Assembly: GCA_027622665.1 (NCBI GenBank)
Contig: JAQBYT010000023.1
Span: forward strand, 1-57,893
Length of the DNA stretch: 57,893 bases
Direction of reading: 5' to 3'
Origin: Verrucomicrobiota bacterium
GTDB lineage: Bacteria; Verrucomicrobiota; Verrucomicrobiia; Opitutales; Seribacteraceae
Numbering within the stretch: the stretch's first letter is position 1; each line of letters begins with the position of its first letter. The position numbers were made by a program, and so were the translations under genes. The notes beneath the pieces are model-generated. The model ran no database searches, was not told the DNA's origin, and saw nothing but the letters and a program-made list of their open reading frames with translations. Shown here one piece after another: positions 1 to 57,893 of this stretch.

Positions 1-250
1 CCACCGCATCGCCCCGGCATCCCGCATCACGCCTCAGACTGGATTGCCACGTCAGTTCTCTTCGAGACCTTCCTCGCAATGACAGCACTGGGCCAGGCAT
101 CCGAAAACTGAGACGAACCACCCCGCCCATTCACTCCACACCTTGTCATTGCGAGGAGCGCAGCGACGCGGCAATCCAGCGGACCGCGTCCGGCATCCCG
201 CATCACGACCCAGACTGGATTGCCACGCCCTGCCGGGCTCGCAATGACAA
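1..250. repeat. REP-like palindromic repeat cluster 1 (right arm 39-84, left arm 143-179, right arm 215-250)
   Basis: Left arm TTGTCATTGCGAG...GGCAATCCAG and right arm CTGGATTGCC...CTCGCAATGACAA are reverse complements, so 143-250 forms a long hairpin. Resembles CGTC/TGTC-tagged REP families. Confidence 0.9.
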
Positions 251-281
251 GCGTGCGTGTGGTGCGTAGGGCAGCGGTGCC

Positions 282-310
282 TTGACCGTCTTGAGCGAAG
301 GCGCTAGGCT
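282..310 (+). promoter_or_regulatory. sigma70-type promoter for hicBA, probably leaderless
   Basis: TTGACC (282-287), 17-nt spacer, TAGGCT (305-310); ATG 6 nt later at 317; no SD. Confidence 0.6.
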
Positions 311-316
311 ACGAGC

Positions 317-535
317 ATGAAATTGACTGCAGTCATATATCCCGGGGAGATGGAAGGCGTTTTCGTGGCCTACAACCCGGAGACCGGCACCACCACTCAG
401 GGAACCGACAGGGAGGATGCCTTGGGCAACCTGCGCGAGGCTACCACCCTATACGTGGAGGAGTTTCCGGAGTTGGCTAGAAGGGGCATTGATACGACCT
501 TGGCGAGTTTCGAGGTAGACCCGGCTCATGCCTAA
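317..535 (+). CDS. hicB: HicB-family antitoxin, short form without a DNA-binding domain
   Basis: 72 aa with the HicB pattern FVAYNPE..TTTQG.DREDALGNLREATTLY; overlaps hicA (ATGCCTAA). Confidence 0.85.
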   Translation: MKLTAVIYPGEMEGVFVAYNPETGTTTQGTDREDALGNLREATTLYVEEFPELARRGIDTTLASFEVDPAHA

Positions 536-758
536 ACTGCCTGTCGTCTCGGGCAAGGAGACCCGGGAGGCTTTGGAACAATTGGGGTTTCGTTTTGTGC
601 GTCAGCGTGGTTCGCACGTCGTTTTGCGGAAGGAAACGAAATCGGGTTCGGTGGGGTGCGTGGTACCGATGCACCGGGAACTGGATCGCGGTACGCTTCG
701 GGGTATCCTGAGGCAGGCGGGCGTGGATCCCGATGATTTTACAGCGGTTCTGAAGTAA
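528..758 (+). CDS. hicA: HicA-family mRNA interferase toxin
   Basis: MPKLPVVSGKE..ALEQLGF..VRQRGSHVVL...VVPMHRELDRGTLRGILRQAG; catalytic GSH motif present. Confidence 0.92.
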   Translation: MPKLPVVSGKETREALEQLGFRFVRQRGSHVVLRKETKSGSVGCVVPMHRELDRGTLRGILRQAGVDPDDFTAVLK

Positions 759-832
759 GGGAGTCACGGACGAGGCGACAGAAGAGGGCGGACGAAAACT
801 GGGACAAGCCAGAACGCCCACCACTTTCCCCG

Positions 833-1065
833 TTGTCATTGAAGGAGGGGCAAAGCCCCGACATGGCAATCCAGCGGAACCATTGTGCAACCCCCGCATC
901 GCCCCGGCATCCCGCATGACGCCTCAGACTGGATTGCCACGCCCTGACGGGCTCGCAATGACAGCGTGGGGTGATACGCCCGAAAACCTGAGACGAACCC
1001 ACCTCGGCCATTCCCGTCCCCTTTTTGTCATTGCGAGGAGGGGTAGCCCCGACGCGGCAATCCAG
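833..1065. repeat. REP-like palindromic repeat cluster 2 (left arm 833-874, right arm 929-963, left arm 1025-1065)
   Basis: Same arms as cluster 1; about 891-1065 is a diverged direct repeat of about 1-179, including the spacers. Confidence 0.9.
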
Positions 1066-1143
1066 CGAGAGCGTCCCATGCCGTCCGCCACGGTAATCCC
1101 ACGTAACCACCAAGTCACGTACTTCCTTTCATTTGAAAAGCAC

Positions 1144-1173
1144 TTGACCGTATGCCTTAAAGGCATCCATAAT
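1144..1173 (+). promoter_or_regulatory. promoter of the brnT operon with an internal operator palindrome
   Basis: TTGACC (1144-1149), 18 nt, CATAAT (1168-1173); perfect inverted repeat ATGCCTT-A-AAGGCAT (1152-1166) in the spacer; ATG at 1182. Confidence 0.7.
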
Positions 1174-1181
1174 GTAGGGGT

Positions 1182-1466
1182 ATGATCTTTGATTGGGATC
1201 CGGAGAAAAACGAATGGCTGAAGAAGGAGAGAGGTATCTCCTTTGAGGATATTGCGTTGCTTCTCTCCGCGGGGAAGCTCTGGAAGACGACTCAGCATCC
1301 CAACCGGAAGAAGTATCCGAAGCAGAAGTTTTTTTTAGTTCCCGTCGACGGGTATGTTTACTTTGTTCCCTACGTGACGGAGGGAGAGGTGATCTTTCTC
1401 AAGACAGCGTTTCCTCATCGGCAAGCGACTCGGGATTATCTCAAGGAAAGGAAAGAAAATGAATAA
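1182..1466 (+). CDS. brnT: BrnT-family ribonuclease toxin
   Basis: FDWDPEKNEWLKKERGISFED...HPN..KYP.Q...YVYFVPYV...IFLKTAFP; typical BrnT-like sequence. Confidence 0.85.
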   Translation: MIFDWDPEKNEWLKKERGISFEDIALLLSAGKLWKTTQHPNRKKYPKQKFFLVPVDGYVYFVPYVTEGEVIFLKTAFPHRQATRDYLKERKENE

Positions 1467-1755
1467 GGAAGAAAAAATTCTATCGGATGCCTATGATCGC
1501 GAGAAACTCAAGCTGGAGGATCCCTCGGACGAGTTGTTGCAGATGCTCGCCGAGGCGGGCGAAAATACCTTTAGGAAGGACAAGCGCATCAACGTGCGCT
1601 TGAGTAGTCACGACCTCATCGGCATCCAGCGAAAAGCCGCCCAAAAGGGAATTCCCTACCAGAGCTTGATTTCGGGCCTGATCCACCAGTACGTCGAGGG
1701 CGACCTAGTGGAGGAACCGGGTTCCCGGTACGGCAAAGGAAAAGGGAAGGACTGA
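1459..1755 (+). CDS. BrnA/CopG-like ribbon-helix-helix antitoxin
   Basis: C-terminal KDKRINVRLS..DL..IQ.KA...GIPYQSLI RHH motif; overlaps brnT by 8 nt. Confidence 0.85.
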   Translation: MNKEEKILSDAYDREKLKLEDPSDELLQMLAEAGENTFRKDKRINVRLSSHDLIGIQRKAAQKGIPYQSLISGLIHQYVEGDLVEEPGSRYGKGKGKD

Positions 1756-1781
1756 GCGTTCGCTGCGGGAGGATAGGGCGG

Positions 1782-1974
1782 GGCATCCCGCGCCACGCTG
1801 TGGTTTGCAAGGACAGCGTGGAGGGATACGCCCGAAAACCGGGCCGCGCACCACCACCACGCCTGGCACTTCCCCACCTTTGTCATTGCGAGGAGGGGCC
1901 AAAAGCCCCGACGTGGCAATCCAGCCGAACCACCCCGCCCGCCATCTTACAAGAGTGTAACGGTTTGCAAGGAC
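1782..1974. repeat. REP-like cluster 3 (degenerate right arm about 1792-1815, left arm 1880-1924, degenerate right-arm end 1962-1974)
   Basis: TTGTCATTGCGAGGAGGGG..CCCCGACGTGGCAATCCAG at 1880; spacer GATACGCCCGAAAACC shared with 973-988; GGTTTGCAAGGAC occurs at both 1802 and 1962. Confidence 0.8.
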
Positions 1975-2045
1975 TCCAATCGTGAAAGTTTTCCTTTTGT
2001 GTTCTTGCCCGTCCCGTGCAACGTTTCATCTTTTCCAATCTGGCT

Positions 2046-2258
2046 ATGAGACGGAAAATCAAGGGATACATTTTTCAATTCACGAGTGCAGACCATGACG
2101 GTCGGCACGTTCACGTTTATCGAGACAATTGCGAAATCGGCGTCTACGACAAGGTGGCCGGCCCCATACGTGGTTTGGAAAAGAAATGGAATGGGGAGTT
2201 GCGCGAAGCGATGAATGAGTTTATTAAAGAGCTTAATGAATGTGGTTATTTCCAGTGA
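2046..2258 (+). CDS. DUF4160-like small protein, putative TA component
   Basis: GYIFQFTSADHDGRHVHVY matches the DUF4160-type G.F.F.S.(E/D)H..xHVHV motif; start placed at the ATG at 2046. Confidence 0.65.
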   Translation: MRRKIKGYIFQFTSADHDGRHVHVYRDNCEIGVYDKVAGPIRGLEKKWNGELREAMNEFIKELNECGYFQ

Positions 2259-2496
2259 GCCCCGGGTAGCGGATCGGACGTGGTACGATGCCGCGACAGG
2301 CTTGCTCTACGTAGAGGCGGGCGGTTTGGCCGGGTCGCTGCGTTTGGCGGATTTGCCCGAGGAGGATTTCGAGTCCAAGGCTCCCTTGAGCGGTTTTGCG
2401 CTCGGGCAATCCGGAAGCGTGGTCGTGTGTCGCCATGAAGACGGTGAGGAAACTTGGTTTCCCGTCGACATGTGGTGGGAACGCCTCCCAAGTTGA
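2236..2496 (+). CDS. small acidic partner of the DUF4160-like gene, at the position usually held by DUF2442
   Basis: Overlaps the upstream gene by 23 nt; beta-rich and acidic, ending WFPVDMWW; family not recognised with confidence. Confidence 0.55.
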   Translation: MNVVISSEPRVADRTWYDAATGLLYVEAGGLAGSLRLADLPEEDFESKAPLSGFALGQSGSVVVCRHEDGEETWFPVDMWWERLPS

Positions 2497-2519
2497 ACTG
2501 ATTCGTCGTTAGGGGCCGA

Positions 2520-2553
2520 CTGGATTGCCATGTCCCGACAGGTTCGCAAGGAT
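2520..2553. repeat. degenerate REP right arm closing the array
   Basis: CTGGATTGCCATGTCCCGACAGGTTCGCAAGGAT, compared with consensus CTGGATTGCCACGCCCTGACGGGCTCGCAATGAC. Confidence 0.75.
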
Positions 2554-2622
2554 TACCCAATCGCCGGGGCTTCTTGCCAGTAAGCATAGCGTTCCACCGA
2601 GGCCCCGCCTGCGGGTGTAGTC

Positions 2623-2641
2623 GTGGCGCTTCGCAGGTTTT
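2623..2641 (+). repeat. 19-nt motif upstream of DUF1501 copy 1 (second copy at 4091-4109)
   Basis: GTGGCGCTTCGCAGGTTTT is identical at both sites. Confidence 0.8.
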
Positions 2642-2705
2642 TGATGGCTGTGAGTCGGGTGTGTTTTCCTTGCCCGCGGACGATTTTTTTTACAAGATTC
2701 GTAGT

Positions 2706-4073
2706 ATGTTGGAAGTCGAGGGCAGGGGAACCGGAAGTTTTTGCGATGGCGTGAGCCGACGGGATTTTCTTCGCGTGGGTTCCCTTGGTATGGGCGGATT
2801 GAGCCTGCCACAGCTTCTGCAGGCCGAAAAGGCGGCGGGAGTGGGAAGCTCGAACAAGGCGATCATCATGGTGTATATGGCGGGAGCGCCGCCGCATCAG
2901 GATTTGATCGACCCGAAGCCGGACGCCCCCAAGGAGGTGCGGAGCGAGTTCGGTCCCATTCCGACCAACGTAACGGGCATTCACATAAACGAATCGCTGC
3001 CCATGATGGCCAAGGTCATGGACAAGTGGACCGGGATTCGCTCGTTGGTGGGCGCCCCGGGAGGCAGTCACGACTCTTTCATGTGCTACACGGGCCGCGC
3101 GGGTTCGTTCTTTTTTGGTAAAAACGGGGGCAAGGCGCCTCCGGGCAATTGGCCGAGCATCGGTTCCAACGTTTCCAAGTTGATGGGACCGCTGACGCCG
3201 GGCATTCCCGCTTTCGTGGGATTGGCCCCCAAGGCCGGGCATCCGCCCTACGGTTCACCGGGGGAATGCGGTTTTCTTGGAGATGCCCACGGTCCTTTTC
3301 GCCCTTCCGGTCCCGCTCGGGCGGACATGGATCCGAAACCGGTGGGAGCCGGACGGATAGGGCGGCGAAAATCCTTGCTTGCGGGTTTTGATCACTTTCG
3401 CCGAAACCTTGATTTCGGCAACGACGTGGAGCAGATGGACGCCTTTACCCAACAGGCTTTCGGGGTGTTGACCTCCTCCCGTTTGAGCGAGGCGCTGGAC
3501 TTGGACAAGGAAGACCCCAAAATTCGCGAGCGCTATGGCAAGGGCGATCCCAAGAACTTCGGGGATGGAGCTCCCCGCAACAACGAGCATTTTCTTATGG
3601 CCAGACGCCTGGTGGAGGCTGGAGCCCGCGTGGTGACCCTGAATTTCGGTCGCTGGGACTTTCACTCCAATAACACTGCCGGAGTCAAGGGGCACGCTTC
3701 CATATTCGATCGCGGTTTGAGTGCCTTGATCGAAGATTTGCACGACCGCGGTCTGTCGAACGACGTCGCGGTGGTGGCATGGGGCGAGTTCGGACGTACG
3801 CCCAAGATCAACAACAAGGCTGGTCGCGATCACTGGCCTCAAGTCGGTTGCGGTTTCGTGGCGGGCGGGGGCATGAACCACGGTCAAATGATCGGTGCTA
3901 CCGATGCCTCGGCTTCGGAACCCACGGATAGACCCGTGCATTACGGCGAGGTGCACGCCACGCTATACGAGCATTTAGGCATAAATCCCTCTTCCGTAAC
4001 GGTTAAAGACCTTTCGGGTCGGCCCCACTACTTGGTGGACGGCTGGAATTCCTTGCCCGAACTGGTGGGGTAG
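2706..4073 (+). CDS. DUF1501 protein with Tat-like signal, copy 1
   Basis: FCDGVSRRDFLRVG, GAPPHQDLIDPKPDAP, ARRLVEAGAR, WDFH, WGEFGRTPKIN..GRDHW; start set at ATG 2706 by comparison with copy 2. Confidence 0.92.
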   Translation: MLEVEGRGTGSFCDGVSRRDFLRVGSLGMGGLSLPQLLQAEKAAGVGSSNKAIIMVYMAGAPPHQDLIDPKPDAPKEVRSEFGPIPTNVTGIHINESLPMMAKVMDKWTGIRSLVGAPGGSHDSFMCYTGRAGSFFFGKNGGKAPPGNWPSIGSNVSKLMGPLTPGIPAFVGLAPKAGHPPYGSPGECGFLGDAHGPFRPSGPARADMDPKPVGAGRIGRRKSLLAGFDHFRRNLDFGNDVEQMDAFTQQAFGVLTSSRLSEALDLDKEDPKIRERYGKGDPKNFGDGAPRNNEHFLMARRLVEAGARVVTLNFGRWDFHSNNTAGVKGHASIFDRGLSALIEDLHDRGLSNDVAVVAWGEFGRTPKINNKAGRDHWPQVGCGFVAGGGMNHGQMIGATDASASEPTDRPVHYGEVHATLYEHLGINPSSVTVKDLSGRPHYLVDGWNSLPELVG

Positions 4074-4090
4074 GAAGCGAGCGTCGTGGT

Positions 4091-4109
4091 GTGGCGCTTC
4101 GCAGGTTTT
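4091..4109 (+). repeat. 19-nt motif upstream of DUF1501 copy 2
   Basis: Identical to 2623-2641. Confidence 0.8.
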
Positions 4110-4218
4110 CAAGGGCATTTCCCTGGACGGTAAAAGATTGTCCCAAACAGGTGACTGTGCTCTATTGTTCTATATAACAGTTTCGCGCGCGGCCTAAATT
4201 TCAACTAAAGTCAGTACC

Positions 4219-5508
4219 ATGATAACGTTAACCGAAGGGAAGAGATCTAGTTTTTGTGATGGAGTTTCGCGGCGGGATTTTTTGAAGGTAGGCGGCTTGG
4301 GGATGGGTGGCATGAGCCTACCGGGATTGCTGCAGGCAGAAAACGAATTGGGAACGGGTTCCTCGCAGAAGTCGGTGATCATGGTTTTTCTGGCCGGCGG
4401 GCCTTCCCATCTGGACACCTTCGACTTGAAGGAGGATGCTCCGTCCGAGGTTCGCGGTGAGTTCGCTTCCATTCCGACTAATGTTTCGGGCATCAGAATC
4501 AGCGAATATCTTCCGGGGATAGCGAAGCAAATGGACCAGTGCTCCATAATACGCTCGATTGCCGATACGGTGAACAACCACAGCTCCTACCATTGCATGA
4601 CGGGTAGAGCGAAGAATGGACCGCAACCCGTTGGGGGCTGGCCTTCTATCGGTTCTGTGGTTTCGAAGGTGCAAGGCGACCACATGGGTACCCCGGGTTA
4701 TGTCGACATGGGAGGCGGAATAAAAAGCGGAGGCTTCCTCGGCACGACTCATGCAGGCTTCAGCAGCGGAGGTAAGGGTCGTTACGATATGGCCAAGCAA
4801 TCCAACATGAAGGAAATTCGCTACGCTTCCCGCAAGGGCTTGTTGCAAAATTTCGACCGTTTTCGACGCGATTGCGATGCAACAGGCATGATGAACGGTT
4901 TCGACGCCTTCAATCGGCAAGCTTTCAACATCATCACCTCCGAGAGGCTTGCCAAGGCTCTCGACTTGAAGAACGAGGAAGCCAAGACGGTCAAACGTTA
5001 CGGCAACGACTGCAAGAGTTTCCTCTTGGCCCGCAGGGTAGTGGAGGCTGGCGCCCGTTTCGTTACGCTGACCACCGGCGGATGGGATACGCACAACGAT
5101 AATTTCAACAAGCTTCGCGATAAGAACTTGCCTATCCTCGACAAGGGGGTGTCCAACTTGATTCAAGACCTTCGGGATCGCTCCATGCTGGACGACGTGA
5201 CGGTGATCGTTTGGGGCGAGTTCGGACGGACCCCGAAGATAAACAGCAAAGGAGGTAGAGATCACTGGAGCAAGGTGATGTCCGTGCTTCTTGCCGGAGG
5301 CGGCATGAACAACGGCCAAGTCATTGGCGCTTCCGACCCGAAGGGCGGCGAACCCGCGGACCGACCCGTGTACTTGGGCGAGGTTTTCGCCACTTTGTAC
5401 CGGAGCGTCGGTATCGATGTTTCGGAGGAACAATTGCAGGATCTTTCCGGAAGGCCCCAATACCTTGTCGACAATGGCTTGAGAGCACTTCCCGAGCTTG
5501 TCGGTTAA
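4219..5508 (+). CDS. DUF1501 protein, copy 2
   Basis: SRRDFLKVG, GGPSHLDTFDLK, GWDTH, WGEFGRTPKIN..GRDHW. Confidence 0.93.
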   Translation: MITLTEGKRSSFCDGVSRRDFLKVGGLGMGGMSLPGLLQAENELGTGSSQKSVIMVFLAGGPSHLDTFDLKEDAPSEVRGEFASIPTNVSGIRISEYLPGIAKQMDQCSIIRSIADTVNNHSSYHCMTGRAKNGPQPVGGWPSIGSVVSKVQGDHMGTPGYVDMGGGIKSGGFLGTTHAGFSSGGKGRYDMAKQSNMKEIRYASRKGLLQNFDRFRRDCDATGMMNGFDAFNRQAFNIITSERLAKALDLKNEEAKTVKRYGNDCKSFLLARRVVEAGARFVTLTTGGWDTHNDNFNKLRDKNLPILDKGVSNLIQDLRDRSMLDDVTVIVWGEFGRTPKINSKGGRDHWSKVMSVLLAGGGMNNGQVIGASDPKGGEPADRPVYLGEVFATLYRSVGIDVSEEQLQDLSGRPQYLVDNGLRALPELVG

Positions 5509-5547
5509 CCTTTTTCATCCCTTTCAACCAATCCAAATAAAACATTC

Positions 5548-8046
5548 ATGAAATTTGCCCGAATTGGAATTCTTAAAGCGGTTTCCTTGCTTATCGCTTC
5601 CACTTTCGCTAATGCCGCCGGATTAGGCGAAGCCGAAAAAATCACCCTCGGGTTTTCTGCCTTCGACGGAGACGCTATTTCCTTGAAGGGTATAGACGCT
5701 CGTCGGCAGTTGGTCATTACGGGTTTATTCTCGGATGGAAATGAGCGAGACCTTTCTCGCAAGGTGAAATACTCTTCGGAACCCGCCGGTGTCGTGGCCA
5801 TTGATGCAACGGGCTGGGTGAGCCCTGTAAAGGACGGGAAGACCAAAATCACCGTTGTGGCCAAGGGCGGAGCCACCGCCGCAGCGGAGATAACGGTTGA
5901 GGAGTCCGGTACCATTCAGCGGATCAATTTTCCCAATGAAATCACTCCTTTGTTCAGCAAGTATGGCTGCAACGGTGGTGGTTGCCACGGAAAGTCGGGA
6001 GGCCAAAATGGTTTTCGTCTTTCGCTCCTTGGTTTCGAGCCGCAAGAGGATTTCGAATACATCGTCAAGGAAGCTCGAGGGCGTCGCGTATTTCCGGCAG
6101 CTCCAGACCGTAGTTTGCTGCTTACCAAAGCGATTAACGACTCACCTCATGGCGGAGGAGCTAGGATTGAGAAGGGTTCGCTCGATTATCGGCTCATCCA
6201 TTCGTGGATAGCCCAAGGAATGCCTTACGGAAAACCCGATGATCCCACTCTCGAGAGTATCGCCGTTTTCCCCAAGGTCCGCATTATGGATATGGAAGGG
6301 GAGCAGCAGCTCGTAGTCACCGCCAAATATTCCGACGGCACGATGAAGGACGTCACTCGTTCCTCTGTCTACGAGGCGAACGACGAGGAGGTGGGCGAAG
6401 TGGATGAAAACGCTCATGTTGCCGTGTTCGAACAACCTGGGGACTTGGGCGTAATGATTCGCTACCAAGACAAGGTGGCGGTCTTTCGTGCAGTCGTGCC
6501 TCTCGGAGCTCCCGTGGATAATCTTCCCCCGGCTCGCAATTACGTGGATGAGTTTGTCTTCGCCAAGCTGAAAGCCGTGGGCATGCCTCCCTCTGAAATC
6601 TGCGACGATTCCACCTTCATTCGCCGGGTATCGATCGATGTCGGTGGTCGCTTGCCCACTCCCGAAGAGACCAAGGCCTTTCTTGCCGACAAGGATGCGA
6701 ACAAACGAGACAAGCTGATCGACCGATTGCTTGCCAGTACCGATTACGCGAACTTCTTTGCCAACAAGTGGTCTTCCCTCCTTCGAAACAAGCGCACCAA
6801 GACTTCCTACCAGCGAGGGAATTACGCCTTCCATGGATGGGTTCGCGACAGTTTGCACCAGAACAAGCCTTACGACCAGTTCGTTCGTGAAGTGGTGGCT
6901 GCCTCCGGTGAAATGCTTCATAACCCGGCCGTCGGCTGGTATCGCGAAGTAAAGACGGTACAAAACCAGCTCGAAGATACCGCCCAACTTTTTCTCGGTA
7001 CGAGGATTCAATGTGCCCAGTGCCATCATCATCCCTTTGAGAAGTGGAGCCAGAAGGACTATTACAAGTTGTCGGCCTTCTTTTCTCAAGTGGGACGAGC
7101 CAAGGGACGCTTGCCGGATGAGGATATTATTTTTCACAAGCGCGGCGTGGCTAAGGCCACCAACAAAAAGGACAACACTCCTGTTCAACCTGCCGGACTT
7201 GGAGCGGAATCTCCGGTGATTGCTTCTGATGATGATCCGCGACAAGCTCTCGTCGACTGGATGTCCGCCAAGGACAATCCATTTTTCGCACACACTTTCG
7301 TGAACCGCTATTGGAAGCACTTTTTCGGGCGTGGTTTAGTGGACCCCGAGGACGATATGCGCGAAACTAACCCTGCGGTGAATCCCGAACTGCTTCAGGC
7401 TCTGGCCGAAAAGTTTATTGAAAGCGGTTTCGACATGAAGGGTATAATTCGTGACCTTTGCCGATCAAAGACCTATCAGTTCAGCTCGATTCCCAACCGA
7501 TACAACGCCAAGGACAAGCATAACTTCTCTCGGCACTATCCACAGCGTCTGCAGGCAGAGGTTTTACTCGATTCGATCGATGACCTGACTGAGGTGCGCA
7601 CTGGTTTCAGTGGCCTTCCCGCTGGCACGCGAGCCACTATGCTCCCTGATAACAGCTTCAATCAGAAAAGCTATTTTCTCTCCGTGTTCGGGCGACCCGA
7701 CAACGCTAGCGCTTGCGAGTGCGAACGTTCGGGCGACGCCAGCTTGGCCCAGAGCCTTCACTTGATTAACTCCAAGGATATCCAAAGCAAGCTTACCAAT
7801 GGATCCAGTCGTGCTACAAAGTTGGCCAACGACAAGGACAAGACGGACGAGGAAAAAATCGAAGAACTCTATTATGCAGCCTTTTCCCGGGCACCCAAAG
7901 AAGGGGAATTGAAAATGGCCGTGAATTACGTTAATAGAGAAATTGAGGACGATAAAGGTGTGAAAAAGCCCGTGGCGAAGAAAGAAGCCTACGAAGACGT
8001 CGTCTGGGCCCTCTTCAATACCAAGGAATTCTTATTTAATCTGTAA
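5548..8046 (+). CDS. DUF1549/DUF1553 (PSCyt2/PSD1) protein with Ig-like domains
   Basis: Signal peptide; CNGGGCHG; CAQCHHHPFEKW; VNRYWKHFFGRGLVDP; ACECERS; C-terminal WALFNTKEFLFN. Confidence 0.92.
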   Translation: MKFARIGILKAVSLLIASTFANAAGLGEAEKITLGFSAFDGDAISLKGIDARRQLVITGLFSDGNERDLSRKVKYSSEPAGVVAIDATGWVSPVKDGKTKITVVAKGGATAAAEITVEESGTIQRINFPNEITPLFSKYGCNGGGCHGKSGGQNGFRLSLLGFEPQEDFEYIVKEARGRRVFPAAPDRSLLLTKAINDSPHGGGARIEKGSLDYRLIHSWIAQGMPYGKPDDPTLESIAVFPKVRIMDMEGEQQLVVTAKYSDGTMKDVTRSSVYEANDEEVGEVDENAHVAVFEQPGDLGVMIRYQDKVAVFRAVVPLGAPVDNLPPARNYVDEFVFAKLKAVGMPPSEICDDSTFIRRVSIDVGGRLPTPEETKAFLADKDANKRDKLIDRLLASTDYANFFANKWSSLLRNKRTKTSYQRGNYAFHGWVRDSLHQNKPYDQFVREVVAASGEMLHNPAVGWYREVKTVQNQLEDTAQLFLGTRIQCAQCHHHPFEKWSQKDYYKLSAFFSQVGRAKGRLPDEDIIFHKRGVAKATNKKDNTPVQPAGLGAESPVIASDDDPRQALVDWMSAKDNPFFAHTFVNRYWKHFFGRGLVDPEDDMRETNPAVNPELLQALAEKFIESGFDMKGIIRDLCRSKTYQFSSIPNRYNAKDKHNFSRHYPQRLQAEVLLDSIDDLTEVRTGFSGLPAGTRATMLPDNSFNQKSYFLSVFGRPDNASACECERSGDASLAQSLHLINSKDIQSKLTNGSSRATKLANDKDKTDEEKIEELYYAAFSRAPKEGELKMAVNYVNREIEDDKGVKKPVAKKEAYEDVVWALFNTKEFLFNL

Positions 8047-8097
8047 GGAAATCCAACCGCAACTTTAAGAGACGGGAAGGATCTTTAGAAAAAAATT

Positions 8098-9477
8098 ATG
8101 AACGCCAACGCATTCGGTTGCGAAGAGTTTCGTAGAAACCTTGCGATTGACCGACGTGGTTTCGTCAAGGCAGGCGCCTTGGGCATGGCGGGGCTTTCCT
8201 TGCCCCAAGTGTTAAAGGCCGAAAGCACTGCTGATGCGGCAAAGACTTCCAACGAGAAGTCCGTCATCATACTGTGGCAGCGGGGAGGCCCCAGTCAGCA
8301 CGAGACATGGGATCCAAAACCAGACGCTCCACAGGATTACCGTGGAGCTTTCGGCGCGATGTCCACCAACGTGCCCGGCATACAAATTTGCGACCTCTTG
8401 CCGAAGTGCGCCAAGGTGATGGACAAATTTTCCATTATTCGAAGCCTCTACCATACCGATGCAGGGCATTCCGCCGGCGACCAGATAATGTTCACGGGGT
8501 ATCCGCCAAACAAGGGAAACCCTAATGAGAACTATTATCCGAGCTGCGGCTCGATCGTAGCTGAGCAACAAGGGCACTTGAATCCCGAATTGCCTCCCTA
8601 CGTTATGATTCCCAAGCGTCTGCCCGGTGTCGACCCGGCTTACCTGGGGAAAAAATACGCCGCGTTCGAGACACAGGCCGATCCTGCCGTCGAAGGTCCC
8701 TTCAATCTACCAAATTTCTCCTTGGGAGATTCTCTTTCTCTTAACCGACTTGATTCCCGTAAGGGACTTCTAAAGTCTTTTGACGACATTCGGCGAGAGG
8801 TCGACGTTTCCGGTTCGATGGAAGCAGCCGATGGTTTCAACCAACAAGCCTTTGATATCCTGACAAGCCCGAAGGCTCGAGATGCTTTCGATTTGGATGC
8901 CGAGCCTCGCGCTCTTCGGGAGCGTTACGGCTTCATGCCCGAGTACAAGGCTCCCACGCCTGATCGTTGCGGCGTGCCCGCATGGAGTCAGCGCATGCTC
9001 TTGGCTCGACGATTAGTGGAGGCCGGCGTACGTCTCGTGACTGTTGACCTTCGATGGTGGGATACGCACGTCAAAGGGTACGAAACTATGCGCGACGGAT
9101 TTCTCCCCAGATGGGACCAAGCCTATTCGGCTTTGTTGCAGGATCTTGAAGATCGTGGATTATCGGACAATGTAATGGTCGTGGCTTGGGGAGAATTTGG
9201 TCGTACTCCCAAGGTGAACTCTACCGGCGTGCGAGATCATTATCCGAATGTCTTCAGCGCCTCCGTTTCAGGTGGAGGAATCCAGGGTGGGCGGGTCGTC
9301 GGGGAATCGGATTCCAAGGGCGCTGAACCAAAGGAGCGTCCCGTGAAACCTCAAGATGTTTTGGCGACGATGTATCGGCATCTCGGCATCGACGTCACCA
9401 AGCAGTACCTCGATCATGGGGGACGTCCTGTTCCCGTTTTGCCATTCGGGACACCGATCGACGAGTTGTTTTCCTAG
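8098..9477 (+). CDS. DUF1501 protein, copy 3
   Basis: DRRGFVKAG, GGPSQHETWDPKPDAP, ARRLVEAGVR, WDTH, WGEFGRTP. Confidence 0.93.
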   Translation: MNANAFGCEEFRRNLAIDRRGFVKAGALGMAGLSLPQVLKAESTADAAKTSNEKSVIILWQRGGPSQHETWDPKPDAPQDYRGAFGAMSTNVPGIQICDLLPKCAKVMDKFSIIRSLYHTDAGHSAGDQIMFTGYPPNKGNPNENYYPSCGSIVAEQQGHLNPELPPYVMIPKRLPGVDPAYLGKKYAAFETQADPAVEGPFNLPNFSLGDSLSLNRLDSRKGLLKSFDDIRREVDVSGSMEAADGFNQQAFDILTSPKARDAFDLDAEPRALRERYGFMPEYKAPTPDRCGVPAWSQRMLLARRLVEAGVRLVTVDLRWWDTHVKGYETMRDGFLPRWDQAYSALLQDLEDRGLSDNVMVVAWGEFGRTPKVNSTGVRDHYPNVFSASVSGGGIQGGRVVGESDSKGAEPKERPVKPQDVLATMYRHLGIDVTKQYLDHGGRPVPVLPFGTPIDELFS

Positions 9478-9567
9478 TTTTCGCAGCAACCTCTCTTGAA
9501 AAAAGGTACAATCTTCAGGCGTTTCCATTGACTCGCTCGCACTTGCTCAAGAATATCTATCAATTAT

Positions 9568-12500
9568 ATGCTTAGAATCTGCTCCTTTGTTGCCTTTCCG
9601 GCTCTCTTTTCTCTTGTTTTCGGACAATTGCCTTCAGCTCGATTTGATCGAATCTATCCACCCTCAGCCAAACAGGGCACTGAGGTCGAGGTGAAGATCG
9701 CCGGAGTCGATCTGGAGGGCCTGAAGTGGATGAAGTTTTCCCATGATGCTCTTAAGGCAGAGCCTAAGAAGGATGACGATGGCGAAATTGTGCCCAATGT
9801 ATACCTCGTGAAAATCGCCGGAAACGCACCCCTTGGCATTCACAAGGCTTGGATCGGTGGTGGCAAATTCGGTGCATCGAACTACCGTTCCTTTGTCGTA
9901 GGCGACTTGCCCGAAGTGGAAGCCGGCTCCGGAGGTGCCTCGATGGAAAAACCTTTTGAGATGGAACTTGGGCAAACTGTTCTTGGAAAGGCTCCTGCAG
10001 GTAAATACGGTTGGTTCAAGTTCGCCGCCAAAAAGGGCCAACGGATATTGGCGGAGGTTACGACCAAGGACATAGACTCCCAGCTCATGCCCTCCATCTC
10101 TCTTTACAATGCTGCCGGATTACAGCTCGAAAATGATCCTCAGGGTGGTTTGTTGGATTTTACCGCTTCCTCCGATGGGGACTTCTTCGTGCGACTTAAC
10201 GATTTTCTCTACAAGGGTGGCGATGACTATGTTTACCGCCTCTCAGTTACGACTAGAGCGCGTATCGATATGGTCTACCCTCCCTTGGGTAAGGCAGGAA
10301 CGAATGCAAAATTTACCGTCTATGGACGCAACTTGCCCGGTGGGCAACCATCCGAATGGAAGACTCGAGACGGCAAGATTCTTGAGAAGAAGGAGATACA
10401 GGTTCAACTTCCCGCCGGGGATGCTCGGGCGAAACTGACATTGACGGACTATCTTGATCCGCGTCGGGCTGCTCTCGACCACCTGGAATACAGGCTCAAG
10501 TCACCACAAGGCACCTCCACCGCAGCTTTCATCGGTTACGGAGTCGAGAACCCGATTTACGAGACCGACTCCGACAATGACCTTCCGGAAAAAGCTCAGG
10601 TGGTGAACGTTCCTTGCGAGTTCGTAGGTAAATTTTATCCTTCCGCCGACAAGGACAGGATTCGCTTTAGCGCGAAGAAAGGGGACACTTACCGCATAGA
10701 AATTCTGTCCGAGCGTTTAGGGCGTCCTTCCCACGCGTTCCTCCTTCTGGAGCAGTTGACCAAGAAGGACGACGGCAATGAAACGGCCAAGGAAATTGGA
10801 CAATCTCTGGAAACCACCTCGACTCTTGGCGGACAAATCTTCGACATCTCGACTCGCGACCCTTCTTTACGTTTTGAAGCTTCCGCGGATGCAGATTACC
10901 GTATCCTCGTCTACGACCTCTTCAATTCTTCGTCCGATCCTTTGAACGTCTATCGGCTTTCCATCCGCAAGGAGTCGCCCGACTTTCGTCTCGCGGCCTA
11001 TGGCGTGCTTCCTCCTCCGGCTCAAAATGCCAGTCCCATATTTGTCAAGTCGCCAACCATTCGCAAGGGGGAAGCTTTTCCCGTAAAGGTCTTGGCTCTA
11101 AGGCGAGATGGCTTCAAGGAAGCCATTGACTTGGAGGTCGTGGGATTGCCGGCTTTCATTTCTTACTCCCCGAAACGGATACCTGTGGGAGCGGATTCAG
11201 TGACTGTTCTTTTTCAAGCCTCTGACAAGGCGACCGATTGGGATGGCTTATTCTCGATGACAGGTAAATCCAAGGTGGGCGGCAAGGATGTTCGCAGGGA
11301 TTGTCGATTTGCGGACGTATGTTGGAGCTCCTACGACAACCAAGACAAGATAGCGGTGTCGCACATCCAAGTCGTCCAGAAGACTCCCCTAGCCGTTATG
11401 GGTCGCGAAAGCACCCCCGTGAGGGTCGTTTTCGACGATGCCAAGTTGGCTGAGACTGCCAAAAAGGCCGTCGAGAGTGCGGAGACAGCTTCCCAAGAGG
11501 CAGATGGAAAAGCGGTGGAGGCTCAATCCAAGTTGAAGGCTCCCGTGGATGCCGAGAGTAAGGCTGAACAGGAATTTGCCGCGAAAAAGAAAGAATTGGA
11601 AGACAAGGAGAAGGCCAGGGCGGACCTTGCCGACAACCGTATCAAAACTGCAAAGGAAAAGCTCGCTCAGGCTCAGTCGGCTGCTACCAAGGCTGATGCC
11701 GAAAGCAAGACGACCACCGCCGCCCAAAAGGCGGTCACTGTAGAGGTGACCAAAGCCAAGGCTTCCTTGGATGCTGCGGATAAGGCTGCCAAGGCCGCCG
11801 GAGTTACTGCTGTCGCCGCGAAGGGTAAGGCGACTACTGCCGCCGCTGTCTTAGCCACTGCCACCAAGAACATGGCCGTGAATAAGACCGCTGTTGCGAC
11901 TTCCAAGAAGGCTTTGGATGGATTGGTTGCAACGAAACAGAAGCCGGCTATGACTGCAGTTGCCTCAGCGACCACCGCCTTGACGGCGGCTACCGTGTTG
12001 AAGTCCACCGCCGACAAAACTCTGGCGACCGATAAGGCGAAGCTGACGAAAGCGACCACCGATTTTGAGGCTGCCGACAAGGTTGCCAAGACCGCCGAAG
12101 CTAATTCCAAGGCCTTCGCTGCAGATCCCAACAAGCCGAAACCCGAAAAGGACAAGGCTATGGCCGATGCCTTGGCGAAGCGGAAGCTTGCCACAGTGGC
12201 GATGACTGCGCTTGCCACGGCGACGACGGTCCATGCCACGGCCATGACAAAGGTGACCGCTGATGCCGCTGGCCTCACTACGGCGACCACCAAAAAGACC
12301 ACCGCCGAGAAGGGTCTTGTAGCCGTCAATCTCATGGTGACTAAGGCCATGGCTGATCTAAAGACCGCCGAGACGGCCCTTACTGCGACGGAGACCACGA
12401 TGAAGGCTGCCGCAACCGTCGACACCAAGGCAAAAACGGACTCGGCGGGGGCCGATAAACTGGCGACCGATACTCTCGCCTCGGTCACTACGGCCAAGAC

Positions 12501-14040
12501 GGCCCATGACCAACTAATTAATGCCAAGCTCAATCCGGCCAACCAAAAAGTAGTTGCTGCAGCCAAGACTTTGACGGATTCGAAGGCCATGGCGGATACG
12601 GTCGGCAAGGAAGTGGCTCAATTGGAGGTAGAACTAAAGAAAGCGATTCAGGAGATTGCGACTGTAACGACCGGAGTTAAGCAAACCGAGACCAATGTCA
12701 CTGCCGCCAAGGTATCGGCAGATAAGGCCCGATCCGAATTGGCATCCGCGAAAGCCGCCCAAGCCGGGAGGAAGGCCGAACTTGAGTACCGTAGGGTTGA
12801 GTTGGTTGCGGCCAACAAGCTCAAGGATACTCCATCTTCCGATTTGCGTGTATTCGAGACCGCCGTATCGGGAATCATCAAAATTCCGGTTAAGCTAGAT
12901 TCCACGGATGATTTCAAGGCCCAAACCAAGGTCAAAATCTACGGGCATTCGGAATTTTCCAAAGTCAAGGAGATCGATATCGACCCCAAGAAGAAGAACG
13001 AGGGGGTTCTCGAGTTGAACTTGGCAACTGCTAAGCTTCCCGCGGGGGAGTTTTCGCTTTTTTGTTCCGCTCAAGTGAAGGGAAAATACAAGATGGTTTC
13101 CGAGGACGAGGCCAAAAAGGCCACGGAAGACGCAAAGAAGGTAGATGAGCAGTTTAAGGCGGCCAAAGCAAAGGCAGCGGAAACCAAGAAGGCATTCGAT
13201 GAAGCCAAGAAGAAGTTGGACCAAGACAAAGCCGCCCAAAAGGCGGCGGAAGCCGAACTGGTTCGCACGAAGGCCGATCACGACAAGGCAAAAGTCGCCT
13301 GGGATTCTGGGGAAACCCAAGCCAAGCAAGCCGAAGATAAAACCAAGAGTATTCTTGCCGACGCCGGAAAGCCTCAACCTGAAAAGGACGCGGCTCAAAA
13401 GGATTCATCCGGCAAGCGAAAAGCCGCCAACGACTTGAAACTTGCCTTGGACAAGCTTCTCGCCGAGCGGCTAAAGCCAGCCGAGCAAAAGCTTGCCGAT
13501 TTGAGTAAGTCGCTTCCCTCGTCCGAGAAGACCCTTGCGGAAGCTGATGAAAAACAGAAGGACGGTGCATCCGAGTCGACGAAACTGGAGGCGAAGAAGA
13601 AGAAGGTCGATGCTTTGGCCAAGACTATAAACGATGCTTTCAATAAACCCAAGGATCTTACCGTAACCCTTTTCACCAACCCATTTACCCTGAAAGTACG
13701 GAAGGCGCCTGTCGAGGTGAAGCCAGTGGGCGACCAGGCGTTGAAAGCGGGCGAGAAGTTGTTGCTCGACGTAGGGATCGAACGTCTCTTCGGTTTCGCC
13801 GACCAAGTTAGTTTCAAGGTCGTTCCTCCAAATGGCGCCAAAGGAATTACCGCGAAGGCATTCAACGTGGTCAAGGATGGTTATGGCGCGACTTTGGAAC
13901 TCTCCAGCACTGTGGCCACTCCGGCAGGTGAGTATGAGTGCGAGCTCCAGGGAACCTTGACGTTCAACAACCAGAACATCACCATCAAGGAATCATTCGT
14001 TTTGAAGGTGGAGGCAGGCCCGGAGAAGAAAGCGGGCTAA
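9568..14040 (+). CDS. secreted PPC (pre-peptidase C-terminal)-domain protein with two long Ala/Thr/Lys coiled-coil insertions
   Basis: N-terminus IYPPSAKQGTEVEVKIAGVDLE, SNYRSFVVGDLPEV, F.AKKG PPC repeats; low-complexity helical inserts at about 11440-12830 and 13100-13650. Confidence 0.88.
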   Translation: MLRICSFVAFPALFSLVFGQLPSARFDRIYPPSAKQGTEVEVKIAGVDLEGLKWMKFSHDALKAEPKKDDDGEIVPNVYLVKIAGNAPLGIHKAWIGGGKFGASNYRSFVVGDLPEVEAGSGGASMEKPFEMELGQTVLGKAPAGKYGWFKFAAKKGQRILAEVTTKDIDSQLMPSISLYNAAGLQLENDPQGGLLDFTASSDGDFFVRLNDFLYKGGDDYVYRLSVTTRARIDMVYPPLGKAGTNAKFTVYGRNLPGGQPSEWKTRDGKILEKKEIQVQLPAGDARAKLTLTDYLDPRRAALDHLEYRLKSPQGTSTAAFIGYGVENPIYETDSDNDLPEKAQVVNVPCEFVGKFYPSADKDRIRFSAKKGDTYRIEILSERLGRPSHAFLLLEQLTKKDDGNETAKEIGQSLETTSTLGGQIFDISTRDPSLRFEASADADYRILVYDLFNSSSDPLNVYRLSIRKESPDFRLAAYGVLPPPAQNASPIFVKSPTIRKGEAFPVKVLALRRDGFKEAIDLEVVGLPAFISYSPKRIPVGADSVTVLFQASDKATDWDGLFSMTGKSKVGGKDVRRDCRFADVCWSSYDNQDKIAVSHIQVVQKTPLAVMGRESTPVRVVFDDAKLAETAKKAVESAETASQEADGKAVEAQSKLKAPVDAESKAEQEFAAKKKELEDKEKARADLADNRIKTAKEKLAQAQSAATKADAESKTTTAAQKAVTVEVTKAKASLDAADKAAKAAGVTAVAAKGKATTAAAVLATATKNMAVNKTAVATSKKALDGLVATKQKPAMTAVASATTALTAATVLKSTADKTLATDKAKLTKATTDFEAADKVAKTAEANSKAFAADPNKPKPEKDKAMADALAKRKLATVAMTALATATTVHATAMTKVTADAAGLTTATTKKTTAEKGLVAVNLMVTKAMADLKTAETALTATETTMKAAATVDTKAKTDSAGADKLATDTLASVTTAKTAHDQLINAKLNPANQKVVAAAKTLTDSKAMADTVGKEVAQLEVELKKAIQEIATVTTGVKQTETNVTAAKVSADKARSELASAKAAQAGRKAELEYRRVELVAANKLKDTPSSDLRVFETAVSGIIKIPVKLDSTDDFKAQTKVKIYGHSEFSKVKEIDIDPKKKNEGVLELNLATAKLPAGEFSLFCSAQVKGKYKMVSEDEAKKATEDAKKVDEQFKAAKAKAAETKKAFDEAKKKLDQDKAAQKAAEAELVRTKADHDKAKVAWDSGETQAKQAEDKTKSILADAGKPQPEKDAAQKDSSGKRKAANDLKLALDKLLAERLKPAEQKLADLSKSLPSSEKTLAEADEKQKDGASESTKLEAKKKKVDALAKTINDAFNKPKDLTVTLFTNPFTLKVRKAPVEVKPVGDQALKAGEKLLLDVGIERLFGFADQVSFKVVPPNGAKGITAKAFNVVKDGYGATLELSSTVATPAGEYECELQGTLTFNNQNITIKESFVLKVEAGPEKKAG
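11809..12465 (+). repeat. coiled-coil coding segment homologous to 16075-16731
   Basis: Colinear with a constant 4266-nt offset at three anchors: KxKATT (11821/16087), KRKLA (12178/16444), DKLA (12454/16720). Confidence 0.9.
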
Positions 14041-14091
14041 TAATAGGGCTTTTTTGAAGAATTTATTTCCGGCTAAGTAGTTATTAAAAAT

Positions 14092-17000
14092 ATGAAAACT
14101 TTCACTATCGTTGCATCTTCCATTTTGCTTTGCGGGAATGTCTTTGGAGCTGGTTTGGAGGTAAAGGAGCTCAAACGAGACAAACCAGTCGACTTCCAGT
14201 CCGAGATCTTGCCAATCTTGCGAAGCAATTGCTTGGCTTGCCACAACCGTACTCGCTCCAAGGGTGACGTTATCCTAGAGACACCTGCAGACATACGAAA
14301 GGGTAACGACGACGGTTCTTTCGTTGAACCCGGAAAGGCCAAGGACAGTTTTCTTTTCACAATTGCCGCCCATCTGGACGATCCTGTCATGCCGCCTTCC
14401 AAGAACAAGGTCGGCGCCAAGAACATGAAGCCGGATGAACTTGGATTGCTGAAGTTGTGGATTGAGCAAGGCGCCAAGGGAGAAATGCGAGCAGCCGCAC
14501 CGGTGGTATGGCAATCCTATCAACGGGAAACCCCTCCGATTTATGCCGTTGCCGCCGGTCCTCATGGGCGTTTCGCCGCTGCCGGTCGCGGCAACCAAAT
14601 CCATCTCTACGATGCGACTGTCGGCAAGATGCTCGCCAATCTTACCGATCCGTCGCTGGCCAAGCACGGATTCTACGGTGCAAACGATGCGGCTCATCTA
14701 GACGTGGTCAACGCTCTGGCCTTTCATCCCAATGGCCGTCTTCTTGCCTCGGGTGGTTTTCGGGTCGTTAAACTTTGGCAAAGATCGGCTCCCGCTAAGA
14801 AAAAGGAATTTGTGGTCAAGGCTTTGGATGGTGTTCGAGCAGTGAGTTCCGATGGGAAATGGCTCGCAGTGGCCGAGGAAAACAACCAAACGGGCCTATG
14901 GGATCTTAGCCAAGGTAAGCGCGTTCGAGGTCTTGAAAAGCTGCAACCGCCCGTCAAAGGTCTCGCATTTTCCCCCAATTCCGCCCGACTCGTGTCAGGT
15001 GCGATCGACGGTTCCGTTCGTGTTTGGAACGTAGCCGACGGCAAATTAGTGGCCGAGACCGTTCACGAGCAGGGTGCCGGTTCTGTTGCGATATTGGGTG
15101 AAGAGGGCAAGTGGTTCGCCTCCGCTCATGCCGACAAGATCATACGAGTTTGGGAGCTTCCGGCAGAGCAGGGCGGCGAGGTCAAGATGCTCAAGGAATT
15201 AAAGGGGCACACCGGGGACGTGACCATTCTTGTAGCTATGCCTAACGATCCCAAGCAACTTGTTTCCGGAGCCAAGGACAACACTGCCCGTATTTGGAGT
15301 GCCGAAGGGGGTACTGCGATTCGAAGTATTAGCGTGGGGGTCCCTGTGCTTTCCCTTGCCGTTTCTTCCGATGGTCAGCGAATTGCCACTTCGGATGGAA
15401 GTAATGTCGTGCGCTTGTGGAATGCAACCAATGGTCAGAAAGTCGTCGATTTGCAAGGGAACACCAGATTGTCTCGAGATACTTCTCGCGAGGATGGTGA
15501 ACTCGCCTTCTCTAAGGCCGAGGTAAAGTACTTTACCGACGAACTGAAGAAGCGTGGCGACGAGAAGAAGACAGTAATCGATCGCAGGACCAAGGGCGAG
15601 AAGGACCTCAAGACTGCTCAGGAAAAACCTATAGCCGAGAAAAAAGTTGCCTCCGACAAGGCTAGGACCGAGCGAGATGCTGCTGACAAAAAGGTTGAGG
15701 AAACTACGAAGAAGGCCGAAGAAACTCAAAAGGCTTTCGAAGCAAAGGAGACCGCCTCCAAGGAAGCGGACGCCAAGTCCAAGGACGCAACAGCCAAGGC
15801 CACGGCCCCGGAAGCTGCCGAGAAGAAGGCTGTGGAGGATGTTGCCGTCAAGAAGACTGCCGCTGCCGCTGCCCAAAAGGCCTTGGATACCTTCATCGCT
15901 ACCATGCAGAAACCTGCCACGACGGCCGCGACGACCGCTGCAACCGGCTTGACCAAGGCGACTACTGACAAGGCCGCTGCGGACAAGGCTCTCGTCACTG
16001 CCAAGACTGTATTGACGAAGGCGACTACGGATTCTCAAGCCGCCGACAAGGTGTCTGCGGCCGTCGCCGCCGCCGCCGCCACTGCCAAGACGAAGGCGAC
16101 GACTGCCGCCACTGCCTTGGCCAACGCCACCAAGGATACTACCACCAAGAAAACTACGGTTGCCACGGCGAAGAAGGCGTTGGACACGCTAGTCCCCACC
16201 GAACAGAAGCCCGCTATGACTGCTGCGACGACGGCTGCAACCGCCTTGTCCACGGCGACCACTGACAAGACCGCTGCGGACAAGGCTCTCGCCACTGCCA
16301 AGACGACCCTGACGAAGGCGACCACGGACTACAATAACGCTGAGGCTGTAGCCAAGACGGCGGAAGCCAAGGCGAAGGCCATTGCCCTTGAGACCCAGAA
16401 GCCCCAGGCGGAAAAGGACAAGGCTACTGCTGATGCCGTCGCCAAACGCAAGCTTGCAACCACTGCGAAGACTGTTCTCACCACCGCGACGACCGTTCAC
16501 ATCGCGGCCACGGCAAAGGCTACTGCCGCCGGCACGGTCTTTACCACCGCTACCACCAACAAGGCGAATGCGGACAAGGCCCTTGTCGGCATCAATCAAA
16601 TGGTAACCACTGCCATGGCTACCCTGAAGGCGGCCGAAACGGCTCTTACTGCGGCCGAAGCCGTTACGAAAACCGCCGTGACTGCCGATGCCAAGGCCAA
16701 GACTGACTTGGCTGCCGCGGACAAGCTTGCAGGGGAGAAGAGGGCTTTGGCGACAACTGCCAAGACGGTCCTGACCACCGCGACGACAGCACAAACTACG
16801 GCCACGACCATGGCTACCGTCACAGGCACTGCCTTCACTACCGCCACCACCAACAAGGCGAATGCGGACAAGGCTTTGGTTACGGCTGAAGCCGGAGTGA
16901 AAAAGGCTCGCGAAACTCTTGCGGCTTCACAAGTGGCCTTGACGGAATCAGAGAAAAAGGCTGTCGCCGAAAAAGTGATTGCCGACAAGGCCCGAAAGGT

Positions 17001-18285
17001 GCGCGACGACGCGACCAAGGTTCTTGCGGACACCAAGAAGGTCTTTGGCGAGGCCCAAAAACTTCGAGACGATTCAAAAAAGGCGAAAACCGACTCGGAC
17101 GCCGACGCAAAGACAAAGGAAGCTGCCTTGACGAAGGCTGAAAAGGAATATCTTGATATTGAAAATCCACGAGCGCAGTTCGAACGCGAATTGAAGCGTG
17201 CCGGCCAAGACCTCGTAAAGGCAGAGGCCAAGGAAAAGGAATACCAAGGTTTCAAGACCTCTGCCGAAAATGACGAGAAACGAGAAACCGATGAAAACAA
17301 AGCTTCCAAGGAGACTCTCGCTGTTGCCGCCAAAACTCTTTTGCGGACCATAGGCTTTTCTCCTGATGGTGCGGTTCTCTATGCTGCGGGTGACGGTAAA
17401 TATGCTCAAGTGTGGAATGCGGGTGACGGTCAACCGCTTGAGTCGATCGAATTAAGCGAGGCCGGAGTGGACTTTCTTGCTTTTACTGAAGACGGCAGCC
17501 TCTGTGTCGCCAAGGGAGATACTTCCGCCTTGTGGGATGTTTTCGGAAAATGGGAATTGAGCAAGGTTCTCGGCGGAGAAGAGGCAGCCTCTCCAATTGT
17601 GAATCGCGTAACTTCCCTCGATTTCAGTCCGGATGGTAAACACCTCGCCAGTGGTGGTGGTGATCCGAGCCGAACCGGAGAAATACTCGTCTGGAATCTC
17701 GAAGACGGTAAATTGATCCATAATCTTCCCGGGGTTCACAGCGATACCGTTTATGCCATCGAGTTTTCCCGCGACGGTAAGCGTTTGGCATCGGGTGCTG
17801 CCGACAAGTTTGCCCGTGTCACGGAAATCAAGACCGGGGCGCTTGTCCATTCTTTCGAAGGTCATACCCACCATGTCATGGGAGTAAGTCTTCAGGCTAA
17901 CGGTCGGGTTCTCGCAAGTGTCGGGGCGGACAAGGAGATCAAGGTCTGGAATGTTGTGAACGGTGACCGAGCCGGCAAGGGTGGCGGCTATACCAAGGAG
18001 ATAACTTCCATTCGTTTTGTAGGCTATGGCGACAACGCTCTCATCACCACTGCCGACAAGAAGGCCAAGGTCATTCGCGTGCCACTGGGGAATCCGGGGA
18101 ATGTTCGTGATCTTTCCGGGGTTGTCGACGTAATGCATGCCGGGGACGTCTCACGTAATGGAAAGGTTGCTGTGGCAGGAGGCGAGGATGGCGTTTTCCG
18201 CGTATGGAACATTGCGGACGGCAAAGCTTTGCAGACCTTTGAGTCTCCCGCGAAGGAAGACCCTGACGGCCTTACTGCGAATTGA
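14092..18285 (+). CDS. planctomycete cytochrome c plus WD40-repeat protein with a long coiled-coil insertion
   Basis: VDFQSEILPILRSNCLACH (heme motif), MPP, LWIEQGA; multiple WD40 repeats (GHT..V, LAFSPxG, VRVWN); A/T/K-rich insert at about 15470-17330. Confidence 0.92.
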   Translation: MKTFTIVASSILLCGNVFGAGLEVKELKRDKPVDFQSEILPILRSNCLACHNRTRSKGDVILETPADIRKGNDDGSFVEPGKAKDSFLFTIAAHLDDPVMPPSKNKVGAKNMKPDELGLLKLWIEQGAKGEMRAAAPVVWQSYQRETPPIYAVAAGPHGRFAAAGRGNQIHLYDATVGKMLANLTDPSLAKHGFYGANDAAHLDVVNALAFHPNGRLLASGGFRVVKLWQRSAPAKKKEFVVKALDGVRAVSSDGKWLAVAEENNQTGLWDLSQGKRVRGLEKLQPPVKGLAFSPNSARLVSGAIDGSVRVWNVADGKLVAETVHEQGAGSVAILGEEGKWFASAHADKIIRVWELPAEQGGEVKMLKELKGHTGDVTILVAMPNDPKQLVSGAKDNTARIWSAEGGTAIRSISVGVPVLSLAVSSDGQRIATSDGSNVVRLWNATNGQKVVDLQGNTRLSRDTSREDGELAFSKAEVKYFTDELKKRGDEKKTVIDRRTKGEKDLKTAQEKPIAEKKVASDKARTERDAADKKVEETTKKAEETQKAFEAKETASKEADAKSKDATAKATAPEAAEKKAVEDVAVKKTAAAAAQKALDTFIATMQKPATTAATTAATGLTKATTDKAAADKALVTAKTVLTKATTDSQAADKVSAAVAAAAATAKTKATTAATALANATKDTTTKKTTVATAKKALDTLVPTEQKPAMTAATTAATALSTATTDKTAADKALATAKTTLTKATTDYNNAEAVAKTAEAKAKAIALETQKPQAEKDKATADAVAKRKLATTAKTVLTTATTVHIAATAKATAAGTVFTTATTNKANADKALVGINQMVTTAMATLKAAETALTAAEAVTKTAVTADAKAKTDLAAADKLAGEKRALATTAKTVLTTATTAQTTATTMATVTGTAFTTATTNKANADKALVTAEAGVKKARETLAASQVALTESEKKAVAEKVIADKARKVRDDATKVLADTKKVFGEAQKLRDDSKKAKTDSDADAKTKEAALTKAEKEYLDIENPRAQFERELKRAGQDLVKAEAKEKEYQGFKTSAENDEKRETDENKASKETLAVAAKTLLRTIGFSPDGAVLYAAGDGKYAQVWNAGDGQPLESIELSEAGVDFLAFTEDGSLCVAKGDTSALWDVFGKWELSKVLGGEEAASPIVNRVTSLDFSPDGKHLASGGGDPSRTGEILVWNLEDGKLIHNLPGVHSDTVYAIEFSRDGKRLASGAADKFARVTEIKTGALVHSFEGHTHHVMGVSLQANGRVLASVGADKEIKVWNVVNGDRAGKGGGYTKEITSIRFVGYGDNALITTADKKAKVIRVPLGNPGNVRDLSGVVDVMHAGDVSRNGKVAVAGGEDGVFRVWNIADGKALQTFESPAKEDPDGLTAN
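16075..16731 (+). repeat. coiled-coil coding segment homologous to 11809-12465
   Basis: See 11809-12465; also has internal duplications with 297-nt and 294-nt offsets. Confidence 0.9.
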
Positions 18286-18350
18286 TGGTGGTAGTCGATC
18301 TTTCCCGAACTGATTCTGCGAGGTCTTTCGCGAAACTGGAAATTCCGAAG

Positions 18351-19907
18351 CTATTCTTCCTTAAGCGTAGAAAGCATTTCCGCATCTAAGTACTTCTTTA
18401 CCGTTCGGCGATCCATGCCGAGTCGACGAGCTACTTCCTCGTACTTCCCAGTCTTTGCGTAGACAAGGGTGACGTAGCGACTTTGTAGTTCCTCGAGGGG
18501 TATGGAACCCTCAGTGAAGTCGTTCGCAAGCAGTTCTGCCTGTGAATGGGGAATAGATAACTCTTCCGGATGGTATTCACGATGAATGAGGATGTTGCGG
18601 ACGCATTGCTGGAGTTCTCGGAAATTGCCTGGCCAAGGGTAGTCCGAACCGAGTTTGCGATTTATCCAATTGCAGGTTTCATCAGCCAGTGGAGAAGCTT
18701 CGTCAAGACCGGCTACTCGTCCGGCTACGAATTCGACGAGGTGCTCGAGCTCGCCTGGCGAATCTCTCAGTATCTCTTCTAGTGAGGGAGTGCTGATTCG
18801 GTTAGCGCATAAACGATAGTAAAAATCCTCCCGGAATCGTCCCGCCTTCATTTCCTCTGCAAGGTCTCTGTTTGTGGCAGCGATCACCTTGCCTTCGAAT
18901 CGGGTGGGTTGAACTTCCCCGAGTCGCTGGAAACGGCGGGTCTGAAGTACGCGGAGAAGTTTTACCTGAGCCTCCGGTTTTGTCTCGGTAATTTCGTCGA
19001 GGAAGACGGAACCATGCATTCCACAGGTTTCAAAGTAGCCTTTCCTGTTTTGGAGCGCTCCGGTAAAGGCTCCCTTGGCATGCCCGAACAATTCTGACTC
19101 GAGAAGAGTTTCGGAGAGAGCGGACAAGTTGATGGGATGGAAGTCGGCAAGGAAGTCCGACGCGAACCTGCCCGTTTTTTCATCATAGGGAATGAAGCGC
19201 GAAAGGCCGATGGCGCGAGCCACCAGTTCCTTACCTGTGCCGGATGGTCCGCTGATGAGCGTGGTAATGTCTCCAAGACGACCACAAAGAGAACGTAGGT
19301 AGCGAAGCATGTCGTGTGTGAAAATAGACTCCCAGACTCGAGCACGTAGGGCTTCGAGTGCGGGAGAGTTTCCGACTATGGCATTGAAAATATGGAAAAA
19401 CGCGCGCCTGACCTGAAAAAACAGGGCGAAAAGGTGGGGTGCGGAAAATCCCACGGGAGTTAGATTTTCTTTTTCGGGAAAGAACCAGGAGAAACGTTTG
19501 GCGAAGGTGCGGAAAAAGGCCCCGTGGTTTTCACTTTCTGTTTCGCGTTCGTGAGCCAGTTCGATTTTTTTGATGAAGTAATCCCGCACTTCGTCGAAAA
19601 GGGCAAGGAAGGCGAGATCGCGATAGAGGGTGAAGTCCTTAGCCGGGAGTTTTCCCTTACCCTTGCGTTGGAGGATGGTTTCACGAGCCTTGTCGGCTAG
19701 TTTTCCCGCCGCTCCTAGTTTCACTAGATTCGGACTGAATAAACGCCGGCTATGTTCTCCGATGTTTGGCGAACTCGGGTCCTCGTAATCGTGACCCAAG
19801 ATTGCTCTCTCCAACTCTTGTCGCTTGGGAGTAAAGGGATTACAGGCAAGCAAGCTAGAGAGGTTCTCGGCCGAACGACGTTCGTCTGAGGAGAATAGTG
19901 GTGTCAT
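18351..19907 (-). CDS. sigma-54-dependent enhancer-binding protein with an unrecognised N-terminal domain
   Basis: Walker A GPSGTGKE, ESELFGH.KGAFTGA, FLDEI, FREDFYYRL, WPGNFREL; C-terminal Fis-like HTH (VARRLGMDRRTV). Confidence 0.93.
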   Translation of the reverse strand: MTPLFSSDERRSAENLSSLLACNPFTPKRQELERAILGHDYEDPSSPNIGEHSRRLFSPNLVKLGAAGKLADKARETILQRKGKGKLPAKDFTLYRDLAFLALFDEVRDYFIKKIELAHERETESENHGAFFRTFAKRFSWFFPEKENLTPVGFSAPHLFALFFQVRRAFFHIFNAIVGNSPALEALRARVWESIFTHDMLRYLRSLCGRLGDITTLISGPSGTGKELVARAIGLSRFIPYDEKTGRFASDFLADFHPINLSALSETLLESELFGHAKGAFTGALQNRKGYFETCGMHGSVFLDEITETKPEAQVKLLRVLQTRRFQRLGEVQPTRFEGKVIAATNRDLAEEMKAGRFREDFYYRLCANRISTPSLEEILRDSPGELEHLVEFVAGRVAGLDEASPLADETCNWINRKLGSDYPWPGNFRELQQCVRNILIHREYHPEELSIPHSQAELLANDFTEGSIPLEELQSRYVTLVYAKTGKYEEVARRLGMDRRTVKKYLDAEMLSTLKEE

Positions 19908-19951
19908 GGCACCTACTCAAAGAGCAAATAGATGGTTGGGCAAGAGAAACA

Positions 19952-19983
19952 TACGTAATATGCTGTGCTTTGTACGTTAAATG
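19952..19983. promoter_or_regulatory. candidate tandem upstream activator sites
   Basis: TACGTAATATG (19952) and TACGTTAAATG (19973), 21 nt apart, in an AT-rich divergent intergenic region. Confidence 0.4.
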
Positions 19984-20108
19984 TATTTTTATTCGATAAG
20001 TATATTTCTAAAACTAAGTGGTTCGAGTCATCGTATAAAAGTTATAAGTATCTTTACTGAAGCAGTTTGAGAACTGCAATGCCCTGTTTGTAGGTATCCT
20101 TCTGAACT

Positions 20109-20123
20109 TGGCGCGAAATCAGC
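20109..20123 (+). promoter_or_regulatory. sigma-54 (-24/-12) promoter
   Basis: TGGCGC-GAAAT-CAGC gives GG(20110-20111)-N10-GC(20122-20123), next to a divergent enhancer-binding protein gene. Confidence 0.65.
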
Positions 20124-20135
20124 GAATAGAGAGGC

Positions 20136-22025
20136 ATGAAAGTGAAACCTATTACAGACCGAGAAGCCCACATATTCCAATCACGTGGCTCACGCCGGCA
20201 CAGGTTTGATTTCAATCCGAGTAAGGAAGAGCCTTTGAACCTAAATGAATTCAGCGGCCGATTGTTTGGCGGGAAGATGTCGAGCCGCTTTTCGGGATTG
20301 GCGTCTTCCTTTTTACGTTTTTCGCATTTGAACGACGTTTATCATCAATCGGATTCAAAGAATCGGGAAGGTGAGGTGGGGGGGCGTATTTTCGAGACCA
20401 CCTTGGAAACCTTGGGTTCACGACTGGAAGTGTCCGACAAAGACTTGGATCGAATCCCCGAGAAGGGTCCCTTGTTGGTGGTGGCGAACCATCCCCTCGG
20501 TGGTTTGGACGGTTTGGCCCTGATGAGCTTGATCCTCAAGCGTCGGCCAGACTGCAAACTGTTGGCCAACTCCATTTTGGCACGCTTCGATGCCTTTCGT
20601 CCCTTTCTCATTGCAGTGGATGTTCTGGGCGAAGAAAACGCATCCGCCAAAAATGCTTCTGCCTTGAAGGGGGCAGTTCACTGGATGATGGACGGTGGTT
20701 GCCTAGTGGCTTTCCCCGCGGGTCAGGTTTCCAATTGGAGATGGCGGGCTCGTTGCGTGTCTGATCGAGCATGGAATCCGGCGGTTGCGGCTATCGCGAA
20801 AAAGACCAATGCCTCAGTGGTCCCGGTTTTTTTCGAAGGTCGTAACAGTGTTTGGTTTCAAGGGGCAGGGTGCCTGCATCCTCGCTTGCGTACTTTGTTA
20901 CTTGGAAGGGAGTTGTGGAACCGTCGCAGGACTGTGATTCGGGCCCGAGTGGGCGAGTCTCTCGCTCCCTCCTGTTTGCAAAATTTCTCCGGAGCTGATG
21001 AATTGAACGACTATCTTCGGCTCAGAGTGGAGGCTTTGCGTGGCACGGCAAATCAACCTAAGCGGCGGATAGAGAAGAAAACTCTCGAGCCTCTCGCGAA
21101 GAATCCATTTCGCGAGGACGTGGAGCGAGAGGTTCGGAACCTGCCGGAAGAGGCGGAACTGACTCGCAAGGGAGATTTTGTAGTCTATTCGACCCAAGCT
21201 ACAAACATACCGAACATCATGCGCGAGATCGGTATCCTGCGTGAGTTGACTTTCCGGGACATAGGGGAGGGGACGGGCAAGAACATCGATATGGATTCCT
21301 TCGACGAGTACTACCACCAGCTTTTTGCCTGGGACGAGAACGCTCGGAAAATTGTCGGAGGTTACCGCTTGGCGGTGACCGACGAGGTGCTTCGGGAAAA
21401 AGGCAGGCAAGGGCTTTACGTAAGTAGTCTGTTCTCACTGAGAAAGAGCTTTTATAAGGCCATGGGACCTGCGGTGGAATTGGGACGTTCTTTCATTCGC
21501 CCCGAATACCAACGCAAGTTATCGTTGCTTGGTTTGCTTTGGCGGGGAATCGGCGAATTCCTAAACCGTCGACCGGGTTGTTGCGTGCTCTATGGCCCCG
21601 TCAGTATATCGGCGGCTTACGCACCAATTTCTCGCAATCTCATGGCGCGTTTCCTTCGCCGCAAGGAATGGTCTCCGAATATGGCGAGACGAGCTCGGGC
21701 GAAACATCCTTTTCGGGGTTCGCATTTGCCGTTGGCCTTGAAGCGCTGGTTGCGTGATGAGGGACGAAGCATTGAGGAGATTTCCGCCATCGTTTCCAGT
21801 GTGGAGCAGGATGGCAAGGGAGTACCGGTGTTAGTGAAGCATTACCTTAAATTAAACGGCTCCTTCGTGAGCTTTGGTGTGGATCCGGACTTTGCCAATG
21901 CCCTCGACGGACTCATTGTGGTGGACATGCGGGACATGACCGATGCTCACCTTCGGCGCTACTTTGGCGAGGAAGGGATGAAACGCATGACCCGAGCTCG
22001 CGAAGAAAGACAAAAGAACTACTAA
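20136..22025 (+). CDS. OlsF-like bifunctional acyltransferase (PlsC-type domain plus OlsB-like GNAT domain); putative ornithine/amino-lipid synthase
   Basis: VANHPLGGLDG and FPAGQVS (acyltransferase); EIGILRELTFR..GEGTG..D.DSFD.YY..L, IVGGYRL, ELGRSF, LW.GIG, YLKLNG, F.VDPDF (OlsB/hemolysin-like). True start may lie downstream. Confidence 0.8.
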   Translation: MKVKPITDREAHIFQSRGSRRHRFDFNPSKEEPLNLNEFSGRLFGGKMSSRFSGLASSFLRFSHLNDVYHQSDSKNREGEVGGRIFETTLETLGSRLEVSDKDLDRIPEKGPLLVVANHPLGGLDGLALMSLILKRRPDCKLLANSILARFDAFRPFLIAVDVLGEENASAKNASALKGAVHWMMDGGCLVAFPAGQVSNWRWRARCVSDRAWNPAVAAIAKKTNASVVPVFFEGRNSVWFQGAGCLHPRLRTLLLGRELWNRRRTVIRARVGESLAPSCLQNFSGADELNDYLRLRVEALRGTANQPKRRIEKKTLEPLAKNPFREDVEREVRNLPEEAELTRKGDFVVYSTQATNIPNIMREIGILRELTFRDIGEGTGKNIDMDSFDEYYHQLFAWDENARKIVGGYRLAVTDEVLREKGRQGLYVSSLFSLRKSFYKAMGPAVELGRSFIRPEYQRKLSLLGLLWRGIGEFLNRRPGCCVLYGPVSISAAYAPISRNLMARFLRRKEWSPNMARRARAKHPFRGSHLPLALKRWLRDEGRSIEEISAIVSSVEQDGKGVPVLVKHYLKLNGSFVSFGVDPDFANALDGLIVVDMRDMTDAHLRRYFGEEGMKRMTRAREERQKNY

Positions 22026-22051
22026 AAATAACAGCAATAAAGGAACTAGAC

Positions 22052-22804
22052 ATGAAGAAATCAAAAATATCTGTAACCATACTGCTTTCGTTGGCGATTA
22101 TCCTGACCTTTGGCGGTTGCCGGTCGCGATCGATTTCGAGCATAAGCGGCTATTCCGACAACGATGGCTACCGAGGAGAGTTAAACGAACTTTCGGTGCT
22201 TGGGGTGCGGATCGATGAGAATGTTACGGATTCGGATATTTCAGCCGTTCTTGCTGCCAGAGAAGGACAGCCTGTGGTATTGAAGCGTGGAGATGTTCTC
22301 GCCGTCATTCAATCGGGAGCCCGTTTCCCGGACAAAGAGATGTCGGATCCGCTCGAAACTCTTTCAAAAGTCGTGCCTTTGTCGGGTGTTCCTCCCAAAG
22401 AACAAAATTCACATGGACGGGAACGAAAGAAAGAAGACCCTATCCGCATCGACCGTTCCCTACGTATGGCGGCAGCCAAGGGAGGTGCCCACAAGTTGCT
22501 TGTGTACTGGGGAATCATCGAGTCTGCGGCTGAACCCGAACAAGCGGCCAAGCAACTTTCTTGGGTTCCGTTGCTGGGGCGGGTCATTCCTGATGAGACT
22601 CAGCATGTCCAAATTCGAGTTAAGGCAGCTTTGATAGATGTGGCGACCGGGAACTGGACGATGATTCGCACGGAACCGATGCAGGATAAGCGGATGAGTT
22701 CGCGCCTCACTCGGGAGAGTACCGACCTGAAGCAGATAATTTCTCTCAAGGAAAAAGCCTACGCGCAATTCGCTGAAGATCTGAAAGCCCGATTCCTCTT
22801 GTGA
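22052..22804 (+). CDS. lipoprotein of unknown function
   Basis: AAGGAA SD; signal peptide with TFGG-C lipobox; motifs IQSGA.FPD, LVYWG, ALIDV.TG. Confidence 0.75.
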   Translation: MKKSKISVTILLSLAIILTFGGCRSRSISSISGYSDNDGYRGELNELSVLGVRIDENVTDSDISAVLAAREGQPVVLKRGDVLAVIQSGARFPDKEMSDPLETLSKVVPLSGVPPKEQNSHGRERKKEDPIRIDRSLRMAAAKGGAHKLLVYWGIIESAAEPEQAAKQLSWVPLLGRVIPDETQHVQIRVKAALIDVATGNWTMIRTEPMQDKRMSSRLTRESTDLKQIISLKEKAYAQFAEDLKARFLL

Positions 22805-22829
22805 TTTCACAAGGAGATCATCGATCACC

Positions 22830-23105
22830 TTAACTATCCAAGTGGCCAAGATGGCGTTCAGGCGAGATCTTGTCCCGGACGAGTTGCTTGAGGGTTTTTA
22901 CGTCCGGAAAGCCATTGTCTCTCTTTCGGCACCAAATTAGCTCGCCGTCTAGTTCGACTCTAAATGTTCCGGATATTTCGCGCTCGGGTGCGAGAGCGAC
23001 ATCCTCGAGTTCCTCGGAAAAGGTGTAAAGGAGCTCTTGCGCCATCCAGCATGCTCTTGGCAACCAGTGGCAACCCGGGCAGTATCTTATGATGATTTTT
23101 GGCAA
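22830..23105 (-). CDS. SelT/SelW/SelH (Rdx) family thioredoxin-like protein
   Basis: YCPGCHWL.RA.WMAQELL.TF, G.F.V, GFPD.K.LKQ.VRD.I.P...LGH; TTG start. Confidence 0.9.
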   Translation of the reverse strand: MPKIIIRYCPGCHWLPRACWMAQELLYTFSEELEDVALAPEREISGTFRVELDGELIWCRKRDNGFPDVKTLKQLVRDKISPERHLGHLDS

Positions 23106-23253
23106 AACCGGCTAAAAATTTAAAAATAATGTAATCATGGAAGCTTTTGACTGAGTATATTTATGAAATGCCAGTAATGCCTTCACAGTAATTTTGATCT
23201 TTTTCCGACATTGAAAGTTTGCACAACTCTGATGTGAGATACATATTTTTCCC

Positions 23254-26200
23254 ATGTTCGTTAAAAACGCAAATGCGTTCGTCGGCTTTGCCGTTTCCCT
23301 TTTGGCCGCTTTCTCAACTTTTGGAAAGGAGGTTTTTCCTGCTTCGGATCTAGTTTTCTTCGAGTCCAAGGTGCGTCCGTTGTTAATTGAGCGCTGCTAC
23401 AAGTGCCACTCCCACAAGGCGAAAAAGCTCAAGGGTGATCTTTACCTAGATAGTCGCAAGGGAACTCTGCATGGTGGGGAGACGGGACCCGCGGTCAAAC
23501 CCGGTGACCTGTCAGGCAGTTTGCTCATCGAGGCTATCCGCTACCGCGACCCCGATTTGCAGATGCCCCCGAAAACCAAGTTGTCGGCCTCTGAGATCGA
23601 AACTCTGGAGCGATGGGTGTCAATGGGCGCCCCTTGGCCCGACGAACCGGAACCTACTGGTGGCAAGGTCGAGAAGGAGTTCGACCTTGCCGGGCGTAAG
23701 GCATCGCACTGGTCATGGAAGCCCGTTGTCGAGCCGGCCTTGCCCCAAGTTAAGGATGGGACTTGGGGTAAACTGCCCATCGACCGATTCATTCTTTCTC
23801 GCTTGGAAAATAGTGGTCTAACACCTGCCGGACCAGCGGACCGTCGCACTCTGATCAGGCGAGCGACATTCGACTTGCGTGGTATGCCTCCCACTCCCGA
23901 AGAGGTGAATGCCTTTGTGGAGGATGATTCGGAAAATGCCTTTGAACAGGTTGTCGATCGCTTGCTCGATTCTTCCGAGTTCGGCGAAAAGTGGGCTCGC
24001 CACTGGATGGATTTATTTCGATACGCCGAAAGCCGTGGCCATGAATTCGATGCTAACGCCGCCAATGCCTTTCGCTACCGCGACTACTTGATTCGGGCCT
24101 TGAATGCGGATGTGCCTTACGACCAGTTCGTGACCGAACACGTGGCGGGCGATCTTCTCGAAAAACCTCGCTTGCATCCGGAAACCGGCGCGAACGAATC
24201 CATTTTGGCGACAGGCTTTTGGTTTCTTGGCGAATGGATTCATTCACCCGTGGATACCCGGCAAGACGAGGCCGATCGCTTCGACAACATGATCGGCGTA
24301 TTTTCAAAGAGTTTTCTCGGTTTGACCGTTGCTTGCGCTCGTTGCCACGACCACAAGTTCGATGCCATCTCAACCAAGGATTTTTATGCGATTCAAGGAT
24401 ATTTGCAGAGCTCGGGTTACCGACAGGCTCGATACGAAACCATGGATCACAATGGTCGGATAGCCCGAGAACTGGACCAGCTCGAACGCTCGTCGGAATT
24501 AGGCAAGAAGCTGGGCGCATCATTGGGCGGAGGTTCCACAGACTTGGCCCAGTACATTTTGGCGGCAGGGAGGATTCTTCGTGGAGACGTCGATTCCGAG
24601 AAGGATGTGCTTGTTAAAAGCGATCCCGCATCGACCGATCCCATCGTCTTTGCCGACTTTGAGGACGGAACCTATGGAAAGTGGCTATCTTCGGGCACAG
24701 CCTTTGGGAAAGGCCCGGTTACCTTGGAGACCAAGGCCTCTTACCAAGGGGATATTCGTCATCGTGGAAAGTTCTTTGTGAATTCACACAATGTTCGCCT
24801 TTCGGGCAAGACCCCGTCCTCAGGTTTGGCCGACGACCAACTAGGGTCTTTGACCAGTCCGCGTTTCCGTATCGAGAGAGATTTCATTACCTTCCTTGTC
24901 GGAGGTGGCGCTTACCAGAAGGAAACCTGCGTGAATTTACTCGTGGACGGCAAGGTAGTTCTTTCGGCAACCGGGCGAAGCAACAACACCATGCTTGAAA
25001 ATAGTTGGGACGTGCGTCGCTGGAGAGGGGCGGAGGCTCGTGTTCAAGTGGTTGACCAACGAAAGGGCGGTTGGGGTAACATCGGTTTGGATCACATTGT
25101 CTTTACCAATGAAAAAATGGCCGGAACGACGAAGCTAGTCGCGAACGTTGGATTTGACGATGCGTCGGTGGCTTTCGTCGCCAAGACCGAAAAGCTGAAC
25201 CGGAACAAATTGCTCGCATGGTCGAAAGCCTTTGCTCAAGCCAAGTCGAACCGAGCCGACCCCTTGGCTCCTTTGGCTTCGGTTTTCGCTAACGAAAAGC
25301 CTAATTGGAATCCGTTGAGATCTGCAAACGCCAATCTTGAATCTCGTCGAAGCAAGTTCCTCGAGTCTTTTGGAAAGTTGGAGCTTGCCGTCGATTATGG
25401 AAATTTAGCTCACGGATTGTTCATGCAGGACGGAGTAACTTTTGGCCAAAGGGTCAAGCTGCCCGGTGATTTGCTGCTGGACGGGGAGGGTGGTATTGCC
25501 GGGATCGCTCGTTGGGGAATGGCCCGCCGAGAATCCGTCTGGCGTGGACTTCGTATCGTAGACTCGGCCAAGGATGCTGGTAGTCTTGGCTTTACTCGAG
25601 CCGGAATCACACTCCGTTCGCCGACCTTTACTAATACTCACGGGGACGCTCATTACCTCGTTCGAGGCAAGGGCAAGGCCGTTGCCGTGGTAGACTCTCA
25701 TCGCCTCATTCAAGGTCCATTGCATGGTAATATGGCGATCGACGTTGGGCGGCCTGGTGAATTGACATGGGTTACGCAGGATTTGGACAAGCGAGGGCAA
25801 ACATACCTCGGGCATCGTTTGCACGTCGAGTTCACTCCAACCGATGCCAATGACTTCGAGGTTTTGATGATCGATCTCTCCAATGATTCCGGTGCTCGTG
25901 GAGAGGTTTTGAATTTCTTGAAAAATCCACCGAATGCCTTGGTACTGGGAGCGGATGGTTTTGGGGAAGCTCCCTCTCGTGAACAGTTGGCCGCTTTGCT
26001 TTCAAATAACCTAAAGAGCGTTGCCGGCAAGCTAGGTAATCCTTTCGGTAATAAACCGGCAGATTTTGAGCAGGCTTATTTGGCTGACTGGCTGGTTCGA
26101 AACAAGGGGCTGACGGGATTGGATGGGGCGAAGAACGTCAGTGATGAATTCCTTTCCGGTCACAAGGAACTTGTTTCCCGAATAAAACGGGATTCCCGTA

Positions 26201-27210
26201 CTGCTATGGCTATGCTGGATGGTTCTCCGGATGACGAATACGTCTTTTTACGGGGCAATCATCGAAGCCTGGGAGATGAGGTTCCCCGTCGGTTTCTCGA
26301 GGCATTGGGCGGCGTAGAGAGACCTGCTCCTGAAGCAGGTAGCGGACGACTTGAATTAGCCCGGCAAATCACCGACCCAAAACGTAATCCTTTTGTCTCC
26401 CGCGTATTGGTTAACCGTTTGTGGCACCACTTGTTCGGCCGTGGTATCGTTCCGTCCACCGATGACTTCGGGGTTTTGGGCCAACGACCTACTCATCCGG
26501 ATTTGCTCGATCACTTGGCTGGGCGGCTTGTTGATAACAAATGGTCCGTGAAGGCAATGATCAAGGAGATCATCATTAGCCGAACCTATCAAATGTGTAG
26601 CGAGGCAAAGGGCCCCGGAGAAAGTAAGGATCCCTCGAATGCCCTGTGGCATCGAGCCAATTTACGTCGATTGCAATCAGAGTCCATTCGAGATGCCTTG
26701 CTTTTTGTTTCGGGTAGGCTTGATGAAAAGATGTACGGCAAATCAGTAGCTACGTACTTAACGGCTTTCATGGAGGGTAGAGGAAGACCCGGAGCAGGCC
26801 CGCTCGATGGCAATGGGAGACGTAGTGTGTATGTCTCCGTGCGCCGAAATTTTCTTTCCCCCTTCATGTTGGCGTTCGATACTCCTTCTCCGTTCAACGC
26901 CGTGGGGCGTCGCACGAACTCAAACGTGCCTTCGCAGGCCCTCATCCTGATGAATGATCCTTTTGTCGTGGGGCAAGCTACTCTCTGGGGAAAAAAAATA
27001 ATCTCGCAGTTTAGCGATGTTCGGGAGCGCATCAGCTTTCTTTACGAATCTGCTTTTGCTCGCCCACCCAGCGAGTTCGAGATGAATGCATCGAGAGCTT
27101 TTATTGTCGAACAGGCTAAGCTTCATGGCGTTGCTGAGGATCATGAGTTACCATGGAAGGATTTGGCTCACGCCATAATCAATACTAAGGAATTCATCTT
27201 TTTGAATTAA
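23254..27210 (+). CDS. PSD1/planctomycete cytochrome c protein (PSCyt1-DUF1549-insert-DUF1553)
   Basis: FFESKVRPLLIERCYKCH, HWSWKP, CARCHDHKFD, VNRLWHHLFGRG, RRSVY, C-terminal INTKEFIFLN. Confidence 0.93.
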   Translation: MFVKNANAFVGFAVSLLAAFSTFGKEVFPASDLVFFESKVRPLLIERCYKCHSHKAKKLKGDLYLDSRKGTLHGGETGPAVKPGDLSGSLLIEAIRYRDPDLQMPPKTKLSASEIETLERWVSMGAPWPDEPEPTGGKVEKEFDLAGRKASHWSWKPVVEPALPQVKDGTWGKLPIDRFILSRLENSGLTPAGPADRRTLIRRATFDLRGMPPTPEEVNAFVEDDSENAFEQVVDRLLDSSEFGEKWARHWMDLFRYAESRGHEFDANAANAFRYRDYLIRALNADVPYDQFVTEHVAGDLLEKPRLHPETGANESILATGFWFLGEWIHSPVDTRQDEADRFDNMIGVFSKSFLGLTVACARCHDHKFDAISTKDFYAIQGYLQSSGYRQARYETMDHNGRIARELDQLERSSELGKKLGASLGGGSTDLAQYILAAGRILRGDVDSEKDVLVKSDPASTDPIVFADFEDGTYGKWLSSGTAFGKGPVTLETKASYQGDIRHRGKFFVNSHNVRLSGKTPSSGLADDQLGSLTSPRFRIERDFITFLVGGGAYQKETCVNLLVDGKVVLSATGRSNNTMLENSWDVRRWRGAEARVQVVDQRKGGWGNIGLDHIVFTNEKMAGTTKLVANVGFDDASVAFVAKTEKLNRNKLLAWSKAFAQAKSNRADPLAPLASVFANEKPNWNPLRSANANLESRRSKFLESFGKLELAVDYGNLAHGLFMQDGVTFGQRVKLPGDLLLDGEGGIAGIARWGMARRESVWRGLRIVDSAKDAGSLGFTRAGITLRSPTFTNTHGDAHYLVRGKGKAVAVVDSHRLIQGPLHGNMAIDVGRPGELTWVTQDLDKRGQTYLGHRLHVEFTPTDANDFEVLMIDLSNDSGARGEVLNFLKNPPNALVLGADGFGEAPSREQLAALLSNNLKSVAGKLGNPFGNKPADFEQAYLADWLVRNKGLTGLDGAKNVSDEFLSGHKELVSRIKRDSRTAMAMLDGSPDDEYVFLRGNHRSLGDEVPRRFLEALGGVERPAPEAGSGRLELARQITDPKRNPFVSRVLVNRLWHHLFGRGIVPSTDDFGVLGQRPTHPDLLDHLAGRLVDNKWSVKAMIKEIIISRTYQMCSEAKGPGESKDPSNALWHRANLRRLQSESIRDALLFVSGRLDEKMYGKSVATYLTAFMEGRGRPGAGPLDGNGRRSVYVSVRRNFLSPFMLAFDTPSPFNAVGRRTNSNVPSQALILMNDPFVVGQATLWGKKIISQFSDVRERISFLYESAFARPPSEFEMNASRAFIVEQAKLHGVAEDHELPWKDLAHAIINTKEFIFLN

Positions 27211-27232
27211 AGAGACAGTCATATATCATATC

Positions 27233-28693
27233 ATGAATCATCATTGCGGAAAATTTCGAGGAGCTCCTACGACGCGACGGAGCATGTTGAAAAATTGCGG
27301 AATGGGCTTTGGGGCGATGGCCTTTTCCGCCTTGTTGCATGACAAGTCCTTTGCCGGGCTTGATTCTTCGGGTAAAGATCGCCATTCCGCCTTCAATCCG
27401 CTGACGCCCCGCCGCCCACATTTTCCGGCTCGGGCCAAAAGCGTCATCTTTCTTTACATGGACGGAGGGGTGTCGCACGTCGATTCCTTCGACCCCAAGC
27501 CCATGCTCGAAAAATTTCACGGGCAGGATCCGAGAAAGCTTATGGATGTCCAACCGACCCAATTCAACAGCATTGGCAAGGTGTTGAAGAGTCATTGGGA
27601 ATTTAAAAATTATGGTAAGAGCGGCTTGCCCGTAAGTGATTTGTTTCCTCACATCGGATCATGCGCCGATGACATTTGTGTAATTCGTTCGATGACTTCT
27701 AATTTTTCCGAACATACAAATGCGAATTATTTTCTTCACACCGGGAATGGTCTGCAGGGTCGACCCAGCATGGGAGCTTGGGCTGGATATGGTTTGGGCA
27801 GCGAAAATCAGGATTTGCCGGGTTTCGTGGTGGTGAACGGGGGACTGGTTCCGCCGGGTGGATTGGACAACTTTAATGCCGGTTATCTTCCGGCCGCTTA
27901 TCAGGGCAGTGTCTTCCGTGCGTCAAACCCTCCTGTCTCCAATGTCAAGATGAGTGATCCTAGTGATGCTCACCAGCGGGCTAAATTGAACTTCATGCGC
28001 AAACTGGATTCTGAGAACTTGAAGCGAGCGGGTGGACATGACGCTTTGGAGTCGGCCATTTCCAATCATGAACTAGCCTACCGAATGCAATTGGAGGTTC
28101 CCGAGCTAATGGACCTTTCGGACGAACCCGAATACCTCAAGGAAGCTTATGGATTTAATCATAGCTGGAATGGTACCAAGACTTTTGCTCGTTCTTGCAT
28201 GACTGCTAGGCGTTTGGTCGAACGCGGGGTACGGTTTATTGAACTGACTTGCCCCGGCGGATCGGGAGACCGTTGGGACCAGCATGGCAAATTGAAGGAT
28301 GGACATACGAAAAACGCCCGTTCCGTAGATCAACCAATTGGCACCTTACTTAAGGATCTTAAGCAACGGGGTTTGCTTGAGGAGACCCTCGTTGTATGGA
28401 CTGGCGAGTTTGGTCGCACTCCTTTTGCCCAAGGTGGCGACGGTCGCGATCACCATCCCTTTGGGTTTTCCCTTTGGATGGCCGGTGGTGGTGTGAGAGG
28501 TGGCGCGACTTATGGGGCCACCGACGAGTTTGGTTATCATGTGGTTGAGAATAAGCTCGAGATACATGATTTGCACGCGACCATGCTTCATTTGTTAGGT
28601 CTAGATCACGAGCGATCCACCTTCCGTTATGGCGGTCGTGATATGCGGTTGACTGACGTTCACGGGCACGTCATCAAAGACATAATCGCATAA
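27233..28693 (+). CDS. DUF1501 protein, copy 4
   Basis: TRRSMLK, AKSVIFLYMDGGVSHVDSFDPKP, WDQH, GEFGRTP..GRDH, RLTDVHG. Confidence 0.93.
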   Translation: MNHHCGKFRGAPTTRRSMLKNCGMGFGAMAFSALLHDKSFAGLDSSGKDRHSAFNPLTPRRPHFPARAKSVIFLYMDGGVSHVDSFDPKPMLEKFHGQDPRKLMDVQPTQFNSIGKVLKSHWEFKNYGKSGLPVSDLFPHIGSCADDICVIRSMTSNFSEHTNANYFLHTGNGLQGRPSMGAWAGYGLGSENQDLPGFVVVNGGLVPPGGLDNFNAGYLPAAYQGSVFRASNPPVSNVKMSDPSDAHQRAKLNFMRKLDSENLKRAGGHDALESAISNHELAYRMQLEVPELMDLSDEPEYLKEAYGFNHSWNGTKTFARSCMTARRLVERGVRFIELTCPGGSGDRWDQHGKLKDGHTKNARSVDQPIGTLLKDLKQRGLLEETLVVWTGEFGRTPFAQGGDGRDHHPFGFSLWMAGGGVRGGATYGATDEFGYHVVENKLEIHDLHATMLHLLGLDHERSTFRYGGRDMRLTDVHGHVIKDIIA

Positions 28694-28732
28694 CCTTAAA
28701 CATGAATTAGGGTTAGGTGCTCTAATTAAGTC

Positions 28733-29856
28733 ATGGATCAGCCCGCAGGCATTGAGCTCGTTGAAGAGGTTGTGGATTCAGAGGAAGTTTCTTCTGAGGC
28801 ACCACGTCTTGAGACTCCTTTGCAGAAATACATGCGTGAGTATCGCTTGCTGAACAGCATGCTGATTTCTCTTTTTTTAATGGTTTTGTTTCTCGTTTGC
28901 TTCTGGAACCTCATCATTTGGACCGCGCCTGAAGGAGATGGCATGTCCGACTTCTCTGATGCCGCGCCAGTGGTCAGACAGAAAAAGAAGTAGCAGCAAA
29001 AGGTTAAACTTATGCAGCGTCAAAAAGCTGCCAAGCCTTCCCGGTCTTTCAGCTTTCAGGCGAAGGCCATTTCGGATGTTGCGGCGCCGGATTTTGATAT
29101 CAAGGCGCTTGAGATTAATCCTGCGATTGCCGTTAGCCCGATGGGTGACGTAGGTGACGTAAGTGTGAAGGTGGATGTGTCGGCTCTCGACAAGGCGTTT
29201 GCTTCAACCTTCATGGGCATGAAGTCGCGGGCCAACAAGATTTGTTTCATCATTGATTATTCCGCTTCCATGCGTGGTCGCGACCTCGTCATGCGGGATG
29301 AGTTGACCATGGGTATCGACAAGTTGCCTGCGGTCGGTTCCGTTTGCGTCATGTTCTTTTCCGGTCCCACTTGGTTTGCCGGTGAAAACGCCAATGCCTT
29401 GCACAAAAAATGGAAAGGTACAAATGGCGCCGGTTGGGCACCAAATGCGGGATTTACTCCAAGTAGACCAAAATGGATTCCTGTAACTCCTTCCACCAAA
29501 AAGAAATTGACCGAAGCGGTTTGGGAAACTCCGCTTACTTTCGGTACCGTGTGAAACAACTCTTTTGTGTGGGCTTTTTACCTGAACCCCAAGCCCGACA
29601 TCATCTATTTTATGACCGATGGAAACTCCAACCAAAAGCTTCAAGGGATGGATGTTCTCAAGGCCAAGAAAGGTCGTACTAAAATTTACACCATCGGCTA
29701 TGGGGCACCAACCGGGGCTAAAAACCTTTGGAAGAAATTGCCGCAATGACCGGAGGCAAGAGCAAGTTCGTCGACATGGCAGCAATCCAGAAGATGGAAA
29801 AGGCCATTCCTGCAAAAAAGAAGGCCATGATCGGAAAAAAGAAAGGCAAAGGGTAG
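28733..29856 (+). pseudogene. membrane-anchored vWA-domain protein with two in-frame stops and a frameshift
   Basis: One frame runs through TAG (28991) and TGA (29552); vWA motifs FIIDYSASM and IYFMTDG; adding one A to the A5 run (29720-29724) restores the PLEEIAAMTGGKSKFVD end to the TAG at 29854. Confidence 0.8.
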
Positions 29857-30006
29857 TTTACTCTCCGTTTTCTTCCTACCAACTTTTCCTCAAACCAGCA
29901 AGGGAGTCCCTTCGGTCATTTGATTGAATTCAATCTTTATGATTTGCTTTTTGGCCAACTCGGTTCTCATCTTTACTACTCATTTTAATCTAGAATAAAC
30001 CAAACC

Positions 30007-30888
30007 ATGAAAAATGCCTTACGCTTTTTAATAGTTCTTTCTTTCTCCGGTTTTATCAATTCCTTCCTTTCGGCCGAATCCATAAAGGTTCTTTTGATCG
30101 ACGGGCAAAACAATCACAATTGGAAGGCGACTACGCCTGTGCTTAAAAAAGCCCTCGAAAGCTCCGGTCGTTTTTCCGTTACCGTATCCACTAGTCCTGC
30201 TAGAAATGGGTCTAAGGATGACTGGGCTAAGTGGAATCCGAAATTCGGATCTTTTGACGTTACTCTTAGCAACTACAACGGGCAATCTTGGCCTGATCCC
30301 CTGCAGAAGTCCCTCGAGGATTACGTTAAGGGTGGAGGAGCCTTTGTCGTTGTCCATGCCGCCAATAATTCTTTTTCAGGTTGGTTGGAGTACAATCGCA
30401 TGATTGGTTTGGGTGGCTGGGGAGGGCGCACCGAGAAGAACGGTCCATATTTATATTTTGACGACTCCAATAAGCTTGTGCGCGATCCTCGTCCCGGTCA
30501 TGGGGGTAGTCATGGAGCGCAGCACGAGTTTACAGTAAAACTCCGACAAAAGGATCATCCCATCGTGAAGGGCATGCCCGCCGAGTGGAAGCACGCCAAA
30601 GATGAGCTATATGACTCTCTGCGAGGTCCTGCGGATAAGGTTGAGGTCATCGCCACGGCGTACAGCTCAAAAAGCAAAAGGCACGAGCCAATTATCATGA
30701 CAATAAGCTATGGGAAGGGCAGGGTTTTCCACACACCTATGGGGCATGCCGACTATTCCATGCTCTGCGTTGGTTTCCAAGACGTTCTGCGTCGAGGAAC
30801 TGAATGGGCTGTCACAGGTAAGGTTACCCAAGCCTTGTCGAAAGAATTTCCTTCTGTGGACAAAACGGTTTCGGTGTCCGCGAACTAG
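30007..30888 (+). CDS. ThuA-like (class I glutamine amidotransferase fold) secreted protein
   Basis: VLLIDGQNNHNW, GGAFVVVHAANNSF, DELY..LRGPA, YGKGRVFHT.MGH, RGTEWA. Confidence 0.88.
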   Translation: MKNALRFLIVLSFSGFINSFLSAESIKVLLIDGQNNHNWKATTPVLKKALESSGRFSVTVSTSPARNGSKDDWAKWNPKFGSFDVTLSNYNGQSWPDPLQKSLEDYVKGGGAFVVVHAANNSFSGWLEYNRMIGLGGWGGRTEKNGPYLYFDDSNKLVRDPRPGHGGSHGAQHEFTVKLRQKDHPIVKGMPAEWKHAKDELYDSLRGPADKVEVIATAYSSKSKRHEPIIMTISYGKGRVFHTPMGHADYSMLCVGFQDVLRRGTEWAVTGKVTQALSKEFPSVDKTVSVSAN

Positions 30889-30915
30889 GCTTCATCTTGT
30901 TTCTTAAGGCACAAA

Positions 30916-30943
30916 AAAAAGACCGCCCGGAGGCGGTCTTTTT
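30916..30943. terminator. bidirectional rho-independent terminator
   Basis: AAAAAGACCGCC-CGGA-GGCGGTCTTTTT between convergent genes. Confidence 0.85.
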
Positions 30944-30979
30944 CCGTTCGAAAATCCTTTTCGAAAGAGACTTGCGAGC

Positions 30980-31105
30980 TTACTCGCTAGCGTTGCTATC
31001 GGCAGCACTGCCGTTAACATCGTCTCCTCCAGTGTCATCACCACCACCGCAAGAAGCGAAGAGGGCGATAGACAGGATACTTAAGATGGTCAGAAAGCTT
31101 TTCAT
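30980..31105 (-). CDS. 41-aa small lipoprotein (absent from the ORF track)
   Basis: MKSFLTILSILSIALFAS-CGGGDDTGGDDVNGSAADSNASE*; AAGGA SD upstream, terminator downstream. Confidence 0.75.
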   Translation of the reverse strand: MKSFLTILSILSIALFASCGGGDDTGGDDVNGSAADSNASE

Positions 31106-31316
31106 GACGTCAGTTTCCTTAATGTTTGGTTTATATTTGTTTATCTAAAACCGCTTCCGAAGAAGTGGATTGTTGCCCAATAAAATCAACGTTTTGGGCA
31201 ATTTGTCAAGGGGAAAGGCGGACACTGCCAAGGGGGTGTCGGGTATCCGGGAAGGTTTTCCGTTTACTTTTTCCTCACGAGTCATTCTTTAGGTGATTTT
31301 AACAACTTCTTATTCT

Positions 31317-32852
31317 ATGGCTTCTCATTTAATTGGAATAGACGTGGGAACCTCCTCAACCAAGGCGGTTCTAATCGACGTATCCGGGGAGGTGGTCGAG
31401 ACCATTGTTTCCGAATACGACTTTCAAACGCCGAGACCCTCCTGGGCGGAATCGGATCCCGCCGACTGGTGGGATGCCACCGTGACGGCAATACGAGCTC
31501 TGCTCACCAAGGTGGATCCTGCGAGCATTCTCGGTGTAGGGCTAACGGGCCAGATGCACGGGATGGTTGCCTTGGATGGCAAGGGGGAGGTTCTTAGACC
31601 CTGCATCATGTGGAATGATCAGCGTACGGGAAAGCAATGCGAGGCCATCACGGAGAAGGTGGGTGCGGAAAAGGTTATCCAGTTAACCGGTAACCCCGTC
31701 CTGCCTGGTTTTACTGCTCCGAAAATTGTGTGGACTCGCGAAAACGAGCCGGAGGTTTATGCGAGGATTACAAAAATTCTGCTTCCCAAGGACTATGTTC
31801 GCTACAAGCTGACCGGGGATTTCTTTACCGATGTATCAGACGCCTCCGGTACCTCGTTACTTGATGTTGCGAATCGATGTTGGTCGCATGAGATGCTAGC
31901 GGCCATGGATATTCCGTCTTCGTGGATGCCCGAAGTTACTGAGTCGGACGTGGCCTCTGCCAAAATCTCCAAGTTCGGCGCTGAGGCCACTGGCCTGCCG
32001 GAGGGTACGCCGGTTATTGCCGGAGGCGGAGATCAAGCGGCGCAAGCGGTTGGTTGCGGCATCGTGGGGGCAGGTACCATTTCCGCCACCTTGGGAACCA
32101 GCGGTGTTGTCTTTGCGCACAGCGATGAGTACCGGGTAGAGCCCGAGGGTAAGCTTCATGCCTTTTGCCATGCCGTTCCCGGCAAGTGGCATCTCATGGG
32201 AGTGATGCTTTCAGCGGCTGGTTCTTTCCAGTGGTATCGCAACCAGTTTGGAAGAGAGGAAATGGCTGCTGAAGCCAACGGTGGTATTGATGCTTACGAC
32301 GCACTCACCCAATTGGCATCCGGAGCCCCTGCCGGATCCGAGGGTTTACTTTTCTTGCCTTACCTGTCGGGTGAGCGAACACCTTATCCTGATCCTAATG
32401 CCCGTGGAAGCTTCATTGGTTTGAGCCTGCGACATGGCAAAAGTCACCTGACGAGAGCCGTTTTGGAAGGAGTGTGTTATGGGCTTAACGATTCTCTCAC
32501 GCTCATGCGTGGTCTCGGTATCGAACCTGACAGGATCATTCTTTCGGGAGGAGGTACCCGTTCCCCCCTCTGGAAGCAGATGCTCGCCGATGTTTTCGGT
32601 ACTCGTTGCGAAATGGTGAACGCCTTGGAAGGCGCAGCCTATGGTGCGGCTTTGTTAGCTTCTGTCGGTGCAGGCGTCCACAACAGTGTGCAGGAGGCAT
32701 GTTCGGCTTGTATTCGTGTAACTGATTCTGTGGATACGGGTGCGGAACGAGAAATTTACGAAGCTTTTTATCCTAGGTACCGAGCTTTATACCCGGCTCT
32801 CAAGGATGAATTTGCCGCTTTGGCCGAGATCGTTGCAGGACAAGCTGGGTGA
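31317..32852 (+). CDS. xylB: xylulokinase (FGGY family)
   Basis: GIDVGTSSTK, GLTGQMHG, WNDQRT, GFTAPK, GGGDQAA, FLPYLSGERTP. Confidence 0.92.
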   Translation: MASHLIGIDVGTSSTKAVLIDVSGEVVETIVSEYDFQTPRPSWAESDPADWWDATVTAIRALLTKVDPASILGVGLTGQMHGMVALDGKGEVLRPCIMWNDQRTGKQCEAITEKVGAEKVIQLTGNPVLPGFTAPKIVWTRENEPEVYARITKILLPKDYVRYKLTGDFFTDVSDASGTSLLDVANRCWSHEMLAAMDIPSSWMPEVTESDVASAKISKFGAEATGLPEGTPVIAGGGDQAAQAVGCGIVGAGTISATLGTSGVVFAHSDEYRVEPEGKLHAFCHAVPGKWHLMGVMLSAAGSFQWYRNQFGREEMAAEANGGIDAYDALTQLASGAPAGSEGLLFLPYLSGERTPYPDPNARGSFIGLSLRHGKSHLTRAVLEGVCYGLNDSLTLMRGLGIEPDRIILSGGGTRSPLWKQMLADVFGTRCEMVNALEGAAYGAALLASVGAGVHNSVQEACSACIRVTDSVDTGAEREIYEAFYPRYRALYPALKDEFAALAEIVAGQAG

Positions 32853-32897
32853 AGTCCTGTATTCTAACCAATCGCGGCTCACCTTTTTACGTGGGCA

Positions 32898-33659
32898 ATG
32901 GGTAGCGTCGATTACGATAGCGACCGCGTCCTACGCGAGTATCTCCTTTTCCACTACGGATTGGAGGATGAAATTTTGTCCAAAGGCCATGGTCCCAAGG
33001 AAGGACTTGGTTTTCCCGTGCGAACGGTTTCGGAATTGCTGGACTCCAATACCTGCGCTTCGTCTTCGTGTCGGGCCTTGGACCTCGGTTGCGCGGTCGG
33101 GCGTTCCAGTTTCGAGTTGGCCAGAACCTGTACCGACGTTGTGGCAGTGGATTATTCGGCGACCTTCATTAGAGCCGCGAAGACTCTCCGCGATTCAGGC
33201 GAATTGTCTTTCGGGTTTCCTTCCCAAGGCGAAAGACGGGTCCCTTCCGTTGCGCGAATTCCTTCTGGAGTGGATTCCACCAGAGTTCGTTTCTTGACGG
33301 AGGACGCTTGCCGTTTGCCGAATGACCTAGGGAACTTCGACATCGTTCATGCCGCAAACTTGCTTTGCAGGTTACCCGATCCCGGTGCTTTGATCGAGCG
33401 TTTGCCTGAGCTTGTTCGTCCGGGTGGACAATTGCTTTTGGCAACGCCCTTCACTTGGTTGGAAGAATTCACTCCAATGGGAAAGTGGTTGGGTGGTCGA
33501 CTCTCGGGCAAGGATTCAGCAGAGGTATTAAAGGATGTTCTTTCACCGAACTTTAGCTTGGAAATTGAAATCGATTTGCCTTTTTTGATTCGAGAGCACG
33601 AGCGGAAGTTTCAGTATGGGGTTTCTTATGGCACTCGATGGCGGCGCTTGGCGGAGTGA
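32898..33659 (+). CDS. SAM-dependent methyltransferase resembling the OvoA C-terminal domain
   Basis: YLLFHYG, ALDLGCAVGRSSFELAR, ANLLCRL.DP, PFTWLEEFTP..WLGG, IREH.RKFQ. Confidence 0.82.
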   Translation: MGSVDYDSDRVLREYLLFHYGLEDEILSKGHGPKEGLGFPVRTVSELLDSNTCASSSCRALDLGCAVGRSSFELARTCTDVVAVDYSATFIRAAKTLRDSGELSFGFPSQGERRVPSVARIPSGVDSTRVRFLTEDACRLPNDLGNFDIVHAANLLCRLPDPGALIERLPELVRPGGQLLLATPFTWLEEFTPMGKWLGGRLSGKDSAEVLKDVLSPNFSLEIEIDLPFLIREHERKFQYGVSYGTRWRRLAE

Positions 33660-33702
33660 ACGGTCTTGCTCCTCCAGTCATCGTGGCTTAGTCTCAATTA
33701 AA

Positions 33703-34014
33703 GTGAAAACAGTGGATGAATTACTTAGTTCGGTGGAATCTGATGTTGACCCACCCGCCGGCTTGCACCCTCTAGTTCTCTCTCTCTGGCTCGCCAAAAA
33801 AGGTCGTTGGGATGATTCTCACGAGGTGGCCCAAGACATTGACGAATCGGATGGTTCTTGGGTTCACGCCTACCTGCACAGGGTGGAGGGAGATGTGGGG
33901 AACGCTCGATACTGGTACTCTCGCGCTGGGAAACCGGCCAAGGGTGCCGATGATAGTTTGGATCAGGAATGGCTTGAGATAGCTGCAGTCTTGCTGGGAG
34001 ATCAGGCTCCCTGA
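33703..34014 (+). CDS. conserved hypothetical helical protein
   Basis: G.WD.SH..AQD....G.WVHAYLHR.EGD..NA.YWY.RAG family motif; GTG start 8 nt after TTGCTC-N17-TAGTCT. Confidence 0.8.
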   Translation: MKTVDELLSSVESDVDPPAGLHPLVLSLWLAKKGRWDDSHEVAQDIDESDGSWVHAYLHRVEGDVGNARYWYSRAGKPAKGADDSLDQEWLEIAAVLLGDQAP

Positions 34015-34024
34015 ATTCAGGAAT

Positions 34025-35266
34025 TTGAGTCAGGCGAAGAAATTTACTTTTACTGAGGGCGGGCGAGGGTCGCCCCAGTTGACACTTCCAAAGGAAAAAA
34101 GAAGCGATTGGATTACCCCAATCAGCTTACTTGTTCTTTGCGGGATGAGCGTACTTTTTATTCGATCTGCTCAAGCCTACGTAGGAGGAGGTTTATGGCG
34201 TATGCAGATTATTTGGGTGTTGATCGGGGCGTCATCTTACGCCGTCATGTCCTTGATCAACTACCATTTCTGGATGCGTTATGCCCACTACCTTTATGGA
34301 CTGGGACTGCTTGCGTTGTGTATGGTTTTTCTTGGTCCGGAGATCTATGGAGCCAAACGTTGGATTGATCTTGGGCTTTTTAAAATCCAGCCCGCAGAGG
34401 CGGCTAAGTTGGCCACTCTTGTCTTGGGGGCCAGTATTTTAGCTCGATCTGAAATTGGGACTCTTCGGGAATCGATGAAAGGCATTGGCAAAGTGACCCT
34501 TTGCTTTCTCCTTCCTATGTTCTTGATTTTCATGCAACCGGACTTAGGATCAACCCTTGTATTTCCACCGATGTTATTTTTTCTTTTATACGTTGCGAAA
34601 ATTCCTTCGCGTTTCTTTGTCGGCACATTTCTTCTATTTGTGGTGGCTTTGGGCGTGGTTGGGTTCGACGTATACCGTTACTATCAATTCAAAACTGAGA
34701 ATCCGCGACCTGACGATACCGTACTCGCTTATGAGGACACTTCGCTTCTGCCGCTAAGGGATTACCAGCGCAAACGCATTCTGACCTTCCTTGCTCCCGA
34801 GGTGGTGGATCGCGGTGGAGTAGGAGCTAACTGGAATCGCATCCAGGCTCTGATCGCCGTGGCTACCGGAGGACTTGGAGGCAAAGGCCTTGGAGACGGC
34901 ATGCAAGCCAAATTGGGTTACTTGCCCTCTGCCGTTGGCCATAATGATTTCATCTTTGCGGTACTGGCCGAGGAGGCCGGTTTCGCGGGAGGACTTCTTG
35001 CGCTGGGTCTATTCGCCGTGGTGATTATGGGCTGCCTTTTGGTGGCCGGCCGGGCGAGCGACCGTTTCGGTGCCATGTTGGCTACCGGGGCGGCGGCATT
35101 GTTGATGACTCACGTCTTCGTCAACGTCGGCATGACCTTAGGCATTACACCCATTACGGGTTTGCCTTTGCCCTTCCTCAGCTACGGTGGATCTTTCCTC
35201 GTTAGCTGCTGCATCCTGATGGGGTTAGTCCAGAGCGTGTATCGCCACAGGAAGGAGTTTCGATGA
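34025..35266 (+). CDS. rodA: RodA/FtsW SEDS-family peptidoglycan polymerase
   Basis: [58 protein letters not shown]. Confidence 0.9.
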
Positions 35267-35345
35267 GTTTGCCCAAAGCATTTCTGCCGCTGGTGCAATC
35301 GAGCTCTTTGTCGTGGTTCGTGGGTTCCACAAATGTTCAATCGAC

Positions 35346-37136
35346 ATGGCTAGAAAAACTAAGCGCCGGCATCACGACCGGAAGCACCGCAAGTCCCAAA
35401 ACGTGGAGACCACCGTCTCCGATGCATCCATTGAGGATCAACTAAAGGAAGCTCCTCAGGAACCCGATTCTCAACTCATAGATAAAGGAGAGCTGCGCAA
35501 GGAAGCGCAGGAAAGGGCTGCAAATCGGCCTATACGTGAGCGAATCCTATCTTTCTTCCGTCGCGACGACGGGCAAAAGGATTACAAGGAAATCATCATC
35601 AATTCCGAGGCCCTCGAACGTCGGGTGGCTCTTCTGCAGAATGGTGTGCTCGACGACTTCAGCGTCGAACGCAAAGAAGAGGAGCGTGTGGTCGGGGCTA
35701 TCTTCAAAGGGAAGGTTCAGAACTTGGAAGCGGGACTAAAGGCCGCCTTCGTGGATATCGGTCAAGACAAGAATGCCTTCCTTCACTACTGGGACATGTT
35801 GCCCGGCGCAGGCAACAACGATCCCGACCTCGAAATTGTTAGGGAAAACAAAGGAAAGAATAGTGGCCGAGTCGAAGCCAAGTCCATCAAGGACATCCCA
35901 AAGGTGTTTCCTATCGGTTCTGAGATCGTAGTGCAGATCACCAAGGGGCCAATTGGCACCAAAGGGCCGCGTACTACTACGAACTTGGCCCTTGCAGGGC
36001 GATTTCTCGTACTCATGCCCTATGGCGGTCAGTGTGGCATTTCCCGCAAGATCGACGACAGGACTGAGCGCAATCGTCTCAAACGTATCATTACCAATCT
36101 TTCATTGCGCGAGGGTATGGGCGTTATCATTCGGACCGTAGGGGAAAGCAAGCCCGAGAAGTTCTTTGACCGCGACTTGCAACTTCTGTTGCAGAAATGG
36201 GATGAGATTGAAGCCAAGATGAAGACCGTTAAAAGCCCTGCTTGTCTTTATCAGGAACCCGATCTCATTGGGTTGACCGCTCGCGATTTTCTAACCGAAG
36301 ATGTCGATCGGGTTCAGGTCGACAAGAAGGAAGACTATGACCGACTCATTGAGTCTGTGCAGAAAATTTCTCCAAAATCGAAGTCCAAAATCAATCATTT
36401 TGACGAAGAAATCCCCATTTTCGAGCGATTCAGCGTCGAACGCCAAATCGAGCAGACCTTCATGCGCAAGGTGCCTCTGCCTTCGGGCGGAGAAATCGTC
36501 ATTGAGGAGACGGAAGCTTTGGTCTCAATCGACGTGAATACAGGTAGCCACAAGGTCGATCGCAAGGATGGTAAAAACTTTATTCTCCAAGCCAATCTCG
36601 AGGCGGGCGTTGAAGTGGCTCGTCAACTGCGACTTCGCAACCTCGGAGGTCTTGTCATCATCGACTTCATCGATATGAAAAACAAAGGGGACCAACGCAA
36701 AGTCCACCAACGAATGAAAGCCGCCATGGCGGACGACAAGGCAAAGCACAACATCCTCCCCATCTCCCAACTTGGAATCATGCAAATCTCACGCCAGCGA
36801 CATGAGGAGAGCAACACCAGTGGGATTTACGACGACTGTCACTATTGCAGCGGTCGAGGAATCGTAAAGTCGTCTCGTTCCGTGAGTATAGAAATACAGC
36901 GTCGTATCATAAGCGCCGTCCGACAGGTCAAGACTGTTGATCCCGCTCGTCGAGACATCAAGTTCAAGGTTTATATGCATCCTAGCTCTCTTCGCCGTTT
37001 GCGTGGTCCGGATGCTTCCTTGATTGCTCTCATGGAGCGAAATTACGACATCGTCTTGATGTTCGAGGCTTCGGAATCCTTTCACGTCGAGAATTTCAAG
37101 GTGATCGACGAATTGACCGAAAAGGAAATTCGTTAG
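35346..37136 (+). CDS. rng: ribonuclease E/G family
   Basis: G.IFKGKV.N...[61 protein letters not shown]. Confidence 0.92.
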
Positions 37137-37146
37137 TCCTCCGGGC

Positions 37147-38334
37147 ATGCGCTTCCTCGTCGCCTTCGATAAGTTCAAGGATGCCTTGAGTGCGGGTGAT
37201 GTTTGCCGCCTTGCTCGTGAAAAGCTTGAGTCCGGCTTGCCAAACATACGAGTATTCGAGAGCCCGCTGACCGACGGAGGTGAAGGATTTTGCGATATCC
37301 TTACCGGAGCGGTCGGCGGTCGATTCAGTAGCTATATCGTCGAAGGACCTCTTGGGAAGCCCGTAGAGGCTCGCATCGGCTATGTCGAACTAGGCCTTTT
37401 ATCTCCCGAAGTCCGAGAGTTGGCGAATCTTCCCTCTGTGGGTGAAGTCGCGATTCTGGAAATGGCCTCGGCGGCAGGATTGGAGCAAGTGCCGGTGCCT
37501 TTGCGTGATCCTTGGTCGACTTCTACCTTTGGAGTGGGGGAGCTTGTTCTGCATGCGGCCAAGGATGGCGCTGCCGCCATATTGCTTGGCATCGGTGGGA
37601 GCGCCACAAACGATTTGGGTGTCGGAGCATTACGAGCTCTCGGCTTGCGTTTTTTTGATTGTGAAGATTGCGAAATCGACAATGTCTGTCCAGGTGCATG
37701 GTCGAGGATTACACGTATTTCCGGTGAATTGCCGGAGTTGCCTCCCTTGAGAATCGCCTGCGACGTAGACAATCCACTTCTTGGTTCTTCAGGCGCTGCC
37801 GCCTCTTACGGTCCTCAAAAAGGGCTGCTTGCCGAGGACATACTGCGGATGGATTCCGAAATGGCGAGGATGGCGTCGATGCTGTCGGATAAGTTCGGGG
37901 CGAAAAAGGACATGCTGACCGTGCCCGGAACCGGTGCTGCCGGTGGTATCGGGTTCGGGCTTGGCGTGGCTTGCGGTGGATGTTTAGTGCAGGGCTTTCC
38001 ACTTGTCTCCGCTTGGTTGCAACTAGAAGAGCAAATAAATGACGCCGAGGTCATTCTGACCGGTGAGGGTCGCTTCGACTCGACTTCCCTCCGTGGTAAA
38101 GGTCCGGGAAAAGTTTTGGAGTTGGCGCATCGAGCAGGTAAGCCGGTGTTCGTTTTAGCCGGCTCTGTTTCCGATGAGGCAAGGCGAGAAGTCAGGGAAG
38201 TTTTTCCAAGTGTTTTCCTTCATTCGATTGGACGATCTGAGCTGTCCTTGGAAGAAAACTTGAGCCGCACCGGAGAATTTTTCGAGCAAACCTTGCAAAA
38301 AATAGTCGAATATAAAGAGTGGACGAAGCAGTGA
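37147..38334 (+). CDS. glxK: glycerate kinase (GlxK/GarK family)
   Basis: AFDKFKDAL, PLTDGGEG, EMASAAGL, GIGGSATND.G, CDVDNPLLG, GPQKG, TGEGRFD. Confidence 0.9.
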   Translation: MRFLVAFDKFKDALSAGDVCRLAREKLESGLPNIRVFESPLTDGGEGFCDILTGAVGGRFSSYIVEGPLGKPVEARIGYVELGLLSPEVRELANLPSVGEVAILEMASAAGLEQVPVPLRDPWSTSTFGVGELVLHAAKDGAAAILLGIGGSATNDLGVGALRALGLRFFDCEDCEIDNVCPGAWSRITRISGELPELPPLRIACDVDNPLLGSSGAAASYGPQKGLLAEDILRMDSEMARMASMLSDKFGAKKDMLTVPGTGAAGGIGFGLGVACGGCLVQGFPLVSAWLQLEEQINDAEVILTGEGRFDSTSLRGKGPGKVLELAHRAGKPVFVLAGSVSDEARREVREVFPSVFLHSIGRSELSLEENLSRTGEFFEQTLQKIVEYKEWTKQ

Positions 38335-38930
38335 AAGAAGACGAAACTATCAGGTTAGAGGATCGCCGTCGCCGCATTCGCCGTCTCAAAAAATGGATGC
38401 GGCCTCTGCCTCGTCGATCGAATGTTCATCGTTATCCGGTGCTCAAATGGTTCTCCGGCATGGCTCGCCCCCGCTCGTTCTTGTGGTCTTTCCGTTCTCG
38501 AGAAATGGTCACCGCCTTGTTCCTTGGACTGATCGTCGCCTTTATGCCTTTGGTTGGGATACAGATGCTGATTGTCTTTTTCATCGCATTTTGGTTTCGA
38601 GCAAATCTTCCGGTCATCGTCGCTCTACAGTGGGTTTCCAATCCCTTTACCATGGGCCCCATTTATTACGCCGATTATAAAATCGGTATGGCTATGATGG
38701 AATTGTTCGGCATCGCTCCCGAACCAAATCCCCTGTTTCAGTCCGACTATGACTGGGCTCATTTCGAACTGCGGGATATTGGGTCGTTGCTCGACACCTT
38801 CCCTCCCATGATGCTCGGCGGTCTTGCTTTAGGCTCTTTCCTTGGCCTCGTGGTGGCGGTTGCCTACAAATGGCTCGCCAAATGGTCAAAGGGGCCCTAC
38901 GCCTCTTCAAATAAGAATAGCGAAACCTAG
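38319..38930 (+). CDS. DUF2062 membrane protein
   Basis: LWSF, GL.VAF.P..GIQ, RANLP, WVSNPFT..PIYY..YKIG. Confidence 0.85.
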   Translation: MDEAVKEDETIRLEDRRRRIRRLKKWMRPLPRRSNVHRYPVLKWFSGMARPRSFLWSFRSREMVTALFLGLIVAFMPLVGIQMLIVFFIAFWFRANLPVIVALQWVSNPFTMGPIYYADYKIGMAMMELFGIAPEPNPLFQSDYDWAHFELRDIGSLLDTFPPMMLGGLALGSFLGLVVAVAYKWLAKWSKGPYASSNKNSET

Positions 38931-38954
38931 ATGGGAACGGAGTATTGACAAATA

Positions 38955-40232
38955 ATGAGTAAGAATAAAGGTTTGAGAAACGGGGCTTGGTTATCCTTGT
39001 TTTGGTTGGTTTTCTTTGCCGTCTGTATGGCACCGCTTAGCGGGGCTTCGAAGGTCGGTCTCGGCATCGACCATCTCGAACGAACCAAGTTCCGAGTTCT
39101 TCAAGGAAAACGGGTCGGGTTGCTCACGCATCCTGCGGGAAAGAATGCCGCAGGGCAAAGCACGGTCGAAGTGCTGCGTCGGCAGTCGAATGTTAATCTG
39201 GTCGCCTTATTCGGTCCCGAGCATGGTATCTATGGCGACGAAAAGGCGGCCGTTCCCGTGGACGACAAGATAGACTCGCGCACAGGCCTGCCTGTTTTCT
39301 CCCTGTACGGCAAATACCGCAAACCCTCTTCGGCGATGTTGCGAAAGATCGATGCCTTGGTGGTTGATCTCCAAGACGTTGGGGTACGATGTTATACATA
39401 TGTGAGTTGCATGCGATACGCGATGGAGGCTTGCTTCGAGAATGGGGTGGAAGTGATCGTGCTGGATAGGCCGAACCCTCTCGGCGGACTATTGGTTGAC
39501 GGCCCTCCCATGGATGAAAAGTGGATGAGCTACGTGGGAGCCTTTCAAGTGCCTTTTGTTCACGGTCTTACTATTGGTGAACTCGCTCTTTTTTCCAAAA
39601 AAACTCCCGAGGTCCTGAAAATAGAGTCAGGAGCAAGGCGTAAAGGTAAACTTACCGTAGTGCCTATGATCGGGTGGAAACGCTCCATGACGTGGCCCCA
39701 AACCGGCCTCAAGTGGGTGCCCACTTCCCCGAATATTCCAACTCTCGATTCCGTGGCCGGTTACCCGATGACTGGTCTGGGTGCTCAGCTCGGGAAATTT
39801 CGTCATGGAATCGGTACGCCGCACCCCTTCCGATTCCTCACTTTCGAAGGGCGTTCCCCGGCTGAAATAAAGAGAGAGCTCGAAGCCTTGCGTTTGCCGG
39901 GTTTGAAGTATCAGATAAAGACCGTTGTGAATTCCAAGGGGGAATCCGTTTCCGGAGTCTATCTCGTTGTCAGCGATTGGAAAAAATGGCGTCCCACGGC
40001 TCTTGCCTTTCACATGATGAAGCTTTCCGCCAAATGGGAGAGTCCCCAGCCATTTTCCCAAGCTGCCGAAGCTCAATCCAAACTGTTCAACAAGCACGTT
40101 GGGTCATCCGCATGGTGGAGTGAACTGTCCACCAAGGGCGCAGCTTCCGATCCCGACAAGTTTCTTCGTGAATGGAGTAGATCCGCTCAACTCTTCCGGA
40201 CTTCAGTTCGCAAGTTTTTCCTATACGACTGA
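38955..40232 (+). CDS. namZ: DUF1343 / exo-beta-N-acetylmuramidase NamZ family
   Basis: [62 protein letters not shown]. Confidence 0.88.
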
Positions 40233-40279
40233 TTTGCGTACCTACGATCGGGTAGGGGGGGAGGGAAATCCCGTTTACG

Positions 40280-40741
40280 CTACCGAGCCAAGTCTTCCTG
40301 TGAGAGAACGCGAAGATTGTTTCGGGTCAACACGTCGATGGCCACACCTTCGTCCTCAAGCCCGATGGCCAGCACCGGCCTGTCGTTCGGCCAAGTGAGA
40401 AAGGGGTAGACGTAGTGAATGTGGATTTCCGCTTGCAGCAACGCCGAGGTGACGTGCTTGAGGGAACTCTCGTTAGGCATTTCAACCGCTACGATTTTGC
40501 GTTCCGAGTGGGTAATCCCTAGCCGGCGAAGTTTTTCTCAGGTTTCGTCGGGATAATTGGTAACCATCCTTACGAGGGCACTGTCCGTGGTGTCCAGAAC
40601 CGAGATGGCGTCCGCCGCATTCAACTTGCTCTGCATGTCGTTTAGCCACCCAACCTTATTCTCGGTATGGATGACGAACTGACGAATTACCTCCCTGCCG
40701 GGATTACGAATGGTCACTCTCTCCGAGTCGAAGTCTGTCAT
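40280..40741 (-). pseudogene. tandem ACT-domain protein with a premature in-frame TGA
   Basis: The two tracked ORFs share one frame: ...TNYPDET*EKLRRLG...LLQAEIHIHYVYPFL; TGA at 40540-40538, probably from CGA. Confidence 0.78.
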
Positions 40742-40911
40742 TTTTCGTTTCGAAAAGATTGAGTAATTATGAAATGAACGTCATCTATCACGATTTTAGT
40801 CTTATCCCTTTCAGCCACAATATTAACCCTTTATGAAATGTCTCAGCTTTTCAATTCGAATAAACGGCTTGCTTTCGTGGCGGTAGCGCCAAGTCTTTCT
40901 TTTCTCAAACC

Positions 40912-42315
40912 ATGACGTATCACAGCTTCAATCGTTTGATCTTTATCCCCAGTCTCCTTCTCGCTTGCGGAGCAGGTTTGTCATTTGGCGCTACGGGCAT
41001 GGAGCTATCCCAGGCTACAGCTACTGAATTGCGGCAGTTGGCCGAGGGTGGAGATGCCTATGCCCAAGCGGCTTTGGCGATTGCCCTTGCCAATGGAGAC
41101 AATGGATTCCCCATATCGATTGTCGAAGCGGATAAGTGGGCTCGCCAGTCTGCCGCCCAAACACATCCCATAGGTAACTTCGCAATGGGGTACTTGACTC
41201 AAAATCCAATTATGGGAGCCGACTCTGCCATGCCGAGCAGATATTACTTTGCTGCATTCGGTGACAGAAAAGGAGTGCTTGTGCGGACGGCTATCTCGGG
41301 AGATCCCATCGCTTGTTATGCCCTCGGCATGATATTAACTTCCGACGAGCTTCGTCCGAAGGTGATCCCGGATCTTGAACTGGCCGCAAGGCATCATCAG
41401 GTTGCCGTGAGTGCCGGTTACATGCCTTCTGTTTTGCAGCTCGGCATCATGAAGGTCGAGGGTATGCTTGCGGTCAAAGACATGGAAGGGGGGCTTGCTC
41501 TTCTCCGGCAGGCAGTTTCCATGAATCTTCCCGTAGCCCACTACTATATGGGAGTGGTCAACTCGAAGGGTAGAGGGGTGCCTGAGGATCGCGGGGCGGC
41601 ACTCGTGCACTTTCGTAAAGCCGCCGACCTCGGTCACGGTACTTCCATGATGATTACGGCTCACTTCTATGCCAGCGGACTCGCCACTCCTATAGATCTC
41701 GATCTTGCCTCTTTATATGCCCGGCAGGCTGCCGCCATAAAGGAATCCGGGGCCGAAGAGAAAATTCTGGAGATTCAAGCATTGGCGGAGTCAGGTGCTT
41801 TGGTCGCCACTTCATCCGGTGTTCCCGAACCTGTGGAAACGAGTGTTCCGCCACCACCGCCACCACCAAGCCCTTCCGGAATCATTCCTCCCACCGCACC
41901 GCCCCTGCCGTCCGCACCGGGTCCCGGCGTTACGACTACCACGCCAACCTATATTCCACGTGCTCCCTCTCCTGCTGAAACAACATTCGTTCCCGTTGCC
42001 CCACCACCGCCAACGACTCCTTTGCCGATTTCCTCTTCCTACAAGACTGCTCCAGAGTCCCGCGAGTTGGCTAAGCGCCTTTATTCCGGGCTTGGCATCC
42101 CCGTGGATTATGCCGCAGCTCACAGCAATTTCGTGATTGCTGCCAACGGGGGCGACGTTGAGGCCGCCCGTTACCTCGGAATCATTTATCTTCGCGGCAA
42201 AGGTGTAGCCAAAGACAGGGTGGAAGCGGCGAAGTGGCTGCGGATGGCGGCTGCAGGCGGGGATGTTATGGCAAAGCGAAATCTGGTACTGCTCGAGCAG
42301 TTGCTTGCCCCTTAG
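40912..42315 (+). CDS. secreted Sel1-like repeat protein with a Pro/Thr-rich linker
   Basis: AEGGDAYAQ, A.YYMG....GRGVPED...A..HFRKAADLGH, A.RYLG.IY..GKGVAKD..EA.KW...AA; poly-Pro at about 41850-42020. Confidence 0.88.
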   Translation: MTYHSFNRLIFIPSLLLACGAGLSFGATGMELSQATATELRQLAEGGDAYAQAALAIALANGDNGFPISIVEADKWARQSAAQTHPIGNFAMGYLTQNPIMGADSAMPSRYYFAAFGDRKGVLVRTAISGDPIACYALGMILTSDELRPKVIPDLELAARHHQVAVSAGYMPSVLQLGIMKVEGMLAVKDMEGGLALLRQAVSMNLPVAHYYMGVVNSKGRGVPEDRGAALVHFRKAADLGHGTSMMITAHFYASGLATPIDLDLASLYARQAAAIKESGAEEKILEIQALAESGALVATSSGVPEPVETSVPPPPPPPSPSGIIPPTAPPLPSAPGPGVTTTTPTYIPRAPSPAETTFVPVAPPPPTTPLPISSSYKTAPESRELAKRLYSGLGIPVDYAAAHSNFVIAANGGDVEAARYLGIIYLRGKGVAKDRVEAAKWLRMAAAGGDVMAKRNLVLLEQLLAP

Positions 42316-42394
42316 GAAGTTTTACTTCGAGTGTCTCGCATGTCTTCATGCCGGGCTCGATTAACCATAAATCCGAAAGAATACTAGATTGCTT

Positions 42395-42658
42395 ATGAAT
42401 CAAAACGTCATCCTTTCCGGACTACACCTCGAACTCGAGCACGCTTCTTGTTCGTCCACGAGAAGCAACGAATACGTAGCTAAGGGACACCTAGAACTCA
42501 AGGGAACTACCATTACTATTTCCTCAGCCAGTGATGATCTATACAAATCGATCGACGATCTGGTCAACAAGCTGGACAGAGGCTTACGTCGCCGCTCTCG
42601 GCTGAAGAAGGTGAAGCGAAAGCAGCACTCCATTTCCGACGATCGTTTTGCGGCATAA
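42395..42658 (+). pseudogene. hpf: HPF/RaiA ribosome hibernation factor with an apparent internal in-frame deletion
   Basis: First strand VILSGLHLEL and C-terminal SDDLYKSIDDLVNKLDRGLRR are present; the first helix and following strand of HPF are missing. Confidence 0.7.
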
Positions 42659-42689
42659 AAGATCCGCGTCCTAAACTTTTTTCTTTTTC

Positions 42690-42720
42690 GAAGGCTCCTC
42701 TACCGGGGAGCCTTCTTTTT
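42690..42720 (+). terminator. rho-independent terminator
   Basis: GAAGGCTCCTC-TACC-GGGGAGCCTTC followed by TTTTT. Confidence 0.8.
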
Positions 42721-42904
42721 GGGAGCAAACCCGCAAGAAATCTAATTTGAGTCCACCAAAAAGATTTTGAGAAATCACGCTTTGTTAAAAAAAAAGCGGC
42801 AATAATGTAACCTTTGGGCATTCTCGGGGGTATTCAGGGCAAAGGACGTTTTCTAGATTGTCTGTATCGTTTTCTGCAAAACTCAAACTAGAGGCCTTAA
42901 AGTA

Positions 42905-43213
42905 ATGAAAATTCGCATCTTTTCCATTCTATCGATCATCAGTTTTACGGGAGGGCATTTGAACGCTGCTCCACTAGACCTCGAGAATGTTTCCGCTCAA
43001 GCCAACTGGATGATTCACATCGACTTAGAAGGTCTGCTGAAAACTGACGTTGGGCAGTTCGTTCTTGCCGAAATCAAAAAACAGCCAAACGCCCAACGGC
43101 AGCTAGCAGGAATCAAGGCTGCCTTTGGGGTGGATATCGAAGGATTGGGAAACTTGACGGCTACTGTGCCGTTGGGAGGTCGTGTGACCCTATTCAATAG
43201 TTGTAGTGGCTAG
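42905..43213 (+). pseudogene. probably truncated secreted protein
   Basis: Signal peptide plus V.A.A.W.IH.D...L..T..G N-terminal motif of larger PVC proteins; stops after 102 aa. Confidence 0.45.
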
Positions 43214-43256
43214 AGAGAGCCTTGAAACATTCCTTTCGACTTCTATTCAAACGACA

Positions 43257-43541
43257 ATGAAACACCCACTCTTGGTTTTGATCTTTACCCTCCCCTTGTT
43301 CTCTTTCGCCCAACGGGATGCCCCGGTATGGGAGTCCTGCCTGACGCAGATTTCGGTTTGCGACAATAACCGGACGTCCTCCGTGCTCGAGCTGGATTTC
43401 AAGAAGAAGGGTGGCCACTATCTTTGTGTTAACCTCTTCTCCGGCGACGTTTCTACCGGTAAGTCCAAGTCGGCACGTTGGAATCCCATTGCAATGATTA
43501 GGTCGCCAAAACTATTATCGCGTCTCAAGGAACATGTTTGA
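43257..43541 (+). CDS. hypothetical secreted protein or fragment
   Basis: Signal-peptide-like N-terminus MKHPLLVLIFTLPLFSFAQ; no family recognised. Confidence 0.35.
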   Translation: MKHPLLVLIFTLPLFSFAQRDAPVWESCLTQISVCDNNRTSSVLELDFKKKGGHYLCVNLFSGDVSTGKSKSARWNPIAMIRSPKLLSRLKEHV

Positions 43542-43664
43542 GGAAGTTTTTATCCGTTGCTCACCTGATGATCGGGCTCGTGCCGGTCCGGTCGTCGAGT
43601 CGTTGAGCGATCGAGTCCAATCACCAGCATCAAGGGACATGGGTCCCGCAACTTGGAGAAAATT

Positions 43665-44171
43665 ATGATTCCAATCACCAGTGCAGAGGTTTACGCATGG
43701 TTTTTCGTTCACTTGGGGGTGTTGCTCGTTGCCGCGGCCTGGATGACGGTTGCGGCGCTAATGTCCCCGAATATCACCCGTCGGTGCGCCGAAGTCATAG
43801 GAGGGAAACCTTGGCGGTCCTTTTTTCTCGGCTTCAGTCTTTTCTTTCTTGGGGTCATCTTGTTTGCTGCCATGAACGCGATACCCTTCGCAGGGGCAAA
43901 GTTCATCGCTGTGGTCATCGGCCTCACCGTCATCCTTTTCGGTTTGTTCGGGGCGGGCGGGTTCGTTCGATGCCTCGCCTCGCGAGCCACTTCCGGACAG
44001 GGATCCCCCACGGTTCGCTCGCTGTACGGGATTTCGCTACTTGTCGCGCTTACTTGGCTGCTTCCTCTGATTGGTTGGTTCTTGGCCCTGCCACTGACGC
44101 TCATCCTAGGCTTGGGGAGTCTGGTCCTTTCCCGCTCGAGAAAGCCGAAGCTCGAAGCCGTTGCGGAATGA
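43665..44171 (+). CDS. multi-pass membrane protein
   Basis: About 5 hydrophobic segments; stop overlaps the DUF1800 start (ATGA). Confidence 0.75.
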   Translation: MIPITSAEVYAWFFVHLGVLLVAAAWMTVAALMSPNITRRCAEVIGGKPWRSFFLGFSLFFLGVILFAAMNAIPFAGAKFIAVVIGLTVILFGLFGAGGFVRCLASRATSGQGSPTVRSLYGISLLVALTWLLPLIGWFLALPLTLILGLGSLVLSRSRKPKLEAVAE

Positions 44172-45616
44172 GCCACGATCGGCGCGAGTTCTGTTCAAGT
44201 CTCGGACTGCTTTCGCTTGCAGCGACCACTGGTTGCGAGCAACTCTCCTCTTTTTTGCCCGCCGGCGTCTCCGATCGAGACCGTCCCCCGGGAACGGCGC
44301 CTACCGCGGATGAAATCGACTTCACCCACCATGTCTTAAACCGGTGCACTTTTGGGCCTCGTCCCGAAGATCGGGCTCTCCTGAAGCCGGGGTTCGATAG
44401 CTGGCTCGATCAACAACTTCATCCCAAAGACATAGTCGATCCACTCTGCGATCGGACGATTGCCTCGATCGAGCGGATTCATCAACACCGAGGCGAACTC
44501 TACAGCGAGGATCCACGCATTCTCCTTCACGATCTCGTCCGGGCGAGGATAATTCGGGCCGTTTACAGCCGTCGACAGCTCCTGGAAGTGATGGTCGATC
44601 TTTGGACCGACCACTTTAACGTCGCATGGAGCAAGGGCAATTGCCGGTGGCTGAAGATCAGCGATGATCTCGAGGTGATTCGACCGCATGCTCTTGGTCG
44701 ATTTCGGGATCTCGTCCGTGCTACGGCGACCAGTCCGGCGATGCTCATCTACCTCGATGGTCACGACAACAAGGTCGTCCATCCGGAAGATAAGCCGAAC
44801 GAAAATCATGCCCGGGAATTGCTTGAACTACACACCCTCGGTGTCGATGGTGGCTACACCCAACGGGATGTCCTCGAGGCCGCTAGGTGTATGAGCGGCT
44901 GGACTTATGGGCACAGCTTTATGTGTGCGGGGGTTTCACGCGTCGGGTTTGATTCCGGCCGGCATGACGACGGAGCCAAGGAGGTGCTCGGCGTCACGAT
45001 ACCCGCCGGCGGGGGGAAGAACGATCTGGAGCAATTGATCGACATTGTTTGCGAACACCGGTCCACTTCGCGATACGTGGCCCGCCGCTTGGCTCGTGTT
45101 TTCATCGCCGACTCTCCACCGGACGAGGTCGTCGAAGCGATCGCCGCCTCCTACCGGTCCTCTGGCGGAGACATACCCGAAATGCTTGAAACCGTCTTCG
45201 GTCTTCCAGCGTTCAGGGAAAATGCAGGGACACTTTTCAAGCGACCGTTCCGGTATCTGGTCTCCGTTCTGCGGGCTACGGATGCCGATACCAACGGCGG
45301 AGCGACCATCCAGAAACGTCTTCGCAGGATGGGGCAACCACCTTTCGAGTACCCGACGCCAGACGGCTATCCCCTGGAGGCTGAACCGTGGTTCGGTTCG
45401 CTCTTGTGGAGGTGGAACTTCTCGCTCGATCTCTTGGCCGGTCGGATTCCCGGAGCGACCGTCCAAGGGAAGGAGCTCGTGCGACGCTTCGGGTCGAGCG
45501 ACCGGTTGCTGGCTCACTTGCTCGGTCGACGCCCGACGAGTTTTGAACTTGAACAGATGAACGGCGAAGACGGCATTTCGATAGCCCTCGCATCACCGGA
45601 ATTTCAATGGCATTGA
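44168..45616 (+). CDS. DUF1800 protein, predicted Tat lipoprotein
   Basis: RREF...TTG-C; HVLNR.TFGP, QLLEVMVD.W.DHFNV, SPAMLIYLD, PNENHARELLELHTLG, GYTQ.DV, GQPPF..PTPDGYP, ASPEFQ. Confidence 0.9.
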   Translation: MSHDRREFCSSLGLLSLAATTGCEQLSSFLPAGVSDRDRPPGTAPTADEIDFTHHVLNRCTFGPRPEDRALLKPGFDSWLDQQLHPKDIVDPLCDRTIASIERIHQHRGELYSEDPRILLHDLVRARIIRAVYSRRQLLEVMVDLWTDHFNVAWSKGNCRWLKISDDLEVIRPHALGRFRDLVRATATSPAMLIYLDGHDNKVVHPEDKPNENHARELLELHTLGVDGGYTQRDVLEAARCMSGWTYGHSFMCAGVSRVGFDSGRHDDGAKEVLGVTIPAGGGKNDLEQLIDIVCEHRSTSRYVARRLARVFIADSPPDEVVEAIAASYRSSGGDIPEMLETVFGLPAFRENAGTLFKRPFRYLVSVLRATDADTNGGATIQKRLRRMGQPPFEYPTPDGYPLEAEPWFGSLLWRWNFSLDLLAGRIPGATVQGKELVRRFGSSDRLLAHLLGRRPTSFELEQMNGEDGISIALASPEFQWH

Positions 45617-46749
45617 AACACGGAAAATCCGTGGCAGCGCAGCGCCGCGACTTCCTCTCCGTTCAGGAGCAACACCAGCCTGTGCTTGTCGTTGTGTTCC
45701 TTCGCGGCGGCGCCGATGGCCTGACCCTTGCTCCACCCCATGGCGATGACGCCTATCACCGGGCGCGACCGACTCTGGCTGTATCACGGGCCGATTTGCA
45801 CGACTTGGACGGCTATATCGGGCTGAACAAGTCGATGGCCGGATTGATGCCGTTGTGGGAGAATGGACATCTTGCGCTTCATCATGGCGTAGGTTCCGCG
45901 GACGAGACACGTTCCCATTTCGCGGCTCAGGATCTAATGGAACATGGCGGCCGGATCGCCGGTGGTTGGCTTGCCCGTTTCCTTCGTTCCGGTTCCCGGC
46001 AGATCGGGCCACTGTCTTCGGTGGCGATTGGAACCACGATGCCGGAATCACTGAGGGGAGCTCCCGGAGGTGTTGTTGTTCAGTCGGTCCAGGAATTTAC
46101 AGTCGGTTCGGACGAAGTACAATCGATTGGTCGACTCAGGAAGCTCTATGAGGTGGCTGAAGGACCGCTGGGCGAGGCGGGTCGAAGCACGCTGGATGCG
46201 ATCAGTCGGTTGCGCCGTTTACGTTCGGAACCTGGCCCTGCCGCGCCCGAACCGTATCCCGATAGCCAACTCGGCCGTGGCATGCGAGAGATCTCTAGGC
46301 TGATCCATGCGGAGGTTGGTTTGGTTGCCTCGACGATTGACGCGGTGGGAAGTGGACTTGGTTGGGATACCCATTTCATCCAGTCTCAGACGATCGGGGA
46401 CCTGATGGAGGATCTCGCAGGCAGCATCCGTTCATTTGTCGCCGATCTCGGGGCGCATGCCGACCGCACGAGGATTGTCGTCATGACCGAGTTCGGCCGC
46501 CGCGTGTCCGAGAACTCGAGCTTCGGCACGGATCACGGCAGCGGCTCACTCATGTTGACTGTGGGGAAAGAGCTGCCCGGTGGCGCAGGCATATTCAAGC
46601 ACTTCGAAGGTCTGTCTTCCGACAACCTGCTCGGCCCGGGTGACGTGCCAGTCGGAAAGGACTACCGCCATGTGCTTTCGGATCTGCTTGAAACGGTTGA
46701 CTCGGGCTATGAAGTGGAGAGAGTGTTCCCTAGTTTGACACAAGCATAG
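45607..46749 (+). CDS. DUF1501 protein of the DUF1800-associated type, copy 5
   Basis: LVVVFLRGGADGL, Y.RARPT.A, TRSHF.AQ, GWDTH, MTEFGRRV.EN...GTDHG.G. Confidence 0.9.
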   Translation: MALKHGKSVAAQRRDFLSVQEQHQPVLVVVFLRGGADGLTLAPPHGDDAYHRARPTLAVSRADLHDLDGYIGLNKSMAGLMPLWENGHLALHHGVGSADETRSHFAAQDLMEHGGRIAGGWLARFLRSGSRQIGPLSSVAIGTTMPESLRGAPGGVVVQSVQEFTVGSDEVQSIGRLRKLYEVAEGPLGEAGRSTLDAISRLRRLRSEPGPAAPEPYPDSQLGRGMREISRLIHAEVGLVASTIDAVGSGLGWDTHFIQSQTIGDLMEDLAGSIRSFVADLGAHADRTRIVVMTEFGRRVSENSSFGTDHGSGSLMLTVGKELPGGAGIFKHFEGLSSDNLLGPGDVPVGKDYRHVLSDLLETVDSGYEVERVFPSLTQA

Positions 46750-46783
46750 AGCTTGCTTGAAACTGAAACTTATCACTCTCTTC

Positions 46784-47890
46784 ATGAATCCGGTAAAGAC
46801 TGCGGAAATCAGTAATTTGGAGGCGATCCCGTCGCCTGCGTTGTTGGTTTTTCCGGAACGAGTAGAGGCAAACGTTGATCGAATGCTGGACATGGTGGGC
46901 GGGGATGTTTTGCGTCTGCGCCCGCACGTCAAGACGCACAAGATGGCGGAGGTGGTCCGGTTGCAGGTTGCCAAGGGGGTCACTCAATTCAAGTGCGCCA
47001 CCATTGCCGAGGCCGAGATGACGGCGATGTCGGGCGGATGCGACGTATTGCTGGCCCACCAGCCCGTTGGCCCAAACCTTTCCCGGTTCCTGCAGTTGCA
47101 GGAGCTTTTCCCGGAAGTTGCTTTCTCCGCCACTGTCGATTCATCGGAGGTGGTGGATGCCTTCGAGCGAACGGGCCAGTCGGCAAGCTTGTTCGTGGAC
47201 GTCGATTGCGGGATGCACCGCACTGGGATCGAGCCGGGCGATGCAGCTTTGGCCTTGTGTCGGCGGATAGCTTCCGCAGAAAACTTGGAGTTCGCGGGTT
47301 TACATGCTTACGACGGGCACTTGCACCAACCCGATCCAGCCGAAAGGAAAGAGGCCCATGTCACCGCCATCGAGTCGTGGGCTGGCTTGCTGGATGCCTT
47401 GGAGGATCAGAACCTTGCTCCTTCCACCATCGTAGTCGGCGGAAGTCCCACCTTTGGGCTCTTCGCTCAAATGGATAACTGGCAATGCAGCCCGGGCACT
47501 ACGCTTTTTTGGGATGCGGGTTATGGTCGTGCGTTTCCGGACTTGGAGTTCGAGTGCGCTGCCATGTTACTTACCCGCGTCATCAGCAAGCCCGCTGGCC
47601 GACTCTGCCTGGACTTGGGACACAAGGCGGTCGCCGCGGAGAAGCCGATCGGGAACCGTGCATGGTTTCCCGACCTCCCAGAGGCAAAACCCTTTCTGCA
47701 GAGCGAGGAGCATTTTGTTTTGGATGCCCCCAATGCGGGAGACTTCGCCGTCGGTGATGCCCTATTGGCCGTGCCTTGGCACATTTGCCCGACCGTAGCT
47801 CTGCATGGCCACGCCAACTTGGTCCGCGATGGGCGGGTAACTACCGAGACATGGGAGGTCGTGGCCCGCAAGCGTTCCCTCACGATCTAG
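46784..47890 (+). CDS. D-threonine aldolase / DSD1-family PLP-dependent enzyme
   Basis: LRPHVKTHK, KCATIAEAE, D.DCGMHRTG, GLHAYDGH, RVISKP, DLGHKA, SEEH, HICPTV. Confidence 0.9.
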   Translation: MNPVKTAEISNLEAIPSPALLVFPERVEANVDRMLDMVGGDVLRLRPHVKTHKMAEVVRLQVAKGVTQFKCATIAEAEMTAMSGGCDVLLAHQPVGPNLSRFLQLQELFPEVAFSATVDSSEVVDAFERTGQSASLFVDVDCGMHRTGIEPGDAALALCRRIASAENLEFAGLHAYDGHLHQPDPAERKEAHVTAIESWAGLLDALEDQNLAPSTIVVGGSPTFGLFAQMDNWQCSPGTTLFWDAGYGRAFPDLEFECAAMLLTRVISKPAGRLCLDLGHKAVAAEKPIGNRAWFPDLPEAKPFLQSEEHFVLDAPNAGDFAVGDALLAVPWHICPTVALHGHANLVRDGRVTTETWEVVARKRSLTI

Positions 47891-47892
47891 GC

Positions 47893-48105
47893 TACGGCTA
47901 CCAAGTCGGTACGAGGATCGGCAGAGAAAAGGTTCTTACGGAAGGCGATTACGACTTCCTAGCGGTCAAGATACCCAATCACGACACTTGGTACTTGGTT
48001 CCTCAGCAGGAACTGTTGGCCACGGCCACGGCCAGGTTCTATCCGCACAACTCGAAGAGCAGCGGAAGATTTGAAAAGTATCGGAACGCCTTCGGGCTGC
48101 TTTAG
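47893..48105 (+). pseudogene. C-terminal remnant of a PD-(D/E)XK endonuclease (group I intron-associated type)
   Basis: DYDFLAV.IP..DTWYLVP.......FYP......FEKYRNAF.LL; no N-terminus or start codon. Confidence 0.55.
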
Positions 48106-48299
48106 TCTCTGACTCTTTCGCCGTCCTTGTAGGTGAAGCGAAAGTCTTCCGTCCCGTCCTCGTTGTAGAAAACCACAACCCCATTCCCGTCCTTCAAGTT
48201 GGTCACGGGACACTTCTCGCCATTCGGTTTCCGAGTAACGTCAGTCACGAGCTTGCCGTCCTTCCAGTTTACTTCCGACTGCTTCTACCCGTTCTCGTA
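48102..48299 (-). pseudogene. MORN-variant / YwqK-like repeat protein remnant
   Basis: Translates YENG*KQSEVNWKDGKLVTDVTRKPNGEKCPVTNLKDGNGVVVFYNEDGTEDFRFTYKDGERVRD*; internal TAG at 48287-48285. Confidence 0.75.
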
Positions 48300-48387
48300 C
48301 AAGTCTTTACCGACATCAGGTGGTTCCTTCAGGAGATCAAGCAAAGAATGCCCCCGCTGGATAAGGAAGAAGCTGAGAACGGAGACC

Positions 48388-48912
48388 AACCCTCCTCAAC
48401 CTTCCCGACGGCCAATTCGGTCAATTGTTGAAAGGATTGACACACACTCCCCACACACCCCCGGAGTGTGTAGGATGAAGTAACTTCAGCGTTGTAGCTA
48501 TAGCGATAGGCAGGGAACTCTCAAGGAGTCCCTACCGACGCTCTTGACTGTCTTGGGTGGTGTGGTATGGTTGGAACGCATGGACCCAGACGAGCAACTC
48601 TGCGAAGCCGCCGCCAAGGAACTGGCGTCGTCTCCTCGCACGGGACTTCTGGCCGAGTGCATGGCGAAGTGTGGCAATGACGAGAAAAAAGCCAAGGCTA
48701 TGTATCTTGAGGTTCGCGTCAGGGAGATGAAGGCAATCCAAGCATGGTGGCGAATTTCAACAAGCTAATGGACTAACCCTCCTCAACCTCGCCCCCAATA
48801 GACCCTCACTCTGTCGGCGTAAGACTGATCACCTGCTTTCACCTGCGACGATGGTCTAACCTCGTCTCGGCATTCACGACCCCCAAATCTGCCGTTGGTT
48901 GATAGGATTGAC
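48388..48912 (+). repeat. two pairs of short direct repeats around a small ORF
   Basis: AACCCTCCTCAACCT at 48388 and 48775; GTTGA(A/T)AGGATTGAC at 48427 and 48898. Confidence 0.7.
48580..48768 (+). CDS. small hypothetical protein, possibly truncated
   Basis: E.L.E...KEL......GL.A..MA....DE.KAKA.Y...RV motif; TTGACT-N16-TATGGT 8 nt upstream of the ATG. Confidence 0.5.
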   Translation: MDPDEQLCEAAAKELASSPRTGLLAECMAKCGNDEKKAKAMYLEVRVREMKAIQAWWRISTS

Positions 48913-49032
48913 GTCGGATAAGCCTTCCCGAACTCAAAGGCTCAAAAGGTGCTTGGGCATTAAAAAGTAATAGGATATAAGACTTTCAGACCAACGAGTC
49001 CTTACTCAAAGGGTTAAGCCAATCCGAGGTCT

Positions 49033-49064
49033 AAGCCCTGCAGGTTTTCCTGTAGGGCTTTTTT
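49033..49064 (+). terminator. rho-independent terminator with no intact upstream gene
   Basis: AAGCCCTGCAGG-TTTT-CCTGTAGGGCTT followed by TTTT. Confidence 0.75.
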
Positions 49065-49315
49065 GTGCCATCATCGCCAGGTATCATAGGCTCATGCAAT
49101 AGCCCTCTTGACCAGTTCCTTGTTGTACCCTCAAGCGATTGATCAAGTGCCATCTTAATAAACTCATCATCCACCCCACAGTCAGTAAACGTATGACCGA
49201 CAGGGTGCTTCGAGTCTTGTCCGATGATTAAACCCTGCCAGCAGTTCGCAAAAAAAAAACAGCGCTCCGCTCGGCTCCGATCGCTCCTCGCGCAGGCATT
49301 CTTACGGACGCCGAT

Positions 49316-49528
49316 TTGGCGAGTTCCTTTCTGGAACGAGTCGAAGAGCAACCCGAAGAGAAGCCTTCCGAGACCGAGGCGACCGAAGAACAGCCTTCCG
49401 AGACTGTTGGCGCAGAAGCGGAGGAGGATAGCGAAGGCAACGTTCTTGCACAGTCTGAACAGTCCGAGGAAACCGAGACTATGGAAGAGGAAGCCGCCGT
49501 AGGCGGTTGTCGTGACTCGGGCCAATGA
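49316..49528 (+). pseudogene. acidic low-complexity gene fragment
   Basis: EEQPEEKPSETEATEEQPSETV; Glu-rich with a repeated CCTTCCGAGAC; no convincing start. Confidence 0.35.
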
Positions 49529-49583
49529 TGGAATGCCAATCTTGTCCATTGACGAGGCAATTGGAGGGTATCACCTTTGATTC

Positions 49584-52500
49584 ATGAATGTTTCCTTTTT
49601 TCGCTGTTTCGCCGGTGTAGGCCTTTTTGTTTTAGGTTCCGTTTTTCTGAAGAGCGCCGAACCGCTCACCGTCGGGGGAGTTCACGAGGGGCTCGTTGTT
49701 CGGATCGGGGCTACTGAAACGGACGTGGTGGCTCGTCTGAGTCGGACGGGGCGTTACCTCGTTCACGTGCTCGGCGAGAATGCCGTGGCCACGGAGAAGG
49801 CCCGAAAATTACTTAGGCGCAACGGCGTTTACGGGTTGGCCTTTGCCGAAGAACTGGCTGATCCCCGTCATCTTCCCTATGCGGAAAACATGGTGAACGC
49901 GGTCATGCTCCAATCCATCGGAGAGGTGCCCTTGTCGGAGGTGCATCGGATACTCACTCCCGGCGGCGTCTTGCTGGTTGCCCCCGGCGTTGGTCTCAAG
50001 GACGCGAATCTGAAGGTTGCCGGCTTCGACTTGGTCGGGCGGGCCAAGGATGGTTCTTTCCTCTGCCGCAAGCCTTGGCCGAAGAATATGGACGATTGGT
50101 CTCACCCGCGACATGCCGCCAACGGCAATGCCGTTTCCGGGGACACCGCAGTGGGGCCACCGGAGCGAGTTCGTTGGGTGGCCGCGGCGACTTCCGAGGT
50201 CGAGGGCTTGGTAACTGCTGGCGGCCGCAATTTCTATGGAGGCATCTTGGCTCGCGACAGCTTCAACGGCTTGAGACTGTGGCACCGGGATCTGCTGAAG
50301 AGCGAATTGAACGAGTCCTCATTTAAGCACCCGCGCCTGTCGTACAGTCGGGCTCGCCCAGTCGTCTCGGAGAAGTACGTATTCGCGGCGGGGAAGGGGA
50401 AGCTCGTTGCGCTCGACGCTGCCACGGGCGAGGTTGCTCAGGAGTATCCCGGCATTGGTGAACCTGACGAGGTGATCCATCATCGCGACGTCGTCATCGC
50501 CATCGACGAGAACCGGATTCGCGCCTTCAGCTCGAAGACAGCCAAGGAACTTTGGGAACGAGAATCAAGTGACCCGCGAAACCTGACGGCTGAAAACGAA
50601 ACGGTCTGCTTCATTCGCGGGCGTCCCAAGCGGGGCGAGCCTTCCGAAGCTATCGCCGTCGATCTTCAGACCGGCAAGGTGAAGTGGCAGGCTTCCCACT
50701 TTCCTTGGATGGACAAGGTGTATCGAACCGTGATGCACGGAGAGCACGTCGCCTTCGAGGTATCCACTTTGAATGACCACGATGCCGGAAACGGTATACA
50801 CGTTGTATCTGCGAAGACGGGTAAGCTGGCATGGGAAAAGGACTTTCCGCCCGGCATGAACCATGCCCGCCAAGCGCGCGCCATGTTTGCGGGGGATGAC
50901 ATTTGGATTCTGCACGGCGGAAAGAAAAATACCGCGACCAAGGAGGGAACCAAGCGAACTGCCATTCAAGTCTCTTCCCTGAACCCGGCCACTGGCGAGG
51001 TCGTGAAGACTTTTCCCGCAGGGCTTGCCCATTGTTTTCCCCCTGTGGCTACGCCTCGTTACGTTTTCGCGGGTGTGCTCGACATGACCGACATGAAAAC
51101 CGGCGACGTCGTGGCCAACCGCATCACCAAGGCGAACTGTTCCCGCGAAAACGGATGGGTGCCCGCCAATGGCCTGATCTACACCACGCCCAAGCACTGC
51201 ACCTGCTGGCCGATGCTGCGCGGGTACGTGGCGATGGCCCCGGCCTCGCCGACACGGGACAATATCGTGAAAAAGCCGATCGAGGAGATCGAGTTCGCCT
51301 TGTCCAAGGGCTCGGTATCGGCGGATCCCGCTGCTGCAAAGTCCGTGACTGAGGACTGGCCTTCCTATCGTGGTGACGGTTGGCGCAGCGGTAGTTCCGC
51401 CGGAGGCGGTCCCAAGAAGCTTGGGACGAAGTGGAGCGCGAAGGTAGCGACCCCCTCCAAGCTCCCGGATGGTCCCATTCTTCATGACTGGCGCGAAAAT
51501 CCTTTTGTGAAGGGACCCGTAAGCCCGCCCACCATTTCCGGCGGTCGGGTCTTCGTGACTCGACCCGACGCCCACGAAGTCGTGGCCATGCAGTCCGTGG
51601 ACGGCAAAGTGTCTTGGCGTTTCACCGCCCGAGGAAGGGTCGATACTCCGCCGACCATCCATAGCGGTCTCGCTCTCTTCGGTTGCCATGCCGGATACGT
51701 TTACGCTTTGCGTGTTGATACCGGTGAAATGGTTTGGGAGTTTCAGGCCGCCCCGATCGACGAGCGTATCGTTGCCTACGGGCAGGTGGAAAGTCCGTGG
51801 CCGGTGCCGGGCGCCGTCCTTGTCATCGATACCACGGTCTATTTCGTGGCTGGTCGCCAGCAACTGGCCGACGGTGGGGTTCTCGTTTTCGCTCTCGATG
51901 CTTTGACTGGCGAAAAACATTGGGTTCACCGCCTCGACCACATTCCTCAAACAGCCGACTCAACGGGAAAAAACCCCTTCAAGGGTTTCTATGAGAACTC
52001 GGGTCTCGAGTTCGATCCCATTGATATTCTCCATCAGGAAGGGGACGGAATCGCCATGTCGCGCTGGATATTCTCTCCCGATGGCAAGACTGTGTCGGTG
52101 GACAAGTGGAATGCCTTCGCCAAGCTGGACACCGGTAACGGAGCAGTGTGGGTGCCTCGCGGTTCATGGAATTACGGGGCCCGCCATCAGGATCGCTTCC
52201 CGGGCGAAGCCCCGAGACGTCCGCTGGTGGTGTTTCGCGATGGCGAGGTGTACGGGCAGCTCAATGCAAGCACCGACGTGTTCCGAAGAGATTTCGATGC
52301 CGATGCGGTTAAAAACTTTAACGGCAAGTGGATCACGGGTTGGCAAGCTTCTCGGGAGGGTAGAAAGGGAGCGAAACCATTCCGCACCTATCGTGTGGCG
52401 GAGGGAGCCCAATGGACCGTCGACGCCTTCACCCCACCCGAGAAAAAGGCCACGCCCTTCAAGAAAGGAACTCAACTATCCAACGACGTTCACGCCATGG

Positions 52501-52688
52501 CGCTGTCCGGGAACGGGCGTCTCTATGCGGTGCATAAGGACGGGTGCATGAAAGTTTTCGATACTGCGGACGGAAGCGTCTTAGCCGAACGCCAAGTGCC
52601 TTCTCCCGTCTGGGATGGTCTCGCTATCGCCGAGGGGAACCTTTTCCTTTCGACCCGTTCGGGCGAACTGCTATGCCTCGGGCAATAA
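49584..52688 (+). CDS. PQQ-binding-like beta-propeller protein (PVC type) with a degenerate methyltransferase-like N-domain
   Basis: LPYAENMVN, R.LTPGG, DDWSHPRH..GNAVS.D, ARDSFNG..LW, HCFP, NCSRENGWVPANGL, CTC, DWPSYRGD..RSG, ES.WPV.G. Confidence 0.88.
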   Translation: MNVSFFRCFAGVGLFVLGSVFLKSAEPLTVGGVHEGLVVRIGATETDVVARLSRTGRYLVHVLGENAVATEKARKLLRRNGVYGLAFAEELADPRHLPYAENMVNAVMLQSIGEVPLSEVHRILTPGGVLLVAPGVGLKDANLKVAGFDLVGRAKDGSFLCRKPWPKNMDDWSHPRHAANGNAVSGDTAVGPPERVRWVAAATSEVEGLVTAGGRNFYGGILARDSFNGLRLWHRDLLKSELNESSFKHPRLSYSRARPVVSEKYVFAAGKGKLVALDAATGEVAQEYPGIGEPDEVIHHRDVVIAIDENRIRAFSSKTAKELWERESSDPRNLTAENETVCFIRGRPKRGEPSEAIAVDLQTGKVKWQASHFPWMDKVYRTVMHGEHVAFEVSTLNDHDAGNGIHVVSAKTGKLAWEKDFPPGMNHARQARAMFAGDDIWILHGGKKNTATKEGTKRTAIQVSSLNPATGEVVKTFPAGLAHCFPPVATPRYVFAGVLDMTDMKTGDVVANRITKANCSRENGWVPANGLIYTTPKHCTCWPMLRGYVAMAPASPTRDNIVKKPIEEIEFALSKGSVSADPAAAKSVTEDWPSYRGDGWRSGSSAGGGPKKLGTKWSAKVATPSKLPDGPILHDWRENPFVKGPVSPPTISGGRVFVTRPDAHEVVAMQSVDGKVSWRFTARGRVDTPPTIHSGLALFGCHAGYVYALRVDTGEMVWEFQAAPIDERIVAYGQVESPWPVPGAVLVIDTTVYFVAGRQQLADGGVLVFALDALTGEKHWVHRLDHIPQTADSTGKNPFKGFYENSGLEFDPIDILHQEGDGIAMSRWIFSPDGKTVSVDKWNAFAKLDTGNGAVWVPRGSWNYGARHQDRFPGEAPRRPLVVFRDGEVYGQLNASTDVFRRDFDADAVKNFNGKWITGWQASREGRKGAKPFRTYRVAEGAQWTVDAFTPPEKKATPFKKGTQLSNDVHAMALSGNGRLYAVHKDGCMKVFDTADGSVLAERQVPSPVWDGLAIAEGNLFLSTRSGELLCLGQ

Positions 52689-52787
52689 CCAATGTTTGAG
52701 CTCCGGACCAAGGTCTAGAAACTGTTTGCCTCCATCCGTCTACAAACGACAATGGCTGCATTTTAACACTCAACCGGAGACACTGAT

Positions 52788-54482
52788 TTGTCACAACCAC
52801 TCAATTGGAACAGTAAACGGCTGACCCGAGGTTGGCAGCAGGGGGTGAACGCCTTCTATTACGGCCTTGGGTTCAGCGATACCGACTTGGATCGTCCGCA
52901 GGTTGGCATCGGCACTCCTCTGCTGGAGGGGAATCTGTGCAACCTTCATGCTTACGAGCTTGCTCGAAAGATAGCGGATGGATGCCAAGCGGCCGGTCTT
53001 GTCGGCTTTCCTTTTGGCACTCCCGGGGTAAGCGACAATATTTCGCAAGGTCACGAAGGGGGAAACGGTAGTCTGCCCTCCCGCAACTTGATCGCCAATT
53101 CCGCCGAGTGTGTGGTCACGGCTCACGGTTACGACGCTTTGGTCGGCCTTCACCATTGCGACAAGAACGGACCCGGTTTCGCCATGGCCTTGGCTCGTAC
53201 GAATTATCCCGGCCTGATCGTTTCCGGGGGGAGCATCAAGCCGGGTTGCCACGATGGTCGCGACATCACCATCCTCGACGTCTACGACTCGCAGGCCTCG
53301 GCCAGTGTGGGAGCCATCACAAAGGAAGAGGCGAACCAGATCCTTCGGAAGGCATGTCCGGGTCCGGGTGGTTGCGGCATAGCCGCTTCCTTCAACACTT
53401 GGGGGATCGCCATGGAGGCCATTGGCCTGATGCCGCCTTTCAGTAGCTCGATTCCCGCGGAGGCTCCAGAAAAGCGTGAGGAATGCCTCGGAATAGGTCG
53501 ACTCGTGCACGGCATGCTAGCCAGTGGCTTGCGGCCCCGCGACGTCTTGACCAAGGATGCTTTTGCTAACGCAACCGTCGCTATCGCGGCAGCGGGTGGT
53601 TCGACTAATGGCGTTCTACATCTGCTCGCTCTGGCTCGGGAGGCCGAGGTCTCTTTTGACCTGTCGGACGTGCAGGGCATTTTTCGAGCGACCCCCGTAC
53701 TGGCCAATTTTGCTCCTCGAGGTAAGCGTACCATGGTCGATTTGCACAACTTGGGTGGCACGCCCGTGTTTCTGAAACTACTTCTCGATGCAGGCTTGCT
53801 GCATGGTGATTGCGTAACCGTGACCGGAAAAACGATGGCCGAGAACCTTTCAGGAGTGCCCGAGGCGCCGATCGATCAGGATCTTCTCGCCACCGTTGAC
53901 AAACCCTTCAAGGCCTATGCCGATATGCAGGTATGTTTCGGCAACGTCGCTCCGGGCGGTGTTGTGTTCAAGGTGTCGAGCATGGAGAAAACGACTTTTC
54001 AAGGCACAGCCCTTTGTTTTGATGACGCCCGCGAAGTCGCCAAGGCGGTCGAGGTCAATCGTATCAAGCCCGGGATGATAATCGTCCTACGATATCAAGG
54101 TCCGGTAGCCTGTGGTATGCCCGAGGTCTTGGTGGCGACTGCAGCTCTCGCCGTGCCCCAACTGGACGGCAAGGTGGCTTTTCTTTCGGACACTAGAGTG
54201 TCGGGGGTCTCGCATGGAGCCATCGGCGTGCATTGTGCTCCCGAAGCCGCCGTGGGCGGCCCCATCGCCTTGATCGAGGATGGGGACGAAATTTTCTTCG
54301 ATCTTTTGGCCGGCGAGATCACATTGCAGGTCAGCGACGAGGACTTGGCCAAGCGTCGTGATGGATGGACCGCCGCGACTCCCGGCTACGAGCGGCGAGG
54401 ATACTTGGCCGACTTCAGCGCCACTGTAGCCCAAGCCAATTACGGCTGCGTCAGTCGTGCTCATTACCCGGAGTGTGAGTAG
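52788..54482 (+). CDS. ilvD: dihydroxy-acid dehydratase (IlvD/Edd family)
   Basis: LCNLH, VSDNIS.GHEG..SLPSRNLIA, CDKN.PG, ACPGPGGCG, GGSTN.VLHLLA, RYQGP..GMPE, R.SG.SHG...H.APEA..GGPI. Confidence 0.88.
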   Translation: MSQPLNWNSKRLTRGWQQGVNAFYYGLGFSDTDLDRPQVGIGTPLLEGNLCNLHAYELARKIADGCQAAGLVGFPFGTPGVSDNISQGHEGGNGSLPSRNLIANSAECVVTAHGYDALVGLHHCDKNGPGFAMALARTNYPGLIVSGGSIKPGCHDGRDITILDVYDSQASASVGAITKEEANQILRKACPGPGGCGIAASFNTWGIAMEAIGLMPPFSSSIPAEAPEKREECLGIGRLVHGMLASGLRPRDVLTKDAFANATVAIAAAGGSTNGVLHLLALAREAEVSFDLSDVQGIFRATPVLANFAPRGKRTMVDLHNLGGTPVFLKLLLDAGLLHGDCVTVTGKTMAENLSGVPEAPIDQDLLATVDKPFKAYADMQVCFGNVAPGGVVFKVSSMEKTTFQGTALCFDDAREVAKAVEVNRIKPGMIIVLRYQGPVACGMPEVLVATAALAVPQLDGKVAFLSDTRVSGVSHGAIGVHCAPEAAVGGPIALIEDGDEIFFDLLAGEITLQVSDEDLAKRRDGWTAATPGYERRGYLADFSATVAQANYGCVSRAHYPECE

Positions 54483-54504
54483 TGATGTTGGCTAAATCTT
54501 TACT

Positions 54505-56409
54505 GTGAGCCGGGAAATTCTCACCCTCTTGTTTTTGCTTGGTGTAGGAGTTAGGGTATTCGCCGATGTTGGTGATCCCCAGATACGCACGGACCATCCA
54601 TGGTATCCCGGCGAACTCGCCATATCCACCTTCGACCGTTTATTCGCCACGCAAGCCGAGGCCTATGAACGGGCCACCGGTCGGCCCGTCGACTCTGACG
54701 AGAGCAAGGCATTGGCCTCTTGGTTTTGGCGCAACACCCACTACTGGCATGCCGAGGCCGGGCGGCGCGACTTATGGGGCGAAGGCCTTATCAAAGGGAA
54801 GGACAAGCGACTTCGCGAATACTGGAATGGCCTATTCGGCTATGGCTTTGGGCTCTGCGGCACTACCCATTCCCAATGGACCGCGGAGCTCGATCATTTA
54901 CTTGGGCATGCTCGGGGGCGTGGGGTTGGCGTGGCAGGTCACAATTCATTCGAGGTGTTTCTTAAGGGCGGTGCCTATGGCTCGGGCAAATGGGCTCTTC
55001 TTGACCATGATTTATCCACCGTGATCTTCGATGAATCCGGTCATCGCTTGTTAGGTATCTCCGAAGTCAACAAAGACGTCGATCGTTGGATTAACCGTGC
55101 GTACAAGCCTGAGAGGCAACGCGGTTGGTTGGTCTGCGGACTGCATCCGAGCGATGGGAATTCCTATCGAAAGTACGCCGTTGCCGAGTATTTGGCGGGC
55201 TACGCCGGTCCTCCGCCCATGCTGCGGTTGCGCCGTGGTGAGCGGATGCGACGTTACTTCGAACCCGGATTGGAAGACGGCAAGACCTTCGTGTTCTGGG
55301 GACGAAACTACAACACCGAGGGCATACCGGGTCCGGAGCGTTCGCGCACATGGGTAAACCAGCCCGAGAAAATGCAGGGCTCCAAGAATGGTACGCCCCA
55401 CCGCAATGGTCAGGCGCGCTTCGCCAACGTGACCTACGATTACAAACCGGACTTTATCGATGGCGATTACCGCGAAGGCATTGTCGGGGAGTCGGCGAAT
55501 CAGGTGACGTTCTCTTTCCAGACGCCCTACGTAATTGGAGCGACACCGCCCAACGAGAAGCCATGGGGAATCTATGACGATGGGTGTAGCAATGGGCTGA
55601 TCCTGCAGGGGAAGGCCAATTGCCCGGTGTCGGTGTCTTTGGATGACGGTCGCACGTGGACAGTTCCTCAGCCGTTCCGGGATGGCCTCGACTTAACGGA
55701 CTTGGTCAAGGGTCGTTCGCACTATTGGTTGCGCTTCGGGGTAGGGGTTCGCCAGTTGCGAAACACCGGTTTGGCCATCCGGACGGTTTGCCAGGCCAAT
55801 GTCGCGGTTTTGCCTCGGCTTAAGGACAACGCAACCACTATCAGCTTCGAAGCCTCCGGCAAAGAGGTGCTTTCGATTGGTCCCGAATTGAACCGGGCGA
55901 AATCCTACGTAAGCTCCGGCGGATTTGGCCAAAAGGAGGTCACCCTTTCTATCAAACCGAACAGGCCGGTCGTAGGGCTTTACGCATCCGCCCACGTTGC
56001 ATCCGGAAGCCCGCCGAACCCCAAGGTGCGCTATTATGTAGAGTACAGCTTGGATGCTGGAGAAAGTTGGCTTCCTGTGGTGAAGGGGCGCACGATACCG
56101 CGACGTGGGGACGAACCCGGAGACTTTTGGTCGCAGAGCTTTAGCTACGGCTCGTCCGCCATACGCTCCAAGGCCGGTAAGCCGATTCTGATTCGTTTCC
56201 ACAATGACGGAGGAAAGCGCTACCTGCGGGCTGAGGCCCATCTTGTCCAGGTAACCGGCCAACCGGACCCGGTCAAGGTAACTTATGCTTGGAACGATTC
56301 CGGGGGCGAGCGCCAAGAATCCCATATCTTTCGCGCCAAGGGCGAATGGGAGCTTCAAACCGGTCGGCAGGTTCGTACGCGTTGGGTGGAGTTCGAACCT
56401 ATTCCGTAA
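54505..56409 (+). CDS. secreted protein with a transglutaminase-like Cys-His-Asp core
   Basis: Signal peptide; YGFGLCGT, GHNSFEVF, WALLDHD; beta-sandwich-like C-terminal part. Confidence 0.7.
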   Translation: MSREILTLLFLLGVGVRVFADVGDPQIRTDHPWYPGELAISTFDRLFATQAEAYERATGRPVDSDESKALASWFWRNTHYWHAEAGRRDLWGEGLIKGKDKRLREYWNGLFGYGFGLCGTTHSQWTAELDHLLGHARGRGVGVAGHNSFEVFLKGGAYGSGKWALLDHDLSTVIFDESGHRLLGISEVNKDVDRWINRAYKPERQRGWLVCGLHPSDGNSYRKYAVAEYLAGYAGPPPMLRLRRGERMRRYFEPGLEDGKTFVFWGRNYNTEGIPGPERSRTWVNQPEKMQGSKNGTPHRNGQARFANVTYDYKPDFIDGDYREGIVGESANQVTFSFQTPYVIGATPPNEKPWGIYDDGCSNGLILQGKANCPVSVSLDDGRTWTVPQPFRDGLDLTDLVKGRSHYWLRFGVGVRQLRNTGLAIRTVCQANVAVLPRLKDNATTISFEASGKEVLSIGPELNRAKSYVSSGGFGQKEVTLSIKPNRPVVGLYASAHVASGSPPNPKVRYYVEYSLDAGESWLPVVKGRTIPRRGDEPGDFWSQSFSYGSSAIRSKAGKPILIRFHNDGGKRYLRAEAHLVQVTGQPDPVKVTYAWNDSGGERQESHIFRAKGEWELQTGRQVRTRWVEFEPIP

Positions 56410-56450
56410 CGCCTGAACGATCCGAGTAAATGTGCCGGCATTCTCATGAT

Positions 56451-57047
56451 ATGCATCTTCGTCCGCCGGAAGGACGGTTCGATAACCGAAGAGGTATTCT
56501 AACTCGGATTGACGATCTGAAGCGTTCGGCGGACCAGACCCTTTCCTGAGTCGATTCTCTCCAACCAAATGCGTTCGACGTAATTATTGGTGGGGTTACC
56601 GAGGCTTTCGACCTATCCAAGGAAGACCCTCGCCTCGTGGAACGCGAGGACACTGGTGCCTTCACTATTTCCAAGGGCCTTCCCTAGAAAAAGAAAAACG
56701 GAAAGGCCATTCTCGTACAGGCTCCGCTCGCTCTCGGAAAACAAATGCTTATGGCCCGTCGCCTCTGTGACGCGGGATGTGGTTTCGTTACTGTTACGAG
56801 CAGGGGTTGGGACATGCATGGCAACGCTTTCGGCATCGACGATGGTATGCCCATCCTCGGTCCGGCAGTGGACAAGGCGGATAAGCTAGTCGGCCAACCG
56901 GTCGAAGACTTGGTGACCCCGAACATGCTTCTCGGAACCGTTATGAACACTCTTTTTGATCCTGGCCAAGTTCGCCTCCTCTCAAGCATCCGCGATGACG
57001 TAAAGAAAGCCGTCATAGACTCAAAGCCGATTCCCCAACTAGTCTAA
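56451..57047 (+). pseudogene. DUF1501 remnant, copy 6
   Basis: One frame with TGA (56547) and TAG (56685); AFDLSKEDP, LGKQMLMARRLCDAGCGFVTV...GWDMH; the GEFGRTP/GRDH block and the N-terminus are missing. Confidence 0.8.
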
Positions 57048-57378
57048 TCTGGTTAAGCTGATTTGTTGATCAAACCGCTTTAACTAAGTTTTATCCCATA
57101 GGTTGCCCGCCCTGTCTTGTTTGCTCTCGTTTTCGAGTATAACTCTCCTCGAGCTTCCGAATACGGAAAACATTGCTGCCGATAAGCCTAGGTAAAGTGC
57201 AATCATCGAGTCCTTTCGCAAGTTGAGGATTCCCTTGGGTATAGATCTAAAGAAGGGCAAGTATGGGTCTCTGGAATCCCATTTTGACGATGCGTATCTC
57301 ACCACTCCCGCTTTTTTATTTTAATTTTTAATTCAGTGGTAAATTGACGTATTCAGGCTGAAGAATTGTTGTGAAGAA

Positions 57379-57864
57379 ATGACGAACAAATTCATTCTCG
57401 GTCTCTGCTTTCTCATCCCGGTTTCTTTCCTCCCAGTTCTTGGCCAAAAGCCTGAGCTTTCGAGCCTGATCGAGCCGTTTGTCGAGCGTGATGCTCTCGC
57501 CGGAGCCGTCGTCGTAGTGGCTGACAAGGATGAGGAACTGACTGCTCAAAGCTTTGGTTTTTCCGATCGCAAATCGGAAAGGAAAATGTCCATTGATTCC
57601 ATTTTCTGGATCGCTTCGCAAAGCAAGCCGATGACGGCGGTAGCCGTCATGACCTTGGTGGACCAGGGAAAGATATCACTCGATGACCCGGTTGAGAAAT
57701 ACTTGCCCGAGTTTCGTTCCCAATTGGTGGTGGCGGAAAAGAAGGGGGAGCAAGTCATTCTGGAACCGCCCGTTCATCCGATCACCATTCGGGAAGTCTT
57801 GTCCCATATGTCCGGGCTGCCTTTCAAGTCGTCATTGAAATCATGTGCAATATTTCATGTTTAA
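57379..57864 (+). pseudogene. truncated serine hydrolase (beta-lactamase/class C family)
   Basis: Signal peptide, FWIASQSK (SxxK), LDDPVEKYLPEF, ITIREVLSHMSGL, then a stop at 161 aa; YxN and the C-terminal half are absent. Confidence 0.7.
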
Positions 57865-57893
57865 TTGCAGGCGGAAATTCACCATTAGCAACT

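Follow-up and report, generated by a model that had tools for sequence, protein, structure and literature searches.

A helical arm shared by two neighbouring subunits of a Verrucomicrobiota DUF1501–cytochrome cluster looks like a mobile building block

Gene cluster and host proteins

The window analysed here, a 57,893-nt stretch of contig JAQBYT010000023.1 from a marine Verrucomicrobiota bacterium, contains the gene cluster listed in Table 1. Three proteins in the window match DUF1501 in Pfam, two of them with twin-arginine-type motifs (RRDFL/RRGFV). The protein that follows the second of these matches Big_2, PSCyt2 and PSD1, with no Pfam match to PSCyt1 at E 0.001. PSCyt1 (E 6e-11) is instead found together with WD40 in the last protein of the cluster. 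The PPC-like protein gave no Pfam match of its own, so the label ‘PPC protein’ used in a sequence-only reading of this DNA holds only through homologs such as P0002, which is 76% identical and carries PF04151. Both the PPC-like and the PSCyt1/WD40 proteins begin with a signal-like segment (hydrophobic in the former) and have no transmembrane helix after it.

The arms described below belong to two subunits, PPC-like and cytochrome c/WD40, of the known DUF1501–PSCyt/PSD1 cluster of PVC bacteria. A four-gene cluster of this type (DUF1501, often bearing a twin-arginine motif; a signal-peptide protein with weak PPC domains; PSCyt1–Big_2–PSCyt2–PSD1; and PSCyt1–WD40) has been described as being of unknown function and suggested to be a membrane-targeted redox machinery (Kamneva et al. 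2012, PMC3542564). As far as that cluster is set out in the main text of the paper, the window matches it in its types of gene (for PPC, through homologs), in signal peptides and in heme motifs, and differs in having three DUF1501 genes; the word ‘coiled’ does not occur in that main text, and its section 22 mentions no shared arm.

Table 1. Features of the cluster and of the helical arms (window positions in nt; aa positions refer to the encoded protein)
Feature	Position	Strand	Basis or remark
DUF1501 protein, RRDFL Tat-like motif	2706..4073	+	Pfam; homolog starts match ATG 2706 (ORF listed from TTG 2574)
DUF1501 protein, Tat-like motif	4219..5508	+	Pfam, motif
Big_2/PSCyt2 (DUF1549)/PSD1 (DUF1553) protein, CxxCH at aa 489, armless	5548..8046	+	
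DUF1501 protein	8098..9477	+	Pfam
PPC-like multi-Ig protein, 1490 aa, two helical inserts	9568..14040	+	
PPC arm S1, 470 aa (aa 623-1092), helical	11434..12843	+	
Shared tract, PPC copy (core 11809-12465), Thr/Ala/Lys-rich	11770..12501	+	
Kink motif LVATKQKPA (aa 786-794)	11923..11949	+	Pro-Ala invariant, alignment A1
Turn DPNKPKPEK (aa 853-861), midpoint of S1	12124..12150	+	Central helix break, AF2 model
PPC arm S2, 180 aa, between two Ig-like-domain strands	13102..13641	+	Related turn motif at aa 1265
PSCyt1 (CxxCH at aa 47)/WD40 protein, 1397 aa	14092..18285	+	Pfam
WD arm, 626 aa (aa 457-1082), between WD40 blades	15460..17337	+	
Extra outgoing unit, WD arm	15796..16031	+	Repeats 297 nt (99 codons) on, 73% nt identity
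Shared tract, WD copy (core 16075-16731)	16036..16767	+	
Turn ETQKPQAEK, midpoint of WD arm	16390-16416	+	
Extra returning unit, WD arm	16750..16874	+	294 nt (98 codons) past 16456-16580, 80% nt identity
Shared core segment in the two proteins	aa 748-966 of ORF 9568-14040; aa 662-880 of ORF 14092-18285	+	

Architecture of the helical arms

The arms are inserted into otherwise globular proteins, as the sequence-only reading had held, and the S1 insertion site is empty in family-B orthologs. The cassette from which they are built consists of 98/99-residue units, each some 14 heptads long; QKPA marks its kink, and its turn has the form D..K..EK..A...KRK. In the PPC tract, one outgoing 99-aa unit leads to the turn and one 98-aa unit returns. 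Arms lengthen symmetrically around this turn. Six residues at the tip (K94, E97, K109, E113, K124 and R125) are invariant over rows that are merely 32–43% identical, and the arms are basic, with net charges of +17 and +24.

Both arms have a heptad period of 3.50–3.54. The AF2 model of S1 is nearly all helix with a break at residues 233–240 of 470, and that of S2 is a helix-turn-helix flanked by two strands; these are single-sequence folds of low confidence (pLDDT 67 and 60; pTM 0.38 and 0.34) and are read for secondary structure only, not packing. Judged by eye, the midpoint carries a turn-like motif in nine of ten family-A PPC S1 arms and, in family B, in 11 of 12 PPC arms and all 11 main WD arms. 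From the heptad periodicity, the helix-turn-helix order and the midpoint turn, all of which are present, we infer that each insert would form an antiparallel coiled-coil hairpin, some 35 nm long for PPC arm S1 and some 46 nm for the WD arm.

The tract shared by the two genes

The cores of the two arms align without a gap at the fixed offset of 4266 nt proposed for them, with 138 of 219 residues and 445 of 657 nucleotides identical, and all of the landmark motifs quoted earlier are present. The 219-residue extent is correct for this core; the full tract is about 244 aa (aa 735–978 and 649–892 of the PPC-like and WD40 proteins) and is the mere centre of inserts of 470 and 626 aa. Identity is 21–28 per 40 aa up to 120 aa from the turn and 6–17 per 40 farther out. 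Shuffled controls reached at most 56 identities when residues were permuted (mean 36.8, 10,000 shuffles) and 76 when heptad blocks were permuted (mean 51, 14,000 shuffles); among the 2717 ORFs of the genome that are 219 aa or longer, the next best gave 44.

Identical nucleotides at codon positions 1, 2 and 3 number 169, 181 and 95 (each of 219), and third positions are saturated between the copies. With dS 1.49, dN 0.24 and dN/dS 0.16, the duplication is, as judged from substitution rates, old and constrained. Mis-assembly is not supported, because an independent contig (L047) keeps the identical gene and arm layout at 92–98% amino acid identity. Single contigs from runs X1 and X3, either of which may be the source of this DNA, also span the region (9231–19000 with 0 differences and 8000–19000 with 2 differences, respectively). 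RNA-library contigs overlap parts of both cores; DNA may be present in these libraries, and the overlap is no measure of expression level.

Probable repeated copying between the PPC and WD40 genes

The proposed copying of a helical module from one of the adjacent genes to the other is supported by the alignment, by dS and by a tree of the arm tips. Three tip types each occur in a PPC as well as in a WD gene. On a tree of 33 tips, from which two P0003 rows were removed as near-copies and tips missed by the search pattern (e.g. that of the G496 PPC) are absent, five PPC/WD changes are required and a single PPC origin is rejected (AU p 0.0006), indicating repeated copying between the two genes. 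On trees of the globular domains, long PPC alleles are not monophyletic (p 1e-7) and T/A-type WD alleles are not a clade (p 3e-14); the patchy distribution of long alleles could partly reflect repeated loss. Between the G000 and G004 PPC genes, dS is 0.17 in the core and 0.41–0.73 in adjacent segments. It is also lowered in C-terminal segments (0.27–0.28), so the swapped tract may exceed the core.

Very probably, the cassette has passed between PPC and WD40 genes on several occasions, has been exchanged among lineages and has entered other genes. Related arm DNA in two genes would allow ectopic recombination or gene conversion to copy the central tract across. Here the direction, which is unrooted, was probably from WD to PPC, since each side of the WD arm comprises two units and three species have WD arms of the T/A type.

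The module in other genes

The module is not a property of just these two neighbours: it also occurs in DUF1549/1553, PA14 and NPCBM proteins. L115 and L118 carry an in-frame insert of about 100 codons in an unrelated gene, 78–82% identical in DNA to a PPC arm and absent from L117 and L119. Between shared anchors, filled sites measure 116 aa (L115/L118) and empty sites 16–17 aa (L119/L117). L120 has a C-terminal piece of the module, L121 and L126 are without it, and one carrier, L116, is frameshifted. A scan of genome contigs confirmed at least one locus, and of 600 metagenome stretches scanned, 3 were confirmed.

Searches of Pfam with 12 module rows gave no family except PUMA_CC, a weak match (E 0.004, 2 of 12 rows) that we do not adopt. 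Among the Foldseek matches listed for the S1 model, all are helical bundles of a generic kind, BAR-like or ciliary, with a best E of 7e-4. The best match in the ESM Atlas (0.86, recognition 1210) is unnamed and a lead at most. No Pfam family or paper on the module was found in our searches.

Proposed role of the arms

We somewhat favour a reading in which helical arm cassettes make up a small family, of which the segment represents one allele, spread by recombination and forming tentacles on a periplasmic complex. The insert would fold back as an antiparallel hairpin, keeping its two ends at the globular domain with the turn facing away from it. Arms would then project 35–46 nm as basic tentacles from a secreted heme-c complex, and the conserved tip might contact a polyanion or other arms. 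Selection would keep fold and tip while tolerating several-fold changes in length. The tentacle role itself, argued by analogy with prefoldin and Skp, is evenly balanced.

The arms could also be tolerated passengers: closed helical hairpins that fit surface loops of secreted proteins and are kept folded without having a job. This reading is unlikely but carries appreciable weight. It is consistent with the module in unrelated genes and the frameshifted carrier, with orthologous operons that have 71-aa arms and empty sites, and with an armless paralogous PPC on contig C44. The core dN/dS among close orthologs, 0.41–0.75 against about 0.1 in globular parts, fits near-passenger status too. Against it stand the low dN/dS between the two copies, the invariant tip, the retention of hundreds of additional residues and the gain of arms by the same two subunits at different sites in two families. 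A DNA hairpin or palindrome in the module is not strong (z −2.34 and −1.50, 20 shuffles, no long stem), and tblastn of this genome found no further copy, intergenic regions included.

Clearly improbable is a portable docking arm by which any secreted protein that gains the cassette through recombination joins a shared periplasmic scaffold, tip-to-tip or arm-to-arm. If so, Verrucomicrobiota would rewire DUF1501/cytochrome complexes and carbohydrate-binding proteins through one self-folding, telescoping coding unit that is transferred among non-homologous genes.

Arm lengths and the question of a ruler

Also improbable is a matched pair or ruler: the PPC arm would run alongside the WD arm, and a fixed relation of their lengths would span a set distance. 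The stalks were proposed to be length-matched, and they are not. Arm lengths across relatives run from 71 to 626 aa in mixed combinations. An offset of 154–157 aa between PPC and WD arms recurs in G000/L047 (470/626), G003 (273/430) and G079/G078/G066 (200/354), the last keeping it without sequence likeness between the arms (36/200). This is three of six same-contig lineages; the other three depart from it (G013, 164/430; L048, 273/355; G015, 199/286; offsets 266, 82 and 87 aa), and in G007 a 197-aa PPC arm lies next to where a T/A-type WD arm begins. About 12 aa were added to the L048 PPC arm from its class. G004 (long PPC, short-type WD) was excluded because its pieces lie on two contigs, and the G001 WD end because of a contig end and an odd join.

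Co-variation of length had been proposed as a check. In family A, PPC and WD lengths correlate with rho 0.51 (p 0.30, n=6; 0.13 without G000), and in 11 family-B operons (G500 excluded, its WD being truncated) the PPC arm and the main WD arm give −0.14, whereas PPC S2 and the second WD insertion site (WD site 1) give 0.83 (n=11, kin not independent). A constant offset is expected anyway from in-register copying of the central tract. A 6-kb block of the upstream subunits is 98–100% identical between the long-arm G000 and the short-arm G003, and no domain or membrane anchor was found at the arm tips. The ruler idea is weak, already weakened by the mismatched contigs; because of its length shifts, gene swaps and unrelated hosts, the module looks mobile.

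A diversifying surface, in which phages or grazers would select for swaps of arm alleles that alter an exposed structure, is highly improbable. Allele classes do cross species trees and move among lineages, but dN/dS exceeds 1 in no segment, and a periplasmic location is suggested by the heme motifs together with the signal-like N-termini; He et al. (PMC5615132) predicted a periplasmic or cytoplasmic location for PSCyt products. Artefact, whether convergence of Ala/Thr/Lys helices in arms of low complexity (about 63–69% A+T+K) or mis-assembly, has a negligible probability and is refuted here, short of long reads, by the shuffle controls, the saturated third positions, contig L047 and the protein clusters, which have 10–28 members.

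Comparison with known systems

Prefoldin and Skp carry long helical hairpins on a β-rich body, basic in Skp. The cassette resembles them in its projecting hairpins and, for Skp, in charge; their arms are much shorter, fixed in length and not exchanged between genes. Homology is not indicated, with no Pfam match to either and neither among the Foldseek matches listed.

Rickettsia palindromic elements are in-frame coding inserts in unrelated genes with empty-site homologs. In-frame insertion and filled and empty sites are common to both, whereas the cassette is longer, has no clear DNA palindrome or intergenic copy found in this genome, and resides mostly in one protein system. The cassette is a clear example of a coding module that hops between non-homologous genes, expands symmetrically about its centre and segregates as alleles across species. 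In this way domains can be shuffled although neither a mobile element nor a palindrome is evident. For the PVC DUF1501–cytochrome system, which is abundant and unexplained, the arms offer a handle: their range of lengths, filled and empty sites and invariant tip make structure and deletion tests feasible.

Bacterial stalk and adhesin proteins undergo inter-gene conversion and repeat shuffling, change length by units and form mosaic alleles. Unit-wise length change and mosaic alleles recur in the cassette, which differs in that its host subunits are non-homologous and its growth is symmetric about a turn rather than that of a linear tandem array.

Shared tract in two adjacent genes

The neighbouring PPC-like and WD40 proteins share a core of 219 residues that aligns without gaps at an offset of 4266 nt (138/219 amino acids and 445/657 nucleotides identical), as the sequence-only reading had claimed. 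Residue shuffling gave at most 56 identities in 10,000 trials and heptad-block shuffling at most 76 in 14,000, and no other long ORF in the genome (2717 long ORFs) exceeds 44 identities to the core. The full shared tract is somewhat longer, ~244 residues. Third codon positions are nearly saturated between the copies (dS 1.49, dN 0.24), which indicates an old duplication kept under purifying selection and rules out a collapsed repeat. A chimeric assembly is countered by an independent contig (L047) with both long genes; assembled runs that may themselves be the source of the window DNA also cover the locus.

Features of the locus and of a related operon
Feature	Positions	Strand	Remarks
Short repeats	14–2552		REP-like, both orientations (D8–D13, I3–I4); 71 blastn matches on 27 contigs, 38 lying ≤3 kb from a contig end
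High-identity block	3300–9600		DUF1549/1553 gene, two DUF1501 genes and the greater part of one more; 98–100% identity to G003 (a different species in the same genus), flanks ~90%; by sequence comparison, a recent cross-species recombination tract
PPC-like gene	9568–14040	+
Core, PPC copy	11809–12465	+
WD40 gene	14092–18285	+
X15 join	15873–16217		RNA-library contig X15 connects these two places with 22 different letters between; may come from a different arm variant or a different organism
Core, WD copy	16075–16731	+
Sigma-54 activator gene	18351–19907	−	Convergent with operon
Second PPC paralogue, L026 (G007:C48)	1868–5056		Between PPC and WD40 genes; diverged (47% identity); own arms of 122 and 93 aa

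Arm architecture

The shared tract is central within a 470-residue insert of the PPC-like protein (S1) and a 626-residue insert of the WD40 protein; a second PPC insert (S2) spans 180 residues. The arms have a periodicity of 3.50–3.54 and consist of outgoing 99-residue and returning 98-residue units (repeat spacings of 297 and 294 nt). Single-sequence AF2 models are helical with a break at 233–240 of 470 for S1 (pLDDT 67), and helix-turn-helix flanked by two strands for S2 (pLDDT 60). In relatives the turn, judged by eye, stays at the midpoint whatever the arm length, except in G007 PPC2, G494 PPC and G499 WD site 1. Each arm would thus fold as an antiparallel hairpin, ~35 nm (PPC) or ~46 nm (WD) long, that probably lengthens at its tip.

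Copying and exchange

Arm centres around the turn (tips) fall into three types, each present in both genes, with PPC/WD arms of 197/355, 273/430 and 470/626 residues. Within a type the gap is always 156–158 residues, as in-register copying of the arm centre would give. On a 33-tip tree, PPC tips cluster with WD tips of the same family and type, five changes of label are needed and monophyly of the PPC tips is rejected (AU p 0.0006). Copying between the adjacent genes is therefore upheld, with WD to PPC as the likely, though unrooted, direction. Long PPC alleles (p 1e-7) and Thr/Ala-type WD alleles (p 3e-14) are dispersed over the globular-domain trees. The homologous PPC protein P0002 has a 470-residue arm, versus 164 in its sister G013 (84% identical). 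Between the window's genome (G000) and G004, dS is 0.17 in the core versus 0.41–0.73 alongside, which indicates lateral exchange. The cassette has been copied and exchanged, has grown symmetrically and is constrained; recombination would be the route by which it spreads.

Possible function of the arms

By analogy with prefoldin and Skp, the arms may serve a secreted heme complex as basic tentacles. The cassette may instead be a passenger, tolerated without function, given core dN/dS of 0.41–0.75 among close orthologues and the existence of short-armed operons.

PPC and WD arm lengths in the window's family
Genome or locus	PPC S1 (aa)	WD (aa)
G000 and L047	470	626
G003	273	430
G013	164	430
L048	273	355
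G079 group	200	354
G015	199	286

A strict ruler, with arm lengths in fixed relation, is unlikely. The G079 group does retain an offset of 154 without sequence likeness between its arms, a point against the copying account, but the stalks are not length-matched as first proposed: the window's own arms differ, mismatches occur in three of the six lineages with both genes on one contig, and in G007 a type-1 PPC adjoins the start of a type-3 WD arm. In the second family (that of G488), arms span 71–381 residues at PPC S2, 9–294 at WD site 1 and 234–427 at the main WD site. The expected co-variation of insert lengths holds there for PPC and WD site 1 (rho 0.83, leaning on four related 71/9 genomes) but not for the main WD arm (rho −0.14; n = 11 complete operons for both).

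Distribution and genomic setting

The mobile arm cassette is real and apparently undescribed. It occurs in 22/31 second-family genomes, where the S1 site of the orthologous operon is empty, and in 5/401 sampled Verrucomicrobiota genomes (E 1e-12). With 61 clusters out of 1.84 billion representatives this is a small family, and a Pfam search returned no family for it. Source names of carriers include Opitutales, Verrucomicrobiales, Pedosphaera, subdivision 3 and Lentisphaerae. Further hosts are PA14, NPCBM and DUF1549/1553 proteins, the last at times with at least 10 units. In L081–L084, from DUF1501 clusters of other Verrucomicrobiota families, the N-terminal ~1100–1250 residues of DUF1549/1553 proteins are tandem units. 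A protein with a hydrophobic N-terminal segment (L120, G514:C9) ends in a ~90-residue piece of the module that its homologues L121 and L126 lack. Two unlinked G007 genes share 411 nt at 85%. An unrelated gene carries an in-frame insert of ~100 codons, with 78–82% nucleotide identity to a PPC arm, in two genomes; the site is empty in two others, and in a third genome the inserted gene is frameshifted.

The gene order is DUF1501, DUF1501, Big_2/PSCyt2/PSD1, DUF1501, PPC-like, PSCyt1/WD40, the arm genes coming last. This run is the already known four-gene PVC cluster, of unknown function according to Kamneva et al. (PMC3542564). Both arm proteins have hydrophobic N-termini and no TM helix further on, and the WD40 protein has a CxxCH motif. 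A PPC homologue 76% identical is named 'Opitutales bacterium', which suggests this order for the window, and runs containing the window DNA are from marine, estuarine or aquatic samples. Within its own genome the module is restricted to these two of 3870 ORFs; a paralogous PPC on contig C44 is armless. The WD40 paralogue on C44 has an unrelated Ala/Lys helical C-terminal tail of ~500 residues. The 4.5-Mb genome holds ~67 DUF1501-like and ~45 DUF1549/1553-like ORFs.
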